Positions 1-64,000 of a stretch of DNA of 64,000 nucleotides are shown here, one piece after another. The translations under genes were made by a program, and so were the position numbers. The notes under the pieces were generated by a model. That model was not told where the DNA came from and did not search any database. It saw only the letters and a program-made list of their open reading frames with translations. The stretch's first letter is position 1, and every line of letters begins with the position of its first letter. Source of the stretch: Giardia intestinalis (Eukaryota); NCBI GenBank assembly GCA_000002435.2, contig CM018793.1; one strand, 5' to 3'.

Positions 1-62
1 AGCAGACCAAACAAGAAAATCGAGCAAGAAGATCACGCAAGATTTTCAACGCTACTTTTTTA

Positions 63-3000
63 ATGTTACGTGACAGGAACACGTATCTAGCGGAGGCCTT
101 GCGCAGCCACATAGATAGCTTCGGGAGCTCTGCAGAGCAGCTTAGAGCTAAGATAGAGACCAGCATACAGTCTATAGGAGCCGATTTCTGGAAACATAAC
201 ACTGAAAAGGCGGAAGCAATAACGGAGTCACTGGAAAGATATGCTTCTGGTCTTGGAGAACGCATTCAGGCATTACTGGACAATATCATTGACGCCTATA
301 AGGAGGCGCGCTCACGGAAGAGGGAGGTTTCTGATGCCTTTGTTCTTCTGAGGGGTCTTCTGCAAACTTACTCTAATCTGTTCTTCTACGGCGTAACAGC
401 CCCGATAATAGATGTCACATCCTTTTCACCACCCCGGTCTCCAGTGGTAGCGGTCCGCTCTCATCTCCGTCAACTTGTTTCTGAATATAGCGTTCCCGAC
501 GCCCCTCTTCTCGAACTGAACATATCTGGGATCAAACAATTTACATGGGCCTATGAAAAGCTCAAGCCAGATACTGTTTCTATTCAGGCTCTCTTCTCTG
601 GTAAGGAGGGGCCTCTGGCCATCAAAAATGCCATGATTGACTCCTATCTGAATGATACCAGGGGGATTTACAACTTGCTATTTCAGATTCTTGTTCGTGA
701 CTATGGAGAGGATGTTTCTCCTTACCCTTCTTCATTAGTTGGCGCTGCATTTCGCCTACTTGACTCTAAAGGCATGAATTCACAGAGTCCACATAGTACT
801 GTACAAATCTCCGATAGATTGCTTTATAATCAGCGAAAGTATCTTAAAACAAAGCTAGCATTTCATGAGCATGTGCTTTCTTCATATTATGAAATCCACC
901 AATCTCTGGAAGACTCCTTGAAAGTCCACGACTCCTCTTTGTTTAGAAAGCTGCATACGAGAACAACACTTAATGACGAGCATCGCCTGCTCAAACAAGC
1001 TATGTCCTTTATACGTCAAGGCGAATACACTGACATGGGCTCAGTAGTGTCGGCCTTGGAGTCATGCATCAGCAGTGCAACGAGCGAGCTTCCACAGGCA
1101 ATACTTCTCGATCCTCCATCCTTTTCAGCCGCTTCAGCGCTTGATGTCCGACTTCAAACTCAGACAAGAGTTCTTGCCTTTATTAAGAAGCAAATTGGCT
1201 TGCACGCCCAGTTTGACATTCTAGATGTGGAGCACTCCCTTGCAGATATCGAGAAAAAGTTGCGACAACTGAATGCTCAGCTTAGGTTAAGTATTCCAGA
1301 AGCAGTACAGCGCCTAGAAGATCACTTGATGGTTGAAGTGGGAGTCTACACTTCCGTGGGTAATAAGGACTTTCCTGCACGCCGTATACTTGACGCATTA
1401 CAACGATATCGCCTAGACCCCGACACACTTCTGCAAGAATATGCAGAGGTCTCGCTCTCTGTAAAGGCAATGGAATATTATATCAAATCTCTTCTTGCCA
1501 TTGTTCAACCAGGAGACGAGGACCATCAGTATGTTTCCCATCTTCTACAGGTGTTCGATGCACATTTTGATGATGCACTCACAAAATTAGTTAACGCTGA
1601 AGGCACGACTGGTAGGACCGAAACGTGCAACGTAGATACTCCTTCGGGTAGACTTGAGACTCAATATAAGCTGCTTCATGAGCTGTCTTTACTAACTGCG
1701 GTATCAATCGCATCTGGCTCTCTCTTATCTTCATTTCAGAAGTTTACTAAAGGGTTACCAATCCCGGGGTTAAAAGATATAACACCCAATTTGTTTGCGT
1801 TGACCAGTCACTGTCAAATCCCGACAAGTGCCCTCTTGCAGGAGGCAGATTTGATCACCGTGGCTTTGCGCCCGCTCACAGAGCCGCACGGTGTACTCTC
1901 ACATGCTCTGCATAATGCATCAGAAATTATTCAATCTGCGGGGGAAGGCACACGTGTTCTTTCTGCAGGTATATTTAACGACAACAGAAGTGCGCGACTG
2001 GCAGACTTATCTCGAGCTTATGCAGTACGCAATAAGATGCGACTTGAGGACATGATGGGGAAGATTAGACGATGCTTTGACGTTCACAACAGGGCTATCA
2101 TGATACTTAGTAACAGTACCGCAGATTTGCTCGGGCAAAAGGTACAAACACTGTCGAAAATTATAGGATCTCCACAGCCACCCGAACTCGATGCACGAGC
2201 ACAATACGGGGAACTATATGGATCACTAAAGGATCTCACATTGAAGACTGGACAATTGACCATGCAATCTGAGCTATCCACTATAGAAAAATTCATCAAG
2301 AGCAGAAAGCGCTATTCGGCGCACTTAGAAGAGCTGTGTCAAGAGAGCAAGAGGTTTACTAGTCTCGGAGACGAGATAGCTAAGATTGTAGAGTCTCACA
2401 ATGCAATATGTGATAGATCATTGGAGATACTAAAGCAAGCTAGCGACAATTATGCCGAACAGCTCAAAGAGTTATGGAATGAAGGGATTCTAAAGTATGA
2501 TCAACTTACGCAAACGCTGCACGCTGAGGCAGCGGAGGACAGGACGAAGTTTGCGGACATGAAGGCACTTATTGAGCCGTGCTTAATGTACTCTCAATTT
2601 CCACCGTCCCAGAGTTTAGTGTCCAGCATCTGTGCCCCGTTTATAAACGAGAATGAGGAGATTACAGAGGGGGGCGGCGTTGGGTTGGAAGCAAAGAAAG
2701 CCAGTACAAAAACGGAATCAGCAATGGCAATACGTGTCCCCGTGTTGTCACCCACCGGAAAGAATTCCATATCAAACACGCTAAAAGTAGCCAAAGCATT
2801 GGACATAGCCGCCAAGGGGTCAGTATTCTATGGTATTGAAAACGGGTCGGAAGGCACGATGGAGAGTGTCTATGTAAAGCTGCACTTCAGTCTTCGGCAC
2901 ATCGAGTTTGCCTTCGAAGAGGGATCCTTCTCCTTAAGTCTCGGCAGTGTTATCGCAGTATATGTTGCATCATCTACCCTCACTTGTGGTGGTAATGTAT

Positions 3001-3176
3001 ACTACTGTCTTGTCTTAACGACTCCACAGACAAAGTACGAGATTTATGCGAGGGATCGCAGCATCCTACAAGCGTGGGTTTGCTCGCTTAAGAATATATT
3101 GGCATATGGCAAGGACATAAAGCCCCTCCGGAGCATCTGGCTTTCCTCTTCAAAAGAAAATGCTAGGCTTAGTTAG
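63..3176 (+). CDS. Hypothetical protein, 1037 aa, with no recognisable domain. Its stop TAG (3174-3176) overlaps the convergent neighbour's stop.
   Basis: Long ORF with an ATG at 63-65, an AT-rich tract just upstream, and a protein-like composition. No family motif recognised by eye. Confidence 0.5.
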   Translation: MLRDRNTYLAEALRSHIDSFGSSAEQLRAKIETSIQSIGADFWKHNTEKAEAITESLERYASGLGERIQALLDNIIDAYKEARSRKREVSDAFVLLRGLLQTYSNLFFYGVTAPIIDVTSFSPPRSPVVAVRSHLRQLVSEYSVPDAPLLELNISGIKQFTWAYEKLKPDTVSIQALFSGKEGPLAIKNAMIDSYLNDTRGIYNLLFQILVRDYGEDVSPYPSSLVGAAFRLLDSKGMNSQSPHSTVQISDRLLYNQRKYLKTKLAFHEHVLSSYYEIHQSLEDSLKVHDSSLFRKLHTRTTLNDEHRLLKQAMSFIRQGEYTDMGSVVSALESCISSATSELPQAILLDPPSFSAASALDVRLQTQTRVLAFIKKQIGLHAQFDILDVEHSLADIEKKLRQLNAQLRLSIPEAVQRLEDHLMVEVGVYTSVGNKDFPARRILDALQRYRLDPDTLLQEYAEVSLSVKAMEYYIKSLLAIVQPGDEDHQYVSHLLQVFDAHFDDALTKLVNAEGTTGRTETCNVDTPSGRLETQYKLLHELSLLTAVSIASGSLLSSFQKFTKGLPIPGLKDITPNLFALTSHCQIPTSALLQEADLITVALRPLTEPHGVLSHALHNASEIIQSAGEGTRVLSAGIFNDNRSARLADLSRAYAVRNKMRLEDMMGKIRRCFDVHNRAIMILSNSTADLLGQKVQTLSKIIGSPQPPELDARAQYGELYGSLKDLTLKTGQLTMQSELSTIEKFIKSRKRYSAHLEELCQESKRFTSLGDEIAKIVESHNAICDRSLEILKQASDNYAEQLKELWNEGILKYDQLTQTLHAEAAEDRTKFADMKALIEPCLMYSQFPPSQSLVSSICAPFINENEEITEGGGVGLEAKKASTKTESAMAIRVPVLSPTGKNSISNTLKVAKALDIAAKGSVFYGIENGSEGTMESVYVKLHFSLRHIEFAFEEGSFSLSLGSVIAVYVASSTLTCGGNVYYCLVLTTPQTKYEIYARDRSILQAWVCSLKNILAYGKDIKPLRSIWLSSSKENARLS

Positions 3177-4423
3177 GCTTGTCGCTCATTATTCTGGACA
3201 GCGTGTCTTTGCATCATCTCGTTAAGTCGTTCGTACACAGACACCATTGTGCAGGTACTGTGACTGTACTTCCATTCATTGATAAGACGCTTTGGACATA
3301 TCTTTGCGATCTTATCGTCCAGTTCTTTCGGCGGGGTGTCCTGTATCGATACTTCCTCTATGAAGATGGTACACAGCATAATGCAGCGCCTCAGTGAGAC
3401 CCGCGCAAGGTCCTCATACCATTGTGCTATGAAACCTAATGACGATCTATTAGTGATATTAGGTCTAGATGCTGAGCTTGAAAGCAAACTTGAAAGTGTG
3501 CCGCTCCTTGCCTCAAGAAAAGAAATAAAGCGCTCAACAGGAATGCTTTCAAAGTAACTAAAAAGGTTGTCTTGAAGAAACCAAAAGTTTCGCGTCTCCA
3601 ATGATTCTAGGTACTGCTCTAGCATGTGTAGAAAAAAGAACGGATAGAGTTCCGTGCACTCTTTTTCAATGGCGCTAATTATGTCACTAGATTGATTGTC
3701 GTAGTCACGCAGTTGTTCGACAGGTCTGTGGCAACTCTCTTGTACCATGTTTATAGCCATACTTACAAGTTTCCATGCTTGCTCTAAGTGCTCCCTGTAA
3801 TGCGCCAAGTTACCATATTCCTTTATGAGCATCTCAAATATACCCTTGAAGAATCCATAATCCTTATCAGGAGCATCGTAGTCCAACGGAGTGAACCAAT
3901 TGAAGTGAGTGTTCTTCGACAATAGGAAAAGCTTGGCAAAGATGTCATCCCTAAAAGCATTACACCCCAATGGGGTGATCGACCTGGACGCAGTGGACAC
4001 AGGCACGGACCTTAGCTTATCCCGTAAAGTTTTCAGTACTGAGACGGTTTCAAGCGTCATTGGCTGCGCTGGGCACACAGAGTAAAGAGCCTCATTAACC
4101 ATGCGTGAAACCTTCAAGAGGGAGGCGGTACTATAGCTCGATGTCTGCCACTTGGTGTCAAGAGAAACGCCGTTATGAGCCACGTTATAGAGTACACCAG
4201 GACCATCTTCTGGTTCAACGACATACCACGACCGGTTTAATATCAGCATTATTATGTCTTGGAGAACATCGTATGCCGTGACTAGTAAGGTTTCGGACTC
4301 GTTGTTCATGCACATGTTATATTTTTTTGAAAATAAGTTGACGAAAGTATTCATAGTGACAAGATGACAATCTCGCAAGAAATACTGGACCAAACTAGTA
4401 TCTAGCTCCTCTACTCTTTTCAT
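3173..4423 (-). CDS. Hypothetical protein, about 416 aa. Start moved to the first real ATG (4421-4423); the track start at 4435 is TTG.
   Basis: ORF 3173..4435 on the minus strand. Codon 4433-4435 is caa on plus, which is TTG. The true ATG is 12 nt in, giving MKRVEELD. No family motif recognised. Confidence 0.5.
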   Translation of the reverse strand: MKRVEELDTSLVQYFLRDCHLVTMNTFVNLFSKKYNMCMNNESETLLVTAYDVLQDIIMLILNRSWYVVEPEDGPGVLYNVAHNGVSLDTKWQTSSYSTASLLKVSRMVNEALYSVCPAQPMTLETVSVLKTLRDKLRSVPVSTASRSITPLGCNAFRDDIFAKLFLLSKNTHFNWFTPLDYDAPDKDYGFFKGIFEMLIKEYGNLAHYREHLEQAWKLVSMAINMVQESCHRPVEQLRDYDNQSSDIISAIEKECTELYPFFFLHMLEQYLESLETRNFWFLQDNLFSYFESIPVERFISFLEARSGTLSSLLSSSASRPNITNRSSLGFIAQWYEDLARVSLRRCIMLCTIFIEEVSIQDTPPKELDDKIAKICPKRLINEWKYSHSTCTMVSVYERLNEMMQRHAVQNNERQA

Positions 4424-4463
4424 GAAGATTTGCAATCAAAACATAAACTAGCTTGTCAATAAA

Positions 4464-5987
4464 ATGAATGCTACAGGTTTAATGACCACCCCATTACCAG
4501 TCAAGACAGACATGCTCTCCGCCGGTGACCTTTCGGTTTTTCAGTTGGGGTGGCCACTAGTTTATCAGAACCAAGGAGTTGTACGGAACGACCTGTCCTC
4601 CATGATCAATGAATCTGCTTATACTCTTCAGCAGCTCTCCTGTATCCGTCCTCTTTATGAGAATTACTGTGACGACAACACAGTGGCTCCGCCCACGGCT
4701 TTGCTTCGTCCCAGTCTTGGTGCGATGTTGGTTGAGCAACCTCAATGTACTGGAAAGTTTAGCGACCCTATCAATACATCTACCCAAGCATCAAACTGCC
4801 ACACAATGTATTCTACAAACAATATAAGTAATAGTAAGGATTCTATCAAGGATTCTGGCCTGATTGTCCCTGTTGAAAGCGATGTAAGTAATTCTGAAAT
4901 TAAAGAGGTACAAGCACCGCCCGAGGGCTCTGAGCAGGCACGTTGTCAGTTGTGCCTTGAGCTTCCTTTCAACGGATCGTTTGATTCAGCAATCAGCCCT
5001 GCCTTTCGGACTGCATTCGTGAAGGAGGTCCGTGCCGGTCAGAGGCTGCGTCAGACCCCTGCGGTCTTTACCACAAATAGAGTAAGTATTCGTCCTGGCA
5101 TATCTTTGAATTCATTTTGTTCGGCTCCTGAGTCAATCTCTGCTCCGGCGATGAACACCGAGAATGTCGATGTCGAGCAGGTAGTGTATCCCCCATCTTT
5201 GAATGAAATGGGACAGATCCTGCCTACAGGCGTTTACTATGGAGACCCCGGGTTTCCAAAAATGGGGGTTGTTGGGCCTCTATCTACTGCGGATCATGTG
5301 GGGTCAATCACAATGGATCTTTTGACACCATCTCCTACCTCAGATAGCGTCGTTTCTGTGCTTGATAATTCCGTTATACAGCACAGCGGCTCAGCTATAT
5401 CCATTAGCTCTTTGAATGGCACTAACTTTCAGACAATGGGGTCACATTATCCCTCCACTAGCGTGTTCCCCTACTCAACTCCTCTTACTCTAACACCTCA
5501 GATCCCTGCATATTATTGTCCTGGTATCATCGCAGGTCAACCAATACAATATACTGTCGCCGCTTTGGGACACCCAATCCAGCTGCAACCACCTCTGACC
5601 CAACCGTCTGCACACGCCATGGTTTCTCATGGTCTCCAGCCTCTACATTCTCAGACCTATGCTACACGACGGAAGCCCAGGCGCGCTTCTACCTCATCGG
5701 GAGACGCTCAGAGCTCGCAGACACCCTTTTACTGGACGCGTGAGCAAGCAGAATTATTCGATCGGGTCCATCATCGGATTGGAGTCGACAGAGCAACTGA
5801 TAAGGCCATATGGGATGAACTGCGCCATCACATTCCAAATTTAACACAACGGATGGTCCAATCACGTCTGCAGAAACGGAGACTGGCCATTCGTAAGTAT
5901 TATAAACTCAATCCAAAGAGCCAACTGAAAAGACACCACGTCCACCCAGAATTTCAGACCAACAATGAGCTTTATCCAGTTGAGTGA
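4464..5987 (+). CDS. Ser/Thr/Pro-rich protein with a C-terminal single Myb/SANT-like helix-turn-helix domain.
   Basis: The C-terminal segment WTREQAELFDRVHHRIGVDRATDKAIWDELRHHIPNLTQRMVQSRLQKRR has the spaced aromatic/basic pattern of a Myb/SANT repeat. The upstream ~400 aa are low-complexity S/T/P-rich. ATG verified at 4464. Confidence 0.4.
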   Translation: MNATGLMTTPLPVKTDMLSAGDLSVFQLGWPLVYQNQGVVRNDLSSMINESAYTLQQLSCIRPLYENYCDDNTVAPPTALLRPSLGAMLVEQPQCTGKFSDPINTSTQASNCHTMYSTNNISNSKDSIKDSGLIVPVESDVSNSEIKEVQAPPEGSEQARCQLCLELPFNGSFDSAISPAFRTAFVKEVRAGQRLRQTPAVFTTNRVSIRPGISLNSFCSAPESISAPAMNTENVDVEQVVYPPSLNEMGQILPTGVYYGDPGFPKMGVVGPLSTADHVGSITMDLLTPSPTSDSVVSVLDNSVIQHSGSAISISSLNGTNFQTMGSHYPSTSVFPYSTPLTLTPQIPAYYCPGIIAGQPIQYTVAALGHPIQLQPPLTQPSAHAMVSHGLQPLHSQTYATRRKPRRASTSSGDAQSSQTPFYWTREQAELFDRVHHRIGVDRATDKAIWDELRHHIPNLTQRMVQSRLQKRRLAIRKYYKLNPKSQLKRHHVHPEFQTNNELYPVE

Positions 5988-6007
5988 GTAAATCTGAGTG
6001 AGTAAAC
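5987..6007 (+). promoter_or_regulatory. Two poly(A)-signal-like heptamers, AGTAAAT at 5987-5993 (overlapping stop TGA 5985-5987) and AGTAAAC at 6001-6007.
   Basis: Matches the AGTRAAY Giardia polyadenylation consensus, located at or just after the stop as is typical in Giardia. Confidence 0.45.
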
Positions 6008-6069
6008 AAGCGGAGTTAGCCAGTGGAGTTACTCTCTAGTCAACTTGGGTTTTTCAGACATATAAAAAG

Positions 6070-7728
6070 ATGAAATCGTATGTTGCTATGGAGTTTCTTG
6101 TTCCCTTAGCCTCTTTTCTCGTTGCCAGTATTATTATTCTAGTCTTTACGAAGGATGCAGAAGGGATTTACGAGAGATTGATTGCTGTTGAGCGCTTCAC
6201 CCTCACACGTACCATGACGGTCCTGCTCTTTGAATCCTTGCTCTTTCTGATAGTTCTTTCCATAAGACACATCCTTTTCCCTAGAACAACCAACATGGAG
6301 CTTTTGCAGATCTATCATGTAGTCCTCTTTTCTTACGTTACAACGTTTTTCAACATTGTTAAATGGGCGTCATTTCATAACTATCTCAACATTGGGGCTC
6401 TTAAGACACTGAGTATGGCCGTAGTACTTTCACATATGCGAGTAGTTGTCGAATTTTATAGTTACCGCATGAATACTCTACTTTCAGAAATAGACACCAA
6501 CAACAACTTTATTGCCGAAGAGGCTCAGGAGCACCACCGTCGCAAGCTAAGAATTCTCAGATGGGAGCTTCTACGACCGACCATTGTCATTCCGGTAGTT
6601 ATCTACTCTTCTCTACGCTTCTTTAAGGACCATAGAGACGGTCCTATGCCATTTTATTACCGCACGAGTCTATTTGTTGCACTAAAACTCATGATTCAGT
6701 ATTTCAAGGTGCTTGCCGAAGGAGGACTGACCATTTTTAACAACTCTGCTCAGAATGGACGAAAGCCCGAGGTCATTTACGCAAAGACTCTTGCAACGCT
6801 TTCTCTAGACTTGCTAGAGTTCGGCATCATTTTCGTAGTCACCCTCAACTCAGTAGCTCATGCCTTCAAGGCAGACTCTATTGCAGACCTGATGAAGGGT
6901 ACAGCACATAACAAAGGCCATCTGGGGCTACAATCTCGCTACTTCTATATCTTCTTTGTGGAACTCTTCAGTCTTAATGAGTCCTTTATTCATTGCTCCA
7001 AGAGCTGGAAGAGAATGCAACGTGCACGCTTGATTATGAACAAGTTTAACATATTAGTGCAGCCCAGCTGCGAGGAGATATACGGACTTCCCCTCGACGT
7101 AGTATCCACTAACCCAGACGCGCATGAGAGCATTGAGGCCTGCAGCATATGCATGGGCAGCTTCACGCTATTTGGTGATGAGGGGAAAAACAATCCGGTG
7201 AGGAAGCTTCCGTGCAACCATCTTTACCACAAGGATTGCATTCAGAGTTGGATTGTGAGCGGGAACACGCTTTGCCCCCTGTGTGGACGCGATGTTTTCA
7301 ATCCTGCTCCCCAACAAGAGCCGCTGAGAAGCGAGCCAGGTGCACAAAATGAGCAGCAAGAAGTTCCGGAAGCACCTACCCTTGCTGCAGAACCTGACGC
7401 TATTGCAGGACAGAAAGAGGTTGACGCAAATGCCACCCAGGCGCCTGTGTCTATTGTATCTAAAAACTCTGTTCGCGATATCTCTACGCACCCCATCCTA
7501 TTCGAGATGCCCGTTTTTTCTCTAGAGGAGAACGTGGATTGGAACGCATTAACTCTAGATTCCATACAGGAGAGTATTAGTGAGTCAACAAGGATTTACC
7601 TGGACAAACTAGACGCTTATATAAAAATGCGCTCTCACGTCAGGGAACTGGGTCTATTCATCAACGTTGTTGGTGACATTTATAAGCCCTATTCCTCTGT
7701 GACAACCGTAAGAGCAGATACAGACTAA
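6070..7728 (+). CDS. Multi-pass membrane protein with a C-terminal RING-H2 finger, likely a membrane-anchored E3 ubiquitin ligase of Hrd1/RNF-like topology.
   Basis: Seven or more hydrophobic helices in the first ~260 aa. RING-H2 motif CSICMGSF-(x18)-CNHLYHKDC-(x10)-CPLCGRD, i.e. C-x2-C ... C-x-H-x2-H-x2-C ... C-x2-C. The C-terminus is acidic and low-complexity. Confidence 0.6.
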   Translation: MKSYVAMEFLVPLASFLVASIIILVFTKDAEGIYERLIAVERFTLTRTMTVLLFESLLFLIVLSIRHILFPRTTNMELLQIYHVVLFSYVTTFFNIVKWASFHNYLNIGALKTLSMAVVLSHMRVVVEFYSYRMNTLLSEIDTNNNFIAEEAQEHHRRKLRILRWELLRPTIVIPVVIYSSLRFFKDHRDGPMPFYYRTSLFVALKLMIQYFKVLAEGGLTIFNNSAQNGRKPEVIYAKTLATLSLDLLEFGIIFVVTLNSVAHAFKADSIADLMKGTAHNKGHLGLQSRYFYIFFVELFSLNESFIHCSKSWKRMQRARLIMNKFNILVQPSCEEIYGLPLDVVSTNPDAHESIEACSICMGSFTLFGDEGKNNPVRKLPCNHLYHKDCIQSWIVSGNTLCPLCGRDVFNPAPQQEPLRSEPGAQNEQQEVPEAPTLAAEPDAIAGQKEVDANATQAPVSIVSKNSVRDISTHPILFEMPVFSLEENVDWNALTLDSIQESISESTRIYLDKLDAYIKMRSHVRELGLFINVVGDIYKPYSSVTTVRADTD

Positions 7729-7798
7729 GTGTAACAGTTAATAGTTAAAAAACCTGAGTAATGAAAGCAAGCTTGTATCATAGCCCCCCATCACATGA

Positions 7799-10700
7799 TC
7801 AGATTCCTATTATTAGACTTACTTCTTCATTGTTAACGCTTCTAGCAATATCTCCGGGGGTCCTCCCATCGGTGAGGAGAAGAGTGCGTTCCAAAGGCGC
7901 AAGAACTTTAACAATGTCCGTGTTATTCATTAATATCGCATCAACCAATGCAGTCTCTCCGGTTGTTCGTTGCATTCCACCCTCTATGTCGGACAAATAC
8001 TTTACGATGTCTATACGATTGTTCTGAGCTGCGTACATGAGAGCGGTGTTTCCGGCATAATCCTTAATCCTCATCTCAGCTGCTGACAGCATCCTGACAA
8101 CGTCTAAGTGCCCCTTTTGTGCGGCTATCATCATGGCCGTAAGTCCTCCTGTATTCTGCATCTTACCTTCGATTCTATGTAGCAAAGCCACAAGGTCAAT
8201 GTTTCCAGCAGATGCCGCGTGCATTAGCGCTGTGTCTCCATGGGTGTTTCGAAGACGGCCTTCCTTTTCCACCAGCTCCCGTCCTATTTCGAGATTGTTA
8301 GTCTTTGCACAAAGCATTAATGCAGTGCTTTTAGTATTTGACACACGCCCGGCTTCTCTGAAGTAAAGCAACCGTGCTATGTGATTATTGCCATTTGCTA
8401 ACGCATGCATTAGGGCAGTTTCTCCGTTGATATTTTGGATTCCTGATTCTCTGGGAGCCAGCAGAAACGCTATTTCTTCGTCACCATTTAGAGAAGCATA
8501 CATCAGGGCTGTTTTCCCACTTGCATCCTGAATTCCTGCTTCAAGATCCAATAATATGTATGCGGTTGTCGCGCGATAATACTTTGCAGCTATCATTAGC
8601 GCTGTTGTACCACTATTTGTCTGCAGTTGTGCCTCCTGATGAAGAAGTAGTTTAACCACATCATTACTTCCTCTTTGGGAGGCAAACATCAAGGCTGTAG
8701 CTCCGTCGTTGGAGATAAAACCAGCCTCATATCGCATCAGCATCTCCACGGCATCGATGGAGTTGTTAGCAGCAGCATACATCAAAGCCGTCCGCCCACA
8801 GTCATCAACCGCTCTCAGCTGCCTTTCGTCACACACCAGGTGTCGCAAGGTGTTCATGTCATTGGTCGCTGCGGCACGCATCAAACCAGTTACATCAGGC
8901 GCCCATAAGTCAGGCAAGAGTAGATTTGGAAATAGAACAAAGTACTGTCGTTTTAAGACCAGTGCATCAGCAGGAGTTTCTTCCAGATATTTATCATGCA
9001 AAATGGCGGTGATATTGTAGGCACCGAGGGATACGTTCCTATTCGGTGGATTCGCATTGCTACGAGCTGCCATGGCAAGGGCGCCGGTCGATATTGGTGG
9101 CAAACTCTCTTCATGACCTGTCGTACTGGAGGCTTGGGTCAGCTGATTCTCTAATTCTGCACTCAGTGGCTCCTTCCTAAACACACGAGACTCCGGGTTA
9201 AGCACTACTGGACCCAGATTGCTCCTATGCAGCTTGGGAAGGAATCTCTCCCCATAATGGAAGGTAGCAGGCCGCGTAACAGTTGACGAAGTCAGTAATT
9301 GCTCACGGTATGGTTTCAGCCGCTCTTCCAGCACATCCTTTATGACATTCATATCAACTAAATCGGAACTGGTATACTTGTGGGTTTTTAAATCGTCTGA
9401 TAGGGGGAAGTACCCCGGTACTAGGCGTGTTACTCTATTTAAGATGTCTTCGATGGTTATGGTATTGATGTCATGATTATTTAGAAAGTCTATAACTAGC
9501 CTATCAACAATATCAGGTGCATATTTCAAGATGGGTAAATCAGGATTGATGCCGTAATTATTTTCAGATAACCACTGCTTCTTTTCACTAATCTCTTGCT
9601 CAGTATTGTCAAGTACATGCTCTTTTTGCTCAGGGACAAGTGTTACTTGTTTGCTATTCAACTTATTTTTATGTGAAGTCAGGGGTACAGTCTCCACAGT
9701 GAGAGTCACCGGTTCCCTTGACGTTGCTATGACACTGTTTCTCCCAAAGACAGCTCCGTCTGCCAGAGGAAGGGTTTTACGCGTCATGCTAACAGTATCC
9801 AGCGTTGGTATTTGCGAGGAAGACTCAATGGCACAAGTGCTTGATACACTAGAAGCACTAGAGGTTGCCCTATCACTGGTAGTGTCAGAGACTGCCGAAG
9901 AGGTGATATAACCACAGCTTCTTGCTATATCATGATTTCGTCCGTAATAGTCTAGAGTATCGGGGTCTAGAAGAGTGTCTTTGATTCTGAAATGCTGACG
10001 TAGATCGACAGCAGATATCCTCAAGTCTTCTTGGAACTCTAAGAGAGATGAGAGAAGCTTTATCATTACTGGGGAAAGATTATACATGGCAACGTTTCCG
10101 TAGAATTCTTGGCACCGCTTTTCTATTAAAGCGGGCTGTGTGTCTATGATAAAGGGCTTGTTCGAACCGTATTCAAAGAGGGTACAGCCCAAACTCCAGA
10201 TATCGACCTTATCTCCATAGGAGCGCATCATGAGGATCTCAGGGGCGAGGTACCTGTGAGCTGATGTGGGCATATCTGAAAGCTGTCGGATCCCCAGCAG
10301 ATGTAGCAGTGGTGGCGGGCCCAGCTGGGCAACGCCTGACTCTAGAACATAAATAGTATCAGGGCAAATGTAGCGATGGGCCATCCGCCGGTTGACTCGG
10401 GTATTCGTTCTGATGGGAGAGTGCAGATACGCCAAGGCATCGGCGAGGGAAGACAACGCCTTCCATTGGGTCTTTTCGTCGACATACCTGTTGTGTTTCT
10501 CGTTTTTAGATATAACATCACGCATGCTCTGCCCTAGTGGCTCATCTACCACAATGTGCACCTGCTTGGACTGCACCTCATGGAGCACCTCATGAATTTT
10601 CAGTAGGCACGGATGGCTCAGCTGAGACCAGAGGTCGATATCGTCAAAGCACGGCGATTCACCATCGGCCAGAAGCCTGCTGTAAGAGAGACTGTGGCAC

Positions 10701-10810
10701 ATGCAAATCCGATGATCAGCGCGTCTAATGGCGTGCCGGATTATTAAATAAGGATCTTGTGCAACTGGCTCTGAAAGTTCATAGGCTATCTCGAGGTGAG
10801 ATAAGGCCAT
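7799..10810 (-). CDS. NEK-like kinase-fold protein (predicted pseudokinase) fused to a C-terminal ankyrin-repeat array of the Giardia NEK / Protein 21.1 type.
   Basis: Kinase subdomain remnants are present: LKHP-like LSHPCLLKI, HRYICPDTIY in place of HRDLKPxN, APE at YLAPEIL, and DIWSLGC. There is no Gly loop, no VAIK Lys and no DFG. About 12 C-terminal ankyrin repeats carry the TALM signature (TALMYAA, TALMIAA, TALMHAA). Confidence 0.7.
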   Translation of the reverse strand: MALSHLEIAYELSEPVAQDPYLIIRHAIRRADHRICMCHSLSYSRLLADGESPCFDDIDLWSQLSHPCLLKIHEVLHEVQSKQVHIVVDEPLGQSMRDVISKNEKHNRYVDEKTQWKALSSLADALAYLHSPIRTNTRVNRRMAHRYICPDTIYVLESGVAQLGPPPLLHLLGIRQLSDMPTSAHRYLAPEILMMRSYGDKVDIWSLGCTLFEYGSNKPFIIDTQPALIEKRCQEFYGNVAMYNLSPVMIKLLSSLLEFQEDLRISAVDLRQHFRIKDTLLDPDTLDYYGRNHDIARSCGYITSSAVSDTTSDRATSSASSVSSTCAIESSSQIPTLDTVSMTRKTLPLADGAVFGRNSVIATSREPVTLTVETVPLTSHKNKLNSKQVTLVPEQKEHVLDNTEQEISEKKQWLSENNYGINPDLPILKYAPDIVDRLVIDFLNNHDINTITIEDILNRVTRLVPGYFPLSDDLKTHKYTSSDLVDMNVIKDVLEERLKPYREQLLTSSTVTRPATFHYGERFLPKLHRSNLGPVVLNPESRVFRKEPLSAELENQLTQASSTTGHEESLPPISTGALAMAARSNANPPNRNVSLGAYNITAILHDKYLEETPADALVLKRQYFVLFPNLLLPDLWAPDVTGLMRAAATNDMNTLRHLVCDERQLRAVDDCGRTALMYAAANNSIDAVEMLMRYEAGFISNDGATALMFASQRGSNDVVKLLLHQEAQLQTNSGTTALMIAAKYYRATTAYILLDLEAGIQDASGKTALMYASLNGDEEIAFLLAPRESGIQNINGETALMHALANGNNHIARLLYFREAGRVSNTKSTALMLCAKTNNLEIGRELVEKEGRLRNTHGDTALMHAASAGNIDLVALLHRIEGKMQNTGGLTAMMIAAQKGHLDVVRMLSAAEMRIKDYAGNTALMYAAQNNRIDIVKYLSDIEGGMQRTTGETALVDAILMNNTDIVKVLAPLERTLLLTDGRTPGDIARSVNNEEVSLIIGI

Positions 10811-10886
10811 AGAGGATAATTTTTGTCGCGACGTTACAAACTATAAGAATAAACTATAAAAAGCTCCAGGACTGACTTTCCAGACA

Positions 10887-11699
10887 ATGAACAGCGGGGC
10901 TGACTCTGTTGAAGCGAGAATACGGAAAATTGGGCAGTACGTCAATGTAGATAGGGTTGTGGACCTATGGAACAGTGTAGATAGGGACAAGGATCGGTTT
11001 CAGATACAAGGGGTTATCATTAAATCTTGGAGTGGGAGGCCCAAGACCCTTCACAACGGCTTGACATACTTTACTATTGGCTGCGAAGTTGATATTTCCG
11101 GCGTCATATTGTTAATTATGGCACCAATCCCCTACGGATATCCAAGTGAGCAGCCAAGGCCTTACATGACGACTAAGCTTTGGTACAATATCACCAGTCC
11201 CTTCTTTGATGTCAGACGCGAAAAGGACCGGCCCACGTACAGGATCACTTACAAGAGGTCGTTCTCTGCTCAAAGCTTTCTTAGTAACATGCGGATGCTG
11301 CTTAGTGACCTGAAGGATGCTCCCACCCTAGGATATACGTCGTCCTACTATGCTCTCAAAGACTCTATAGACAATGCCGAAAAAATCATCAAGAATCCAG
11401 TTCAACTGAAGCGCCTATCCAGAATAGATACAATCTTCAAGGCCTGCAATGACAGGAACCAAATAGCTAAGCAAGTCCACACGCCGTTCAATCCAGAAAC
11501 TATGTTGAGGTCTACTATAGACTCTAAGGGCTCCTCAATTCTTGAATGTTATGCAATAAAGAACGCACTTAGCACATTATTCAAAGCCGCTAACACGCGT
11601 GATGGACCCGTCTTTTCGGAGGACGATCTTGTTGAGTTGTTAGCGCTATATAAAGAATTGATAGGTCAATATCTACGGAACTACGAAGTATCCGCATGA
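10887..11699 (+). CDS. Hypothetical protein, 270 aa, with a possible UBC-fold (UEV/RWD-like) YPxxxP element.
   Basis: ATG verified. The segment PIPYGYPSEQPRPYM weakly resembles the YPxxxP motif of UEV/RWD domains. There is no active-site Cys context, so only 'hypothetical' is supported. Confidence 0.4.
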   Translation: MNSGADSVEARIRKIGQYVNVDRVVDLWNSVDRDKDRFQIQGVIIKSWSGRPKTLHNGLTYFTIGCEVDISGVILLIMAPIPYGYPSEQPRPYMTTKLWYNITSPFFDVRREKDRPTYRITYKRSFSAQSFLSNMRMLLSDLKDAPTLGYTSSYYALKDSIDNAEKIIKNPVQLKRLSRIDTIFKACNDRNQIAKQVHTPFNPETMLRSTIDSKGSSILECYAIKNALSTLFKAANTRDGPVFSEDDLVELLALYKELIGQYLRNYEVSA

Positions 11700-11781
11700 C
11701 GTATTAACATATCCATTCCACAGTTGTCTCTGGACCTTTGAAGAGTGAATGGGATTTTTCTGGCTCACTTTTTCTTAAAAA

Positions 11782-14700
11782 ATGGATGGTACGGACGGTT
11801 GCATATCCGAGGCGAAAGTATGGAAGGTTGTGGACTCGTGGTTCTACTGCCGTGGGCTTGCTGCCATGCAAATAGATAGCTATAATCATTTTGTCAAGCA
11901 CACAATGAAGAATATCATGGCCTCCTTTCCTCCGATCCAGGTCACGCGAACCGAGAACTTCTGCTGCTATAATCACATCCTCTCCTTTTCCGACCCGCAA
12001 CTAGAGCCAAACGTCCACATCAAGCCAAATGATTGTCGCATCCAGTCGTCTAGCTACATGGCGGCCATCAAGGTCAAGATTTCCTATACCATCCAGCAGT
12101 ATTCGTTCAGTAATAATGAGGGGCTTGTCCAAGAAGTCACTTATGAACCAAAGCTTATCGATTTCTGCCTCTTCCCTGTCATGGTTAATTCGTGTCTGTG
12201 TTATCTGAACACTAACAAGGTGGCAGGAAGCGACATTAAGGCTCATAGGATTATTAATGACGAGTGTCCGTATGACGAGGGTGGATACTTCATTATTAGG
12301 GGGGCTGAAAAGGCTGTAATTGCCCAAGAAGGAAATAGGCCAAACAGGCTTCTTATTCTCCCAGGTGACCCTGGTTCAAAAATTCCATACACTGCACAGC
12401 TAGTCTCCACCAATTCTACAAAGAATTTGCACAGTAAGGTAGTCCTAAAGTATTGGAGCACTAACAAGTGGGGCAGAACGATTCAAGATATTAATCAGCC
12501 GCAGATAACATTCACTATGCAAGGAATACGGGACGATCTTCCGTTATTTTTACTTATTTTAGCCCTTTGGCAAGACAATGTTTATGCAGCACGAGACCTT
12601 CTTTCAATAGTCGTCCCTGACGAGTCCGACACAGAGCTTATCGAGCACCTTCTGCCCAGCTATAACTTATTCTGCTCTACGCCTCAGTCAAGCAAGGATA
12701 AATGTATTGAGTTTCTCGCCGGAAGACTTGTTGTGGGAGAGCAAATGGATAGTGCCAAAGCAAAGTATGACCGCCTCATGAGTCATCTGTCAACACGTCT
12801 TCTACCACACATCGGAGTTACCCCGGAGTTTCATCTCGATAAGGCGTTTTTCATTGGGTATATGACCAACCTTTTGCTTCAAACAGTGGTAGGGAGACGT
12901 TCCCCAGATGACAGAGATCACTGGGGAGGTAAGCGTCTACAACTGACTGGGTCCTTGCTGGCAGATAAATTCCGATTTGAATATGAATTGTTTCTTCGCA
13001 GATTGGCGCGAAAGTTACACGATACTGGCTCTATTTTGAAAGTTAAAGAGGATATCAGCATGGTCAGCCCGAACATTGAGGGCAGCTCGTTCATACCTCA
13101 GTCGAAGTATGACACTCATGGCAAGGTACCAGGACTCGAAGACCCTAGGCGTCTCCTTGACCGTATAAAGGTTGCTGCCACAAGCTATATCTCAAAGAAT
13201 ATAACATCTGCCCTGTCAACAGGCACCTGGAAGACGAACGAGGTAGTGGGTAACACGAAATCGGGTGTCTCCCAGAGCCTCGTCAGACTAAGCTATACCA
13301 GTGCCCTCAGCCAGATCAGACGGTCCAGTTCGAGTGTTGAAGAGACCTCTAAAGCAATAGGGCCCCGCTTGCTCCATACAACTCAATTTGGATACATGTG
13401 TCCAGCAGAAACCCCCGAGGGCGCCAAGGTTGGTCTCATCAAGAACTTTTCATTAATGGCGAATGTGACCCTAGACAATCCGAAAGATGAGCACGATCTA
13501 CGTAAGCTTTTAACGGAATATCGTGTGCAGGCCTCTCACGGCCCTATTTCTGTCTTAAAGTCCTTCCACACAGTCACAAATGCTAAGAAGTTAGTCAGTG
13601 ACGTAAAGATATTTCTTAATGGCTCCTGGTTGGGCTTTATAGATCGAGAGTACGTGCAGCGCCTCATAACAGATCTTAAAAGATGGCGATTCGAGGGAAA
13701 AATTAACCGTGAAGTCAGCATTTCATATCTAGCACACAAGCAGGAGATATCTATCAGCAGTGACGAAGGACGAGTGACAAGGCCTGTATTTGTTGTGATA
13801 ACAGACATCCATCCGACCCTAAAATTAGTAACAAACCTGAGCCTAGCCATCACAGAAGAAGATGTGGAGACTCTCGCCACGATCCCACAAATGGAGCAAT
13901 GGAACAGCCTGTTGTCGGGGCTAGGGACTGGAAAGTGCATGATCGAATTTCTGGACCCCAACGAAGAGGAGATGGCCCTTATCTGTATGGATATTTACCA
14001 CTTCAAAGAGGAGATTCAAAAGGCACATACCATAAGAGATATCATACTGGCCCACGGCGAAGACAACGCCATTAATTATATAAAGGCACATAACATTCCA
14101 TTAGCAAATAACTACACACATCTCGAAATACATCCATCAATGGTTCTTTCAGCAATAACGTCACTTATTCCATTCCCAGATCATAATCAATCTCCTCGTA
14201 ACTTGTACCAGGCATCCATGGGAAAGCAGGCGGTAGGGATCTACGCACTAAACTATCTCAAACGGTTCGATACGTCTGGAATAAATGTCATGCATTATCC
14301 CCAATTGCCACTGGTCACGACCCGATCCATGCCTCATGTGAAGTTCCGCTATCTCCCTGCCGGTCAGAATGTGATAATTGCTATTGCTGTGTACTCAGGT
14401 TTCAACCAGGAAGACTCTCTCATCATGTCTCAATCCGCGGTTGATAGAGGGTTTATGCGCGCAACGTATTATCACACATATGAAGAGATGATCAGCTCTG
14501 CAGCCTCCAGTATAAATGCTCCAGATCGGATTGAGAAGTTTTGCAGGCCTATAGGCCCAAATATTAAGGGAATAAAAGACCCTGGATGTGCGTCGTACTT
14601 GGAGGCAGATGGATTGCCGCGAGTGGGGAATGCCGTTAATAGCCAGCGCTTAATTATTGGAAAGATTCGACCAAATAAGCGATCGATGAATAGCCGGGCA

Positions 14701-15663
14701 GTCTCGACATACGACTTTCAAGATGTCTCTTTGAAGGTCAAAATGGAGGAAACAGGGCGTGTTGACTCAGTAATTATCGCCCCCGACCTTCGGGAGCAAA
14801 GCTTTCTTTCAGAAGGTGTGGACTCTAACACCACGGGCGCTGAGGGGTCACTACTGGCTAAGGTGCGTGTTCGCAGCAGCCGAGTGCCGCAACTGGGTGA
14901 TAAGTTCAGCAGCAGGCACGGCCAGAAGGGGACAGTTGGTATGCTCCTTAGACACGAAGATCTCCCCTTTACCCTGGATGGGATAACGCCAGACATAATC
15001 ATGAATCCACACGCGATCCCCTCGCGGATGACCATAGGGCAGCTCATGGAGTCCGTTGCGTCCAAGCTTGGTGCCCTGTCTGGCCACGAAGTGGACGGGA
15101 CTGCATTCAACGCGCCCCCAGGGTCAACAGACAAGCAAATCGCTGCGGACTTGCACGCACGTGGGTATCAGAAGCACAACTATGAGGCAATGATGAATGG
15201 TATGACGGGCGAGATGATGACCTACCGCATATTTATCGGACCAACCTTCTATCAGCGCCTTAAGCACATGGTTCTAGATAAAATAAGTAGTCGTAACACA
15301 GGCCCAATTGTCACATTGACAAGACAGCCTAATGAGGGACGCAGTAACTATGGCGGAATGCGCATTGGTGAAATGGAAAAGGATGCCTTCATTGCTCATG
15401 GAGCCACTGCGATTCTTCGTGACCGTCTACTTTTCAGCTCAGATGTGTCTGAATTCCTAGTTTGCCAAAACTGCGGTATAATCTGTTGGCATGCTGACTC
15501 ACGCAAGCTCACCACAAAGAAATCTCCTCACTGTATGATATGTAGCGAAAGCTCCACAACAGATAGCTTTGCAAGGATCACAATACCATATGCAGCCAAA
15601 CTTTTCTTTCAGGAGATAATAGGCATGGGAGTCTTTCCACGCATTGAGGTGGAGACCCACTGA
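11782..15663 (+). CDS. RPB2: DNA-directed RNA polymerase second-largest subunit, most similar to the RNA polymerase II RPB2 pattern.
   Basis: Contains GDKFSSRHGQKGTVG (hybrid-binding motif), GGMRIGEMEKDAFIAHGA (GEMERD), YSGFNQEDS, MGKQAVGIY, and the C-terminal Zn clamp CQNCG...CMICS followed by IPYAAKLFFQEIIGMGV, which matches Rpb2 IPYAAKLLFQELMAMNI. The N-terminus MQIDSYNHFV matches LDSFxxF. The Pol II versus Pol I/III assignment rests on YSGFNQEDS and the C-terminal motif. Confidence 0.8.
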   Translation: MDGTDGCISEAKVWKVVDSWFYCRGLAAMQIDSYNHFVKHTMKNIMASFPPIQVTRTENFCCYNHILSFSDPQLEPNVHIKPNDCRIQSSSYMAAIKVKISYTIQQYSFSNNEGLVQEVTYEPKLIDFCLFPVMVNSCLCYLNTNKVAGSDIKAHRIINDECPYDEGGYFIIRGAEKAVIAQEGNRPNRLLILPGDPGSKIPYTAQLVSTNSTKNLHSKVVLKYWSTNKWGRTIQDINQPQITFTMQGIRDDLPLFLLILALWQDNVYAARDLLSIVVPDESDTELIEHLLPSYNLFCSTPQSSKDKCIEFLAGRLVVGEQMDSAKAKYDRLMSHLSTRLLPHIGVTPEFHLDKAFFIGYMTNLLLQTVVGRRSPDDRDHWGGKRLQLTGSLLADKFRFEYELFLRRLARKLHDTGSILKVKEDISMVSPNIEGSSFIPQSKYDTHGKVPGLEDPRRLLDRIKVAATSYISKNITSALSTGTWKTNEVVGNTKSGVSQSLVRLSYTSALSQIRRSSSSVEETSKAIGPRLLHTTQFGYMCPAETPEGAKVGLIKNFSLMANVTLDNPKDEHDLRKLLTEYRVQASHGPISVLKSFHTVTNAKKLVSDVKIFLNGSWLGFIDREYVQRLITDLKRWRFEGKINREVSISYLAHKQEISISSDEGRVTRPVFVVITDIHPTLKLVTNLSLAITEEDVETLATIPQMEQWNSLLSGLGTGKCMIEFLDPNEEEMALICMDIYHFKEEIQKAHTIRDIILAHGEDNAINYIKAHNIPLANNYTHLEIHPSMVLSAITSLIPFPDHNQSPRNLYQASMGKQAVGIYALNYLKRFDTSGINVMHYPQLPLVTTRSMPHVKFRYLPAGQNVIIAIAVYSGFNQEDSLIMSQSAVDRGFMRATYYHTYEEMISSAASSINAPDRIEKFCRPIGPNIKGIKDPGCASYLEADGLPRVGNAVNSQRLIIGKIRPNKRSMNSRAVSTYDFQDVSLKVKMEETGRVDSVIIAPDLREQSFLSEGVDSNTTGAEGSLLAKVRVRSSRVPQLGDKFSSRHGQKGTVGMLLRHEDLPFTLDGITPDIIMNPHAIPSRMTIGQLMESVASKLGALSGHEVDGTAFNAPPGSTDKQIAADLHARGYQKHNYEAMMNGMTGEMMTYRIFIGPTFYQRLKHMVLDKISSRNTGPIVTLTRQPNEGRSNYGGMRIGEMEKDAFIAHGATAILRDRLLFSSDVSEFLVCQNCGIICWHADSRKLTTKKSPHCMICSESSTTDSFARITIPYAAKLFFQEIIGMGVFPRIEVETH

Positions 15664-15689
15664 GTGCTACTTTCGCGCTCCAGTGCCTC

Positions 15690-15696
15690 AGTAAAT
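15690..15696 (+). promoter_or_regulatory. Poly(A)-signal-like AGTAAAT, 27 nt after the RPB2 stop.
   Basis: AGTRAAY consensus. Confidence 0.4.
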
Positions 15697-15758
15697 CTAA
15701 GTGTGCTGACCTCACGCTGGAAATAAAAATTGCACTAGGATCAACATATTAAAGCAAC

Positions 15759-17063
15759 ATGAATCAGCTGCGGACCGTCACAAATCGCGTCAAGCATGCG
15801 CGCAAGTACGATGACAAGAGTGATAGGGCTACGACAAACTTGGTCCTTGATGATCGAGTAAGAAAGCTGATTTTCAGACTAATCGAAAAGGGTGCCTTGC
15901 TCTCTGTTGATTCTGTTATTAATACAGGCAAAGAAGCCAATGTGTTTCTTTGCAACTCAGAAGCGGGCAATGTGGCATTGAAGATCTATTCCACATCCAT
16001 ACTGAGTTTTAGAAACAGGATTGAGTACGTAGAAGGTGAACATAGATTTGAAACGGTCACACGATCTCAGAAGTCCAATTCCAGACGTATGGTGAAGCTC
16101 TGGGCCGAAAAGGAATTTAGAAATTTGATTCGAACCCAACAACTGGGTTCTATTTGTATTCCCAAGCCTCTCTTTATCACCACGACCATGATTGGGCTGG
16201 AATTTATAGGATATGATCGTGCACCAGCTCCTCGCTTGAAGGACGTTATTTCTGATCTTTCACAAGCTAGGATAATCAAGCTTTACTGGTCCATCATGAG
16301 AGTTCTCCGTACTCTCTATATTGGCGCAGGCCTTGTACATGGAGATCTCTCTGAATATAATCTTTTATACCTCAACAAGAAGCTTTATCTCATCGACATG
16401 GGCCAATCTGTTCATGTGACACACCCTAACGCCCTTCAGTTTCTACGGATAGATATCATTAATATTAATTTTTTCTTTGCACGACAAGGCATCCCGGTGC
16501 TTTCAGCTCGTGAGGTTTTAGCGTTTATATGTAGTCCAAACATCCCAAAGACAGATGACATGTACTGTCGGCCAGCAAATGTTGTAGAGTATGATAGTAT
16601 GAGTCCACGCAATGCGCCTTCCCTAGATCCTAAACTCACGGCATACATACGCTATCTAAGAGCGGAGTGTGCGAGGTTGTACACTCCAGAAGAAGTCAAT
16701 GGAGAGAGGGATATCGTCAACTATCCTGTTTTTGAAAGCCTTAGCGCAATCACAGCTACCGATTACTTAGATAATAACTATGCAGACTACAGTCAGCTTC
16801 AAGCGCTTAATATTGAGCTCTATGAAAGTGATGATAGTGACAGCGAGCAATCTGAATCAGATCAAAATTCTTCTGAGGCCAATGAGGAGATAGAGGAGCG
16901 AGAACGCAACCTTAAGATGCTTAGTCGATCGGACTATAGCAAAGAGGAATGGCGCGAAATACAGAAGGAGGTTAAGAGGGATGCACAGGAGCGCCGCACA
17001 AAGAAGATCCCCAAGAGCGTTAAGAAACGAGCCGAGCTTCTTGCACGCAGAAGACGTGCATAA
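15759..17063 (+). CDS. RIO1: RIO1 atypical serine kinase.
   Basis: DRATTNLVLDDRVRKLIFRLIEKGALLSVDSVINTGKEANVF matches the yeast Rio1 block [42 protein letters not shown]. Also has the catalytic LVHGDLSEYNLLY, the metal-binding LIDMGQSV, and a C-terminal acidic/basic tail. Confidence 0.85.
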   Translation: MNQLRTVTNRVKHARKYDDKSDRATTNLVLDDRVRKLIFRLIEKGALLSVDSVINTGKEANVFLCNSEAGNVALKIYSTSILSFRNRIEYVEGEHRFETVTRSQKSNSRRMVKLWAEKEFRNLIRTQQLGSICIPKPLFITTTMIGLEFIGYDRAPAPRLKDVISDLSQARIIKLYWSIMRVLRTLYIGAGLVHGDLSEYNLLYLNKKLYLIDMGQSVHVTHPNALQFLRIDIININFFFARQGIPVLSAREVLAFICSPNIPKTDDMYCRPANVVEYDSMSPRNAPSLDPKLTAYIRYLRAECARLYTPEEVNGERDIVNYPVFESLSAITATDYLDNNYADYSQLQALNIELYESDDSDSEQSESDQNSSEANEEIEERERNLKMLSRSDYSKEEWREIQKEVKRDAQERRTKKIPKSVKKRAELLARRRRA

Positions 17064-17068
17064 TAGAA

Positions 17069-17075
17069 ATTTACA
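17069..17075 (-). promoter_or_regulatory. Poly(A)-signal-like TGTAAAT on the minus strand, 11 nt after the STPG gene stop.
   Basis: Plus-strand atttaca at 17069-17075, a variant of AGTRAAY. Confidence 0.3.
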
Positions 17076-17085
17076 AGCATTCCCA

Positions 17086-18933
17086 TTAACGCCACCTTCG
17101 TTTTGTACGTCCAGAAAGGCTAAACTTCGGGCCACCAAGCGTTGAGGGTAGTTTGTACAACCCGGGACCAGGACCCTCTCCTTGTACGGCAGAACTCGTT
17201 CTCCCCTTCAATGAAAATGCAGGCGCTGTCTTAGATAGATTTGGATCATATGCACCGGGGCCTGGGTTAGAGTTAATTCCAGACAGTTTGTGTCTACTAG
17301 ACATACTCATTGCAGGAGCGTCAGATCCAGTAGTTTTATATTGCTCGGCGTTGTAGGCCCCAGGTCCAGGATTAGTGTTTGGTCGGGCCTGGTTAGTACG
17401 TCCTGCAAGTGAATATGCCGGCATTTTGCGCTTCACTTGATCCGTAGTAGGTGTGTATGCACCAGGGCCAGGATTGTTTGATTTATTAAGTTGGCTGTGA
17501 CGCCCTGATAGGGAAAAGGACGGAGCAGACGTTTTGGTTGCCTTGGATGCTGGTGTATATGCGCCTGGTCCTGGATTCGTGTTGGGTCGATTATCCATGT
17601 GTCTACTTGCAAGAGAGAAGGCAGGAGCAGATCCTTTAGTCAGGGCGTAGGAGTCAGTTGCATATGCAGCCGGACCAGGAGTATCCTCGGGTTTGTGTAG
17701 AGGAGTTCGTCCTGCTAGCGATGATGCTGGTCCGCCTAATGTTGACTGCATAGCATATGCGCCAGGACCTGGGTTAGTATTTTGAGACTCTTGGGTTGTT
17801 CTTGACTTAAGAGAAAATGAAGGAGGCTTCGGCATAATAGGATCAAGAGCAGTTTCATATGCACCGGGACCAGGATTAGTGTTCTTCACATTGTCAGCAT
17901 GTCTACTAGCAAGAGAAGAAGCAGGGGCGTCGGATCCGGTTGTCTTATACTGTTCTGCATTATATGCACCTGGGCCTGGATTCGTATTTCTTGAATTCAG
18001 TACAGGTCTACTAGATAAAGAAAAGGCTGGGGCGGCTCGTCTTATTGGACTTTCATTCTGATCATACGTGCCTGGCCCCGGATTTGAGTTTCTAGAGTTA
18101 ATATCGCTTCGGCCCGAGAGGCTGAAGGCGGGCGCGCTGTCCTTGACAACGCCGTAGTTACCGTGATCGTACGCTCCAGGGCCGGGGTTTGTGTTGACCT
18201 CATTCGGGTTGTGCCGGGAGGCAAGGGAGTAGGACGGAGCAGCGCTCTTTATGGGGTTGACGTCTTGCTCATAGTCGCCGGGGCCAGGAGTCTGGTCCGG
18301 CTTTGCGGTTACGGTGCGGCCTGCAAGGGATGCCGCAGGCCCTCCGAGCGTGGATCCCACATCGTATGCGCCCGGGCCGGGGTTTGTATTCTTCGCCTCC
18401 ATCTCTGTGCGACTGGCCATGGAGTACGCCGGGGCCTTCTGGCGGATGGCGTCCTCGCCCTGCTCATACGCGCCCGGGCCCGGGTTGGTGTTCTTTGTGT
18501 TGTCTGCGTGTCTGCCTGCAAGAGAGGCCGCCGGCGCATCAGACCCGGTCGTCCCGTACTGCTCTGCGTTGTATGCACCCGGGCCCGGGGTGTCCTCGGG
18601 GCGGTGCGCCGCTGTCCGGCCTGCAAGGGTGTAGGCGGGAGCCTTCCTGCGGACGGCATCTTCGCCCTGGTCATAGGCCCCGGGGCCTGGATTCGTGTTC
18701 TTTGCGTCGATCCCTGTCCGGCCCGAGAGGCTGAAAGCTGGGCCCTTTAGCGTGCCTTCAGGAGTTGCGTATGCGCCAGGTCCAGGACCGGTCATGTCTA
18801 GATGTTCTGGATGCCGCCCCTTAAGAGTAAACGCAGGTGCATCACCTATTGTTGAGCCAATTGTGTAGCCAGCAGGTCCTGGCCCGTCTGTCGTGTAATC
18901 GACGTAGCCGTCGAAGTCGTCTTCCACGGGCAT
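17086..18933 (-). CDS. Sperm-tail PG-rich (STPG/SHIPPO) repeat protein, presumably axoneme-associated, with about 17 PGPGAY repeat units and a 3-copy higher-order duplication.
   Basis: Unit repeated about 17 times: NTNPGPGAY-x-(S/A)AP(A/S)(F/Y)SL(A/S)(G/S)R. The block GAYNAEQY(G/K)TTGSDAPAxSLAxRHADNxKNTNPGPGAY occurs three times. ATG verified at 18931-18933. Confidence 0.8.
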   Translation of the reverse strand: MPVEDDFDGYVDYTTDGPGPAGYTIGSTIGDAPAFTLKGRHPEHLDMTGPGPGAYATPEGTLKGPAFSLSGRTGIDAKNTNPGPGAYDQGEDAVRRKAPAYTLAGRTAAHRPEDTPGPGAYNAEQYGTTGSDAPAASLAGRHADNTKNTNPGPGAYEQGEDAIRQKAPAYSMASRTEMEAKNTNPGPGAYDVGSTLGGPAASLAGRTVTAKPDQTPGPGDYEQDVNPIKSAAPSYSLASRHNPNEVNTNPGPGAYDHGNYGVVKDSAPAFSLSGRSDINSRNSNPGPGTYDQNESPIRRAAPAFSLSSRPVLNSRNTNPGPGAYNAEQYKTTGSDAPASSLASRHADNVKNTNPGPGAYETALDPIMPKPPSFSLKSRTTQESQNTNPGPGAYAMQSTLGGPASSLAGRTPLHKPEDTPGPAAYATDSYALTKGSAPAFSLASRHMDNRPNTNPGPGAYTPASKATKTSAPSFSLSGRHSQLNKSNNPGPGAYTPTTDQVKRKMPAYSLAGRTNQARPNTNPGPGAYNAEQYKTTGSDAPAMSMSSRHKLSGINSNPGPGAYDPNLSKTAPAFSLKGRTSSAVQGEGPGPGLYKLPSTLGGPKFSLSGRTKRRWR

Positions 18934-19034
18934 AAGCGGAAATTACAGAGTTCCTTGCGCAAAATTCAATTATATAATTATACTGAAATGTATAATTATA
19001 CTTCTCTATAATATTATGCGATGCACATTTTGCG

Positions 19035-20063
19035 ATGAGTGCTAGCCTAGGCCGAAGCTGGGCTTCTATGCAAGCGTTGAAGCGTCAGGAAGAAGCTCTG
19101 ACTGCAGAGGTTCTTCACAAGCGGGCAAAGCTCCGCGCACTGCGAACGCTCCTACCGAAGGCAGAGGCCCGTACGGGTCTTTCTAAAGAGTTCGTTAGTA
19201 ATTATTTGAAAAATGCATGCTCCATTGCTGACAAAGATGCAAACTCACACAAGCGCATAGCATTTGTTCAAAGTATTTACACTATTGGGCCAATCGGTTA
19301 CATTGAAAGTGCTCACATGTTTTCGTTCACGGCAGCAAAGAGGTCGCTAGCGGAAAATACATCGCAAACATTGCATTTCTTCCCTCCTTATCTACCATCA
19401 ATTATTTCACGTTTGTCCTCCACACCCATGGGGTATGTGCGTATTCTGTACTGCTTTTCGAAGAATTATACATTTAGGCCTAAAGTACCAGCCCCTGGAT
19501 CAGTATCTGTCGGCCTTTTTTCAACAAGATCCCCATCACGGCCAAATCAAATTGCAATGTCCTATGCTTATATTTCTGGGTCTATAAACCCTGAGGGTTT
19601 GCTACCAGTAGTAGGGCTAGATGCACTCCATCAATCTCCAATACTTAGTGTTGAGTTTTTTCCCAGCCAAGTATGTCAGCCCACAATTTCTCTCATAGAT
19701 GTTCAACTTTCAAGGTCAAATAGTCATGATAGCGATAGATGGTTTTCAGAAAAGACGTTTAAAACGCAAGAAATCAGATTGCAAATCCAGGATGATGCTC
19801 TACATGTATTTAATCGCATAGTATCCAGCACCCCTGGATACAAGCACTTACAGCCGGAATCCTTCATACGAAGCAAGCTCTGCGCAGGAACTAAAAACTC
19901 TCGATGGATGCCTAAGAAGGGGACCATAGGTTTTGGAAAGTACCGAATAGCATACTCTGTTGACTTCTCCACAGACAAGGCTCATGGTTCTCCAATACAG
20001 AATGTAACAGTTACACATATTTATGAGTTCTCAAATACTCAGAATGCTATACGTAAAGCTTAA
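19035..20063 (+). CDS. Hypothetical protein, 342 aa.
   Basis: ATG verified. No recognisable motif. Confidence 0.45.
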   Translation: MSASLGRSWASMQALKRQEEALTAEVLHKRAKLRALRTLLPKAEARTGLSKEFVSNYLKNACSIADKDANSHKRIAFVQSIYTIGPIGYIESAHMFSFTAAKRSLAENTSQTLHFFPPYLPSIISRLSSTPMGYVRILYCFSKNYTFRPKVPAPGSVSVGLFSTRSPSRPNQIAMSYAYISGSINPEGLLPVVGLDALHQSPILSVEFFPSQVCQPTISLIDVQLSRSNSHDSDRWFSEKTFKTQEIRLQIQDDALHVFNRIVSSTPGYKHLQPESFIRSKLCAGTKNSRWMPKKGTIGFGKYRIAYSVDFSTDKAHGSPIQNVTVTHIYEFSNTQNAIRKA

Positions 20064-20213
20064 GCTGATGACTGGAACATCAGCAACTGGATAATACAGA
20101 CTGGAAGCAGGGTTGCGGCACTTCGTGTACTTCTTCGAGTTGAGGAGCTTGCGGATCTCGCCCAGGCACTTCTCGAGGGACTTGTTCAGCTGTTCCTCCG
20201 AGATCTCCGCCCC

Positions 20214-20768
20214 CTAGTCGATCCCCGAGCAGGAGAGGGAGTAGAACGCCTCGAAGAACGAGCGGAAGATGGCCATGTTGTGGCTCTTGACCTCGGCCTG
20301 CTGCGACTTCTTGGCCATCTCGGTGTAGGTGGCCGCGACCCTCTGCCGGAGCTGCTCCAGCATCGCCGCGTCCATCGTCTCGATGGTCTTCAGCCGGAGG
20401 ACCTTGGCCGCCTCGAACTGCTTCGCCCTGGAGGCGTGGTTGAGGGCGGAGAGCTTGCCGGCGTCCCGCAGCCTCCCCTCCTTCTCGAAAAGGGCCTGGA
20501 TCAGCTCGAGGTTCCCCCTCTTTGCCGCCGCGATCAGCGCGAAGGACCCGTCGTTCGAGACCAGGCCCGCCTCTGCGTCGACCAGCTCCAGGGCGACGGC
20601 GGTGTGCCCGGCTTCGGCGGCCCACATGAGCGCCGTCTTCCCGTCTGCGTCCCTCTGGCCTGCGTCCGCGGCCTTGTGGGCCCTGACGTAGTCCAGCCTG
20701 TTCTCCTTGGCCGCCTCAATAAATGCCATTCTTTGCTCCCCGTGCGATCGCGGCTCTTCATAAGACAT
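20214..20768 (-). CDS. Small ankyrin-repeat protein (Protein 21.1-like), 184 aa to the TAG. GC3 is nearly 100% and the ORF continues in frame beyond the TAG.
   Basis: Ankyrin repeats DGKTALMWAAEAGHTAVALELV and GSFALIAAAKRGNLELIQALF. ATG at 20766-20768. Nearly every codon ends in G or C. After TAG (20214-20216) the same frame reads GAEISEEQLNKSLEKCLGEIRKLLNSKKYTKCRN with the same GC3 bias down to about 20110. Confidence 0.6.
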   Translation of the reverse strand: MSYEEPRSHGEQRMAFIEAAKENRLDYVRAHKAADAGQRDADGKTALMWAAEAGHTAVALELVDAEAGLVSNDGSFALIAAAKRGNLELIQALFEKEGRLRDAGKLSALNHASRAKQFEAAKVLRLKTIETMDAAMLEQLRQRVAATYTEMAKKSQQAEVKSHNMAIFRSFFEAFYSLSCSGID

Positions 20769-20888
20769 ATTGATAGAAAACTTGGAGGCGTTGTTTCATG
20801 GCACTTTGGCACGGCCAGAAGCATGGGGCGCTGGTCCGTAGGGCCTGTTCTCCAGGGCCTTCTGCTTCTCGTGAAGGGAACGACGGGT

Positions 20889-22982
20889 TTACTCGTGAGA
20901 TCGTGGAGCAGCTTGGTGATCGTTGCAGTCGTCGGCGCCCGGTGTACGGCTGTTCCTAAGGAAGGATGCTATCTCAGAGTAGCCATCATTCTCAAGCTCA
21001 CCAAAGAAGGATTCGTCAGACTTGTCTATTAGATGCCCCTCCTTTTCAAATAGCAGCTTCACTACCTCTAAGTGGCCATTTACCGCCCCACATTCAAGGG
21101 CAGTCATCTCCTCCATATTCTTTACACCCCCCTCCAGATCTACTAACAATTTTACTATTTCTACGTTTCCCGCAGAAGCCGCGTTCATAAGTGCAGTCGT
21201 TTCTGATCCGTCTCTCATACCCCCCTCCAGACCTACTAACAATTTTACTATTTCTACGTTTCCCACAGAAGCTGCAATCATAAGTGCAGTTACACCGAAT
21301 ATGTCTTGTGCACCACCGTCATATTTAATTACCAACTTTGCTGTCTCTATGCAACCGCGTATAGCCGCTCGCATAAGCCTTGTTCTGCCGAGTTTGTCGG
21401 TTGACTCAAGAATATTCGCAACAATTTCGTGCCTCGCCTCCCCCGCAATCATCAGAGCCGTGTTGCCTTCGCTGTCGATTAAGTCCCTCTCATATGGGAC
21501 TAGAACAGAGGCAGCTTCTGCATGACCCTCCTCTGCAATGATCATCAGAGCAGTGCGATTGTTGTTATTTCTTCTCCCATGTTCGTAAGGGGCGAGAATT
21601 TCAACTATCTCGGAGTGGTTGCAATGTGCGGCGTGCATGAGTGCAGTCCAGCCATTGTTGTCCTTGAGACCCTTCTCCTTCTCAACAAGCAGCTTGACAG
21701 GACCAATGTGCCCCTGCTGGGCCGCGTGCATGAGGGCCGTCATCTTCTGCTCGTCGCGCTGGCCGATACAATCTTCATCGTTGGCCAGGATCCGGATGGT
21801 CTCCATGTCATTCGTGTGTGCAGCGTATATCAGTTGAGGCAGCGTGGAGAGGTTGGTCTGGGAGTCAGCCCTGTTCATCTCACTACTAAATTTTGTGAAT
21901 CTATTCTCCAGTGCCTTAATCATGGCTAAATGTTTCTTGCATTGATATTCAAGCACGTCGATCCTGGCGGTCTTAAGTCGGGGCCCCTGTCCTAGGGCGT
22001 CGGCTCCACTTAACCTGTTCTCGAGGGCTGCCTCAAGAGCAGTGATCCTGGCATTAGTACTGTTCAAAGCAGTCTCCAAGGCGCTGCATTTGTCTTCTAG
22101 TGCCATATACCAATGCCCCAGCTCACCAACTGGGATGTCAGCCGCAGTGAGCGTCTCGTGCAGCTCCCTGGCTGTCAGTCTTTCCTTTGGCTCCAGCACG
22201 AATATCCTCTCCAGAACATTCTTTATGAAGCCATCAGCGACACCGCTCAGGTCCGGTGTCCACTCGTCAACGAAGACCTCTGCCGGCTCCTTGCCCCCCA
22301 AGAAGTTCGGTCTCCTCAAAGTTACTAGTTCATAAATGATGACCCCGAGGCTCCACACGTCGGAGGCGGGGCTGGTATCGTTGCGGAGGAGCACCTCGGG
22401 GGCCACGTATGCCATTATTCCTATGAGAGTGCTCCCGCTCCACAGGGCGTCCTTGCAGAGGCCGAAGTCGGCGATGACGAAGCGCTCTCCGTCTGCGCTG
22501 ATAAGGACATTGGCAGGCCTGAGATCACAGTGGACGAGGCCTCTAGTGTTTGCTCCATTGACGCTGTGGAGGTAGGCGAGGGCGGCAGCGACCTGCCTCA
22601 GGACGGAGAGAATCATAGCGATAGGGACGGGGATCTTCCTTCGTTTGTGCTCGGCGAGGAGGTGCTCAAGGGTCTTGTTATACCGGTCCGTGACGACGTA
22701 GATGAGGCCCTTGTACTCGATCACCTGATAGTGCTTGAGAACTCCTATGTAGGAGAGGGTAAGGAGGACGGTCAATTTGGCTTTTGCGGCGTCTACACTG
22801 TCCTTGTCCAAGCCACTGAGCTGGATGACTTTTACAGCGAGACTCGGATAGTCCTTGAGAGAGTAGACTGTTCCCGCGGCACTTTCACTAAGCACATCAT
22901 CCAGCCCCTCGTAGAGCTCCCTGGGGGTGAACTGCGGGGCACTGAGAGCTGTTGTTGCAGGCTCAGACGAGGCAGCGTGCAT
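20889..22982 (-). CDS. NEK-like protein kinase (catalytic residues retained) with a coiled-coil linker and a C-terminal ankyrin-repeat array.
   Basis: AVKVI (beta3 Lys), HCDLRPANVL (catalytic loop), ADFGL, AYVAPE and DVWSLGVIIYE are all present. The coiled-coil is ALEDKCSALETALNSTNARITALEAALENRL. About eight or more TALM-type ankyrin repeats follow. An AT-rich tract (aaaataataaaa) abuts the ATG. Confidence 0.75.
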   Translation of the reverse strand: MHAASSEPATTALSAPQFTPRELYEGLDDVLSESAAGTVYSLKDYPSLAVKVIQLSGLDKDSVDAAKAKLTVLLTLSYIGVLKHYQVIEYKGLIYVVTDRYNKTLEHLLAEHKRRKIPVPIAMILSVLRQVAAALAYLHSVNGANTRGLVHCDLRPANVLISADGERFVIADFGLCKDALWSGSTLIGIMAYVAPEVLLRNDTSPASDVWSLGVIIYELVTLRRPNFLGGKEPAEVFVDEWTPDLSGVADGFIKNVLERIFVLEPKERLTARELHETLTAADIPVGELGHWYMALEDKCSALETALNSTNARITALEAALENRLSGADALGQGPRLKTARIDVLEYQCKKHLAMIKALENRFTKFSSEMNRADSQTNLSTLPQLIYAAHTNDMETIRILANDEDCIGQRDEQKMTALMHAAQQGHIGPVKLLVEKEKGLKDNNGWTALMHAAHCNHSEIVEILAPYEHGRRNNNNRTALMIIAEEGHAEAASVLVPYERDLIDSEGNTALMIAGEARHEIVANILESTDKLGRTRLMRAAIRGCIETAKLVIKYDGGAQDIFGVTALMIAASVGNVEIVKLLVGLEGGMRDGSETTALMNAASAGNVEIVKLLVDLEGGVKNMEEMTALECGAVNGHLEVVKLLFEKEGHLIDKSDESFFGELENDGYSEIASFLRNSRTPGADDCNDHQAAPRSHE

Positions 22983-23286
22983 CCTGGTTTTATTATTTTG
23001 GTAATCTGCCGTTTTGGAAACGGGCCGTTTTACATGGGTTCATATCTATAGGTCTACAGCAGTCCCGTGCCTGTATGGGCTTCTGTATCAGGGGCAAGAA
23101 GACCATCTGTGCAACCGTTTCACCCACCCCTGGCGCTCCAGTGCTGGCCGGGGGCGGAAGGACTGCTCCCCTGACCTCTGCGGAAACGGGCAGCTGTGTG
23201 ACCCACTGACGGCCACCACTTCATTAGTGTGTCTGTTCGCTGCATAGCTGGAGAGGCCCTAGTACACTATCGAATGCAATCAACAG

Positions 23287-24006
23287 TTAAGCGCGTTCAC
23301 TCACAAGTTTCCTGGGCGGCATCTGTAAGTATGGATCTACAATACCCTCACTCTCGAGAAAAGATGCTACCTCGGAGTGATTCCATCTATTGGCCGTACG
23401 GATGGCATGTACGCCACCTATGTCCCTCTCCTTCTCCAGTAGCAACTTGACACAGTCCAGATGATCATGCCCTGCTGCAAGCACGAGGGCAGTAAAACCT
23501 CTGCCTTTCTGCATGCCTCCCTCAGCATCCAGGAGCAGTCTCACGACCTCGGTGCGGCCAACAAGTGCCGCCCACATGAGGGCCGTATGCTCATTGCTGC
23601 TCCTCATGCCGCCCTCGCACCTCATCAGCAGCTTTACTACTTTGGTGTGTCCGAGCACCGCAGCGACCATCAGGGCCGTCCCCCCACTTATGTCTTTCCT
23701 CCCTGCCTTGACAAGCTTTGCCACCATCCTTGCCTGATAAGGGATGTAGCGCTTCACCGCTTTCACGTCGTTCCTGCTGGCTGCCTTCATAAGTGTGGTG
23801 ACGCCGTCCTCGTCCACACTGCCTTCATCATCCATTTCTGAAGACTCAGTTGGGTTTCCTGCGCCCTCTTCGCTCGTGTCCTTCTCGGGCGCGAGGGGCG
23901 GGGCGCAGTCGTGCTCCTGAAGGAACTGACTTGAATCATCCGCAGACGACATTTTTATCTCACATATTATAAAGGAAACGCATGTACTGGTAAACTTGCG
24001 ATTCAT
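23287..24006 (-). CDS. Ankyrin-repeat protein (Protein 21.1-like) with an acidic N-terminus.
   Basis: TALMVAAVLGHTKVVKLL, TALMWAALVGRTEVVRLL and TALVLAAGHDHLDCVKLL repeats. ATG at 24004-24006; a second in-frame ATG 18 codons in (MSSADD...) is an alternative start. Confidence 0.65.
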   Translation of the reverse strand: MNRKFTSTCVSFIICEIKMSSADDSSQFLQEHDCAPPLAPEKDTSEEGAGNPTESSEMDDEGSVDEDGVTTLMKAASRNDVKAVKRYIPYQARMVAKLVKAGRKDISGGTALMVAAVLGHTKVVKLLMRCEGGMRSSNEHTALMWAALVGRTEVVRLLLDAEGGMQKGRGFTALVLAAGHDHLDCVKLLLEKERDIGGVHAIRTANRWNHSEVASFLESEGIVDPYLQMPPRKLVSERA

Positions 24007-24211
24007 GGTAATGTTTACAGTTCATCCAGATAGCGCATCATAAGCGGGCTGCACGCCGTGGATTCCTTTTTGCTCTTTCTGTTGGCAGTACCGCTGAGCA
24101 TCCTTCAAAAGAGGATAACCTTAGAAATATGCAAACAAACATTTACATTGAGTAGTCTATTGATATATCTTTTGCTGCTTCACAGTAGCGCGGTTTCCAC
24201 TAAATAATAAA

Positions 24212-24967
24212 ATGGCTGCGCGAAATCTGGATGCAACCAATCAAAAGTTGGACCCACAGGTAGGTAAAAAGGATGATGACATGGGGTTTCCGTATCCAAA
24301 GATGTTCATCTCTATATCAGGGCTGATAGGTGCTGGAAAGACGACCTTGGCAGAAGAGCTCGCCAAGGAGATGGGATTTCCTGTTTACTACGAGCCCGTT
24401 GAAGATAACATCTATTTGGAAGACTTCTACAAAGACATGAAGACGTATGGCTTCCCCATGCAGGTTTACCTACTCAACAAACGTTACCAACAGCACCAGC
24501 AAATCATCTGGAGTGGAGAGGGCGCCGTACAGGATAGATCCATATACGAAGACGCCGTCTTTGCGCGCATTCTTGTGAAGCAGGGGAACATGTCGAAGCG
24601 CGACTATAAGACCTACACCGATCTATACAACAATATGAGCAAGTACTTGACACACCCAAACTTTCTGATTCACTTAGATGTCACACCCGAAGAATCCTTG
24701 GAAAGAATCAAGGAAAGATCACGCAACTGTGAAGCAGGAATACCCCTTTCTTATTTGCAGGACCTCTACGATGAATATAACATTTTCCTTGCCGAGATAT
24801 CCAAAAGAATCCCAGTAATACGCATAAGGTGGGCCAACTATCGCAGCGCAAAGGAGCTGGCCATGCGCGTGTATGCCGAGATGAAGAAACACCAAGCCAT
24901 CGTAGACGTCCCGTTCGACGGAACGATGACAGCTCCCATTCCTCAATCTTCTTCCAATTTCTATTAA
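24212..24967 (+). CDS. Deoxyribonucleoside kinase of the dCK/dGK/TK2 (dNK) family.
   Basis: P-loop ISGLIGAGKTTLAEEL, YYEPVEDN, the DRS motif QDRSIYED, and the Arg-rich lid LERIKERSRNCE. Length 251 aa. ATG preceded by taaataataaa. Confidence 0.85.
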   Translation: MAARNLDATNQKLDPQVGKKDDDMGFPYPKMFISISGLIGAGKTTLAEELAKEMGFPVYYEPVEDNIYLEDFYKDMKTYGFPMQVYLLNKRYQQHQQIIWSGEGAVQDRSIYEDAVFARILVKQGNMSKRDYKTYTDLYNNMSKYLTHPNFLIHLDVTPEESLERIKERSRNCEAGIPLSYLQDLYDEYNIFLAEISKRIPVIRIRWANYRSAKELAMRVYAEMKKHQAIVDVPFDGTMTAPIPQSSSNFY

Positions 24968-25055
24968 TTAATTACGGTAATGAGCTTGACAAATTCTAAA
25001 AACGTCTTAAAAATAAATTCTGTTCGATTTCATTTTGACAATTGTTTTTAAGAAT

Positions 25056-26528
25056 TTAAGAAATGAGCCTCGATTTATAGTCTGCAAGTATGGCGCGGAG
25101 AGTCTCTGCCTGAGCATTTTTGTGCTCGAGCTGGGCGACAAGCTCTTCCCTTTGCATCTTGAGTGAGATAATTTCTAGTTGCATAGTCTGGGGGTATGGA
25201 GTCGTTGCAAGCTCAGCAGCTTTTCTATCTATGGCTGCTTCTATCAGCTTCATTTGGCTGTTAATGTGCCCTAGCTCCTTCAATACAGCGTCATAAGAGT
25301 CCATGTACTGAGTGAGGAGTCGTTCGTCCTCGACGGTGAGAGATGCCTGCTGGGAAGGCTCTTCCGTACATGAATAGACAGATATATCTTTTGGGATATC
25401 AAGCTTACCAAATGGCTGGCTAAAGGTCTTGGTTCCATGGGGTTGGGCCTTTTGCAGAGTGCGAGGCTGGGCACGCGGAGGCACAGGTCCGGTCCCAAAT
25501 CTAGAACTGGACCTGGGCTTGGACTCTTGTAGAGATTGTACGCCAGTCCCTTTCTTACGTTCAGGACCAGTATTTGTGCTTAGAGTATGAGAGTTAGGGT
25601 CATTCCTTCTATCATGAATAGCTGCGCAAATTGGATTGGCGCGAATTGGATTGGGGAGGACTAAATCTATAGGTTCCAAGGTGTGGCGATCCGGCTCCTT
25701 CGAGTCAATAGCAGGCGTAGCAGGTGCAAAAGCTGAGTTTAAAAGGGTTCTACGATCCTTGAGGACACCTTGTAAGTATGCCTCTTCTGCTTTTTTGGCT
25801 ACTGCAGATGCACGTCTGGTATCTTCAGCACGCACAAAGCCTATGCCTTGTTCAATGATATAACGCATAAGCAGCGTTGCCTTCTGGGTGGAGTAATACT
25901 CTAGGGCCTCTTGAACATCTTTACGTCGCTGAGTAGCTTTCTGGTGAGCCTCCCTTAAGCTCCAGAATGCGTCCTTCATCAGTGTTCTAAAAGTCTTAGC
26001 TGTCAAGTGGTGGAGCCGTGGCTGCAGGGCTAAAATAGCCTGAGATTTCATATGCCATGCAGTAAATGCAAGACGCAATTCTCGGGCTGTCCAATAATCA
26101 TCCGCATAGGCGTAGATTTTGATTGTCTGTTGGGCATTTGCAGCCGTTCTCCAGAGGGAAAGAAGGTTCCCCAACATAGGAATCTGGTTTCGTCGGTAGT
26201 GCTCGTCCGCTCGTATCTCCATCGATACAACGCAAACATACCGACGTTTCCAAGAGCCGAACGCGATCCGAGTTAGCATAACAGTGTAAAACTCCTCTGC
26301 AAACAGAGTCATCTGAGGAACCGTTTCGTAAACAAACGTGACCCATTGGTGAATGCAGCTTGTTAGGCGCCAACGGACGAAGAACAAGAGGGCCTTGTCT
26401 GTTTGCAGCTTTAGATGTACAGCGGATTGGTTCTTTTCCTTAACGTACCGCACCCATCTATGAAAGAAGCGAGCGCGTAAATGCTTGACGTAGAAGTGTA
26501 GAGCTTCTGACGTAAGATTGTAACTCAT
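25056..26528 (-). CDS. Sfi1-like centrin-binding repeat protein with a C-terminal coiled coil. Start moved to the ATG at 26526-26528.
   Basis: Six or seven repeats at ~28-33 residue spacing with the pattern (F/L)xxW(R/K/H): FFHRWVRY, LFFVRWRL, AFGSWKRR, LLSLWRTA, AFTAWHMK, AFWSLREA. These match the Sfi1 repeat consensus AX7LLX3(F/L)X2W(K/R). The C-terminal 90 aa are coiled-coil-like (LKELGHINSQMKLIEAAIDRKAAELA...). The track start 26558 is TTG. Confidence 0.45.
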   Translation of the reverse strand: MSYNLTSEALHFYVKHLRARFFHRWVRYVKEKNQSAVHLKLQTDKALLFFVRWRLTSCIHQWVTFVYETVPQMTLFAEEFYTVMLTRIAFGSWKRRYVCVVSMEIRADEHYRRNQIPMLGNLLSLWRTAANAQQTIKIYAYADDYWTARELRLAFTAWHMKSQAILALQPRLHHLTAKTFRTLMKDAFWSLREAHQKATQRRKDVQEALEYYSTQKATLLMRYIIEQGIGFVRAEDTRRASAVAKKAEEAYLQGVLKDRRTLLNSAFAPATPAIDSKEPDRHTLEPIDLVLPNPIRANPICAAIHDRRNDPNSHTLSTNTGPERKKGTGVQSLQESKPRSSSRFGTGPVPPRAQPRTLQKAQPHGTKTFSQPFGKLDIPKDISVYSCTEEPSQQASLTVEDERLLTQYMDSYDAVLKELGHINSQMKLIEAAIDRKAAELATTPYPQTMQLEIISLKMQREELVAQLEHKNAQAETLRAILADYKSRLIS

Positions 26529-26589
26529 CGCCCAGAATGAGCATAAAAGCTTTATCAAAATTTAATAGCAGAATTCCTAGCATCATAAA

Positions 26590-28617
26590 ATGACGGAGCA
26601 AATAGACTCCACGCCAACATCTCCGACCCCATCCGTAGAAGGCAAAGTGGGGAGCAAAGTCATATCCATTCTATGCGATAGCATTCGTTGTGACACTGAA
26701 GATGCCATTCACAACGCGGCGCTAAGCATAATGCTAGACTACCACACTCGTAAGGACTCGTGGAAGCCCAGGTCAAATTCATCCTCCTGTGATGTAAGCA
26801 TCACGGAGACCAAGATTAGCAAGCACACGGTTGTTAATATTATTGAGCAAGGGCCAGCCAGCTCTGTCACAATAATCTCTTCAAATAGAACTGCAGATCA
26901 AGAGGATCCATCAGTGAATGAATCCACTCCCCTAAACCCCGATAATTCACAGTTAACAGCGGATTATGAGCCAGATTTCATAGCAGATACGCAGAGCACC
27001 AGAAGGCCCATCTCCGCAAATACCCTACGAAGTCCACATAGTGAGAAACCAGAGATAGTAAGAGCCGCAGCAATACCCCGTAAGCACTCTGCTCTAACCA
27101 ATCACGCAGATATGCCCCCCAAGAGTTTTAAGCTGTCATCAGCCTCGACTGCGATCCCTCTTTCTAGACCAGAAAAAAAGGGTACATCGAACCAGGACAT
27201 GACTATTCCTTGTCAAACAGGTGCTCTCCACGGTCCGCCAGGATCTCGTAATGTACAACGTGTAGGAAATCCATCGCAGAAAAGAAAAAATATCACTACA
27301 GAGGTAATTCTTTTGCCTTCTACACGAGGGTCTTCAGAGCCTCTTCGTCAAAAGACTCAGCAAGCAGAGCCTGTTACACGCTTCCCACCTCGAAGTCAGA
27401 GTCCAGCTGTCTCTGACTCGATAGATAAATCCGCTCCACTTGCGCCCAAGGATCTGCATATCCAAAATACTTATGATGCTCCTCGTCAGCAAGAGCAACA
27501 GCGGCAAGAACGACAGCTCAGAACTTCCCTTGGAAAGCAAGACAAGCCCAAAGCAGATGAATTAGAGACTAGTCCCTGCGATACGCCGACCTATAGTAAT
27601 CCAATGTCTTTTCGAAAAGAGGTACCTCAGCGTCAAGCAACTGCTCCACAACCGAGTACTGAGCAGAAGAAGCAGGAAGAGCCACAGCCCCAGAGTGACG
27701 TTAACCCACAAGTTATATGTCTTCCAACAATCCACAGATATAACTCCCCCCAGCTCCTTTCTTCGTCGCGTAAGCCTTCGCGGAAATCACAGGATTTAGA
27801 AGGTTCGTCTATCTCTAGTACAAGCTCGTGCCAACCGGCTAATCAATCTTCTCCTAGATTGCCACAACCAAATGACCCCTCTTTGAAAGAGCATGTTGCA
27901 AAGCCTGTTGAGCAGAAAAAGGGCACAGATATTGACGACGTTGATCCGGGAGAAATCTGGCCCCGCTATGATGCGGGTTATGCAGACTATTTGAGGTACA
28001 TGGGAAAGGGCATGGGTCCCTGGGACGGAAATTTGGATACAACATGGGATCTCTCTACAATAAATTACACCGTCTACGACGACGAACCAGGGCAGCTACC
28101 AATCAATACCGCAAATCCCAAATATGTCTCTACGAAGTTACCAATCAATCCACAAGGTTACGTCATTCCACCAGGTCCGCCACCTGCGCAGGACTATGAA
28201 TATGAAGAAGGTGAGTGCTTGCCCAATGGGGCACTCGCTGATGGATATGCTGTCCACTATTTCAAGCATAGCCATTACATGGGTGCAGGGCAAGCCAGTA
28301 ATAACTATAGAGCTATTACTAGTGATGGCGTAACATACGACTACAATAGGCCGCAGCAGCCGTACCTTAATGGAATTATGTATAGGCAGCAGTACGGGAA
28401 CTACGTGGCTAATAACCCCTACTCACAGAGTGCTATTAATTGTGGACGCAATTATTATTACCAGCAACGCCTCCACGAGCAACAGATCCATGACGCGGCT
28501 ATTCAGGAGCAACAAAATAGATACCTCTACTCACTTCATCAATATGCCCAGTCAACAGAAGCGATCATGCCACCTTCATACCGCCAGCGGTATCAAGGGG
28601 GTCATCCAGATGAGTAG
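26590..28617 (+). CDS. Low-complexity S/T/P/Q-rich protein with a C-terminal Tyr/Gln/Asn-rich (prion-like) segment.
   Basis: ATG verified. The last ~130 aa are rich in Y, Q and N (NYYYQQRLHEQQIHDAAIQEQQNRYLYSLHQYAQ). No globular domain recognised. Confidence 0.45.
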   Translation: MTEQIDSTPTSPTPSVEGKVGSKVISILCDSIRCDTEDAIHNAALSIMLDYHTRKDSWKPRSNSSSCDVSITETKISKHTVVNIIEQGPASSVTIISSNRTADQEDPSVNESTPLNPDNSQLTADYEPDFIADTQSTRRPISANTLRSPHSEKPEIVRAAAIPRKHSALTNHADMPPKSFKLSSASTAIPLSRPEKKGTSNQDMTIPCQTGALHGPPGSRNVQRVGNPSQKRKNITTEVILLPSTRGSSEPLRQKTQQAEPVTRFPPRSQSPAVSDSIDKSAPLAPKDLHIQNTYDAPRQQEQQRQERQLRTSLGKQDKPKADELETSPCDTPTYSNPMSFRKEVPQRQATAPQPSTEQKKQEEPQPQSDVNPQVICLPTIHRYNSPQLLSSSRKPSRKSQDLEGSSISSTSSCQPANQSSPRLPQPNDPSLKEHVAKPVEQKKGTDIDDVDPGEIWPRYDAGYADYLRYMGKGMGPWDGNLDTTWDLSTINYTVYDDEPGQLPINTANPKYVSTKLPINPQGYVIPPGPPPAQDYEYEEGECLPNGALADGYAVHYFKHSHYMGAGQASNNYRAITSDGVTYDYNRPQQPYLNGIMYRQQYGNYVANNPYSQSAINCGRNYYYQQRLHEQQIHDAAIQEQQNRYLYSLHQYAQSTEAIMPPSYRQRYQGGHPDE

Positions 28618-28751
28618 ATCTGTCCACTAAGTCAACTAAGCACAGACATTTAAGGCATCATAAAAATTCAATCCCACCGCTCATCTCCCGAGTTCCCTAC
28701 AAAGTTTCCGAGGGAAATTTTAAATTTACGAATTATAGGACCATCTGGCCA

Positions 28752-29714
28752 ATGAGAGTAGACTCTTTTATTCGCATTCGGCCTTTTATTGGCAAAGAGA
28801 TAGGAGGGAGTCGAGGGTATCAGGTACTGGGGGACGCCGTAGACTTCCAGGATGACTTAATAGGGCGTCTTCCGTGCTCAGAAGTATTTGACCTCAGCAG
28901 TACCCAGGCGTCAATTTTTAAAACAGTTGCAGCCCCCTTAATAGATGCATCTTTGCTAGAAGATAAAACCCCCGTTTTATTTGTTGCAGGCCCTGCTTCG
29001 AGTGGGAAATCATTCACCATAGAAGGAAACCCAGATGAGAATTGCGCAGCAGGGCTCATATATAATGCGCTAAAGTACATACTCAACAATTCTCCCGATA
29101 AGCTGAGCTTAGCTGCACTTGCCGTCAGTCCCCTTCTTAAAAGCATTGACTTGTTAGCCCTCAGTTTCGATCCTGTTCCCGTGACAGTTCCAGTTGATCC
29201 CGTACTCACACCCTCTGTTCGGTATGACAGCTTTCTCCGACCTGTGCTTCAGTTGGCAGATTCCGTAGATTTGATAAAGTTGGGGTCTCGTCAACTTCGG
29301 CGACTTCAGCGCAAAGGGATTTGGAATTCTCTTTGGGTCATGGAGTATGAGATAAAGGGCTTTCACGGCCGGCTTTCCGTTGCGGAAATTAACGTATTTC
29401 CGTGTTCTCTCCGAGTAGACCTACATCTCAAGACGAGCTTAGAGAAAGTCATAGCAGGAGTTAGGCATTATGACTATGTGACGGATGAAGACTTAGTCGT
29501 AGATCCCCTTTTGCAGCTTCTTCGGGACTGTTTTAAGACAGACAGAGGACTGGTAAGCTTTATTCTTTGCTTGAGTGAGGCCACCAAGGCGCAGGATTTT
29601 CAGATGACAGAGTCTCTGGTGAAGCAGATGTTTGGGGTGGTAGAATCTGCCCTTGAGCGGTCTAAGAGGCTTTTAGCGTCTAAGGATCTAAAGTCCTGTA
29701 CTTTTCATATGTAA
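28752..29714 (+). CDS. Kinesin-motor-like protein with degenerate nucleotide-switch motifs.
   Basis: IRIRPF matches kinesin IRVxxRxRP. EVFDLSSTQASIFKTVAAPLIDASLLEDKTPVLFVAGPASSGKSFTIEG parallels kinesin FxFDxVF..tQeeVY....PLVdsvLeGyNgtIFAYGQTGSGKTyTMeG. GLIYNAL corresponds to GIIPRA. No SSRSH (switch I) or DLAGSE (switch II) equivalent was found. Only 320 aa. Confidence 0.45.
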   Translation: MRVDSFIRIRPFIGKEIGGSRGYQVLGDAVDFQDDLIGRLPCSEVFDLSSTQASIFKTVAAPLIDASLLEDKTPVLFVAGPASSGKSFTIEGNPDENCAAGLIYNALKYILNNSPDKLSLAALAVSPLLKSIDLLALSFDPVPVTVPVDPVLTPSVRYDSFLRPVLQLADSVDLIKLGSRQLRRLQRKGIWNSLWVMEYEIKGFHGRLSVAEINVFPCSLRVDLHLKTSLEKVIAGVRHYDYVTDEDLVVDPLLQLLRDCFKTDRGLVSFILCLSEATKAQDFQMTESLVKQMFGVVESALERSKRLLASKDLKSCTFHM

Positions 29715-29716
29715 AT
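29710..29716 (+). promoter_or_regulatory. Poly(A)-signal-like TGTAAAT overlapping the stop TAA of the kinesin-like gene.
   Basis: ATGTAAATA; GTAAAT overlaps the stop, the typical Giardia arrangement. Confidence 0.35.
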
Positions 29717-29747
29717 ATAACGCTGAAGACCCCAGCTATGGCCGAAC

Positions 29748-31364
29748 ATGTACTCTTTGGCATTGTTAAAGGCCCATTCTCAAAGAAAAAAGTGGACGAT
29801 GGACAAAAACCAGGTACAAAATGGTGACAGCGTCCTTCTCCATGTGCGAGGTGATCGCAGTTATATCACACGCATAGCGATGAGTAAGCCCGTTGACATA
29901 TATCACCATCGCGTTCAGAGTGATCTGCTCATAGGTCTAATATATAATGCCTTCTACATGCTAAGGGGAGGGGGGTCTAACATCACTATTGATCGGGCAG
30001 ATGACCCCACTGTTCAGGGGTACACAGCTCTGACAGCTGGAGGAGCTGGAGATGCGCTTGCCGGTCTCTGTGATAATGAGGCAGAAGAGCTCAGGCAAGC
30101 GCTGCTAGAATCGGAGTCTTATCAAGGGAAAGACACCGAGTTTTCTAGACAGAAGGCGGTGAATAGAGCACGGAAGCGCCACGTTTTAATTTTCAGCATA
30201 GAGCTAGCCAATCCATATAGTATCTGTAAGTATCTTTACACTGGTAAGACACCGGAGACAAATCTCTTCATGAGTCCGGGGAACTATTCTCTTCTTCTTC
30301 ACCACTCAGATGCAGCAAGAATTCCGGGGTATTCACGGATCCTTGTCTACGATGATTTGGATGGGCGTGTAGCAGCGGGTATCGCGTCTAGGATGGTTTT
30401 GACGGATGCAGTAGTCGACCCCACCAACGCAAATGTCAAGATGCTCATGGATGAATGCACTGAGCTTATTAACCAGTGTTCAGAAGTTAAAACCTTCAGA
30501 GAGCGGCATCGTCTGGGGTTCTTATTTTTGGAAAGGGTCAGGACTGTTTTGAACTTGCCAAGATGCGACCAGGAAGTTGTGGCTGTCACGGGCCGGACCC
30601 TTGGTGCAGGCTTAAAGAACGCTTTGATAGATAGCAACGTACTTCCAGCAAAGCATGGCTTAGAGGCTTCTAGACCCAATATTGCGCCGTTTGTGTGTGC
30701 CGTCAACTCTACCAAGCTTGCCGATGACGACGATCTGGGTCTTCTAGGGTATAGTATTGTTGGTGATGATACGTCTTGCCCAAAGCCCGAGGACGATTCT
30801 GTGCGTACGGATATCTGGACGCCTGAAAGTATAACTCGTGCAATTATGTGTGATTATGATATGTGGCTTGAGCGCAGACTCTGTCTTCTCAAGATTCCCG
30901 TGGACAAGCTCAAAGAAGTAATTTACTCAGCTCCCGATTTAGAATCGTTCTCTAGAAACACTCGGGCGCCGCTTTGCACTCCTCTAGACACAGATTTACT
31001 CCCCCTATCTTTTGATTCACTAGTGATTGCTGCCAGGTCGCGACCCCTTCCTTTAGCGCAGTTACTCTCTAAGTTTATTAGGCCAGCAGCCCCTGTCTCG
31101 GTCTACTCGCCCTCTGCAGAGGCCCTTGCAGAGCTTGGGCATTACCTATTGTCTACACGGTCTGGCCACATTCAGTCATACACAGATAACAGACTCCTCG
31201 ACTATCAGATTCTACCCGGGCGTACCAGGCCGGCGATGCTAGGAGAGTCATTTGGCGGCTATGTACTAACGTACTACACACAGCCACCCACTGAGAACGA
31301 CGAAAGCATATTCCGCAAATCCCGAAACGTGATGTTCTCCAAGAAGAGAAGTCTTAAGCAATAA
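29748..31364 (+). CDS. TRM6: tRNA (m1A58) methyltransferase non-catalytic subunit, TRM6/GCD10-like.
   Basis: NGDSVLLHVRGDRSYIT matches the TRMT6 N-terminal GDxVxL block. RILVYDDLDGRVAAGIASRM matches KMIVMETCAGLVLGAMMERM. The C-terminal SYTDNRLLDYQILPGRTRPAMLGESFGGYVLTY matches SETWLRNYQVLPDRSHPKLLMSGGGGYLLSG of human TRMT6. Confidence 0.55.
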   Translation: MYSLALLKAHSQRKKWTMDKNQVQNGDSVLLHVRGDRSYITRIAMSKPVDIYHHRVQSDLLIGLIYNAFYMLRGGGSNITIDRADDPTVQGYTALTAGGAGDALAGLCDNEAEELRQALLESESYQGKDTEFSRQKAVNRARKRHVLIFSIELANPYSICKYLYTGKTPETNLFMSPGNYSLLLHHSDAARIPGYSRILVYDDLDGRVAAGIASRMVLTDAVVDPTNANVKMLMDECTELINQCSEVKTFRERHRLGFLFLERVRTVLNLPRCDQEVVAVTGRTLGAGLKNALIDSNVLPAKHGLEASRPNIAPFVCAVNSTKLADDDDLGLLGYSIVGDDTSCPKPEDDSVRTDIWTPESITRAIMCDYDMWLERRLCLLKIPVDKLKEVIYSAPDLESFSRNTRAPLCTPLDTDLLPLSFDSLVIAARSRPLPLAQLLSKFIRPAAPVSVYSPSAEALAELGHYLLSTRSGHIQSYTDNRLLDYQILPGRTRPAMLGESFGGYVLTYYTQPPTENDESIFRKSRNVMFSKKRSLKQ

Positions 31365-31376
31365 CACAGTTTACGT

Positions 31377-34300
31377 CTACTTCAGTATGGAAAACTTGAG
31401 GCTTTGTGCCACATATGCCATGCACATTACACCGATGGGGGGTATCTTCATCAGTGCACACAAATCTACACCTTGACCATTAGCCGATGCGCGCCAGCCC
31501 ACGCGAATAAGCACCGGGAGGTTCTGCGGATATGCTGCAAGGGGGATGGACATGAGAAGAGAAACGTTAGTCGGCTGCATTTCCACGAGGTTGAAGTTTG
31601 CTCTTTTGGCCTTACGAACGATCACAGCAGCAACCTCATCAATGCTTGAAATCCCTAAGTTGGCGTATGTCAGCGACGAAGTATCCCTGTGAGCCAGGCT
31701 GTCCTGGACAAGGCCCCAGTTCTTGTTAAACTGCTGCACAGCTTGCGTAGGATTGATCAGGTTGCGGTCCGGGCCATGCATATTTGAGGTCTCTGAGGCC
31801 AAGACATGAATGGGTATCTTACATTGGAACTGACAGGGCCCTGGGGCACCATCGCACTTTATCGCGAACGTGAGAAGATTTAGATTGCCAGTACACTGAG
31901 GATCTGGCTGGCTAAGACGGGCTTGATTGAACTGCGTGTTGGGATCTTGCTTGAATTGCACGGGAACGAGAACAGGCTCCCCACCATTACTCTTCTGTCC
32001 AGGCTCCACGGAAGCTATTGAAAGCTGAGGAGAAACGGGAGAAATCCCAAGACCATTGGGTGCAAATCCGATCAACAAGTTGGTGAGTGGAGCAGAGCCC
32101 TTGTTGTGTACTGTTAGAAGAAGGAGAGGCTTTTGGTTCTCGCGAGTCCAGGAAATAGAGACCCCCATGACACCGTGATCGTTGACAACACGGATAGGGG
32201 CGTTCTGCACAGTGGCAAACGGATAGTCCGAAGAAAAGTAGGGCAGAGAAGCAGCGAGTAACTGAGTGCTTGTGGGGGGCGCGACGGGTGGAGAGGCAGC
32301 CGGAGGCATGACAAGCTCTGGCTTGTGCTCTGGAGCAGGTACCGCAGGCGTCTCCACTTTCGGAGTTATGAACGAAGCTGCATTGAAACTTGGCGCTGGC
32401 TCGGTGACCGGAGGTGCAGTCGGTGCAACCGGCGCGGCAGCGGGAACAGGCTCCGATGCCGCAATGGGACCCCCAATGAGCGATGCCAGCTTGTCAGGGG
32501 CTGGAGGCTGGGTAATCGGAGCTGCGGGGGTTGCAGAGCCATGACTAAGTAAATCTGTCACTGGAGCGCCAAAGGCGGGCAGATTGGTAGCAGGTTGGAC
32601 TTGTCTAACTGGTGCTGTTGGAAGAGTCACGTTAGGAATCGTGTGTGCAGAGGCGAATGCTGCAGGAAGAGCCGCCGCCTCTGATGTAGCAATGCTTGAG
32701 ATAGTAGTCTCGGCGGTCAGCGGAGGAGGAAGAGTACTGGAAAGTGTGTCTGTCTTCGCACCCACAATCTCGTCATAATTCACCTCCTGGATGTTAGTTC
32801 CAACCGCGTCCAGAATACGGATGGCCTCCTCAACGTCAGGGCCGCTATAAACGGTATCTGTGATCATCTCACGCATTACGCAAGAAACACTACCGAGCTC
32901 GCGTACGAGTGTAGCACGAATTGCATCAGGCATGCCATCCGTTATCTGTGGGGCAGCCTTCTGGGAGAAAAGCACCCCTTTAGCCGTCTGAAGAGTCGGG
33001 TCAACACCGAGGAGCCTCCAATAGAAGGAAGCGCGTTGACGAACGTCGGGTGATTCTGCTCTTTCCGTCGCCAATTGGAGCGTGTGCTGCAAGAGTCTCT
33101 GAGTATCAATGGTAGGTACATGGAGGAAAAGCTTGGTGCAAGAGGTGATAAACTGAAGCTGCACAACGGCAGGCTCATCCAGAAATGAACCCTTGAAGTT
33201 AGGATCATAGTCCTCCTCGGTTGCGGTTAAGATAGGCGACAGACCAACTAAATCCGAAATAACCTCCTCCGACCCCTCAATACGGTTGGCATACTCTCCG
33301 ATGATCCAAATGAGCGCAGCCTTTGCGTCAGGGTCATCGAGGGTAACGATGGTTTCACAGAGGATTCCAATGATGCCTTCATAACGCTCTGGGTATCGCC
33401 TGAAAATAAGCTGTGTGGCGACCATAAGCTCCTGAGCAGCATAGTCGGGAAACTTATAGTACTGGGTCTCTCGCTCGGATTCTCCTTCCTCGCCGCTTTG
33501 GCCTGTGATAAGCTTAACAAAGCGATGAACTGCTAGATCGGCCGCCGCAGGGACACGGATGGCAACCGTGCCCAGTGCACGGATGCTAGCCCGGACAAAC
33601 TGGGGGTCAACGTCTCTAGCATACTCAGAGAGCTCCATCACGACCTCCTGACAGTTCTGCGAGTCCGCCAGAAGGGCAAGCATCTCGATCTTCTCAAGCT
33701 TGATGTACAGAGGGTCGTTATACTTGACAAAGAAGAGACGGATCTGCTTACTAAAGGGATTCTCCTGCTCCTGGTTGATGAACGCAGACGCCACAAGTCT
33801 CAGGCAACGAAGAGCGATCCACTGTGACTCTGGGGACGTCGAAGAGCCAACGAAGGAGAGAAGGGGCCCAACACACATACCCTGCACCTTGTAGCACTGC
33901 TCTGTATTAAGGATGGGAGGGTCGGCGTAGATGTACTTGAGGACTAGGTTGATAGTGACAAGGCTGACAGCCGGGTTGTTGTGGCGAAGGAAGTTTGCTA
34001 AACGTTGAATGGTCGCATCTGCTTCTTCATAGTTCAGAGGCAGTTGTCCATAATTTGCAATTGCTGTTAAAATGTGCATTGCCGACCATTCAGTAGATGA
34101 TGTGAGGGCTGTCAAAAGGGCCTGAACCTCCTGCCAGTTGAATAGCATGCCGATGTCCTGGATACCAAAGATCCCGTAAAGCTGCTCCGGCGAGAGCTGA
34201 GTGGCCACGTTGACAAGAGACGAGGCGGCGGCGGCGACTACAGCCTGGTTTCCGTCTGAAAGAAGCTCCTTCAGAATCAGCAGCATATTCATTTGAATAA

Positions 34301-34775
34301 CCATCTCAGGAGAGATCCTATAGATCTTGGCAACAGCCGTGGCGGCGGTCTTACGAACAAAGGGATCTGCGTCACCAAGTGCCCGCCCAATAGCATTTGT
34401 AAAGACCTGTAAGGTCTCCTGGGTGCACAAGTTCCCCATAGTACGGATTGCAAGGGCACGAATAACAGCCTGCTCACGGTCTTGAGAGTCCATATCCAAG
34501 ACAGAGCCTACCTGCACGGGGGTGTCCGGATTCATCTTATGGTAGTTCAGGACGAAAAGGTATACGACTTTCTTGAGCTTTATATCCTTGGTTGCGGCAA
34601 AACGGCAAACAAGGGGAAAGATGCTGCTGACGTCGCGCCCGAGAGATAGCGCAGAAAGTATCTGGCCGACAACCTCGCGGTGATCCTCAACCTTGTTAGA
34701 GGTCTGCAATTTTTCAGACCAAAACTCCAGCTCCTCCTTTGCTGCATTCTTGTCCTTGGCCTTTGAGCGGCTCAT
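31377..34775 (-). CDS. AP-complex beta-adaptin (large beta subunit of the AP-1/AP-2 type). Start moved to the ATG at 34773-34775.
   Basis: GRDVSSIFPLVC, LKKVVYLFVLNY, IRALAIRTMG and DPFVRKTAATAVAKI match beta-adaptin GKDVSSLFPDVV, LKKLVYLYLMNY, IRALAVRTMG and DPYVRKTAAVCVAKL. A Pro/Ala-rich hinge and a C-terminal appendage-like region follow. The track start 34814 is TTG. Confidence 0.85.
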   Translation of the reverse strand: MSRSKAKDKNAAKEELEFWSEKLQTSNKVEDHREVVGQILSALSLGRDVSSIFPLVCRFAATKDIKLKKVVYLFVLNYHKMNPDTPVQVGSVLDMDSQDREQAVIRALAIRTMGNLCTQETLQVFTNAIGRALGDADPFVRKTAATAVAKIYRISPEMVIQMNMLLILKELLSDGNQAVVAAAASSLVNVATQLSPEQLYGIFGIQDIGMLFNWQEVQALLTALTSSTEWSAMHILTAIANYGQLPLNYEEADATIQRLANFLRHNNPAVSLVTINLVLKYIYADPPILNTEQCYKVQGMCVGPLLSFVGSSTSPESQWIALRCLRLVASAFINQEQENPFSKQIRLFFVKYNDPLYIKLEKIEMLALLADSQNCQEVVMELSEYARDVDPQFVRASIRALGTVAIRVPAAADLAVHRFVKLITGQSGEEGESERETQYYKFPDYAAQELMVATQLIFRRYPERYEGIIGILCETIVTLDDPDAKAALIWIIGEYANRIEGSEEVISDLVGLSPILTATEEDYDPNFKGSFLDEPAVVQLQFITSCTKLFLHVPTIDTQRLLQHTLQLATERAESPDVRQRASFYWRLLGVDPTLQTAKGVLFSQKAAPQITDGMPDAIRATLVRELGSVSCVMREMITDTVYSGPDVEEAIRILDAVGTNIQEVNYDEIVGAKTDTLSSTLPPPLTAETTISSIATSEAAALPAAFASAHTIPNVTLPTAPVRQVQPATNLPAFGAPVTDLLSHGSATPAAPITQPPAPDKLASLIGGPIAASEPVPAAAPVAPTAPPVTEPAPSFNAASFITPKVETPAVPAPEHKPELVMPPAASPPVAPPTSTQLLAASLPYFSSDYPFATVQNAPIRVVNDHGVMGVSISWTRENQKPLLLLTVHNKGSAPLTNLLIGFAPNGLGISPVSPQLSIASVEPGQKSNGGEPVLVPVQFKQDPNTQFNQARLSQPDPQCTGNLNLLTFAIKCDGAPGPCQFQCKIPIHVLASETSNMHGPDRNLINPTQAVQQFNKNWGLVQDSLAHRDTSSLTYANLGISSIDEVAAVIVRKAKRANFNLVEMQPTNVSLLMSIPLAAYPQNLPVLIRVGWRASANGQGVDLCALMKIPPIGVMCMAYVAQSLKFSILK

Positions 34776-37312
34776 TTTTTGTGGCGGTTTTAAATACTTT
34801 GACGAATACTCCAATTTTAGAAATCACAGGGCTGCTCGGGCGCTACACAAGAATCCCTGAGCAGCACTTGCAATCTGTTTCTATTGCTCTTTATGAAAAG
34901 CTAGCCCCTTTTTCTAAGTTTACAGAAGATAGGATACAAGATAAGATCTCTGAAATAGACAGCACCTTGTCTCCAGAGTTTAGGAGACTATGTGCAAAGC
35001 TCATCAAGTCTTCTAGTCAATCCAGAGAGGCTGGGCCCAGGGGATATAGTGACCATTATAGAGCTGTTTCTTCTCTTCTGCGGGACGAGCAGGCCACACA
35101 TCTTTCTATAAAGAAAAACCCCCTTCGCTCTTTATCCTTGAATTCAGCCCGAAAGTTCTTTTGTTCAAATGGGTTGAATGCGCTCAATTCATTTGCAAGG
35201 GGTCATTCAACTCTAATTAGAACAACTACAGAAGCAACAAAGACTAAGCAGCTGGCCAATCTACCAATTACCTTACGCGCCGAAGAACTTGTGCGTCTTT
35301 TAGAAGAAAACGATGTATTGATTGTTATTGCAGAGACAGGATCCGGAAAGTCCACCCAACTTCCACAGATTCTCTACTCGCACTTCGGGTCGAGTCTCTT
35401 TATGATGGTTACTCAGCCTCGCCGCGTTTCAGCAATATCTTTGGCTCGATACGTAGACAGATGCATGTCACCACATTGTCGTCATGGGACGGCAGCATAT
35501 TCTGTTCGCTTTGAAAGTACCGTTACTCCTCATACGCAAATTACATATGCCACAGAGGGGATTTTGCTTAGGATGCTCATAGATGCAATGAAAGGCGATG
35601 AAGGGGCGATAGACATAATCCGCAAATATACCGTCTTCCTGATTGATGAAGTACATGAGAAGACAATCAATTCATATATTATTTTGTTTCTCCTTTGCAT
35701 TTTCAAAGGGCCCAAGATCCTCATCTGCTCTGCAACTGCGGAGACGGAGGCATTAAAGAAATATGTGCAGCAATTGAGCAAGAGCGTAGCTGCACTACAT
35801 GTTTGTGGCAAGACCTTTCCGGTAAAAGAGGTCTATTACGAGGATTTATACCCATCTGCACTTACGGAGCTTAATAGTAGCTTCTTTGGCCCACAGGGCT
35901 TCCTTGAGAAATGCATATCAGTCGTCCAATACCTGATTGACAATCATGCACACACACCACTGGATGGTGCCACAGCAGGATCATACCTGGTATTTCTACC
36001 AGGGAAGCAAGAAATTCACACGGCCATTTCAATGCTCAATATGGCAGAACGTAACAAACAGAGAGATGGCTCAACATACAAACTACTCCTACTACAGTGT
36101 TACTCTGGGCTGCCTGATGGGTCTATCCAACTGCTCTTTGACGCGCCTCCACCGGGGACAATAAAAATTATTTTCGCTACGAATGTTGCAGAGACGTCCA
36201 TAACCATTCCAGATGTAACGGTTGTGGTGGACTCCGGCTACTGCAAACAAATGATGTTTGACACAGAGACAGGATACTATCGCTTGGTCACAAAACGGAT
36301 ATCGAAAGCTCAGGCAGTGCAAAGAAAGGGCCGTGCAGGACGCGTACAAAAGGGAGCTGTATATAGAGCGTACACGCGGGCTATATATGCATCTCTTGAA
36401 GCCCATATCGAGCCAGAGATACTCCGGTGCGACCTTTCGTCTTCCACCTTGGCGCTCCTAACAGCAGGCTTCAGAATTGAAGACTCCTGGCTCTTAGATA
36501 GACCACCCGTTACAGCTATGGAGGCAGCTTACAGATACCTATACTCCCTTGGAGCTATATCTGACTCCATGGCCCTGACACCAATAGGGATGTGTCTATC
36601 AAAAATACCCGAAGATCCTAGGTTGGGGTCTGTACTTTTTGAAGCAGCCTCTCGCGGAACTTTGACCCCATGCGCCAGAATTGCTGCTGCCCTCTCTGTG
36701 CTCCAGAATGAGCATAGTTTCTTAATCTCTACTGCCACAGGGCCACCGGAACAGCAAGGGATAACCTTTGGGGGCTCACAAGGTGATCACTTGCTTCTTT
36801 TAAAAATCCTGGATGCTTATGCTGAGCTGAAGAAAGACCGAATAATTAGAGAGGAGTGGGCCAGGAGACATAGGCTAAGAGAACAAAAGATAATTGAGGC
36901 TCTTCAACTGGCAGAGAAGTATATCGGCTTATTAGCTGCGCTGACTGAGGTGCCAAATCCAGGTACATCTAAATCATCATACGATCGGGCCCTTACCAGT
37001 ACAACAAGTGAGATCTTACTTCCTTTCATCAAAGCAGGGCTATATAACGTACTTAGGCGCAACAGCTCTGGCCCAAGTGTAACGTACAGTAGGCTAAGCA
37101 AAGAGGACAATTCAGAGGAGATTCTTATCCACCTGTCAAGCTGCTTAAGGAACAGTGCCAACAGGTTCATTATTTGCGAAACTATTCTCAGCACAACTGC
37201 TCTATATGCATGCGTCTGTAGTCCTGTATCTGCTAAGGCATTAGCAATGCTATTTCCACACATGCTAGAGGTATATCGCGAACACCCAAAAAAGTGTTCT
37301 ATCAAGTGCTAG
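34739..37312 (+). CDS. DEAH-box (DHX-family) RNA helicase. The translation start is unresolved: the track start is TTG and there is no in-frame ATG before motif I.
   Basis: Motif I IAETGSGKSTQLPQ, motif II LIDEVHE, motif III SATAETE, motif V FATNVAETSITIPDVTVVVDSG, motif VI QRKGRAGRVQKG, and a C-terminal HA2/OB-like region. From the in-frame stop at 34697-34699 to residue ~220 (LFMMV) there is no ATG. The 5' end overlaps the beta-adaptin 5' coding end by 37 nt. Confidence 0.75.
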   Translation: MLHSCPWPLSGSFFVAVLNTLTNTPILEITGLLGRYTRIPEQHLQSVSIALYEKLAPFSKFTEDRIQDKISEIDSTLSPEFRRLCAKLIKSSSQSREAGPRGYSDHYRAVSSLLRDEQATHLSIKKNPLRSLSLNSARKFFCSNGLNALNSFARGHSTLIRTTTEATKTKQLANLPITLRAEELVRLLEENDVLIVIAETGSGKSTQLPQILYSHFGSSLFMMVTQPRRVSAISLARYVDRCMSPHCRHGTAAYSVRFESTVTPHTQITYATEGILLRMLIDAMKGDEGAIDIIRKYTVFLIDEVHEKTINSYIILFLLCIFKGPKILICSATAETEALKKYVQQLSKSVAALHVCGKTFPVKEVYYEDLYPSALTELNSSFFGPQGFLEKCISVVQYLIDNHAHTPLDGATAGSYLVFLPGKQEIHTAISMLNMAERNKQRDGSTYKLLLLQCYSGLPDGSIQLLFDAPPPGTIKIIFATNVAETSITIPDVTVVVDSGYCKQMMFDTETGYYRLVTKRISKAQAVQRKGRAGRVQKGAVYRAYTRAIYASLEAHIEPEILRCDLSSSTLALLTAGFRIEDSWLLDRPPVTAMEAAYRYLYSLGAISDSMALTPIGMCLSKIPEDPRLGSVLFEAASRGTLTPCARIAAALSVLQNEHSFLISTATGPPEQQGITFGGSQGDHLLLLKILDAYAELKKDRIIREEWARRHRLREQKIIEALQLAEKYIGLLAALTEVPNPGTSKSSYDRALTSTTSEILLPFIKAGLYNVLRRNSSGPSVTYSRLSKEDNSEEILIHLSSCLRNSANRFIICETILSTTALYACVCSPVSAKALAMLFPHMLEVYREHPKKCSIKC

Positions 37313-38322
37313 GTGCACATTTTAATAAAGAGGCTGATAAGCTTCCAATCTGATATCTCCGGCTTTGTTAGCTGCTGCAGAGGCGGCAGCTTCCTGTACC
37401 CCTTCTCTAGCTTCTCTAGGATCTCCCTTATGCTCTCTATATTGTCTGCCTGCCTTACGGGAAGGTTTTTCTGCGCCCACTTTTTCTTACAAAAGGCATC
37501 AATGGGTATCAAATTACACCCTGCAATCTCAGAGGAGCAAAGTGCCTCTGCTTTCTCCAGCATGGAGTCTGGTACGCCGGGGGCAAAGTGAAGATGGTAC
37601 CCAGAGGCAGTCAGCTTGATGGGGTCTGATCGTATTAGCGGTGTCTGTCCGGAGAGAAAATCATACGGCCCGATGGGCATGGGTCCCCATGCATTCATAG
37701 GAAGAATCGCCTTGAGGTCTTGATGGTAGTAGCAATACGGATCCCACAGAAAAGGACCGAGATAGAGCTGAGTTTCTTCGTATGCTTCTCTAAGAGAGGC
37801 GACAGTCGAGTCCTCTCCGTCCTCTAAACCACCCTTGGGAATAGAGTATTTGGGTCCGTGCATAAATTGGCCTCGAACAAGCAGCACTTTCGTCAAGTCT
37901 TGGTTAAGAATAACAAGAGCCGCTTTTTCACCGTTTATGCGCAGCCTCGAGTGCTCGCGAAGCTTCTTTAGACACACATCAATAAATGACTCCCAAGAGT
38001 TAGAGATGTCTTCAAAGAAAGCACGCTCTCTCATGACGGAGAGGTACGCCTTTAAGAAGCACTTAATTAGAAAGGTCTCCCGCTGGTTCTGGAATTCAGC
38101 CGCGATCTCCGGATCTTTAAGGAGCCCGTAGTTATCTAGAACATAGTAAAATGCCATAAAGAAAAGACTTATAATATGTTTAGACAGGGTGTGCCAATTT
38201 TCCTCCTCCTTGCAGAGAGCGGTGAGATTATAAAAGCGATAAATTACCTCCTTTTCTGCTATAGTAAGCGCGAACTTTGTAGGGACTTGCGAGTCTTGCT
38301 CGTCTCGCTGAGCCTTACTCAT
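37309..38322 (-). CDS. DCP2: Nudix hydrolase with a Dcp2-like N-terminal domain, a candidate mRNA decapping enzyme Dcp2. Start moved to the ATG at 38320-38322.
   Basis: Nudix box GGLEDGEDSTVASLREAYEETQL. Upstream, AALVILNQDLTKVLLVRGQF...KYSIPKGG matches Dcp2 GAIILN...KVLLVKG...WGFPKGK. There is an alpha-helical N-terminal domain. The stop overlaps the helicase stop (CTAG). Confidence 0.6.
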   Translation of the reverse strand: MSKAQRDEQDSQVPTKFALTIAEKEVIYRFYNLTALCKEEENWHTLSKHIISLFFMAFYYVLDNYGLLKDPEIAAEFQNQRETFLIKCFLKAYLSVMRERAFFEDISNSWESFIDVCLKKLREHSRLRINGEKAALVILNQDLTKVLLVRGQFMHGPKYSIPKGGLEDGEDSTVASLREAYEETQLYLGPFLWDPYCYYHQDLKAILPMNAWGPMPIGPYDFLSGQTPLIRSDPIKLTASGYHLHFAPGVPDSMLEKAEALCSSEIAGCNLIPIDAFCKKKWAQKNLPVRQADNIESIREILEKLEKGYRKLPPLQQLTKPEISDWKLISLFIKMCT

Positions 38323-38367
38323 GATGATATTTTTCAATGTTAAAGCTTGTACCGTTTTAATTTAAAG
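38323..38367. promoter_or_regulatory. 45-bp AT-rich divergent intergenic region between the Dcp2-like and PMCA genes, a putative bidirectional initiator region.
   Basis: gatgatatttttcaatgttaaagcttgtaccgttttaatttaaag. AT-rich tracts abut both ATGs, consistent with Giardia short AT-rich initiator promoters. Confidence 0.4.
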
Positions 38368-41300
38368 ATGTCCAGCGGGGGCTTTCGCCACAGTCCGGAG
38401 GATCTCAAGGCCCTAATGACGGATGCGACCGTCGAGAGCCTAAGGACGCGGTTCGAGGGCACCGACGGCCTTTTGAGGAGTCTGAAGACTACCAGTCTCA
38501 AGGGGTTATCATCTAAGGATGTCCCCAAGCATTTGGAGTATTATGGACGCAACAAGGTCGAGCCAAGACCCCCTAAGTCCTTCTGTAGGCTTTTCTTCGA
38601 GACCTTCAAGGATGTGACCATCATCATCCTCCTAATTGCCTCGATTGTTTCAATAATCGTTGGTTCCATTCCCTCACTCAGCGAAGAGGAGTACGGCTGG
38701 ATTGATGGAGTTGCAATACTGGTTGCCGTCCTGATAGTTGCTCTGGTGTCGTCAATTAACGAATTCTCTAAGGAGAAGCAGTTTCGTAAGCTTAACGCTA
38801 TAAAGAATAACAAGCAAATTAAAGTCGTAAGAGACGGAAAAGAGACAGTCGTTTCCATTTTTGACGTAGTTGTTGGTGATATTGTCGTCATGGAGCTAGG
38901 CGATCAGATTCCTGCAGACGGTGTCCTCGTCTCTTGCAATGACATGAAGTGTGATGAGTCTGGGATGACCGGTGAAAGTGATGAAATTAAAAAGGATCTT
39001 GCTGCAAATCCGTTCGTGATCGGGAGCTGCCTTGTCACTCATGGATCTGGGCGCATGGTCGTTGCTGCTGTTGGCAAGTACAGTAAGCACGGCGATATTC
39101 TTGCTACCCTTCAGGAGGAGGATGAGCAGACCCCCCTGCAAGAGAAGCTCGAGGTTCTTGCGAAGTACATCGGCTATGCTGGGATTGCTGCTGCCATTCT
39201 CACGTTCATTGTTCTGGTTTCCCGGTTCTTTGTTGATGGCCGTCAAAGCAATTCAAAGAACTTCACGCAGTGGGTCGGCTATATGATCACGTCGATCACC
39301 ATCATCGTCGTCGCCGTGCCGGAGGGCCTTCCGCTTGCTGTGACGATCTCTCTTGCGTTTTCTATGAAGAAGATGATGCGTGACCAGTGCCTCGTCCGGA
39401 AGCTTCATGCATGTGAAACGATGGGCAGTGTCAATAATATTACCAGTGACAAGACCGGAACACTTACTCTCAACAGAATGACGGTCGTTCGCATGAGGAT
39501 TGAGAACAGCTTTTACTTGAGGACAAGTGGTAAAACGAGTGCCGATGACTCCGAGTGTTCTCCAATGCCGGATGCCGAGGCGATCGCAGACAAGAAGTTT
39601 TCCAGGGGTGTTGCGGGCATTTTTGCATTGAACTCGGCACTTAACTCTACCGCCAACCTCCGTGTTGATGAGAGTAGTAAGCCTCCAAAGGGTATTAAGA
39701 GGGGCAAAGCAGCCGTGGCTGAGGAGGACGGGTCGTCTTCTATTGAGGTCATTGGCAACAAGACAGAGGGCGCGCTCTTGATGCTTTCACGCGACATGGG
39801 ATTCGACTACCAGGAGTTCAGAGAGATGCTTGTCATAGACGGACAGGCCAAGGGCGCAATCGCGCATGCCTTTGAGTTTACGTCTGATCGTAAGAGGATG
39901 TCCGTGGTTTTAGATCTGGAAAAGTTTGGGAAGACGAGTGCTGCTGAAAGCTTAAAGGGCGCTCTCGATCTAATTGACGATCGTCGTTCTTACCTTGTTC
40001 TGTCTAAAGGTGCTTCCGAGATAATGTTGGAGCGCTGCAGAAACATTCTTAAGACAGATGGGACTGTTGTGCCTCTCACAGAGAGCATGCGTTCCGAATA
40101 TGAGAAAACGATTATCTCATATGCAACCAAGTCACTCCGCACTCTTTGCGTTGCCTATAGGTCGGTTTCCAAGGTTGACGGAGACAGGAAGGAGGGTGCC
40201 ACGATGGAGGATGGTACAGTGGAGAACATCCACAACTACGCCAATGCGGATTATATTGAGAAGGATCTTACGCTGATATGCTTAGTCGGCATCATGGACC
40301 CTTTGCGCCCTGGTGTCACTAATGCCGTAGAGCGCTGCAAGCGTGCTGGAATCACTGTGCGGATGGTTACAGGCGACAACAAGATCACTGCTGTTGCCAT
40401 TGCAAAAGAATGTGGAATCCTTCCAGACGACATATCGGACGATATAATTGATAAGTACGTTACTACAGGGCCAGAGTTCCGCAAGCTTTCAGATACAGAG
40501 TTGGACGAGATCCTTGATACCCTCCGAGTCATTGCGCGTGCTGCTCCTAAAGACAAGTACCGCTTGGTCAAGAGACTGAAGCACTACAACCACACGGTCG
40601 CTGCGACGGGTGACGGATCCAACGATGCTCCCCAGCTCAAGGCTGCAGACGTGGGACTTGCTATGGGGATTGCCGGGACTGAGGTAGCCAAGGAGGCCTC
40701 CGACATAATAATTATGGATGATAACTTCCTCTCTATCGTCCGTGCTGTGGAGTGGGGTCGTGCAGTCCTTACAAATGTTCGCAAGTTCCTTCAATTCCAG
40801 CTCACTGTCAATGTTGCTGCCGTCGTCGTTGCTTTCCTCGGAGCGGCTGTTCTGGAGGAGTCTCCGCTGACTGCTCTGCAGATGCTTTATGTCAACCTCC
40901 TCATGGACTCTCTCGGTGCGCTGGCTTTAGCGACTGAAGACCCAGCTAAGAATGTGCTTGACTATGAGCCTGTCCATAGAGCTGCCAGCCTCATCGCCCC
41001 TGGCATGCTGCGCAACATTCTCATCGTCGCCTTCTATCAGATCGCTGTTATCCTTCTAATGATCTTTGGTGTGGTAGGAGACACCCTGCTCATGGTTCCA
41101 GATTCTGTTAAGTGTATACCCATGGCTGACGGCTCGTGCGCCTACAACGAGCACGGAGCAAAGGCCTACAGGTATACGTGCATATACAATTTCTTTATAT
41201 TCGCCCAGCTTTTCAATGAAATCAGTTCGAGGCGTATAAACAATGAGCTCAACGTCTTCTCTGGCCTCCACAAATCACCCATGTTCATCTTAATCTTCCT

Positions 41301-41655
41301 CGGTACGGTCGGTATGCAACTCATTATTATGCTTGCTCCTGGTGTCCGTTATATCTTCCATATCTTCGACTGTAGTGAGAACCACCAGAGCTACTGTGGG
41401 AATAGCCATGATCACGGTATCCTCTGGCAGTCGTGGGCCATCACCTTGGCCTTTGCACTCTTCACTGTATTTGTCCACCTCTTTGGAAGGCTGAAGAAAC
41501 TGAAGCCTGAGTTCAAGGTTAGTGAGAAGGCAGCCAAGAGGGCCATGGAGAAGAAGAACGCTCGCGCGGCTAAGAGAGAAAAGAAGGCCGACAAGGAGAA
41601 AAGGGCTGGTAAGGCGGAGGCGAAGAAACTTCTCGAGCCATCTGGTAGCGACTGA
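38368..41655 (+). CDS. Plasma-membrane-type (type IIB) Ca2+-transporting P-type ATPase, with all catalytic motifs intact. Start moved to the ATG at 38368.
   Basis: TGES (SGMTGESDEI), PEGLPLAVTISLAFS (PMCA M4 signature), DKTGTLT at 39448-39468, MVTGDNKITA, GDGSNDAPQLKAADVGLAMG, and M6 YVNLLMDSLGALALATE. The N-terminus is PMCA-like and the C-terminal tail is Lys-rich. Confidence 0.85.
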   Translation: MSSGGFRHSPEDLKALMTDATVESLRTRFEGTDGLLRSLKTTSLKGLSSKDVPKHLEYYGRNKVEPRPPKSFCRLFFETFKDVTIIILLIASIVSIIVGSIPSLSEEEYGWIDGVAILVAVLIVALVSSINEFSKEKQFRKLNAIKNNKQIKVVRDGKETVVSIFDVVVGDIVVMELGDQIPADGVLVSCNDMKCDESGMTGESDEIKKDLAANPFVIGSCLVTHGSGRMVVAAVGKYSKHGDILATLQEEDEQTPLQEKLEVLAKYIGYAGIAAAILTFIVLVSRFFVDGRQSNSKNFTQWVGYMITSITIIVVAVPEGLPLAVTISLAFSMKKMMRDQCLVRKLHACETMGSVNNITSDKTGTLTLNRMTVVRMRIENSFYLRTSGKTSADDSECSPMPDAEAIADKKFSRGVAGIFALNSALNSTANLRVDESSKPPKGIKRGKAAVAEEDGSSSIEVIGNKTEGALLMLSRDMGFDYQEFREMLVIDGQAKGAIAHAFEFTSDRKRMSVVLDLEKFGKTSAAESLKGALDLIDDRRSYLVLSKGASEIMLERCRNILKTDGTVVPLTESMRSEYEKTIISYATKSLRTLCVAYRSVSKVDGDRKEGATMEDGTVENIHNYANADYIEKDLTLICLVGIMDPLRPGVTNAVERCKRAGITVRMVTGDNKITAVAIAKECGILPDDISDDIIDKYVTTGPEFRKLSDTELDEILDTLRVIARAAPKDKYRLVKRLKHYNHTVAATGDGSNDAPQLKAADVGLAMGIAGTEVAKEASDIIIMDDNFLSIVRAVEWGRAVLTNVRKFLQFQLTVNVAAVVVAFLGAAVLEESPLTALQMLYVNLLMDSLGALALATEDPAKNVLDYEPVHRAASLIAPGMLRNILIVAFYQIAVILLMIFGVVGDTLLMVPDSVKCIPMADGSCAYNEHGAKAYRYTCIYNFFIFAQLFNEISSRRINNELNVFSGLHKSPMFILIFLGTVGMQLIIMLAPGVRYIFHIFDCSENHQSYCGNSHDHGILWQSWAITLAFALFTVFVHLFGRLKKLKPEFKVSEKAAKRAMEKKNARAAKREKKADKEKRAGKAEAKKLLEPSGSD

Positions 41656-41765
41656 TTCCTTGTCCCATCCTAGTAGGTCTGATAACCTAAGCATTTAGAG
41701 TAAAGGACTTTCTTTTATATTATATTGTTAGTGAGAGTTGACAAAGAAGGGGGTTATGTAAAAAA

Positions 41766-44114
41766 ATGTCTGCTCCAACAACCGCAGACCTGCTCGCACT
41801 GTTTACTTCTCGAGACCTCGGGGCACTTAGAGACAAGTATGGCAGTATAGAAGGTCTAGCAAAAGAATTGGGGTCTGACCCTGCCACAGGCCTTTTGAAA
41901 CCTACCGTTTTGCTCCATCGAAAAACCTATGGTAGCAATACAATGCCTCTTCGGCGGCCGAGAGGATATGGTTGGGCATTTCTCAGAGGTCTGAAAGACC
42001 CCGTGGTGATTGTACTAACTGTCATCTCCATTTTGTTGATTACCTTCGGATTGCTTCCGGATTATACCTATGATGTTTATGCATGGATTGACGGGGTGAT
42101 TACCCTAGTGATGCTTTTGCTACTCTTGTCTATTAATGCGGCTATTGTTTACCATAAGGACAAAGTGCTGTGGCAGGCTAACGTAAACGCCAATAAGCAT
42201 ACTGTCACTGTGGTCAGAGATGGCAGACCCCAAGATGAATCGTCTGACAGCCTTGTAGTAGGTGATGTGGTATGTCTTACTGCTGGTTCGTTTGTCCCCG
42301 CTGATGGCGTCTTGCTGATTAATACTGACGTGAAAGTGATCACTGATCTGTCTACGGTTCTAAATGGCTCATTAACGAGCACGTCCGTAACCCAAACAAC
42401 TGATCCATTCCTGAGTGCAGGAACATACATTAGCGACGCCACCGAAGAGGTGCGAATGCTCGTGCTAGTTGTTGGAGAGGCCACTATTTTAGGGAAGACT
42501 CGCTTGAGCAAGGGCTATCAGAACTTTGCAACAGACCTCCAGAAGCGTTTAGAAAAGCTTTATCGGTGGACAACAATCGGATCGCTAATAGGCTCACTGA
42601 TTATATTCCTTGTCATGGCTGTTCGATTCTTCTTGGCAGGGACGGCCAATGATAATCGACAGGTCACTACTGTAGTGCGGCAGATCTCCATTGCGCTCAT
42701 CGTCTTTATTGTTACGGCACCAGAGGCTCTTCAGATGGCACTAAGCCTTTCGTTGAGTTACAGTATGAAGACCATGTGTAAGGATGGCATCCATATAAAG
42801 AACTACGATTCCATTGAAAACCTTGCGTGCTGTACTCATCTTGTTCTTTCCACAAACACGCTTCCATCAACTCAGGACGAACTCCTTCAAGCATCTAGCG
42901 CAGGGATCAAGCTATGCTACGCCTCTTCTGACCCCCATGACATAGCTGTTAATAAGGCAAAGGTCGCTGGATTGCTGGATCAGGACTCTTCCTGTGTAGC
43001 TTCTGTGCGCGCGTCTGAGCTATTCTCTTATCCTCAGGAAACCATTAATATGAGGCTGAAGGAGACGCACGTTATCTCGGAGATAACGGCGCAAGATCTG
43101 CACCGTCTCGTATGCTTCCTTAGAAGCCCAGAGGACGTGGTTGCGTATATTGGAACAGATAACCTGCATGCTGCTGCATTGCGTACTGCCGATGTGGGAC
43201 TATCTACCAGGCTCAATGGGACGGATCTCTGCAAAGACAGTTCAGATATTGTGCTTGAGCAGGGTAGCTTTTCTGATCTTATTGAGGCTATCCGCTGGGG
43301 CAGCAACATTGTGCACAATGTAAGGAAGTTTATCCAGTTTCAATATACTGCGGGCGTACTGGTCATCCTCCTCACGCTCCTGTCCTCTGCAATCTTCAAC
43401 ATAATACTTTTCTCTGCTGCTCAGCTGCTCTACATCAACCTTGTCATAGATGCTCTGGCTGCGTTCGCTTTTGGAGGTGAGCCTCCGCACCGCACGGGTA
43501 GTGTTCCTCCACTATTGAGGAGGACCTATAAAATTTTCAATCCGTCCATGACGAGAAATATATACATCTCGGCTCTCTTTACCCTAGTGTCATGCATCCT
43601 AGCACTTATTCCCGATGTTGCAGATAAGCTTTTTGGAATCCCTAGTCGACTGGGCGGTCCCTCTGCCACAGAGGACGAGTTTGCACTGGCGCTGGCTAAT
43701 AGCTTCAAGCAGACGTGTGCATACAACATCCTCGTTATCTCGCTTATTTTTAATATGTTTTGGGCAAGAACTACGTATAGGGAGATGAATGTGTTTGTTT
43801 ACATTAAAAAGTCCATCAATATGTGGATTGTTATTGCAGTGATTGCATGTACCCATGTCGTAGTCATGATGGTTCCTGGGGTGACTTTTGTTTTCAAGAC
43901 ATTTAACTGTCTAGGCGACTCGTGTCTTTTAGGCGGAGCCAATGGGGTCGTTCCGCACCCCCTGAAGTTTTTTAGTATAGGATGGCAAGGGTGGATTGTG
44001 ACTCTTGTATTAGGTGCTCTCGTTTTGCCTTGCAACCTGCTTTTTAGATTGCTTCCAATGGCACGGGAGTACGGGTATAGAGGAGCAGGGGGCGTTTCTG
44101 CCTCCAAGCTGTAG
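41766..44114 (+). CDS. PMCA paralog lacking all catalytic P-type ATPase motifs (predicted pseudo-ATPase), in tandem 110 nt downstream of the intact PMCA.
   Basis: The PMCA-like N-terminus and 10-TM architecture are retained, as are M4 PEALQMALSLSLSYS and M6 YINLVIDALAAFAFGGE. DKTGT is replaced by STNTL (42849-42863). TGES is replaced by NGSL. VTGDN is replaced by IGTDN. GDGSND is degenerate. Confidence 0.7.
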   Translation: MSAPTTADLLALFTSRDLGALRDKYGSIEGLAKELGSDPATGLLKPTVLLHRKTYGSNTMPLRRPRGYGWAFLRGLKDPVVIVLTVISILLITFGLLPDYTYDVYAWIDGVITLVMLLLLLSINAAIVYHKDKVLWQANVNANKHTVTVVRDGRPQDESSDSLVVGDVVCLTAGSFVPADGVLLINTDVKVITDLSTVLNGSLTSTSVTQTTDPFLSAGTYISDATEEVRMLVLVVGEATILGKTRLSKGYQNFATDLQKRLEKLYRWTTIGSLIGSLIIFLVMAVRFFLAGTANDNRQVTTVVRQISIALIVFIVTAPEALQMALSLSLSYSMKTMCKDGIHIKNYDSIENLACCTHLVLSTNTLPSTQDELLQASSAGIKLCYASSDPHDIAVNKAKVAGLLDQDSSCVASVRASELFSYPQETINMRLKETHVISEITAQDLHRLVCFLRSPEDVVAYIGTDNLHAAALRTADVGLSTRLNGTDLCKDSSDIVLEQGSFSDLIEAIRWGSNIVHNVRKFIQFQYTAGVLVILLTLLSSAIFNIILFSAAQLLYINLVIDALAAFAFGGEPPHRTGSVPPLLRRTYKIFNPSMTRNIYISALFTLVSCILALIPDVADKLFGIPSRLGGPSATEDEFALALANSFKQTCAYNILVISLIFNMFWARTTYREMNVFVYIKKSINMWIVIAVIACTHVVVMMVPGVTFVFKTFNCLGDSCLLGGANGVVPHPLKFFSIGWQGWIVTLVLGALVLPCNLLFRLLPMAREYGYRGAGGVSASKL

Positions 44115-44119
44115 TCTAC

Positions 44120-44126
44120 TGTAAAC
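44120..44126 (+). promoter_or_regulatory. Poly(A)-signal-like TGTAAAC, 6 nt after the stop of the PMCA paralog.
   Basis: Variant of AGTRAAY. Confidence 0.3.
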
Positions 44127-44146
44127 GCCAGTTGATATTTAAAACT

Positions 44147-44899
44147 ATGGGTAAGCACCAGCGGTTGGTTCCCATCCTTGCATCAATAGGCTTGGTGTCT
44201 TCGACCACCATTATCTGTCTCCTTGCTTTCCGACACGATATGGTTCTAGAGTTTCTCGGGCTTACATACTTCGTCAACATGATTGGTCTTTTGCCTATAT
44301 TATCCATTCTCTACTTTATCGGCATGTTCTGTTATGGAGCATCGAACTCCATACACAGGAATTTCACAAGTACAGCTGCATGCACAATCTTTCTAATTTC
44401 AATTGTCATGCAGATCATTGAGCTGTCTTTGTTACAGTCCTCAGCATCCAGCATGCTGTATCTCCTAACAGCCACTCTCGGTATTGCGGCGTCCCTGGTG
44501 TCTGCACTGCATCAATCGCCGTCAATATTATTTACCTTTATTGTAAAAGCGGTTCCGTTAACAAACGCAGCTTACTCTGTACTACAGTTCTCGTTGTTGA
44601 AGAAAAACGATGTGGTACTCCTGATCGCTAATGCATGCCTGGCATCGGTCGCATTTTTTGTAGTATCAGTTCTTCCATTGGCAGCACTTGCAGTGGGGAA
44701 CGTTTTAATATATGTCGACTACTCTGGTCAGGCCCTAGGCTCAACGGCGATGTCTGCAGCTACGATTGAGGCATCTCTGACAGCCATTCTAGCAGCCATG
44801 GAGGTCATCAAGTACACAAACATTCGGAAGGAAATATTGATGGATATCAAGCAGAAGCAGCAGCGCGGCGTGCCTAACTCGTACGCAACAATGGATTAG
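44147..44899 (+). CDS. Hypothetical multi-pass membrane protein, about 250 aa with 6-7 TM helices. Start moved to the ATG at 44147.
   Basis: Strongly hydrophobic segments throughout. The track start 44132 is TTG. No family motif. Confidence 0.4.
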   Translation: MGKHQRLVPILASIGLVSSTTIICLLAFRHDMVLEFLGLTYFVNMIGLLPILSILYFIGMFCYGASNSIHRNFTSTAACTIFLISIVMQIIELSLLQSSASSMLYLLTATLGIAASLVSALHQSPSILFTFIVKAVPLTNAAYSVLQFSLLKKNDVVLLIANACLASVAFFVVSVLPLAALAVGNVLIYVDYSGQALGSTAMSAATIEASLTAILAAMEVIKYTNIRKEILMDIKQKQQRGVPNSYATMD

Positions 44900-44947
44900 A
44901 TGCACAGAAGGCAGCAGCTGCACCAAGAGTAAATAGCTAGAGTGAGG

Positions 44948-45856
44948 TTAGAGACCAGAAGCATAAGTATACTGTCCGATAGTCTCGAGTGCTCGATGCA
45001 TCGATGACCCGCTGAAGATAGTCTTGTATATTCCTCGCTTCAGCGAGGACAGCTCTAGCACCTTGCGAAGGATCGGAACAAGCCGAAGAAGCTCTAGATC
45101 ATCTTCTTCGCCGCTGAAGGGGGGTATAGGATAGGCTAGTTCCACATTCAGAGCATAGGAAACCGGATTGTCATCTACAATGATCATATCTGACAGGGGG
45201 CGCCCCAGCTTAGCCAGGTTCTTTACCAGGGAGCCATCTATCATGTCGCATGCACCTCTGTACAGGACAACATCTGCGTAACGATCTATCTCAGTAGCTC
45301 TGATTCTCGGCTCTGCGTATGATTCCATTGCTGCGGTCCAAATGATAACCTCAAAGACAGTCGAGGCCCACCCAAGGAAGTCCAACGCATATGGTCGCAG
45401 ATAGAGATAACGGTATGTGGACTCTTCTCCCATGTCGAAGTAGTCCAAGGGCGTATTCAGAAGCTCCGCAGACGTATAGAATAAGGTCGCATCGAGATCA
45501 AGAACTAGCGTTGGCCTGCCCTTCTTACGAACATTGGGAGGAAGCAGCGCCAAATGATCAGATTGGTCCACGTGTCCGCCATTCGCAGAAGAGTTCGCCA
45601 TCCTCTGCAGCGCTACAAACGCATTAGCCCATGTTTCCACTGCGTCGGAGGTCCGGATGCTTTGCAGAAAGAAATCGTGCCTATTAAGAAGATTGCTAGG
45701 GATGGGTACGAATCGTTGGGTACGCGGGCTGTACAAAGGGGCCGAATCCAGCTTATCGATGTTAATCAAGAAGCGAGTTATAGGGATGACTCCCTCGACC
45801 TCGCGCTTCCGACCTTTCATGGCCTTCCGGGATTTGGCGGGCTTTCGGAGAGACAT
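44948..45856 (-). CDS. FCP1/SCP (NIF-domain) HAD-family protein phosphatase, CTD small phosphatase-like.
   Basis: PTLVLDLDATLFYTS carries the DxDxT catalytic motif. YLRPYALDFLGWASTVFEVIIWTAAMESYAEP and MIIVDDNPVSYA parallel SCP1 DLDETLVHS, KRPHVDEFL, FTAS..YAD and LDNSP. ATG verified. Confidence 0.7.
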   Translation of the reverse strand: MSLRKPAKSRKAMKGRKREVEGVIPITRFLINIDKLDSAPLYSPRTQRFVPIPSNLLNRHDFFLQSIRTSDAVETWANAFVALQRMANSSANGGHVDQSDHLALLPPNVRKKGRPTLVLDLDATLFYTSAELLNTPLDYFDMGEESTYRYLYLRPYALDFLGWASTVFEVIIWTAAMESYAEPRIRATEIDRYADVVLYRGACDMIDGSLVKNLAKLGRPLSDMIIVDDNPVSYALNVELAYPIPPFSGEEDDLELLRLVPILRKVLELSSLKRGIYKTIFSGSSMHRALETIGQYTYASGL

Positions 45857-45881
45857 TTTAATGAAAATTTTTTAATTGACT

Positions 45882-46766
45882 ATGGCACAGTACACACCCG
45901 GGGTCCAGGTAGAGACCGTACCCATGGGTAAGATTCATACAGCAGCAGCGGGAGCTGTACTAGACATATGCACAGACCCGTATAGCCAGATGGTTGCGAC
46001 AGCTAGTTCTGACGGAACTATTCGCATCTATTCAGCAAACACAGGAGATTCGGGGGTAGCAACAGATGCTGTCTTTTGCCTCACACATCACAGGGCTTCG
46101 GTTTGTCGCGTAGTTTGGGTTCCTCCGGCTTATGGGAACTTTATCATCAGTGCAGGGCATGACGGCCTCCTCCTTGTTTGGCAGAAGCTAGACGGGGGCT
46201 GGCGTATCGGTGCAGAGCACAAGTTCCAGCAACCGATAGCTGACATTTCTGTTCTGAATGATAACGTGTTTGTAGCATCTCTTGATGGTAGTCTGCACTA
46301 CTGCAAAGCGTACTTTCAACAAAACCCAGCCATTGATTGCATCGGATCCACAACCTGTAAGTTCGTACCCTTGGCAATAGATGCCCGTCCTGTTGGTGAT
46401 CAATTTCAGGTCGCATGCGGGCTCTTGTCGGGGTTTCTAACCATTTTTCTCGTTGCAGGATCGGGGGAGTTCATAGAGCAGGAGTACTGCCAGTTGATCC
46501 AGACTCCTTCACCAATTCGATCCGTTGCCTGGGGGAGTGCGCTACTTAATCCATACGGCTCGCTGGCTGTCGGCTACGAGACGGGAGAACTGCTCATATA
46601 CAAGGCTATTACAGGAGAGAAGGTCGAACTAAGCACAGCTGTGTACACCAAAACCGTTGAAAGGCCCTTGTGTCGGGTCAGATACGGTCCCACAGGTGCA
46701 GTTCTTGCAATTGCGTATGGAGATGGAAAATCAGAGCTGATCAATCCCTTTATAAACTCCAAGTAA
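45882..46766 (+). CDS. SEC13: Sec13/Seh1-like WD40 beta-propeller protein (COPII and nuclear pore). Start moved to the ATG at 45882.
   Basis: HHRASVCRVVWVPPAYGNFIISAGHDGLLLVW matches Sec13 [32 protein letters not shown]. Also ASSDGTIRIYS. About 295 aa. Only 25 nt separate it from the divergent phosphatase gene. Confidence 0.7.
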   Translation: MAQYTPGVQVETVPMGKIHTAAAGAVLDICTDPYSQMVATASSDGTIRIYSANTGDSGVATDAVFCLTHHRASVCRVVWVPPAYGNFIISAGHDGLLLVWQKLDGGWRIGAEHKFQQPIADISVLNDNVFVASLDGSLHYCKAYFQQNPAIDCIGSTTCKFVPLAIDARPVGDQFQVACGLLSGFLTIFLVAGSGEFIEQEYCQLIQTPSPIRSVAWGSALLNPYGSLAVGYETGELLIYKAITGEKVELSTAVYTKTVERPLCRVRYGPTGAVLAIAYGDGKSELINPFINSK

Positions 46767-46938
46767 ACCAATCTTACCTCAAAACCAAGGCAGAGAGTGC
46801 CAGTGATTACCCCAGTGGGTGACGCACAAGGTCTTTTAGGGCGCAGCTTACAGGCCATACCGCTACAGTGGTATACGCAAACAGCACGCGTGAAAATTAA
46901 TGGAAATTGAGTAACTCTCTTAAAAATTACTTTCCATT

Positions 46939-49032
46939 ATGAGTAATACCCAATCGACGTTTAACGCGCTGCCCTCTGGGAATGATAGTCATGAGGTCAG
47001 TGCTTCTTCACCAGACCACTGGCTTGCTGATCAAGGAGATGAAATTGGCAAAGGGGTACACGGAGTTATATACTCCTTCAAGAGTGACTCGAGTCTGGTT
47101 CTGAAGGAGATTCTGAATGATCACGTCTCAACAGCGACCTTTAAAACACTGCTCGAGAGGCTGCGCACGTTTGCTACCCTGAAGCACCCGAACATAGTCG
47201 ATTGTCAGGGCGTTCTTGAAACAGATATCTCTGTGTATCTAAGGATGAAGCGCTATGGGACGTCTCTCGATGCCATCTGCCGCTCATACAGACGAAAAAA
47301 GCAGACGTTCCCACAAAGGTTGATATTTTCAATCATACGACAAGTAGCCATGGGGCTAGCGCATCTTCACAAGTGGACTGGAAGCGCTGCAAATGGAGAC
47401 TCTGTTTCTTCGTTTGTGCACGGAAACTTAAAGCCTACTAACATATTAGCAAATAAGGATGAGTCCGATTTCGTCATATCAGACGCAGGGATATACGGAG
47501 GTGAGTTAGAGGACTTTAGTTCCACCCTTGGCTTAGCGCAGATGTACATGGCTCCTGAAACGCTCCTCCACGAACAATACTTTCCTGAGTCCGATATTTG
47601 GAGCCTAGGGGTCATCCTCTATGAGCTAGCGACTGGAACTAAGATTCCCTTTCTGAAGAGTGACACACCGAAGAACGTTTTTGTGGAGGGTTGGACGCCG
47701 GATTTGAGCGAGGTTAGGGACCCTGTATTCAAAGCTATCCTCGAACACATCTTTACCTTAGATCCACACGCCCGCCTCACTGCCGACGAGCTTGTGGGTC
47801 TTCTCCACGAAAGCATTCCTCCCATTTGTGTCACATATATGTTAACAACGAGGCGTTTGGAACGTGACCTGAGAGAATGCAAGCAACAGATAGACTCGCT
47901 TAGTCGCGATAACCTGGAACTAAGGACTCAGCTAGCTAACTTAGCAACAACAACAGTACCAGTGCATCACACAGTTGTTGGCCCATCTGCTGGGAAGCAA
48001 GAAGTCAAAGCGCAACAGGGACAAGGGAAGCCCCTTTTCCCACCTAAACTAAAATCTACCACACTTACAAAACTAATGGCTGCCGCACGGAGTAATAATG
48101 TTGCCGTCGCTAAACCGTTAATACTTTCCAAGACAGACGTGTGTGCTAAAGATGATCTTGGGATGACGGCTCTTATGCATGCTGCACGGACTCAGAGTCT
48201 TGACGTGGCAAAGCTGCTTGTATGCCTTGAACGAGGCATGCAGGACTATACCGGGAAGACTGCCTTGATCCATGCAGCTATCGATGGGCGGCTAACAATG
48301 GTCAAGTACCTACTTGAGCACGAAAAGACATTGAGTGACGTCCATGGAATAACCGCATTAATGTATGCGGTCATCTATGGCCACAGAAAACTAGTTACCA
48401 TTCTAAAGGACGAGGAGTGCAGATTACAAGACAATGAGGGCCAGACTGCGCTGATGTATGCAGCAGACAACAATAACTGTGGCATCATCAATATCCTAGC
48501 CCAGCATGAAGCTATGGTGAAGGACAACAACGGGCACACAGCCTTTCTGCATGCATTGCTGCGTGGACACAAGGAGGCAGCAACCCTGCTCTTGCAGTAT
48601 GATGATCCAGTAGACGATATTGGCCGCACGGCTCTCATGCGTGCCGTAGACGAAGACAACCTTGATCTTCTACCCTTTCTTATTCCTTTGCAGAAGGGGC
48701 TTAGGACTCTGAGCGAAGAGGCTATAGGCAGTTACTTCGTCACTGGGAGGACTGCACTAATGGGTGCAAGCATATGCAACAATCTGGAGGCAATTAGATT
48801 GCTTGTAGAGCACGAAGCGCAAATTCAAGACTCTAATGGATATACTGCTCTTATGTTTGCCGCCCAAGCCGCCAATTATGAGGCGACGCAGATACTTCTG
48901 CCATATGAGCAGGGGATCAGAAACGCTCAGGGCAAAACGGCGGCTATTCTCGCAGAGGAATGCAACTGTCGCGAAATTATAAACTTAATGAAGCCATACA
49001 GGGAGGAGATTGATAGTTTAAAAGATCATTGA
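46939..49032 (+). CDS. NEK-like kinase-fold protein with the catalytic Asp replaced (HGN for HRD; predicted pseudokinase), a coiled coil and a C-terminal ankyrin-repeat array.
   Basis: Gly loop IGKGVHGVIY and beta3 Lys LVLKEI are present. FVHGNLKPTNIL stands in place of HRDLKPxN. DAG replaces DFG. MAPE and DIWSLGVILYE are present. The coiled-coil is RRLERDLRECKQQIDSLSRDNLELRTQL. About 9 ankyrin repeats carry TALMHAA, TALMYAA and TALMFAA. Confidence 0.7.
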   Translation: MSNTQSTFNALPSGNDSHEVSASSPDHWLADQGDEIGKGVHGVIYSFKSDSSLVLKEILNDHVSTATFKTLLERLRTFATLKHPNIVDCQGVLETDISVYLRMKRYGTSLDAICRSYRRKKQTFPQRLIFSIIRQVAMGLAHLHKWTGSAANGDSVSSFVHGNLKPTNILANKDESDFVISDAGIYGGELEDFSSTLGLAQMYMAPETLLHEQYFPESDIWSLGVILYELATGTKIPFLKSDTPKNVFVEGWTPDLSEVRDPVFKAILEHIFTLDPHARLTADELVGLLHESIPPICVTYMLTTRRLERDLRECKQQIDSLSRDNLELRTQLANLATTTVPVHHTVVGPSAGKQEVKAQQGQGKPLFPPKLKSTTLTKLMAAARSNNVAVAKPLILSKTDVCAKDDLGMTALMHAARTQSLDVAKLLVCLERGMQDYTGKTALIHAAIDGRLTMVKYLLEHEKTLSDVHGITALMYAVIYGHRKLVTILKDEECRLQDNEGQTALMYAADNNNCGIINILAQHEAMVKDNNGHTAFLHALLRGHKEAATLLLQYDDPVDDIGRTALMRAVDEDNLDLLPFLIPLQKGLRTLSEEAIGSYFVTGRTALMGASICNNLEAIRLLVEHEAQIQDSNGYTALMFAAQAANYEATQILLPYEQGIRNAQGKTAAILAEECNCREIINLMKPYREEIDSLKDH

Positions 49033-49311
49033 CTCTTCGGCTACCTGCGCGCGAATCCCAAGTAGCATTTTTCTACCTCTAGGTCATGCTCCTATGCACT
49101 GGACCAGAGCCTAGGGGGAGCTAACTTACAACATGTACTAAGCACAGATTCTGTACAGAGCATCTGTGTATGATGATTGGCTGTGTAAGAGAGTACAATC
49201 CGAGTGTTTATTATAGAATGATACAATGCGTTCTATATAGAGCTAAGTTAATAGAGTACAGCCCAGCAGCTTCGTCACTTATCAGGAAGGCCTGCGACAT
49301 CACTGATCTTC

Positions 49312-52300
49312 TCATGATCCCTCATCTATTCCTGCGTCAATACAGTAGGCAACATACTCTAGTGACGGTTGTGTCAAAGATTCATTGACAGTGAGCTCGG
49401 ACACATCGTTAATATGAGTGTAGTCATTGCTGTCTACGCAGACCTTGGAAACGGGGATTCTTGAATCCAGGGAGCTAACAGTCGAAGTCAGTAGCATGGC
49501 AGCGCGGGCGACATTGTCCCTTTGGAGTCCTTCATACTCCTCCACTAGTCCATTAACGAGTAGCTGCATTTCTATTTCATCAGTCCAAGTGCGAGAGATG
49601 TGTGTTGTTGCATTTTGTACAGAAATGGTTCTCGCCACATTCTGGGCTACAGCCTGAGGATACCGGGACTTGCTGTCTAGGAGCATATGCCGAACTGCTC
49701 GGGAAATGGCCAATGGACAATACGCCATGAGTATTTGAAGGCTCAAGGTGTGTACCAAGCTCTGTCCAATCGTCGCTCTGGGATGTGACGTCAGCTGGGT
49801 GTCAAAGTGCTCAGTATGAGGAGAGCACCTATGCAAGTCTTGTACAGATTGTCCTGTAGCTAGACTTTTAATTATAATTGACCGGAGGCAAAGCTCCTTG
49901 AAGGCAGAGGTGTCTCCGTACATGTCTGGAGTACTCAGAGGGGCGAACGAGATGACCTCTCCCGTTGAGAAGTCATAAGCTTCCTCGGCCAGCTGCATCT
50001 TTGGAAGATTGAATAGTTCATGAAGAATGAGCCTCTGTGCAATGCCGATAGAGACTGCCTTTCGCACTCCAAAAAGCTTCCGATAATTGTACTGAAACGT
50101 TGCAGCAGAACAACCTGCGAACTTGTCAACATAGGTTGTTTGCTTGCAGTGATAAACGTGCACATTTCTCGAAATATTGATGTACTTTTCCCAGAATATT
50201 ACGTGAGACGATGGATTTATAGCTCCGTTGACTATATTTGACGCATCCTTGTAAAGACCCATTCTCAGCGGAACAGCGTAGGGCATAAGCACAGAGAGAC
50301 AATCGATGATGTACGGATTGTTCGGTATTTCAAGAACCAAATAGTCCACAGTCCCTCCAAACCTATATGATACATTTGACATGCTCAACTTGACTATTGG
50401 CAGGCCAGAAATGAACAAGATGATGGGTCCAATTGGCCTTTTGCAGTAGCTGGAGGTGTGTATGAGATATGAGAGAACGTTGTCGGTGAGGCTATTGCCG
50501 ACACCACTAGAGATGTGGTCTGTGCGGTTATTGTATGCTGGCATGGCAAATGATGGGTCTGGAGTAGGTAGGACACCACTGAAGCTGTCGATGTCGAAGT
50601 GGGTTGCTGAACTGATAGAGTTCTCAGCGTACAGAAGTCCGTCGTCATAGAAGAACCCCCCGATGATGTCCGTAAGCAATGGAGATGTTGTTGCCCCAGC
50701 CTGAGGGTTATGGCACCCTAGAGACGCATCAACTACCTGGGATGCTCTAAAGCGCCGTGTATTTATGGACGGGATGCCCCAGAACTCGGTGCTTTCGAGG
50801 TTTCTCTGCACCACTAGATCCCTGAGGTAGCACATATAATCGTGGACATACGTTTCAAAGAATTTAAAAACCACATCGGAGGAGCCACCGTTTTGTGCCT
50901 GCATGTTAATGATTCTATCTATACACTCTATGAGCTGTTGCCTCGCTTGGAACTTCTCTGAAATGAGATTCTTATAGCTTACTAGGAAGGTCTTATTCTT
51001 CCCGAGAAAGATCTCATAATTATGTGCGACCAGGTGGGAATGGAGCTTTTTCGTAATAGAATAATACCAGGGTGCAGTGCCGGCAGAGATGCCATCAAAC
51101 GCAGCAATGAGAGAGATAGATTCATTCTCCAGCGTCGTTGATATTCTGTAAATCGAGTATGCAAAGACAAAAAGCAGGAAGCCGAAGCCTAATAACATGG
51201 ACAGTGCCTTGTCTGCCGCGCTTCTCTCTCCCACCGACCTGGAGGAACAAGCATTCCGCACACACAGCTCTACTTCCAGTATCAGTGCAAGCAAAATATC
51301 GTACACCACCTTCTTTCTTTTCTCCTGGACGTCATACGAAACAAGCTGTGTGATCTTCCCGATAAATATTTGCTGAAGAGACAACAGTTGGTCTATGTTT
51401 TCAACGTCCTCAGTAGAGGTCTTGCTAGCGCGGGCTTCGGAAGAGTTGCCTCTCACATGAAGAAGATAGAGCCATAAACTCAGCCCATCGTGGTCTGTTT
51501 TGTATTGCATAGAATTAGGTGCTATTTTCCTAAGCAAAGGCTGCCTCTTAGCTAGTTCGGACAAAGCTGAAAGAACATCAAACCGATAGGATGAATCAAG
51601 GTATGTGATTTCCTTAGTATAGGCGTCTGCTTCGCAGAGAAGTACCAACAAGATCTCCCAGTACTTAATCTGTCGTAGTAATGAGATGCTTGCTTGATGA
51701 GTGTCGTCTTGTATAGGGCTTGACTTTATTAGGTAGTTTCGCACCTTCAATATATCAATCCCGAGGATGAACGTCAGTTCAACGAACAGTCGGGGACTCA
51801 CGTGATAGGATGGGAAGGCAGTGTAATTGCCATCCTTAAGCAGAACTGGGTATTGTCTGTCACAATCACTATACATATTGATTAGCAATCCAGTAAGAAA
51901 TCCCAACCTAGCAACAGAGTTATGCCTTGAGATGCGAGGGTAGAATGAAATAGTGCAGAAAATGCGTCGATAGTTGTACGCAATGTGATGAGGATGAATG
52001 TGCATGACCGAAGTTATCAGTGTGTACAGCAAAATGCTGTCTAGCATTGACCACTGCCCATACTGTGGCTTTAAAAAGACAGAGAAGACAGAAGAGCTTG
52101 ACAGACCATCGTACAGGTTTGCGATAGCAGGGCCACACTCCATATAAAAGACGGATGGAGGCATTAAAATAAAGTTTAGCATGCTATTAAAAGTTCCCAA
52201 GGCTGCACGGTCCCTGGACTCGCAGAATCGGCTTTCCAGAATGTTCCTATAATATCGTAACATAGTAGTACGCCTTTTAATGGTAGAGTCGTCGCCCTGC

Positions 52301-55300
52301 ACCCCTTTGCTGGGGATTACGTGCTCGATATGGATGCTCTCATAGAGCTGGTTGAGTGTCTCAATATCGGCAGCCTCGTTGATATTAGAAATGCTGTTTA
52401 TACAGCTAACAAAGAAGGAGACTAGTAGATCCCATAGATGGGCCAAGGAAGCAGGGCTCAACACACTATGTTGGGGGTCTGATAGATGCGATGAATCAGC
52501 ACTAGCCACGGGCCCAAGATGTGTGCTGTTGGAGGACGGGTAAGCAGGGGTATGCTTAATGAAGCTGTCAATGTGATGAAGAAATAGATCTGTGTTAGCC
52601 TGCCAATATCGTGGAAGATCCTTGGCCCCCGGATTGTTGCTGCCAGCACCCAGGCTCTTCAGGGCCATTGACGTGCTTTCAGACACAGTGGAAGGGAAGG
52701 GCATCTCTGACCTCTCAACGAGGATGCGCATGTGGCTCAGACTGGTGCGTATTTCTTCGAGGAGATGCTTCTGGGTCTTAATATAATCGTTCAGAAAGGT
52801 CGGATTCTCGAGGTACATAAGGCATTCATTTAAGGCTGCATAGTTGTCGTCTATCTTAATATTGTCCGCAAGAAAGGAGGTAGCCTGTGCACTGGTCTTC
52901 AAATCTTCGGACATCACTGCCTTATGGTTGAAGAACTTTCCCGATTTCATTAATGAAAAGATTTGACTTCTGATGCATCTCACCGTCTCGGCAATATAGG
53001 GTAAGTTGTTGGAGAGCTTCTGCATTTCATTCCAATTAACCTCTTTCTTGTTTGCGACACGAGCTGCTGCAGGCATCCCCAATAGGAGCGCATGTTCAAT
53101 TATAGAGTTCAGGGTATGCGGTCTTGTAATCGCAAAGTTGCTGCGCAAGCTATCCCATAGACACGCAGAATAGCTTCTAGCAATAGCCCGAACCTGAGCA
53201 TCGATGCTTTCATCGTAGAGGTCATCCAAGTACTGATACGGCGCTGAGAAAACCTTTGTGTAGCTTATAATGACCATGAGCCGACATGTGGCCCACGTGC
53301 TAATTTCTCTTGGTCCAGCCAAATAGATGTCCTTGTGTCTCGTTCTGAAGCTTGAAAGCAAGCTAACTATGGGTAAATGTATGAAGTTTCGATAGAATCG
53401 ATCCGTTGTCCTCTTTCTTGATTGAATCGCTTGTTGTAGACTTTGCCCTTGCGATAGGAGTTCCTTATCGATAACCTGCTTATAGGCGCGCTTGATTGCG
53501 GTGATAGAGTACAGCAGCGTTGAATATATATCTGAAAGGTCTGCATACTGATACAGTAGCGACGTTATGTTAGCATCTAAGAACACTCGCTCTGAGATCA
53601 GCATATCTCTGATGGACAGGAGCAAGCGGCGAATGAGTGCTGCGTTGTCCAAAGGATTGGTGAGAGCGAAGTAAAGAAGATAGATCTGTGACTCCACGGT
53701 CAGATTTGTTAGCATTGCATCGCAAGAGACAGCAGACTTGAGTGCAGATTGATCTGCATTGGCATCCAAGTTGCAGCTCAGTATGCTACGCAGCTTTGAA
53801 TCAGTGACGGCAGAGGCCAAGCCTACCTGGTTATCGGTAAGAAAGGCCTGGTGAAGTGTAGAAGCACGTAAGTCTAGCGCAGATTTGCAGTATTGCTCAT
53901 ATTTTCCGGACCCAGATACAAGATCATCTAAACGATAGGTGAGAGCCATCCCCTGTAGACCCGGCATGCATCCGGTTGGAACATAGGTAGCTATCTGAAA
54001 TCCCACTATGGGGGATAAGTGTGCAAAGTCGGCGGCATTAATATTGATAGCGTACGGCAAGGCTCTGAATTGATAGTTGCTTAAGCTTCTATGAGTGCAG
54101 AAGGACCGCTTCAAGATAGTCGATTTCAAGACGAACTCAATGGCTTCCTTTGGGTACAGGTATGCGAACAGAAAGATGCTGTCAGTAAGGGTGCTGAGTA
54201 TTGACGGCTGAATGATCTTGTCGTCGTCAAGGTATGGAGACGAGTAAAGCATGGCATCATTGACAGCATCAGAGGCGTTGCTGAATGATGAAAATGCTTC
54301 TTGAGTATAGCTTAGAATGCTACTAGAAAGAACCGTGATAGGAAGATGGAGACCGAAAAGCTCCTCTGATGGTCCTGGAAAGAGATTTGCTAGTATGCAA
54401 AGAGAGTTAATATGAGGTACCGGAGTGCTAGCCATTATCTGCCCAGAACTATATGATTCAAGAGAATTGGATTGCTGTGCATTGGTATTGAACTCTGAAG
54501 ACTTTAGCACCTCATTCAAGTAGTTGAAGAAGTCAGTTAGCTTGTCTGTATCTTGATGCTGCGGATTGTCGCGCTTAAAGCGCCTGGATGCCATCACCAC
54601 CTCGACTGCTCGTTCAAACTTTTGTCTGATAGCCTTTATATTCTGATGAAAATCAAGTATTGCCTTGTCCCAGATAAAGCGTGCAGAGGCGTGGGTGTTG
54701 GAATTGAACGAGAAGACCTGGCGAAGCGCGGACATGAAGTAACTGAGCACATAGGTCCCGTGCGTATTTAAGAAGTAGTTGACTATGTATCTGGGTATGT
54801 TAAGGAATTCCATGTTACGCTCAGCCACAAGGTGGCCATTGTATGCAAACCTTGCCTCAGTCATATTATACCGAGGATCCATTCTGCTTGCATGGGACAG
54901 GATAGGCGAAGAATTGTAAGGTGTTTCTCTGTTGGCTATGCGCGGCTGGATATGCGAGACGCTATAGTACGTCTCGTTTATCCAGAAAGAAAGCAGCTGG
55001 GTGTACTTGTCTTCAGACAGCTGCTGGAGGTATGTCCGGAAGGGATTATAATACAGGTTGCGCAACTCAGACAAGTAAATGACCATGTATTCTGAGGCCT
55101 CCTCAGGGTTTTCATTGACGAAGTGGTTGAGATACAGGATAGAAATAGCTGCTGCTTCCCTATATTGTCCTGTGTGCTTCAGGAACTGCATAGAGAACAT
55201 GTCCACTGGAGACAATCGTTGGAATACTTTATAGTAGAGCTTCTGAATACCGAGACTGCTCTGTAAATAGAGAAGATTGGGCCGATACACAGACGGGTGT

Positions 55301-58300
55301 GTGGGCTGGACGGCCTGAAAGACATTGATCCGAGAAAGACGCCAGCTGCCGGTACCAAGGTATATGTACTGTTTCCCTAGCAAATTCGGGGCCGGCGGGG
55401 TCCCTAATCTAAAGGGGAGCAACCACCCCAGTCGCAGCTCCTTGTCGTTTAATAGCTTGATGCTAGCATGAGCCGTGCGCTTCAGCAGCAGCTCCCACGT
55501 TAGCGCCTTGTTCAAGCCTGAAAGATTGAAGACACAGTACTTCTGGTTCGAAAAGCAGTCTACCCCAATGTGAAGAATCTTGAAGAGAGCAGTCACCGTA
55601 GCATAGAGGTTCTTTCTTAGCAACTCTATGTCCCCAAGACTATACTCTGAAACGTGAGGGAGCGAAAAGGCCGGGCCATTGCGAAGAGCAAGCTGCTCCT
55701 TGAAGTCTTCGAAGAGCTCTGGACAGATGCCCTGTAAGGTCGTTGGATCGTCATTGATCGCCATATTGAAGACGTGAAAGTACCTCGGTATCAAGTAGTT
55801 ATATGACATGAGCATGTCTAGCTGCTCCTTCTTGTCCTTCTTCAGTGCCTCTATATACTCTCTATACACATCTGTCACGCCCTTTTCTACACTCCTAATT
55901 TCGGCTATGTCGTCTGAGGTCGGTATGATGCTTGCTGTCTCCTTGGATTGGAGCTTCTCCCGGACCATATACAGCTTATCTGCACTTACCATATAAGCTT
56001 CCAACTTCTTCCTTATGATGCTATGTGTATCTTTACGACCTGCGAAGATGCGCTCAATAGAAGTCAGCGTATTGGCCTCGAACTTGATGATAGGCTCATT
56101 GTACTTGGGTATCCCGGAGAGCATCTTTGCCTTGTATGTGCTGACCTTGTCATGAAGTCTAGGCAGAAAGAGTATCCGGTCATAGAGTTGCATGCTAATA
56201 GCGAGGAGTTCTAGGTAAATATGAGTTATCTTTTGCAAGTCACAGGTAAGCGTGAGGTTGTCGTAGAAACCGTCTGTCGATTGAGCGCTAAAAACAAAGT
56301 ACTTTGCTGTGTCAATAGGTGCTTGAAAGAGATTGTTTGGCGGCAAGGAGCCATCCCCCGCGCTGGTTGACAGCAAATCAGTAACGATGTTGTATAGCTC
56401 CAGGACAACCCTGACATTCTGTCTGAGGTCTGTGTAAAAACGCCTGGATATAATGGTACTCGGAGCCCGGGCCTGGCAGCTCTCATATTCTATGGGGGGC
56501 CCAGCCTTCCACTGCTTGAGCAAAAACTCATAAAACATCCAGATAAGACCAAATCCGTACTTGTTCCCTGCAGTGTTCCCTATGTGAGGAAGCCCGGCAC
56601 CAATTCCGCTAACCGTAGGCTCTGCGTGGGTAGGGATAAAGGATGTAAATCCGAGTGTTTTAGAAAAGTTACGTATCAACCCACCCATAGACGTGTTGGA
56701 CTGCTGGGGTATGTGACGGCAAAAACTTTCAGTGATTGATATCACAGTGTCTGGCTCGCAGGGGAAGTGCCCAAACTCCACTATGAGACCCAGAACAAGG
56801 CGATAGAAGGAGTTGCGGGTGAAAAGAAAACTGTCGAGATTTCTTAGCGTCGGTAGGTAGTTCAGAAGCTTCTGATACAGACGCTGAACACCCATCCTGG
56901 ACTGCGAGCTGATGAGTATCGACGGGTGACAGTTACAATTGTATCTACTTAAGTCGCGCTTTTCATTAGCTAGGTCAAGAGACCATGCGTGTCTGTCCGG
57001 AGTGCTGTTCAAAAGGCTAGTCATAAAATCATGGTACGTCTCCGCTGCAAAGCTCGATAGGATAGCGAATGAGCTAGTGTACATGGTGACTACTCTGCAA
57101 AACTCCGCCAGACCATCAATCGGCCGCGCAGCTAGACGCATAAACAGAGACAACAAAAGAAAGGCGTCGCTCCTCTGCCGTAATAGATTCAGGGGCTGCT
57201 GTGGCAAGACTTGACTAAAGAGAATCTTAATGACACCGTCCTCTGGAATTTCTCCTGGAGCCGATGAGGTGATGTCATAAAGAAATGCAGCCGGAAGAAT
57301 ATATTGCTGTGCAGTGTCTTTGTGGAGTGGCATGGTAGGGTCTACATAGTTGTTCTCCAGTGAAAGATATATGAGCCGCAGATCCCTTAGAATGTGTGAA
57401 TAGCATTCGGATTCTGTCTGTGCAAGTAGCTGTTCCCGCTGCTTCAAGAACTTGACAAAGGCCACGAGCTTCTCCTTGACAGACGCATGCAAGAGATCAC
57501 GCTGGGCGGCGTTGGACTCGTCCTCATACCAAGATACGGTCTCGCAGACTATGTTCCAGAGTATACGCTTACACAGCGCATCGACAAAGTACCTTGAAAA
57601 GTCTGATGCATGGTATGTCAAGTTAGCTATGAAAAAGTTCGACTCCAGGAAATAGCCTCCTGGAGAAAGTAGGTGCCATAGCTTATTGCATTCACGTTGC
57701 AAGATAACAATCTCGTTGTCAATAGCAGAGAATAGAACCGCGGGCGTTGGCTCCAGTACGGCAATGTAGTGCCCAACATTTTTGTTCAAAAGGTGGATAA
57801 GAAACTGGACCAGTTCGTTAATTCTGTCCTTAAATTCTCCAAGAAAGAAAGTTTTGAAGTAATTAAAGTTGGTTAGGGTAAAATTAATGAACGAATTAAA
57901 ATATATAAGCATCCGAAGAAACAAAAGAGTAGAAATCACGATTGTGAAGGAGAACGGCTCCAGGCTCCTGAGCAGTTGATTCACCAGGTTAAAGTGGATC
58001 AGAAAAATGAACACTCGTGCCTCCAACACTGCCTTATTATGATCTGAGGAAGAAGACATCATGGAAGTGTATCGATTGTATGCGTGCAGATACTCCTGTG
58101 GTAGAGCCAATGTATTCCAGGAAATCTGGTCAATCTTCCGCATGTCAATGTCGCGCGACTCAGAAAATAGACTGGTGTACAGAGACATGAACACCGAGGG
58201 TGAGATAGCTGAATCAGAGTTGGGCCTATCAGCGGACTTGTAGTGCTCGAGCAATTGGGCTAAGAAGGCCTTAATATAGCTCAGCACGGACGAGGGTATC

Positions 58301-61300
58301 TTGAGCACAGCCCCATCACTCACATCCCTTCTATCTCTGTCTGTAGTGAAGGCAACAATGGCAAGACCTAGGAGATCCTCTAGAGCATGGATAATGTTGG
58401 TGTGGCCAAGAAAGAATGTGTTGTAGATGTTAGTGCTCATGAAGGCCACGGAACACTTCACAATCGGCGCGCTGGCTATGTCGTTTAGAAGAATAAAGGA
58501 AAAGCGAAGCACGAGAGAAAGGGTTGAGACCTGTTTTGGATCATAGGAGGAGTGCAAGTGAAGGATGACTGGTTTAAGCAGGTTACTATAATATCTGTAG
58601 GCATGAACATACCGTACCAGAGTAATCCTCAGCATAGAAAGTGTGTCAGTCCGATCAATGTTTTTCCCGGAGTAAGATGCAGCCAAATCCAAGCTATAAA
58701 ACGCCGGTGCCCCTGGATGTATATCATAGTTCGCGCTTGGTATCTCCAAGCACCAATCAGTAGCATACACAGATCGAAGCTCGCTAGATAAGGCGATTAT
58801 AAACCTGTGCAGTGTAAAGAGGCAGCTTGATAGCTTGGCCAAATAGTAGTAACACTCCTCTACGATGTCCTTGCGGTAAGAAAGTGTCAACTCTCGTGCA
58901 CTGTACTCAAAGCGAAACGATCTATCAAACGAGAGAGCAAAGCAAAGTCGTTGAAGGAAAGAGGTACGTTGCAGCAAAAACTCAGTCCCTGACGACTTCG
59001 TGTGCGCGAGAATACTTAATAGAAACCACTTGTATTCTGCCACACGTCCGCTGTGTACAATGAGTTCTATGGCGAGTTCTGATAAATCCGTGGTTCTGAT
59101 GCACACAGGGAGGATCCTCTTAGAGCTGTCCGGTAGTGTAGATTGCTTTGGCGGTCGAAGTTGCTCGTTAGACGACTTGTGTTCCCTAAATTGAATATTC
59201 TCCATCCTGGTATCTATTGAGCTTGTGAGGATATAAACTACCAAGTGTGCATCATGCTTTATGGCCATTGAGCCAGTCATATTGGGAAGTACATCGCGGG
59301 GAGTGAGCAACTTGTACAACCCCACAAGTATGTCTCCAAGAAATTCGTGGCTGATGACTAAAACATCTGCCTGATGCCTGGATCCTCTGCTCTTAGACCC
59401 TTTGGATCCAGAACTATAATGCTTTAGGCCGTGCTTCAACGGGCTCTCTGTGTGGATGGAGAACGCCCGATGCTTGACGCTGACGGTAAGCTCTTTGTGG
59501 AGTTGTGCCCATTCCAACTCCTCTGTGATACTGTTCATCACGTTATTAGACTCCTGGTATAATGTTTCTTCGGAGTTCCCTACCTTAGGACACACTGCAA
59601 TAATTTTCAACAGAACGAAGATTAGGCCGGTTAAATACGGTTCTAGAGCTTTAGAAACGGTGTCGAATGTTTGCGAAAACATGAAGTTGGATGTGCAAAG
59701 TATGTGTACGTAGCATATGGCTATTAGGTTTATGATAGATGATAGCGCTGCTTGTAAAATAGAGTCGTCGGCTAATGCTGGTAAAAGGCGCTTGTAAATG
59801 GCGAAAATGTGTTTCTGCTTTCTTTCATTGATGAGCCCAATAACCTCCTTATCTGTTTCAGAATCAGACTCCAAAGTGATACATGCCTTCAGAGCGTCGT
59901 GGTGGTTGGAGCTTCCATTGACCACGTTCAGGTCAAGTCCAAGAATAAATGTGGAGATCGTAAAGATCAACTCGCTGCTTGTCTGAAGCAGTAAGACAGT
60001 GTCTTCATCATCGAAAAGACTCTCTTCACTAGTTGTGGCCAGTGCATTGGAAAGGCTCGTCATATAGTTGATGATTCGGCCGCAAAACACAAATCGCGAG
60101 CGACGCAACACAGACATCTGGGAAACGATCATAATAACATACGAGTTCATCAGTGCAATCGCAGAAGAGTAGTGTGCTGGGTCGTGGCAGCACCTATAGC
60201 CCCGTACTATGGGAAATAGTCGGAGAAAGGGTAATACTGCTCGCCAAAATCCTATCTTAATGTCCTCACTGTACCGGACCTCTAGAAGGCTTGTCAAGGA
60301 AAAGGCCAAGAAGTACTGTGTCACAGTGATAGGGAGATCCAGGGTCGAACTTTGGCCCGGGATGGACACGTAGTTATACCAATGGCACTGCTTTATGACC
60401 TTAAGGCAGAGATCGTCCAGACGGGCTACTTCTTCCATGCTGAGCTCAAACAGAAGAAGTCGAGAAAGAGAGTCTATTAGCAGATCTTGCGGTTGGGTCA
60501 CCATTAGAATGGCCATGTACAACAGTGGCTTAAAGCTCTCCATAGCTAGCGCGAGGGGACCTAGAAACCTGACCATCTGGCCCATGTGGAGCCCTGTGAG
60601 GTCATACGTGAAGTCCTTTAAAATCTGCCGATAATGTTTCACTATGGCTACGTAGGAATCAAAGGAAAGCCAACCTTTTTCCAATCCAGCGTAAAGGAGT
60701 GGAAAAAAATACTTTTCTAATAGGTTATAGATGCCAACAAAATTATGAGCTCGACCCAGGCCCACGATATACGAAGACAGGTGGATGAAAAAGAAGTCCT
60801 TAGCAGAAGCCTCGTCCGTAATGTCTGCGGCTTCAAAAGATAGCTTTGAGAGATTGGACTCGGCAAGACGCGGAAACATGGTTCGCAGCGTGCTAAGATA
60901 TACCCCATCGAGAGCCAACTGACGCAGTTCCAATCTATCTGACGTTGATATGCGAGTCTCTGAAGCAAGAAGGAACGCAGCGGTGTGAAGCTTGTACTGT
61001 GGTACATAGAAGTCTGGATTGAGCACACAAAAGGCTCGTGCTCCTATGCGTATTGATGAGTTAAAGAGCCTTGCTGCCATGGCTCGGAGCTTGGCAATCT
61101 TCTCAGGAAGAAACTGAACAATACAGTTGCATGTGCTCTCAATCAATGCTCGCTCTGTCTCCGCATCGAAGCGTGCCGAGGTAGTAGAGAGGCAACTGAA
61201 GTCTTGCGGATTGGTAGCGGTACGCTCTCCAATATGCAAAGCAATAGAGACAAGCTTCAAAAGGGTTGCAGAAATAGACGCAACCCTTTGCTGCTCATCT

Positions 61301-64000
61301 TGTTGCCCGGTGCCTATGGTGATATCAATGCGATCAAGAAGGCTGAATACAGCTGTAAATAAGTGCTTTATGTACTCCAGATATCTACCATAAGAGATGC
61401 ACAAAGCTGGAAGCAGCCGGGACCTCAACGTCGTGAAGGCAAAGGTCAGGTTGACATGACTGTCTGGGAAACTAGGCATGAGACACTCTTCAACCTGCTC
61501 TAGAGAGCATGCTTCTACGTTGTGTTGTGGCAGAGGTGAAGCAGAGTCATAAGCGTCCATCATAAGCAGGGATAGCATGCCTGTCGGGGTGTATCTTCGA
61601 GACGAAAAGATTGGGGGATTGTATATGTAGAAGTGGGCCTTCATACGCAGCCTAGGCTGGTTGAGACTATCTAGCTCATATCTGTCAATCACAAGAAGTG
61701 TATCGATAGCGTTTCTGCATGCAGTCAAGAGATCCTGGGTTATGACATTAGAAATACTGAACGTGTTGCCTGTACTGTCCTGATACGTGTCTCCTTTAGA
61801 AAGAAGCGCATAGAGCATCCTATCGAAGCTATATATGCAGGACTTGATGGTATTGTTAATCAGCAGGATGTTACTTGTACATCCCTGCTTAACCCAATTG
61901 GAACACGTAAACTTTGTTAGAAGAGCATACTGAATGAGGTACGCGTAGGGGAATAATTTGTTTGTGGTTAGTTCTGTGTAGAGCGTTTCTTCGGTAAGAA
62001 ACAACAATCTTAGTTTATCGGGGGATAGCAGTGCAGAGAGAAATGGCAGGGACATATAATTAAAATAGCGAACGAATACTTCCCCTAGTTTGAAAAACAA
62101 TGGGGATGGATAGTGACAATCGGCGTAATATGCAATAACGGGCTCCAGCGTTCTTTGGATCAGGGGCGCAATGGCGTCCATGTTTACGCCAGCAAGCCCG
62201 GATGCAATGCATTCAGCAGCGATTCTTAGCTCGTAGTAGAGATACTTGAGTTCCACCGTGGTCCAAGAAACACCTACAACAGGGACATAAAAGATCTGGC
62301 GGTCGCTAAGGGACACATTAAACGATGTAGGGACCACTGAAAAGTATCTGTTAGCTTGCTCCTTTGAAATAGAATGGTAGCCAAAGGAAGCAAAGTAGCG
62401 CGCATAGCGAGTCTCGTCAGCAAACGCGAGTATGCCCCGGAGGCAGGCCACTGTCAGATGCTCCTTTAAAGAGCAGAGAAAGCTACTTAAGCCGTCCGGG
62501 GACGCGGTGTCGACACTAGCAATGCATTGAGAAAGGCCAGCAATCAGCTGGAAGATAAAGTTGATCGCTGATCGCTGCAACAGGCTACAAAGGCGTATCG
62601 CATGCATGCGATCAGCCAGCTCCAATTTTGCACCGTGAGAAAAGACAGCATCATAGTGCATTCCCCTGACAAATGCACAGAGATTGGAGAAACACTGCTG
62701 AGCATGGCCACCTGTACTCTTTATTGCTGTGTAGATAACAGCATAGAACCTTTGAGACCCTAAGTCGAGGAGGCTAGCCCTAGCACTGCAAGCTACATCA
62801 CATGTAACGTTGAGGGCATAAATCAAATGCTCCTGAGCCTGTTTATACGTTCCAGCCCTAATAGCAGAAAAAACCTCCTGACTATTAAGAAACTTCAACC
62901 CAATCTCTAGGAACGTAGATTCTGTAAGTGATGCCATCTTTGCAAGTTCCCCACGAACATTAAAGACGCCATCTGCGCACGAGCCGAGGATTTTTGGCAG
63001 GATGGTTTCAGAGAAGGCAGAAAAGAGCACTCTATTATAGAATGTAGGAGGTTGCTTGAGCCAATCCAGAAGGCGGTAGAAGGACTTGGCATCTTCGTAA
63101 AGGAGAACAGTAACGCGATTCTTCAATACGGGATGAAGAGGGACGGAGTTAGAAAACTCGTAAGAGCCGTAAATGGGAGCGCACACGTGTGCTGCTTGCT
63201 TCAGCGTCTTCGTGATTGAGATCAAGGCAAAGGCAGTCATGGGAATCAAGTCGTGGCTCGACGTGGAGTGAGAAATGGCTGAAAGGATCTCTCTGGAGAA
63301 AGAAAGGAGCCCAAGTGCCAAGCTAGTGCGAATAATAATATGGTGCTTCAGCCTTCCAACCAAGTCCATAAGGGTTAAGAGAAATTTGCATATGTGGAGC
63401 ATTGGAAACTGACTTCCCGCCCAGTGGCGCACAACGTGCTCTAGAAAAAGACATGCCTGAAGCCCAATAACAAAGCAGCCTCCATATGGACAGACGTGCG
63501 ACTGAGCAGACAAATCGGGAGTGCTGATTGTGTCCAGCTTAAGAAAAATATCCTGAATAATCACGAGCATTAGTTGACGCATGTTGTCACTAACAACATG
63601 GTCACTATGTTCACACTTCCCCAACATCATCAATAGGAAAACATTTAGGACGTCGTAGTTATGCTGCGCGGTCGCGGCTGAAATGATATAAATCATCAGG
63701 GACTTGCCGTTAACTATGGTTTTCTCAGACTCGCGCACAGGCCAAGGAAGCGAGATGGATTGCAATATCAAGGATAAGAGGATGTAGTGCAGAGAAGCAA
63801 TGTGACTTATCCCCTCTGCACTGTACTGCATTGCACAAAGCCCCTTTGGATGATTAACTATCAGAAGGAGGTCGTCTATCTGCATTTCCCAGACTTTTCC
63901 GCTTGAGGTGGCAGTGGGGAAGTCAGTTAAGTTGATTCCTAGCAACCTCCAGGCGTGCTCAAGCAAGATCAAGACATTGAATGCGACAAAATCCTTGTCT
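49312..64000 (-). CDS. Giant protein-coding gene of more than 4,895 codons in the window, 5'-truncated by the window edge. Leu-rich and predicted alpha-helical; no enzymatic motif recognised.
   Basis: Uninterrupted minus-strand ORF from the stop at 49312 to the window end. Track codon 63970-63972 is TTG and the frame stays open to 64000. No Walker A (GxxxxGK[ST]), so it is not a dynein or midasin. The composition suggests a HEAT/ARM-like solenoid. Confidence 0.6.
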   Translation of the reverse strand, partial: DKDFVAFNVLILLEHAWRLLGINLTDFPTATSSGKVWEMQIDDLLLIVNHPKGLCAMQYSAEGISHIASLHYILLSLILQSISLPWPVRESEKTIVNGKSLMIYIISAATAQHNYDVLNVFLLMMLGKCEHSDHVVSDNMRQLMLVIIQDIFLKLDTISTPDLSAQSHVCPYGGCFVIGLQACLFLEHVVRHWAGSQFPMLHICKFLLTLMDLVGRLKHHIIIRTSLALGLLSFSREILSAISHSTSSHDLIPMTAFALISITKTLKQAAHVCAPIYGSYEFSNSVPLHPVLKNRVTVLLYEDAKSFYRLLDWLKQPPTFYNRVLFSAFSETILPKILGSCADGVFNVRGELAKMASLTESTFLEIGLKFLNSQEVFSAIRAGTYKQAQEHLIYALNVTCDVACSARASLLDLGSQRFYAVIYTAIKSTGGHAQQCFSNLCAFVRGMHYDAVFSHGAKLELADRMHAIRLCSLLQRSAINFIFQLIAGLSQCIASVDTASPDGLSSFLCSLKEHLTVACLRGILAFADETRYARYFASFGYHSISKEQANRYFSVVPTSFNVSLSDRQIFYVPVVGVSWTTVELKYLYYELRIAAECIASGLAGVNMDAIAPLIQRTLEPVIAYYADCHYPSPLFFKLGEVFVRYFNYMSLPFLSALLSPDKLRLLFLTEETLYTELTTNKLFPYAYLIQYALLTKFTCSNWVKQGCTSNILLINNTIKSCIYSFDRMLYALLSKGDTYQDSTGNTFSISNVITQDLLTACRNAIDTLLVIDRYELDSLNQPRLRMKAHFYIYNPPIFSSRRYTPTGMLSLLMMDAYDSASPLPQHNVEACSLEQVEECLMPSFPDSHVNLTFAFTTLRSRLLPALCISYGRYLEYIKHLFTAVFSLLDRIDITIGTGQQDEQQRVASISATLLKLVSIALHIGERTATNPQDFSCLSTTSARFDAETERALIESTCNCIVQFLPEKIAKLRAMAARLFNSSIRIGARAFCVLNPDFYVPQYKLHTAAFLLASETRISTSDRLELRQLALDGVYLSTLRTMFPRLAESNLSKLSFEAADITDEASAKDFFFIHLSSYIVGLGRAHNFVGIYNLLEKYFFPLLYAGLEKGWLSFDSYVAIVKHYRQILKDFTYDLTGLHMGQMVRFLGPLALAMESFKPLLYMAILMVTQPQDLLIDSLSRLLLFELSMEEVARLDDLCLKVIKQCHWYNYVSIPGQSSTLDLPITVTQYFLAFSLTSLLEVRYSEDIKIGFWRAVLPFLRLFPIVRGYRCCHDPAHYSSAIALMNSYVIMIVSQMSVLRRSRFVFCGRIINYMTSLSNALATTSEESLFDDEDTVLLLQTSSELIFTISTFILGLDLNVVNGSSNHHDALKACITLESDSETDKEVIGLINERKQKHIFAIYKRLLPALADDSILQAALSSIINLIAICYVHILCTSNFMFSQTFDTVSKALEPYLTGLIFVLLKIIAVCPKVGNSEETLYQESNNVMNSITEELEWAQLHKELTVSVKHRAFSIHTESPLKHGLKHYSSGSKGSKSRGSRHQADVLVISHEFLGDILVGLYKLLTPRDVLPNMTGSMAIKHDAHLVVYILTSSIDTRMENIQFREHKSSNEQLRPPKQSTLPDSSKRILPVCIRTTDLSELAIELIVHSGRVAEYKWFLLSILAHTKSSGTEFLLQRTSFLQRLCFALSFDRSFRFEYSARELTLSYRKDIVEECYYYLAKLSSCLFTLHRFIIALSSELRSVYATDWCLEIPSANYDIHPGAPAFYSLDLAASYSGKNIDRTDTLSMLRITLVRYVHAYRYYSNLLKPVILHLHSSYDPKQVSTLSLVLRFSFILLNDIASAPIVKCSVAFMSTNIYNTFFLGHTNIIHALEDLLGLAIVAFTTDRDRRDVSDGAVLKIPSSVLSYIKAFLAQLLEHYKSADRPNSDSAISPSVFMSLYTSLFSESRDIDMRKIDQISWNTLALPQEYLHAYNRYTSMMSSSSDHNKAVLEARVFIFLIHFNLVNQLLRSLEPFSFTIVISTLLFLRMLIYFNSFINFTLTNFNYFKTFFLGEFKDRINELVQFLIHLLNKNVGHYIAVLEPTPAVLFSAIDNEIVILQRECNKLWHLLSPGGYFLESNFFIANLTYHASDFSRYFVDALCKRILWNIVCETVSWYEDESNAAQRDLLHASVKEKLVAFVKFLKQREQLLAQTESECYSHILRDLRLIYLSLENNYVDPTMPLHKDTAQQYILPAAFLYDITSSAPGEIPEDGVIKILFSQVLPQQPLNLLRQRSDAFLLLSLFMRLAARPIDGLAEFCRVVTMYTSSFAILSSFAAETYHDFMTSLLNSTPDRHAWSLDLANEKRDLSRYNCNCHPSILISSQSRMGVQRLYQKLLNYLPTLRNLDSFLFTRNSFYRLVLGLIVEFGHFPCEPDTVISITESFCRHIPQQSNTSMGGLIRNFSKTLGFTSFIPTHAEPTVSGIGAGLPHIGNTAGNKYGFGLIWMFYEFLLKQWKAGPPIEYESCQARAPSTIISRRFYTDLRQNVRVVLELYNIVTDLLSTSAGDGSLPPNNLFQAPIDTAKYFVFSAQSTDGFYDNLTLTCDLQKITHIYLELLAISMQLYDRILFLPRLHDKVSTYKAKMLSGIPKYNEPIIKFEANTLTSIERIFAGRKDTHSIIRKKLEAYMVSADKLYMVREKLQSKETASIIPTSDDIAEIRSVEKGVTDVYREYIEALKKDKKEQLDMLMSYNYLIPRYFHVFNMAINDDPTTLQGICPELFEDFKEQLALRNGPAFSLPHVSEYSLGDIELLRKNLYATVTALFKILHIGVDCFSNQKYCVFNLSGLNKALTWELLLKRTAHASIKLLNDKELRLGWLLPFRLGTPPAPNLLGKQYIYLGTGSWRLSRINVFQAVQPTHPSVYRPNLLYLQSSLGIQKLYYKVFQRLSPVDMFSMQFLKHTGQYREAAAISILYLNHFVNENPEEASEYMVIYLSELRNLYYNPFRTYLQQLSEDKYTQLLSFWINETYYSVSHIQPRIANRETPYNSSPILSHASRMDPRYNMTEARFAYNGHLVAERNMEFLNIPRYIVNYFLNTHGTYVLSYFMSALRQVFSFNSNTHASARFIWDKAILDFHQNIKAIRQKFERAVEVVMASRRFKRDNPQHQDTDKLTDFFNYLNEVLKSSEFNTNAQQSNSLESYSSGQIMASTPVPHINSLCILANLFPGPSEELFGLHLPITVLSSSILSYTQEAFSSFSNASDAVNDAMLYSSPYLDDDKIIQPSILSTLTDSIFLFAYLYPKEAIEFVLKSTILKRSFCTHRSLSNYQFRALPYAININAADFAHLSPIVGFQIATYVPTGCMPGLQGMALTYRLDDLVSGSGKYEQYCKSALDLRASTLHQAFLTDNQVGLASAVTDSKLRSILSCNLDANADQSALKSAVSCDAMLTNLTVESQIYLLYFALTNPLDNAALIRRLLLSIRDMLISERVFLDANITSLLYQYADLSDIYSTLLYSITAIKRAYKQVIDKELLSQGQSLQQAIQSRKRTTDRFYRNFIHLPIVSLLSSFRTRHKDIYLAGPREISTWATCRLMVIISYTKVFSAPYQYLDDLYDESIDAQVRAIARSYSACLWDSLRSNFAITRPHTLNSIIEHALLLGMPAAARVANKKEVNWNEMQKLSNNLPYIAETVRCIRSQIFSLMKSGKFFNHKAVMSEDLKTSAQATSFLADNIKIDDNYAALNECLMYLENPTFLNDYIKTQKHLLEEIRTSLSHMRILVERSEMPFPSTVSESTSMALKSLGAGSNNPGAKDLPRYWQANTDLFLHHIDSFIKHTPAYPSSNSTHLGPVASADSSHLSDPQHSVLSPASLAHLWDLLVSFFVSCINSISNINEAADIETLNQLYESIHIEHVIPSKGVQGDDSTIKRRTTMLRYYRNILESRFCESRDRAALGTFNSMLNFILMPPSVFYMECGPAIANLYDGLSSSSVFSVFLKPQYGQWSMLDSILLYTLITSVMHIHPHHIAYNYRRIFCTISFYPRISRHNSVARLGFLTGLLINMYSDCDRQYPVLLKDGNYTAFPSYHVSPRLFVELTFILGIDILKVRNYLIKSSPIQDDTHQASISLLRQIKYWEILLVLLCEADAYTKEITYLDSSYRFDVLSALSELAKRQPLLRKIAPNSMQYKTDHDGLSLWLYLLHVRGNSSEARASKTSTEDVENIDQLLSLQQIFIGKITQLVSYDVQEKRKKVVYDILLALILEVELCVRNACSSRSVGERSAADKALSMLLGFGFLLFVFAYSIYRISTTLENESISLIAAFDGISAGTAPWYYSITKKLHSHLVAHNYEIFLGKNKTFLVSYKNLISEKFQARQQLIECIDRIINMQAQNGGSSDVVFKFFETYVHDYMCYLRDLVVQRNLESTEFWGIPSINTRRFRASQVVDASLGCHNPQAGATTSPLLTDIIGGFFYDDGLLYAENSISSATHFDIDSFSGVLPTPDPSFAMPAYNNRTDHISSGVGNSLTDNVLSYLIHTSSYCKRPIGPIILFISGLPIVKLSMSNVSYRFGGTVDYLVLEIPNNPYIIDCLSVLMPYAVPLRMGLYKDASNIVNGAINPSSHVIFWEKYINISRNVHVYHCKQTTYVDKFAGCSAATFQYNYRKLFGVRKAVSIGIAQRLILHELFNLPKMQLAEEAYDFSTGEVISFAPLSTPDMYGDTSAFKELCLRSIIIKSLATGQSVQDLHRCSPHTEHFDTQLTSHPRATIGQSLVHTLSLQILMAYCPLAISRAVRHMLLDSKSRYPQAVAQNVARTISVQNATTHISRTWTDEIEMQLLVNGLVEEYEGLQRDNVARAAMLLTSTVSSLDSRIPVSKVCVDSNDYTHINDVSELTVNESLTQPSLEYVAYCIDAGIDEGS

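Follow-up and report, generated by a model that had tools for sequence, protein, structure and literature searches.

Probable non-AUG initiation of a DEAH/RHA-type helicase gene of Giardia next to a divergent beta-adaptin gene

The helicase gene and its missing ATG

The window analysed here, a stretch of 64,000 nucleotides of Giardia intestinalis (contig CM018793.1), contains two divergent neighbours: a beta-adaptin gene on the minus strand, which starts with an ATG at positions 34773-34775 and encodes an Adaptin_N domain, and a DEAH-type helicase gene on the plus strand. An earlier note, made from the sequence alone, had described the helicase frame as opening behind an in-frame TAG (34697-34699), with a mechanical ORF start at a TTG and with the beta-adaptin ATG on the opposite strand. 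All of this is correct: the frame is open from 34700 to a stop codon at 37310-37312, and the TTG at 34739-34741 yields an ORF of 857 aa. The coding sequence that we propose, including the stop codon, spans positions 34781-37312 of the plus strand and would specify 843 aa if read from a GTG at 34781, or 837 aa if read from a TTG at 34799.

Between 34700 and 35402 the helicase frame contains no ATG. The first two in-frame ATG codons (35402-35407; M208 and M209, counted from the GTG) lie downstream of motif I, and it is here that the WB (636 aa) and P15 (635 aa) annotations begin. The earlier note had thus rightly reported the absence of an ATG ahead of motif I, but it placed the first methionine at residue ~220, whereas the count comes to codon 235 within the open frame and to codon 208 from GTG 34781. 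For comparison, we aligned five lineages, namely the G. duodenalis assemblages A, E and B and the lineages termed L002 and L003, with dS values of about 1 between them. The latter two probably correspond, in one order or the other, to assemblages C and D. No in-frame ATG precedes codon 208 in P15 or L002, and codon 1 is not preceded by an ATG in any of the five lineages. The ATGs at 34893, 34990, 35169, 35178 and 35313 are all out of the helicase frame, and each of them runs into a stop. The distance from the upstream stop to the first ATG is 234 codons for the helicase compared to 1-46 codons for about 25 real genes of the window, which makes the helicase the sole outlier. The computed chance of encountering 206 codons without a methionine is ~0.7-1.6%.

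The window shows no difference from strain WB, and its helicase matches the WB entry XP_001708567, which corresponds to GL50803_13200, at 100% identity. The Pfam domains PF00271, PF04408 and PF07717 scored above their cut-offs and PF21010 slightly under, and Helicase_C is followed by the C-terminal HA2 (winged-helix/ratchet) and OB_NTP_bind domains. Matches to PDB entries reached E = 1e-71, and in the AF2 model the helicase core has a pLDDT of ~90. Motif I (Walker A; AETGSGKST, residues 184-192, positions 35330-35356) has the form GxxGxGK[ST], aligns with GETGSGKTT of DHX8 and is kept in all five lineages. Motif II (residues 289-292, positions 35645-35656) reads DEVH, a variant of DEAH, and is DEIH in L002 and L003, with D289, E290 and H292 being invariant or nearly so in a 33-sequence alignment. 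The RecA1, RecA2, winged-helix/HA2 and OB-fold parts are common to the Giardia protein and to DEAH/RHA helicases such as DHX8/Prp22, DHR2/DHX33, DHX35 and Prp43 (30-36% identity), but the Giardia protein differs from these in motif II and in carrying an additional N-terminal extension of ~150-180 aa. By these similarities it is classed as DEAH/RHA-type, and no orthology to a particular subfamily is assigned. It is very probably a functional, full-length enzyme.

The missing ATG of GL50803_13200 is already known and has been in print since 2012. Gargantini et al. (2012, BMC Microbiol 12:284; PMC3566956) reported that the annotated ORF lacks motif I and has no upstream ATG, proposed ‘two putative alternative initiation codons’ and referred to ‘studies in progress’. 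The same paper documents expression of the gene by qPCR induction. We found no follow-up on this start in the literature, and no experimental proof of the helicase initiation site. The gene and the anomaly are the same in the present study, whereas comparative and promoter analyses are absent from that paper. What is new here are the conservation over five lineages, an ATG variant, the dN/dS values, the match to an initiator, and the exclusion of a sequencing error and of splicing.

The N-terminal extension and the junction with beta-adaptin

The Giardia-specific N-terminal extension comprises codons 1-183 (34781-35329, plus strand). In the five lineages, the 186-200 codons of the helicase frame that precede M208 contain no stop, compared with 8-21 stops in the two alternative frames; the computed probability that 186 open codons arise by chance is ~6.5e-5 per lineage. 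The indels in this region measure 11 and 3 codons, all multiples of three, and dN/dS amounts to 0.20-0.44 upstream as compared to 0.06-0.15 in the core. The view that protein-like sequence continues through the Walker A motif at about 35330 is upheld by the open frame, the indels and the dN/dS values, and by these comparisons the ~200 codons upstream of M208 are to be regarded as coding and under purifying selection. The helicase gene looks essential and is likely to be maintained by selection. In an exhaustive HMMER search, matches to the extension were confined to the G. duodenalis cluster, two members of which (P0127 and P0128) are C-terminal fragments that are uninformative on the 5' end. 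A word-index search of proteins for the N-terminal 184 aa gave no matches although orthologues exist, and scanning metagenomes for N-terminal peptide patterns gave none either.

These findings bear directly on the possibility that the database annotation is right, and that translation starts at M208 to give a protein without motif I while the upstream frame remains untranslated. M208 is the first in-frame AUG, and both the WB and P15 entries begin there. Yet in five lineages the 207 upstream codons form an open frame that evolves under purifying selection, motif I is conserved without exception, and the truncation would delete β1 of RecA1, the P-loop and α1, which occupy residues 179-205 in the AF2 model. 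The reasoning of the earlier note that a start behind motif I would make a dead helicase is thereby sustained. In the alignment to orthologous helicases that it had suggested, homology to DEAH helicases of solved structure, DHX8 among them, sets in at residues 149-152, well before M208. The opposite case, orthologues with a non-canonical motif I, was not encountered, as the motif is intact in all lineages. Furthermore, the vicinity of 35402 lacks an initiator (score -5.6), and a 600-nt leader with out-of-frame AUGs would be unlike Giardia mRNAs. A start at M208 is consequently very improbable, and no in-frame AUG is able to give a functional product.

At its 5' end the extension adjoins the beta-adaptin start. 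The two divergent start regions are separated by a spacer (34776-34780) that consists of T5 in assemblage A, L002 and L003, of T6 in P15 and of T6A in B, and it is followed by a block of 24 nt (34781-34804) that is nearly invariant across lineages. Codons 1-8, which lie in this block, also form the beta-adaptin promoter, and their near-invariance at the DNA level can therefore not be read as coding constraint. Conservation of the helicase frame stops at 34781, since spacers of 5, 6 and 7 nt precede it and the P15 frame is open for 5 codons only upstream of this point. For this reason we rejected the TTG at 34739 as a real start, even though a GenBank entry (ESU39119, 857 aa, 98% identical) begins at the equivalent codon. 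The overlap with the 5' end of beta-adaptin described in the earlier note accordingly applies to the mechanical ORF from TTG 34739, but not to the conserved coding region, which begins no further upstream than 34781.

Candidate start codons and competing explanations

The only near-cognate codons within codons 1-9 are GTG1, TTG7 and ACG8. The GTG at 34781-34783 (plus strand), 5 nt from the beta-adaptin ATG, is present in four of the five lineages (11 assemblies of assemblage A in addition to the window, E, three assemblies of B, and L002), and in L003 it is replaced by an ATG in three independent samples. The TTG at 34799-34801 and the adjacent ACG (together 34799-34804) are invariant in 5/5 lineages. 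A coding signature is apparent by codons 6-10, where third positions carry synonymous changes and second positions are spared.

Giardia mRNAs are known for short leaders and an AT-rich initiator (Li & Wang 2004; Tolba et al. 2013, PMC3792122). In the TSS-seq consensus of Tolba et al. (PMC3792122) a central A of this initiator serves as the transcription start; the paper has no per-gene table covering the helicase locus. The element GTTTTAAATAC at 34787-34797 matches this consensus, is invariant in 5/5 lineages, and predicts a plus-strand transcription start at A34792. Its core score of 7.0 corresponds to the 99.9th percentile and exceeds those of 20/26 real genes in the window. The minus-strand mirror image of this element, TATTTAAAACC, precedes the beta-adaptin ATG by 16 nt. 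The TTG at 34799 is thus provided with a predicted core promoter and a predicted leader of 7 nt, both of which are typical of Giardia short-leader mRNAs, except that the codon at the start position is TTG and not ATG. Its distance to the beta-adaptin ATG (23 nt) resembles the 25-205 nt that separate the other divergent gene pairs of the window. Upstream of GTG 34781 no initiator is recognisable, the score there being -4.5, and only 4/26 real genes score lower. Likewise, in a PWM of start contexts derived from the 26 genes of the window, a small set, the TTG scored -0.16, equal to the median of real starts, and the GTG scored -9.8, which is under all 26 of them.

The L003 variant speaks for the GTG. 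If the UUG were the start and transcription began at 34792, the ATG in L003 would be a coincidence with an estimated probability of ~0.06, given 2 substitutions in the 11-nt block and the fact that 1 of 33 possible changes yields an in-frame ATG. The supporting lines for GUG and UUG are in conflict, and the sequence alone cannot separate the two. Within a non-AUG reading, GUG and UUG (or the adjacent ACG) are equally tentative candidates, each falling somewhat short of an even chance.

An error in the assembly or the sequencing might have removed a true ATG or shifted the frame. The out-of-frame ATG at 34893 adjoins an A4 run, so that a 1-nt change would bring it into frame; but this ATG is absent from L002 and L003 (which have TATAAC) and the protein is conserved 5' of it, which led us to reject a frameshifted start at this position. 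Moreover, the first 700 nt are the same, at 100% identity, in the window and in ten independent SRA assemblies, which also covers the concern of the earlier note about indels between 34700 and 35330, and the structure without an ATG is common to assemblages E and B and to L002. The probability that remains for such an error is negligible. Alternatively, splicing in cis or in trans might add a 5' exon with the AUG, as is the case for HSP90, the p68 helicase and the dynein heavy chains of Giardia; a few Giardia genes are trans-spliced, one different helicase among them, and GL50803_13200 is without an AUG. The interval 34300-35420, in which the earlier note had seen no intron signals, indeed contains no GTATGT, CT[AG]AC...AG or ACACACAG motif and no close match to the cleavage motif, and the strict 3' intron motif (CT[AG]AC...ACAG/AG) is absent from the whole window. 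No AG acceptor precedes the conserved coding region, apart from a chance one in B, and the ATG of L003 heads the same colinear ORF. A splice junction for GL50803_13200 is also absent from published genome-wide surveys: a transcriptome-wide search found five trans-spliced introns only, none of them in this gene, and a survey from 2023 with 42 candidate introns does not include it. A spliced 5' exon is therefore very unlikely.

The strongest competitor, though still an improbable one, is a start further downstream at an AUC/AUA (codon 15, 34823) or a CUG (codon 18, 34832), served by a second initiator-like element, ATTTTAGAAAT (34814-34824). This element scores 10.2 in A and E (99.98th percentile), CUG18 and a purine at -3 are found in every lineage, and codons 1-13 need not be under coding constraint. 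Against this stand the destruction of ATTTTAGAAAT in L002 and L003 (TTGCGG) and its weakening in B, the coding-like substitution pattern of codons 6-13, and the position of CUG18, which is buried in the 5' arm of a conserved 9-bp hairpin (CUGCUCGGG ... CCUGAGCAG; 34832-34864, plus strand). This tentative hairpin is the sole RNA structure in the 5' coding region that emerged as a possible aid to near-cognate initiation; it has a z-score of -1.4, with compatible changes that are one-sided and 0 compensatory pairs.

Taken together, the lack of a usable ATG, the coding character of the upstream region and the lack of intron signals point to a near-cognate start within 34781-34804, and we assign this reading a probability of roughly 0.85. 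Of the three explanations offered in the earlier note, it is thus non-AUG initiation that is favoured. Giardia mRNAs begin within the short AT-rich initiator and have leaders of just ~1-10 nt. With leaders of this length and a transcription start internal to the initiator, the start codon would be picked mainly by its closeness to the cap, and the mRNA would be translated from a near-cognate codon beside the beta-adaptin start with no involvement of splicing, editing or sequence correction. We infer that a GUG or UUG near the cap may be decoded by the initiator tRNA as methionine. Initiation at GUG 34781 would yield the 843-aa protein with the N-terminus M-AVLNTLTNT and the peptide (M)AVLNTLTNTPILEITGLLGR, and initiation at UUG 34799 the 837-aa protein with the N-terminus M-TNTPILEIT and the peptide (M)TNTPILEITGLLGR; both codons may serve if there is more than one transcription start site. 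From the published phylogeny, in which assemblages C and D form a clade, and by parsimony, a near-cognate codon (GUG or UUG) has probably been the sole start since before the G. duodenalis assemblages diverged, with one lineage having gained or regained an ATG later.

Obligate and conserved non-AUG starts have been experimentally proven for EIF4G2/NAT1/DAP5 and for P2A of Candida albicans, which both use GUG and have mRNAs with long leaders that are scanned. As in these cases, the sole start proposed for the helicase is near-cognate and conserved across species, with no functional AUG alternative. Unlike in these cases, its predicted leader measures ~0-8 nt, the start would be picked by closeness to the cap, and the case is known from sequence alone. 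In yeast, GRS1 (UUG) and ALA1 (ACG) use near-cognate starts that add N-terminal extensions and are decoded as methionine. The same decoding of UUG or ACG is proposed for the helicase, but in yeast an extra isoform is made beside an AUG-initiated one, whereas the AUG-initiated product of the helicase gene would be non-functional. In the searchable literature, we found no cellular gene of Giardia whose non-AUG start has been experimentally proven.

Implications for annotation and start recognition

The WB (XP_001708567/KAE8306061) and P15 (EFO61351) entries are mis-annotated, because they begin at an internal methionine and lack motif I; as annotated, the protein would be unable to bind ATP. The GS database entry begins at a lineage-specific methionine, and ESU39119 and ESU43531 (880 aa) extend into beta-adaptin antisense sequence. 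All of these should be replaced by models of 843 aa (or 837 aa from the TTG) in A and E, and of ~850 aa in the other lineages.

The gene has been reported to be strongly induced in encystation and antigenic variation (PMC3566956) and, speculatively, weak initiation may therefore be part of the regulation of this helicase. If confirmed, the helicase would be a rare eukaryotic gene that depends wholly on a non-AUG start, in an organism with nearly leaderless mRNAs, and no obligate non-AUG start would have been documented in a diplomonad before it. Because Giardia mRNAs are nearly leaderless, the gene would be a simple natural system in which to test how stringent the choice of a start codon is without scanning. 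It would then serve as a natural reporter of how a minimal initiation apparatus recognises the start on nearly leaderless capped mRNAs, namely by position next to the cap and not by codon identity.

The helicase frame and its missing ATG

The DEAH-type helicase gene (34781-37312, + strand; codons and residues numbered from GTG 34781) lies in a frame, in phase with 34700, that is open from TAG 34697-34699 to the stop at 37310-37312. Its first in-frame ATGs, at 35402/35405 (LF-MM-VTQPRR; the first encodes M208), follow motif I (AETGSGKST, 35330-35356), and the five ATGs before 35402 are all out of frame, each reaching stops. The mechanical ORF start is a TTG at 34739 (+), and the divergent beta-adaptin gene starts on the opposite strand at 34775..34773. 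The earlier note's description of a helicase frame without an ATG before motif I is therefore correct. The distance from the preceding in-frame stop to the first ATG is 1-46 codons in about 25 real genes of the window and 234 codons in the helicase, the sole outlier. ATG is also scarce in two long ORFs on opposite strands, 20064-21032 (+), which continues in the frame of the 18996-20063 gene directly after its stop, and 20080-20715 (-). With their R/G/L/P-rich low-complexity translations, both resemble spurious ORFs situated between the 18996-20063 gene and the NEK-kinase/ankyrin gene (20889-23039).

The helicase protein has DEAD, Helicase_C, HA2 and OB_NTP_bind domains, and matches solved DEAH helicases (DHX8/Prp22, DHX16, DHX35, Prp43) with E-values of ~1e-60 to 1e-72. 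Alignment to these structures places the beginning of the homology at residues 149-152, ahead of M208. In an AlphaFold model (mean pLDDT 78, core ~90), RecA1 strand beta1 (179-184), the P-loop and helix alpha1 (190-205) all precede M208. On this model, translation from M208 would give a product unable to bind ATP, in agreement with the prior claim that a start after motif I would yield a dead helicase. WB residue 785 (~37133-37135), within the OB-fold domain, reads IHLSS, whereas IHPSS is found in the other Giardia lineages and nearly all DEAH helicases. Other assemblage A isolates (e.g. P0124, on 13 contigs) have IHPSS too and lack the change to Leu, and an alignment of 33 sequences shows almost no variation at Pro785.

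Conservation of the N-terminal region

Orthologous loci were compared in a second assemblage A isolate, P15 (assemblage E), assemblage B and two deep lineages, L002 and L003, which are probably the dog assemblages C and D. Synteny is complete (adaptin <- -> helicase <- NUDIX -> P-type ATPase), and amino-acid identity is 84% in P15, 67% in assemblage B, 65% in L002 and 61% in L003. The helicase stop and the convergent NUDIX gene overlap tail to tail by 4 nt, with a common end position for the called genes (37309-37312; also loci L004 and L005); this overlap is kept in A, E and B and lacking in L002 and L003.

From codon 1 to motif I (186-200 codons) there are no in-frame stops in any of the five lineages, compared with 8-21 in the other two frames; N-terminal indels comprise 11 and 3 codons, and dN/dS is 0.20-0.44 (dS ~1) versus 0.06-0.15 in the helicase core. 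These sequence comparisons indicate that the N-terminal region is translated and under purifying selection, because the frame is open in five lineages, the indels are in whole codons and dN/dS is low. No in-frame ATG occurs upstream of codon 1 in any of the five. A homologue of the region outside the G. duodenalis complex was not detectable among 1.84 billion representative proteins; a word-index protein search, in which negatives do not amount to absence, overlooked evident near-identical Giardia proteins for both the helicase N-terminal 184 aa and beta-adaptin.

Synonymous divergence between A and E is low (pS 0.11) in the first 80 codons (34781-35020) and reaches 0.39-0.46 further in. Nucleotide conservation is also high over this interval, which suggests a constraint at the DNA or RNA level, probably that of a beta-adaptin promoter lying within the helicase coding region. 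A 9-bp hairpin (CUGCUCGGG / CCUGAGCAG, 15-nt loop; 34832-34864) is present in all five lineages. Its changes are one-sided and compatible only (C-G to U-G; G-U to A-U or G-C), with no compensatory pairs across the five lineages and a fold z-score of -1.4.

Probable non-AUG initiation and its alternatives

The most probable reading (about 0.85) is non-AUG initiation, an option of the earlier note, within block 34781-34804. The helicase frame lacks conservation ahead of 34781. The T-run from the beta-adaptin CAT to 34781 varies among lineages (5, 6 or 7 nt), and P15 has just five open codons upstream of 34781. Coding-type substitutions are apparent by codons 6-10, with synonymous third-position changes and second positions spared. 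Codons 1-9 contain only three near-cognates, GTG (codon 1, 34781), TTG (codon 7, 34799) and ACG (codon 8, 34802), all inside a stretch of 24 nt that hardly varies among lineages.

A sequence error, also raised previously, deserves practically no weight, as 10 assemblies from independent SRA runs match the window exactly across the gene's first 700 nt. That a spliced 5' exon supplies the start is very improbable: a scan of 34300-35420 found no GTATGT, no CT[AG]AC...AG and no ACACACAG, confirming the reported lack of Giardia-type intron signals. Moreover, a transcriptome-wide trans-splicing search yielded only the dynein heavy chain, HSP90 and p68 introns, the gene is absent from the 2023 Giardia intron re-survey, and L003 has an ordinary ATG heading the same colinear ORF. 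A true start at M208 is equally hard to credit, given purifying selection upstream of it in five lineages and the loss of the P-loop in the AlphaFold model.

Within the block, GUG and UUG/ACG appear about equally likely. Lineages A, E, B (three isolates) and L002 have GTG at 34781, where three independent L003 samples have ATG. [quoted passage not shown] Were the site irrelevant to translation, an in-frame ATG would arise through one of the two L003 block substitutions with an estimated probability of ~0.06. The N-terminal peptide predicted for a GUG start is (M)AVLNTLTNTPILEITGLLGR.

The case for TTG 34799 comes from transcription starts mapped in Giardia by Tolba et al. 2013 (PMC3792122), with an 11-nt AT-rich consensus (e.g. 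ATTTTAAAATG, CTTTTAAAAAT) in which transcription begins at the central A. A weight matrix derived from their table matches GTTTTAAATAC at 34787-34797 (+), with predicted start A34792. Its core score of 7.0 is at the 99.9th percentile of the window and exceeds that of the best near-ATG initiator in 20 of 26 real genes, and the element is kept unchanged or improved in each of the five lineages. The leader from A34792 to UUG 34799 would be 7 nt, which is typical for Giardia, and GTG 34781 would be missing from the transcript because transcription would begin at A34792. GTG 34781 has no initiator of its own (score -4.5, lower in only 4 of 26 real genes). It lies 5 nt from the beta-adaptin ATG, and TTG 34799 lies 23 nt from it; the remaining seven divergent pairs of the window have spacings of 25-205 nt. 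The UUG product would begin (M)TNTPILEITGLLGR. However, GTTTTAAATAC is close to a palindrome: 16 nt upstream of the beta-adaptin ATG stands its mirror image TATTTAAAACC, probably the initiator of that gene, so that the element is expected under either the GTG or the TTG model. A second match, at 34814-34824 inside the coding region (ATTTTAGAAAT on +, 99.98th percentile; ATTTCTAAAAT on -), is found in A and E, in weakened form in B, and has been destroyed in L002/L003. It may mark an internal start site specific to some lineages, or else a distal one for beta-adaptin; initiation downstream at AUC15 or CUG18, on a transcript from this non-conserved element, has a slim chance.

Implications for translation initiation and annotation

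Giardia leaders are ~1-10 nt long, and translation is optimal with a one-nucleotide leader. On such short-leader mRNAs the distance from the cap would mainly set the start, so that a near-cognate codon at the right distance could serve; we infer this mechanism from documented features of Giardia leaders.

The WB protein XP_001708567/KAE8306061 (636 aa, start MMVTQ) is 100% identical to the window, and the P15 entry (635 aa) is shortened in the same way. The GS entry (690 aa) starts at a lineage-specific Met, and two GenBank G. intestinalis entries, ESU39119 (857 aa) and ESU43531 (880 aa), are non-ATG ORFs running into beta-adaptin antisense sequence. We infer that the helicase is GL50803_13200, the sole Giardia DEAH-box gene annotated without motif I. 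GL50803_13200 is transcribed, and induced in encystation and antigenic variation (Gargantini et al. 2012, PMC3566956). Those authors noted its missing ATG, described work on it as in progress and mentioned 'two putative alternative initiation codons', which may well be GUG and UUG/ACG; no follow-up was found in the literature.

The anomaly and the non-AUG proposal are thus not new for this gene. Added here are the exclusion of sequence error and splicing, evidence that the ATG-less state is old and preserved by selection, the ATG found in one assemblage, an alternative start based on the initiator match, and a concrete gene-model correction for WB, P15 and GS. The finding is of modest interest to translation-initiation specialists and of practical use for Giardia annotation.

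What the first reader, a model, noticed from the sequence alone, without database searches (positions are those of the whole stretch)
38368..44114. Tandem pair of an intact PMCA-type Ca2+ pump and a paralog that has lost every catalytic P-type ATPase motif
Two adjacent same-strand genes, 110 nt apart, share the PMCA N-terminus, the 10-TM architecture and the M4/M6 signatures. The upstream copy has canonical TGES, DKTGTLT, TGDN and GDGSNDAP. The downstream copy has STNTL in place of DKTGT, so the phospho-accepting Asp is gone. It also has NGSL in place of TGES, IGTDN in place of VTGDN, and a degenerate GDGxND. It still keeps the M4 Glu (PEALQ) and the M6 Asn/Asp Ca-coordinating positions. This is a full-length pseudo-enzyme derived from a pump. 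It may be a Ca-binding membrane scaffold or channel-like regulator co-expressed with its active twin.
Basis: partly seen in the sequence, partly recalled or inferred. Interest (0 to 1): 0.75.

Follow-up and report, generated by a model that had tools for sequence, protein, structure and literature searches.

The report
Conserved dead calcium-pump paralog in Giardia
Next to its working calcium pump, Giardia duodenalis keeps a second copy that has lost its ATP-binding domain and every catalytic residue, so it cannot pump; natural selection has nevertheless preserved it, which suggests a pump body reused for an unknown non-pumping job.

Summary
The tandem pair is real. Gene 1 (38368-41655, +, 1095 aa, GL50803_32658) is a complete PMCA-type P2B Ca2+-ATPase. 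Gene 2 (41766-44114, +, 782 aa) is a homologue 110 nt downstream.

Gene 2 has no phospho-Asp (S362 in STNTL), no TGES (NGSL), no TGDN (SSDP), no phosphate-binding Lys (Leu) and no GDGxND (GTDNLH).

Gene 2 is not full length. About 290 residues, the whole nucleotide-binding domain, are cleanly excised.

Gene 2 is not a decaying pseudogene:
- Intact syntenic orthologues with the same excision occur in five G. duodenalis-complex lineages.
- dN/dS is 0.09 (95% CI 0.07-0.12), and it is below 0.2 in the dead A- and P-domain remnants too.
- AlphaFold gives a confident PMCA-like 10-helix fold.
- The PMCA Ca2+ triad (E320, N558, D562) is invariant.

G. muris and other diplomonads lack gene 2. In G. muris the active pump abuts the gene that lies downstream of the dead copy here.

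ATP-driven pumping is excluded. The actual role is inferred only; a Ca2+-binding regulatory partner is my best guess. No paper I could search describes gene 2. Databases label it as an ordinary PMCA.

The parts
38368..41655 (+). Active PMCA-type (P2B) Ca2+-ATPase, 1095 aa (GL50803_32658; UniProt A8B9U2)
   Evidence: It has all five Pfam domains: Cation_ATPase_N, E1-E2_ATPase, Cation_ATPase, Hydrolase and Cation_ATPase_C. It has canonical TGES, DKTGT, TGDN and GDGSND. dN/dS is 0.034.
39442..40308 (+). Segment of the active gene (residues 359-647: phosphorylation motif plus the whole nucleotide-binding domain) with no counterpart in the downstream copy
   Evidence: The two BLASTP blocks and the MAFFT alignment show the gap. 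Twenty positions invariant in 20 active PMCAs fall inside it.
41656..41765 (+). 110-nt intergenic spacer. It holds AGTAAA (41699-41704), which looks like a Giardia polyadenylation signal, and an A/T-rich stretch ending in AAAAAAATG.
   Evidence: Sequence. The published 3' UTR of the upstream gene is 57 nt, which ends the mRNA near 41712. Reading AGTAAA as the poly(A) signal and the A/T-rich stretch as an initiator rests on general knowledge of Giardia.
41766..44114 (+). Catalytically dead, N-domain-less PMCA paralogue, 782 aa (UniProt A8B9T9, XP_001708561)
   Evidence: Pfam finds only Cation_ATPase_N, E1-E2_ATPase and Cation_ATPase_C. The AlphaFold model has pLDDT 81 and pTM 0.80. The best structural matches are PMCA structures. 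Five intact orthologues exist. dN/dS is 0.092.
42363..42374 (+). NGSL at the position of the A-domain TGES dephosphorylation loop (the Glu is replaced by Ser or Thr)
42720..42734 (+). M4 motif PEALQ (PEGLP in pumps). P319 and E320 are invariant in the five orthologues. E320 corresponds to hPMCA1 E433.
   Evidence: Alignment to 6a69_A. Invariant columns. Ca2+-site definition from PMC6127144.
42840..42866 (+). Junction LVLSTNTLP. S362 sits where the phospho-accepting Asp should be, and the N domain is replaced by a short loop that joins the two P-domain halves directly.
   Evidence: In the model, strand 358-361 is followed by helix 370-378, with pLDDT about 84-91.
42924..42935 (+). SSDP at the position of TGDN
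43089..43112 (+). AQDLHRLV at the position of PKDKYRLV. The conserved phosphate-binding Lys is replaced by Leu in all five orthologues.
43152..43169 (+). GTDNLH at the position of GDGSND. The Mg2+/phosphate-coordinating Asp, Asn and Asp are lost.
43437..43451 (+). M6 motif NLVID. N558 and D562 are invariant and correspond to hPMCA1 N891 and D895.

Best explanation
Gene 2 is a pseudo-pump maintained by selection. It descends from a diplomonad PMCA-type Ca2+-ATPase and sits in tandem with the active pump. Its nucleotide-binding domain was excised, and every residue needed for ATP binding, aspartyl-phosphate formation and dephosphorylation was replaced.

Shown:
- It cannot run the Post-Albers ATP-driven cycle.
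- It is nevertheless kept intact under purifying selection in all its parts: the 10-helix membrane domain, the A domain and the remnant P-domain Rossmann core.
- It keeps the three side chains that form the single PMCA Ca2+ site.

Inferred:
- In canonical P-type ATPases the extracellular gate opens only in the phosphoenzyme. An unphosphorylatable copy is therefore most likely confined to cytoplasm-facing, E1-like states.
- In such states it could still bind Ca2+ or H+ at site II.
- I therefore think it most likely acts as a non-catalytic, Ca2+-binding regulatory or structural membrane partner, plausibly of the neighbouring active PMCA, rather than as a transporter. Dead-paralogue 'prozymes' and transporter-derived sensors are the precedents.

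My confidence that it is a conserved non-pumping pseudoenzyme is about 0.9. My confidence in the specific regulatory-partner mechanism is about 0.3.
For: - Homology and architecture: Pfam, BLASTP, phmmer against PDB and Foldseek all place it with PMCA and ACA pumps. The best structural fit is 6a69, TM-score 0.82 normalised to the query.
- Loss of catalysis.
- Not a pseudogene: five intact orthologues at 70-100% identity have the same excision and the same gene order.
- Selection: dN/dS is 0.092 (CI 0.070-0.120) at dS 0.57. It is 0.08-0.16 in the A and P remnants and 0.07-0.10 in the membrane helices.
- New constraint: of 133 positions invariant in 20 active PMCAs, 56 are kept in all five dead orthologues. 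Another 39 are replaced by a different residue that is itself invariant in the dead clade.
- Ca2+ site: E320, N558 and D562 correspond to hPMCA1 E433, N891 and D895 and are invariant.
- Fold: the model is confident and fits E1-state structures (TM 0.78-0.82) better than E2 states (0.55-0.61).
Against: - There is no direct evidence of expression, localisation or interaction.
- The dead copy was not found in the one proteome supplement that lists the active copy. It is absent from the stored part of an RNA-seq table, which covers FPKM 38.55 and above, while the active copy is at 121. Both files are incomplete.
- Retention of the Ca2+ triad is not statistically compelling by itself. About 46% of universally invariant positions in M3-M6 are retained, so keeping three named ones has a chance probability near 0.1.
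- The M5 Asn that is invariant in all active PMCAs is Gly or Ser here, and the second Pro of PEGLP is variable. The site may therefore be remodelled.
- The E1-like conformation of an AlphaFold model driven by an alignment of active pumps is not evidence for the native state.
- Gene adjacency in Giardia does not imply functional linkage.
Confidence: 0.45

Rival explanations
1. Passive ion pathway. With the ATP-driven gates gone, the membrane domain would act as a Ca2+ (or Ca2+/H+) leak, uniporter or channel: a natural pump-to-channel conversion.
For: - The buried acidic and polar Ca2+ ligands E320, N558 and D562 stay invariant across divergences where dS exceeds 1.
- The membrane helices are the most constrained part, with omega 0.02-0.09.
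- There are many fixed replacements in M4, M5 and M6 (G to A, N to G, T to G, three L to F) that could reshape the pathway.
Against: - From established P-type ATPase mechanism, the outward gate opens only in E2P, which needs the phospho-Asp and TGES docking. Both are gone.
- Nothing in the sequence shows an open pore.
- The A and P remnants are also under selection. A bare pore would not obviously need them.
- No flux data exist.
Confidence: 0.17
2. Autonomous Ca2+/H+ sensor or membrane scaffold unrelated to the neighbouring pump. It would be a transporter-derived receptor that uses its cytosolic headpiece to recruit other proteins.
For: - The two genes are separate transcription units, and the expression levels are apparently different from the active copy.
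- Thirty-nine new invariant residues, many in the cytosolic P remnant, fit a new binding surface.
- The A domain keeps 13 of 18 universally invariant positions despite losing TGES.
Against: No partner is known, and there are no localisation data. The evidence does not distinguish this from the regulatory-partner model.
Confidence: 0.25
3. Non-functional relic: a decaying duplicate or an annotation artefact that happens to keep an open reading frame.
For: - It evolves about 2.5 to 7 times faster than the active copy, with omega 0.09-0.13 against 0.02-0.03.
- A 732-aa truncated allele, caused by a 1-bp deletion in a C5 run, appears in three read-archive assemblies.
- It was not seen in the proteome supplement searched.
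Against: - The ORF is intact in five lineages whose synonymous sites are near saturation (dS 0.6 to above 2), and omega is far below 1 in every domain.
- Indel-free alignment, identical excision boundaries and a confident fold all argue for function.
- At least 22 other contigs carry the full-length allele. One of the three assemblies with the deletion also has a frameshift in the active pump gene, which suggests sequencing error.
Confidence: 0.03

Closest known systems
Plasma-membrane Ca2+-ATPases (P2B P-type ATPases: human PMCA1 6A69, mouse PMCA 9GS*, Arabidopsis ACA8 8QMP)
   Same: - Common descent is supported: phmmer E-values are 2.6e-61 (ACA8) and 1.1e-50 (PMCA1), and Foldseek TM-score is up to 0.82.
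- It shares the N-terminal Cation_ATPase_N segment, the A-domain fold, the P-domain Rossmann core and ten transmembrane helices.
- The single Ca2+ site II triad of E (M4), N and D (M6) is retained.
   Different: - It has no N domain, no DKTGT, no TGES, no TGDN, no phosphate-binding Lys and no GDGxND.
- It has no basic C-terminal tail.
- M4 reads PEAL(Q/K/S) instead of PEGLP, and the M5 Asn is Gly or Ser.
- It therefore cannot be an ATPase.
Trypanosomatid 'prozymes': catalytically dead paralogues of AdoMetDC and deoxyhypusine synthase that activate the active enzyme as heteromers (from my own knowledge)
   Same: A dead paralogue in a protist parasite, retained by selection alongside its active paralogue. 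This is the model for the regulatory-partner hypothesis.
   Different: Prozymes are soluble enzymes with demonstrated heteromer formation. Here no interaction is shown, and the protein is a polytopic membrane protein with a whole domain deleted.
Transporter-derived sensors, such as yeast Snf3/Rgt2 and Ssy1 (from my own knowledge)
   Same: A transporter fold that keeps its substrate-binding site but no longer transports and signals instead. This is the model for the sensor hypothesis.
   Different: Those are secondary carriers of the MFS and APC families with added signalling tails. This is a primary-pump scaffold with a domain removed, and no signalling output is known.
P4-ATPase-like module of apicomplexan guanylyl cyclases (PfGCalpha, PMC7858053)
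   Same: A P-type ATPase body recruited to a role other than bulk ion pumping in a parasitic protist.
   Different: In PfGCalpha the module keeps its DKTGT Asp, which appears to be essential, and it is fused to cyclase domains. The Giardia protein is free-standing and lacks the Asp and the N domain.

Membership tests
P-type ATPase (catalytic membership) | DKTGT motif with the phospho-accepting Asp | tested here: not met
   The position reads S362-T-N-T-L. Ser is invariant in the five orthologues, and no DKTG occurs in any frame.
P-type ATPase (catalytic membership) | Nucleotide-binding (N) domain inserted in the P domain | tested here: not met
   There is no PF13246 or PF00702 hit. Active residues 359-647 have no counterpart. 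tblastn of that segment finds nothing else in the window.
P-type ATPase (catalytic membership) | A-domain TGES dephosphorylation loop | tested here: not met
   It reads NGSL or NGTL, with the Glu replaced by Ser or Thr.
P-type ATPase (catalytic membership) | P-domain TGDN, conserved Lys and GDGxND (Mg2+/phosphate coordination) | tested here: not met
   These read SSDP, Leu and GTDNLH respectively.
P-type ATPase superfamily (by descent and fold) | Homologous A domain, P-domain core and 10-helix membrane domain with a Pro-unwound M4 | tested here: met
   Pfam gives E1-E2_ATPase 3.8e-19, Cation_ATPase_C 5.1e-26 and Cation_ATPase_N 1.2e-13. The AlphaFold model has ten TM helices at pLDDT 81. Foldseek top hits are all P2 ATPases. 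P319 and E320 are retained.
P2B (PMCA/ACA) subfamily by descent | Closest relatives are PMCA/ACA pumps, with a single Ca2+ site II (E in M4; N and D in M6) | tested here: met
   The best PDB sequence and structure hits are ACA8 and PMCA1/2. A profile of the dead clade scores Giardia-group PMCAs highest, at 368-395 bits. The triad E320/N558/D562 corresponds to E433/N891/D895.
P2B (PMCA/ACA) subfamily by descent | Calmodulin-binding autoinhibitory terminal extension | not tested
   The basic C-terminal tail of the active Giardia copy is absent from the dead copy. Calmodulin binding was not tested for either protein.
Pseudoenzyme (dead homologue retained by selection) | Catalytic residues lost, but the ORF is conserved under purifying selection in several lineages | tested here: met
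   There are five intact syntenic orthologues. Omega is 0.092 (CI 0.070-0.120), and it is below 0.25 in every domain except the last 17 residues.
Unitary or decaying pseudogene | Frame disruptions and neutral evolution (omega near 1) | tested here: not met
   The only disrupted allele seen is a 1-bp homopolymer deletion in three read-archive assemblies.

The most novel reading that the evidence does not exclude
The protein would be the first natural example of a P-type pump converted, by clean excision of its nucleotide-binding domain, into an ATP-independent device. That device would be either a passive Ca2+-selective pathway or a Ca2+-sensing receptor that uses the preserved site II and a remodelled A/P headpiece. 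It would give a minimal organism that lacks canonical IP3 and ryanodine receptors a new kind of Ca2+ entry or sensing element.
Probability: 0.2. Interest if true: 0.85.

Novelty: new variant of a known kind. Interest (0 to 1): 0.6.

Why it matters
- **A new kind of pseudoenzyme.** P-type ATPases are among the best understood membrane machines, but selection-maintained, catalytically dead members are hardly described. None that I could find lacks the whole N domain.
- **A natural experiment.** This protein shows which parts of a pump are worth keeping when pumping is abandoned: the membrane domain with its ion site, the actuator domain and the Rossmann core.
- **Giardia calcium biology.** Ca2+ signalling in Giardia is poorly understood, and the components known from other eukaryotes are largely missing. 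The gene is a concrete new candidate for a Ca2+-handling or pump-regulating component.
- **A lineage marker.** The gene is specific to the G. duodenalis complex and absent from G. muris.

Tried and rejected
1. **Frame error or hidden exon.** I scanned all six frames of 41600-44200 for DKTG, TGES, TGDN and GDGxND. I also ran tblastn of the active N-domain segment against the window with gene 1 masked. Nothing was found.
2. **Recent pseudogene.** Rejected by the orthologue, synteny and dN/dS analyses.
3. **Orthologues outside the G. duodenalis complex.** An exhaustive HMMER search of 1.84 billion representative proteins, using a profile of the dead clade, found only the clade's own representative at full length (1653 bits). 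The next hit is an active Giardia PMCA at 389 bits. One apparently N-less hit, P0218 (820 aa), turned out to be an N-terminally truncated active Hexamita-type pump that has DKTGT.
4. **Dating the duplication.** This is unresolved.
   - Neighbour-joining with bootstraps, signature-site counts, profile scores and my own maximum-likelihood placement test (BLOSUM62-derived model plus gamma, 10 placements) all show a stem branch of about 1.8-1.9 substitutions per site.
   - Maximum likelihood prefers the base of the diplomonad PMCAs (RELL 0.77).
   - A duplication after the G. muris split is 14.7 lnL units worse (z = 1.8). No placement is rejected at z above 1.96, and long-branch attraction is expected.
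5. **Literature.** Ten full-text searches found no paper on this protein and none on N-domain-less or dead P2-ATPases.
6. **Expression of the dead copy from supplements.** Only the active copy (GL50803_32658) was found. The files are truncated, so absence is weak evidence. I could not recover the GL50803 identifier of the dead copy.
7. **Structure search of AFDB50 for other N-less pumps.** The library was unavailable.
8. **Family of the downstream 250-aa membrane protein.** No Pfam match, even at E = 1.

Full report
**What is in the sequence**

The interval 38368-44114 holds two ORFs on the + strand.
- Gene 1, 38368-41655, encodes 1095 aa.
- Gene 2, 41766-44114, encodes 782 aa.
- The spacer between them is 110 nt.

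Exact look-ups identify the organism as Giardia duodenalis (intestinalis) strain WB. The proteins are UniProt A8B9U2 (gene 1) and A8B9T9 (gene 2). [quoted passage not shown] Gene 1 is GL50803_32658.

Gene 1 matches all five Pfam models of a P2-type ATPase. It carries TGES, DKTGT, TGDN, GDGSND, PEGLP and NLLMD.

Gene 2 matches only Cation_ATPase_N, E1-E2_ATPase and Cation_ATPase_C.

**Anatomy of the dead copy**

BLASTP aligns gene 2 residues 8-359 with gene 1 residues 12-358. It aligns gene 2 residues 367-769 with gene 1 residues 648-1049, at 27-28% identity (E = 1e-43 and 2e-47).

The roughly 290 residues between those blocks in gene 1 have no counterpart in gene 2. They contain the phosphorylation motif region and the whole nucleotide-binding domain.

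Motif by motif:

| Pump motif | Dead copy | Note |
|---|---|---|
| TGES | NGSL | Glu replaced by Ser or Thr |
| DKTGT | STNTL | S362 in place of the Asp; Ser invariant |
| TGDN | SSDP | |
| PKDK (phosphate-binding Lys) | AQDL | Lys replaced by Leu |
| GDGSND | GTDNLH | |

IGTDN is the degenerate GDGxND.

No canonical motif and no N-domain-like coding potential exists in any other frame of the gene or elsewhere in the window.

The AlphaFold2 model has mean pLDDT 81.3 and pTM 0.80. It shows:
- ten transmembrane helices;
- a beta-rich A domain;
- a complete Rossmann-type P-domain core, in which the strand that normally carries DKTGT (358-361) is joined by a short loop (362-369) to the helix that normally follows the N domain.

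This is a clean domain excision. Foldseek against the PDB returns PMCA and ACA structures first. The best fit is 6A69, with TM-score 0.82 normalised to the query. E1-state structures fit better (0.78-0.82) than E2 states (0.55-0.61). That conformational preference comes from a model built on an alignment of active pumps, so I give it little weight.

**What is retained**

The residue-level alignment to human PMCA1 maps E320, N558 and D562 of the dead protein onto E433, N891 and D895. The PMCA1 structure paper names these as the Ca2+-binding site (PMC6127144). All three are invariant in the five orthologues.

I audited 133 positions that are invariant in 20 active PMCAs, from diplomonads to animals and green algae:
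- 56 are kept in all five dead orthologues;
- 39 are replaced by a different residue that is itself invariant in the dead clade, which indicates a new constraint;
- 38 are replaced and variable;
- 20 further invariant positions lie in the deleted segment.

The A domain keeps 13 of 18 such positions. The C-terminal half of the P domain keeps only 9 of 36.

Retention of the Ca2+ triad alone is not statistically strong. About 46% of invariant M3-M6 positions are retained, so the chance probability is near 0.1. The M5 Asn that is invariant in active pumps is Gly or Ser here.

**It is not a pseudogene**

A word-indexed search of 5.8 billion proteins found five clusters of full-length relatives with the same three-domain Pfam signature:
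- WB (100% identity);
- P15 (90%);
- a metagenome scaffold (78%);
- two read-archive assemblies, ERR3333383 and ERR3333382 (74% and 70%).

I take these to be different assemblages of the G. duodenalis complex. Only P15 is named by its source.

All five have the same excision boundaries. All five have the same gene order: helicase, NUDIX, active PMCA, dead copy, 250-aa membrane protein, NIF phosphatase, WD40.

Nei-Gojobori estimates:

| Comparison | dN | dS | omega (95% CI) |
|---|---|---|---|
| Dead copy, WB against P15 | 0.052 | 0.565 | 0.092 (0.070-0.120) |
| Active copy, WB against P15 | | | 0.034 (0.024-0.046) |
| Dead copy, all ten pairs | | | 0.08-0.13 |

By region of the dead copy:
- membrane helices 0.02-0.14;
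- A domain 0.09-0.19;
- P remnant 0.09-0.14;
- only the last 17 residues look neutral.

**Distribution and origin**

An exhaustive HMMER search with a profile of the dead clade found no further member. The clade's representative scores 1653 bits. The next hit is an active Giardia-type PMCA at 389 bits, and all other hits score 284 bits or less.

In G. muris, and in a G. muris-like assembly, the active PMCA is followed after 34 nt by a 247-aa gene. That gene is the orthologue of the 250-aa gene lying downstream of the dead copy here (29% identity over the full length, E = 2e-38). The dead copy therefore sits exactly between two genes that are adjacent in G. muris. This means either a tandem duplication in the G. 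duodenalis lineage or a clean loss in the compact G. muris genome.

Sequence-based dating fails:
- The stem leading to the dead clade is about 1.8-1.9 substitutions per site.
- Neighbour-joining bootstraps scatter its position within or at the base of the diplomonads.
- My maximum-likelihood placement test prefers the base of the diplomonad PMCAs (RELL 0.77).
- That test disfavours a duplication after the G. muris split (delta lnL 14.7, z = 1.8). No placement is rejected at z above 1.96, and long-branch attraction is expected.
- Profile scores fall from Giardia-group pumps (368-395 bits) to hexamitids (324-357) to outgroups (214-280).
- Both copies share a Cys-containing insertion between M9 and M10 that is specific to diplomonads.

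The parent was therefore a diplomonad PMCA, probably of the Giardia lineage. The timing relative to G. muris stays open.

**Transcription**

The spacer contains AGTAAA at 41699-41704 and an A/T-rich run abutting the ATG of gene 2. From general knowledge of Giardia, these resemble the AGTRAA-type polyadenylation signal and the A/T-rich initiator.

A published strand-specific RNA-seq table gives gene 1 a 3' UTR of 57 nt in three isolates and 59 nt in a fourth. It gives an FPKM of 121 in WB (PMC3610916 supplement). This places the mRNA end near 41712, before gene 2, so the genes are separate transcripts.

The stored part of that table runs down to FPKM 38.55 and does not contain the dead copy. 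An encystation proteome supplement lists only the 1095-aa protein (PMC3877021). Both files are truncated or selective, so this only suggests that the dead copy is expressed at a lower level. It does not show silence.

**Mechanism**

Shown: the protein cannot bind ATP through an N domain, cannot form the aspartyl phosphate and cannot catalyse its hydrolysis. ATP-driven pumping is excluded.

Shown: selection maintains the membrane domain, the A domain and the P core.

Inferred from the established Post-Albers mechanism:
- Opening of the extracellular gate requires the E2P state.
- An unphosphorylatable copy should therefore stay in cytoplasm-facing or occluded states.
- In those states site II can still bind Ca2+ or H+.

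I therefore favour a non-transporting role, as a Ca2+-binding regulatory or structural partner. The most economical candidate partner is the adjacent active pump. The analogies are dead-paralogue activators in trypanosomatids and transporter-derived sensors in yeast, both from my own knowledge.

The rivals are:
- a passive Ca2+ pathway, supported by the many fixed changes in M4-M6 but mechanistically harder;
- an autonomous sensor or scaffold;
- a non-functional relic, which is practically excluded.

**Novelty**

Ten full-text searches found no description of this protein. They also found no description of any conserved N-domain-less, catalytically dead P2-type ATPase. A recent review of open questions on P-type ATPases contains no mention of such proteins (PMC10654040).

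The gene itself is already annotated, as an ordinary PMCA. I classify the finding as a new variant of a known kind: a pseudoenzyme derived from a P-type pump.

Interest is moderate to high for pump and pseudoenzyme specialists and for Giardia Ca2+ biology. It is limited by the narrow taxonomic range and by the absence of any functional data.

Noticed in passing
window 44147-44899 (+); G. muris locus L005 11293-12036: A 250-aa multi-pass membrane protein with no Pfam match lies 32 nt downstream of the dead pump. Its G. muris orthologue (29% identity, E = 2e-38) lies 34 nt downstream of the active pump. The adjacency of pump and this gene is conserved between the two species, although all other neighbouring genes differ. 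Its dN/dS is 0.03-0.06. It could be an unrecognised pump accessory protein, or the adjacency could be chance.
   Followed up: partly
window 43958-43962 (C5 run in the dead gene); loci L011, L012, L013: Three read-archive assemblies (SRR13990248, SRR13990249, SRR22286255) carry a 1-bp deletion (C5 to C4). It creates an immediate TGA and a 732-aa product lacking M10 (protein P0070). One of these assemblies also has a frameshift in the active pump gene, so a homopolymer sequencing error is likely. A real allele in a laboratory line is not excluded.
   Followed up: partly
window 41287-41400 (active copy) and 43890-43990 (dead copy), approximate: All diplomonad PMCAs, and the dead copy, share an insertion between M9 and M10 containing two Cys. 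It reads F-x-I-F-D-C...C...G-I-x-W-Q-x-W in the active copy and F-K-T-F-N-C...C...I-G-W-Q-G-W in the dead copy. Dictyostelium and animal PMCAs lack it. It would be an extracellular loop, possibly disulphide-bonded, and it is the least confident part of the model (pLDDT about 50-64).
   Followed up: no
window 49312-63972 (-): A giant ORF of more than 4886 aa runs off the end of the window. The orthologous genes are 6316-6325 aa in two other lineages and have no Pfam match.
   Followed up: no
window 18001-24000 and 32001-34000: Two patches have clearly higher G+C (0.52-0.56) than the rest of the window (about 0.45-0.48).
   Followed up: no
window 34739-37312 (+) and 37309-38337 (-): The DEAH-type helicase ORF and the convergent NUDIX ORF overlap by 4 nt at their 3' ends. 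The NUDIX start lies only about 30 nt from the start of the divergently transcribed active pump gene. Both illustrate how little intergenic space is available for regulation here.
   Followed up: no
loci L006 (SRR30592944) and L007 (SRR31929897); protein P0092: Read-archive and metagenome assemblies contain PMCA genes from Giardia relatives that I could not name. One lineage is G. muris-like: P0091 is 67% identical to the WB active pump and has the same gene order as G. muris. Two deeper lineages, P0092 and P0093, are 56-57% identical and group with Giardia in the trees. Neither contig examined (L006, L007) has a dead copy next to the pump; P0092's contig was not examined.
   Followed up: partly
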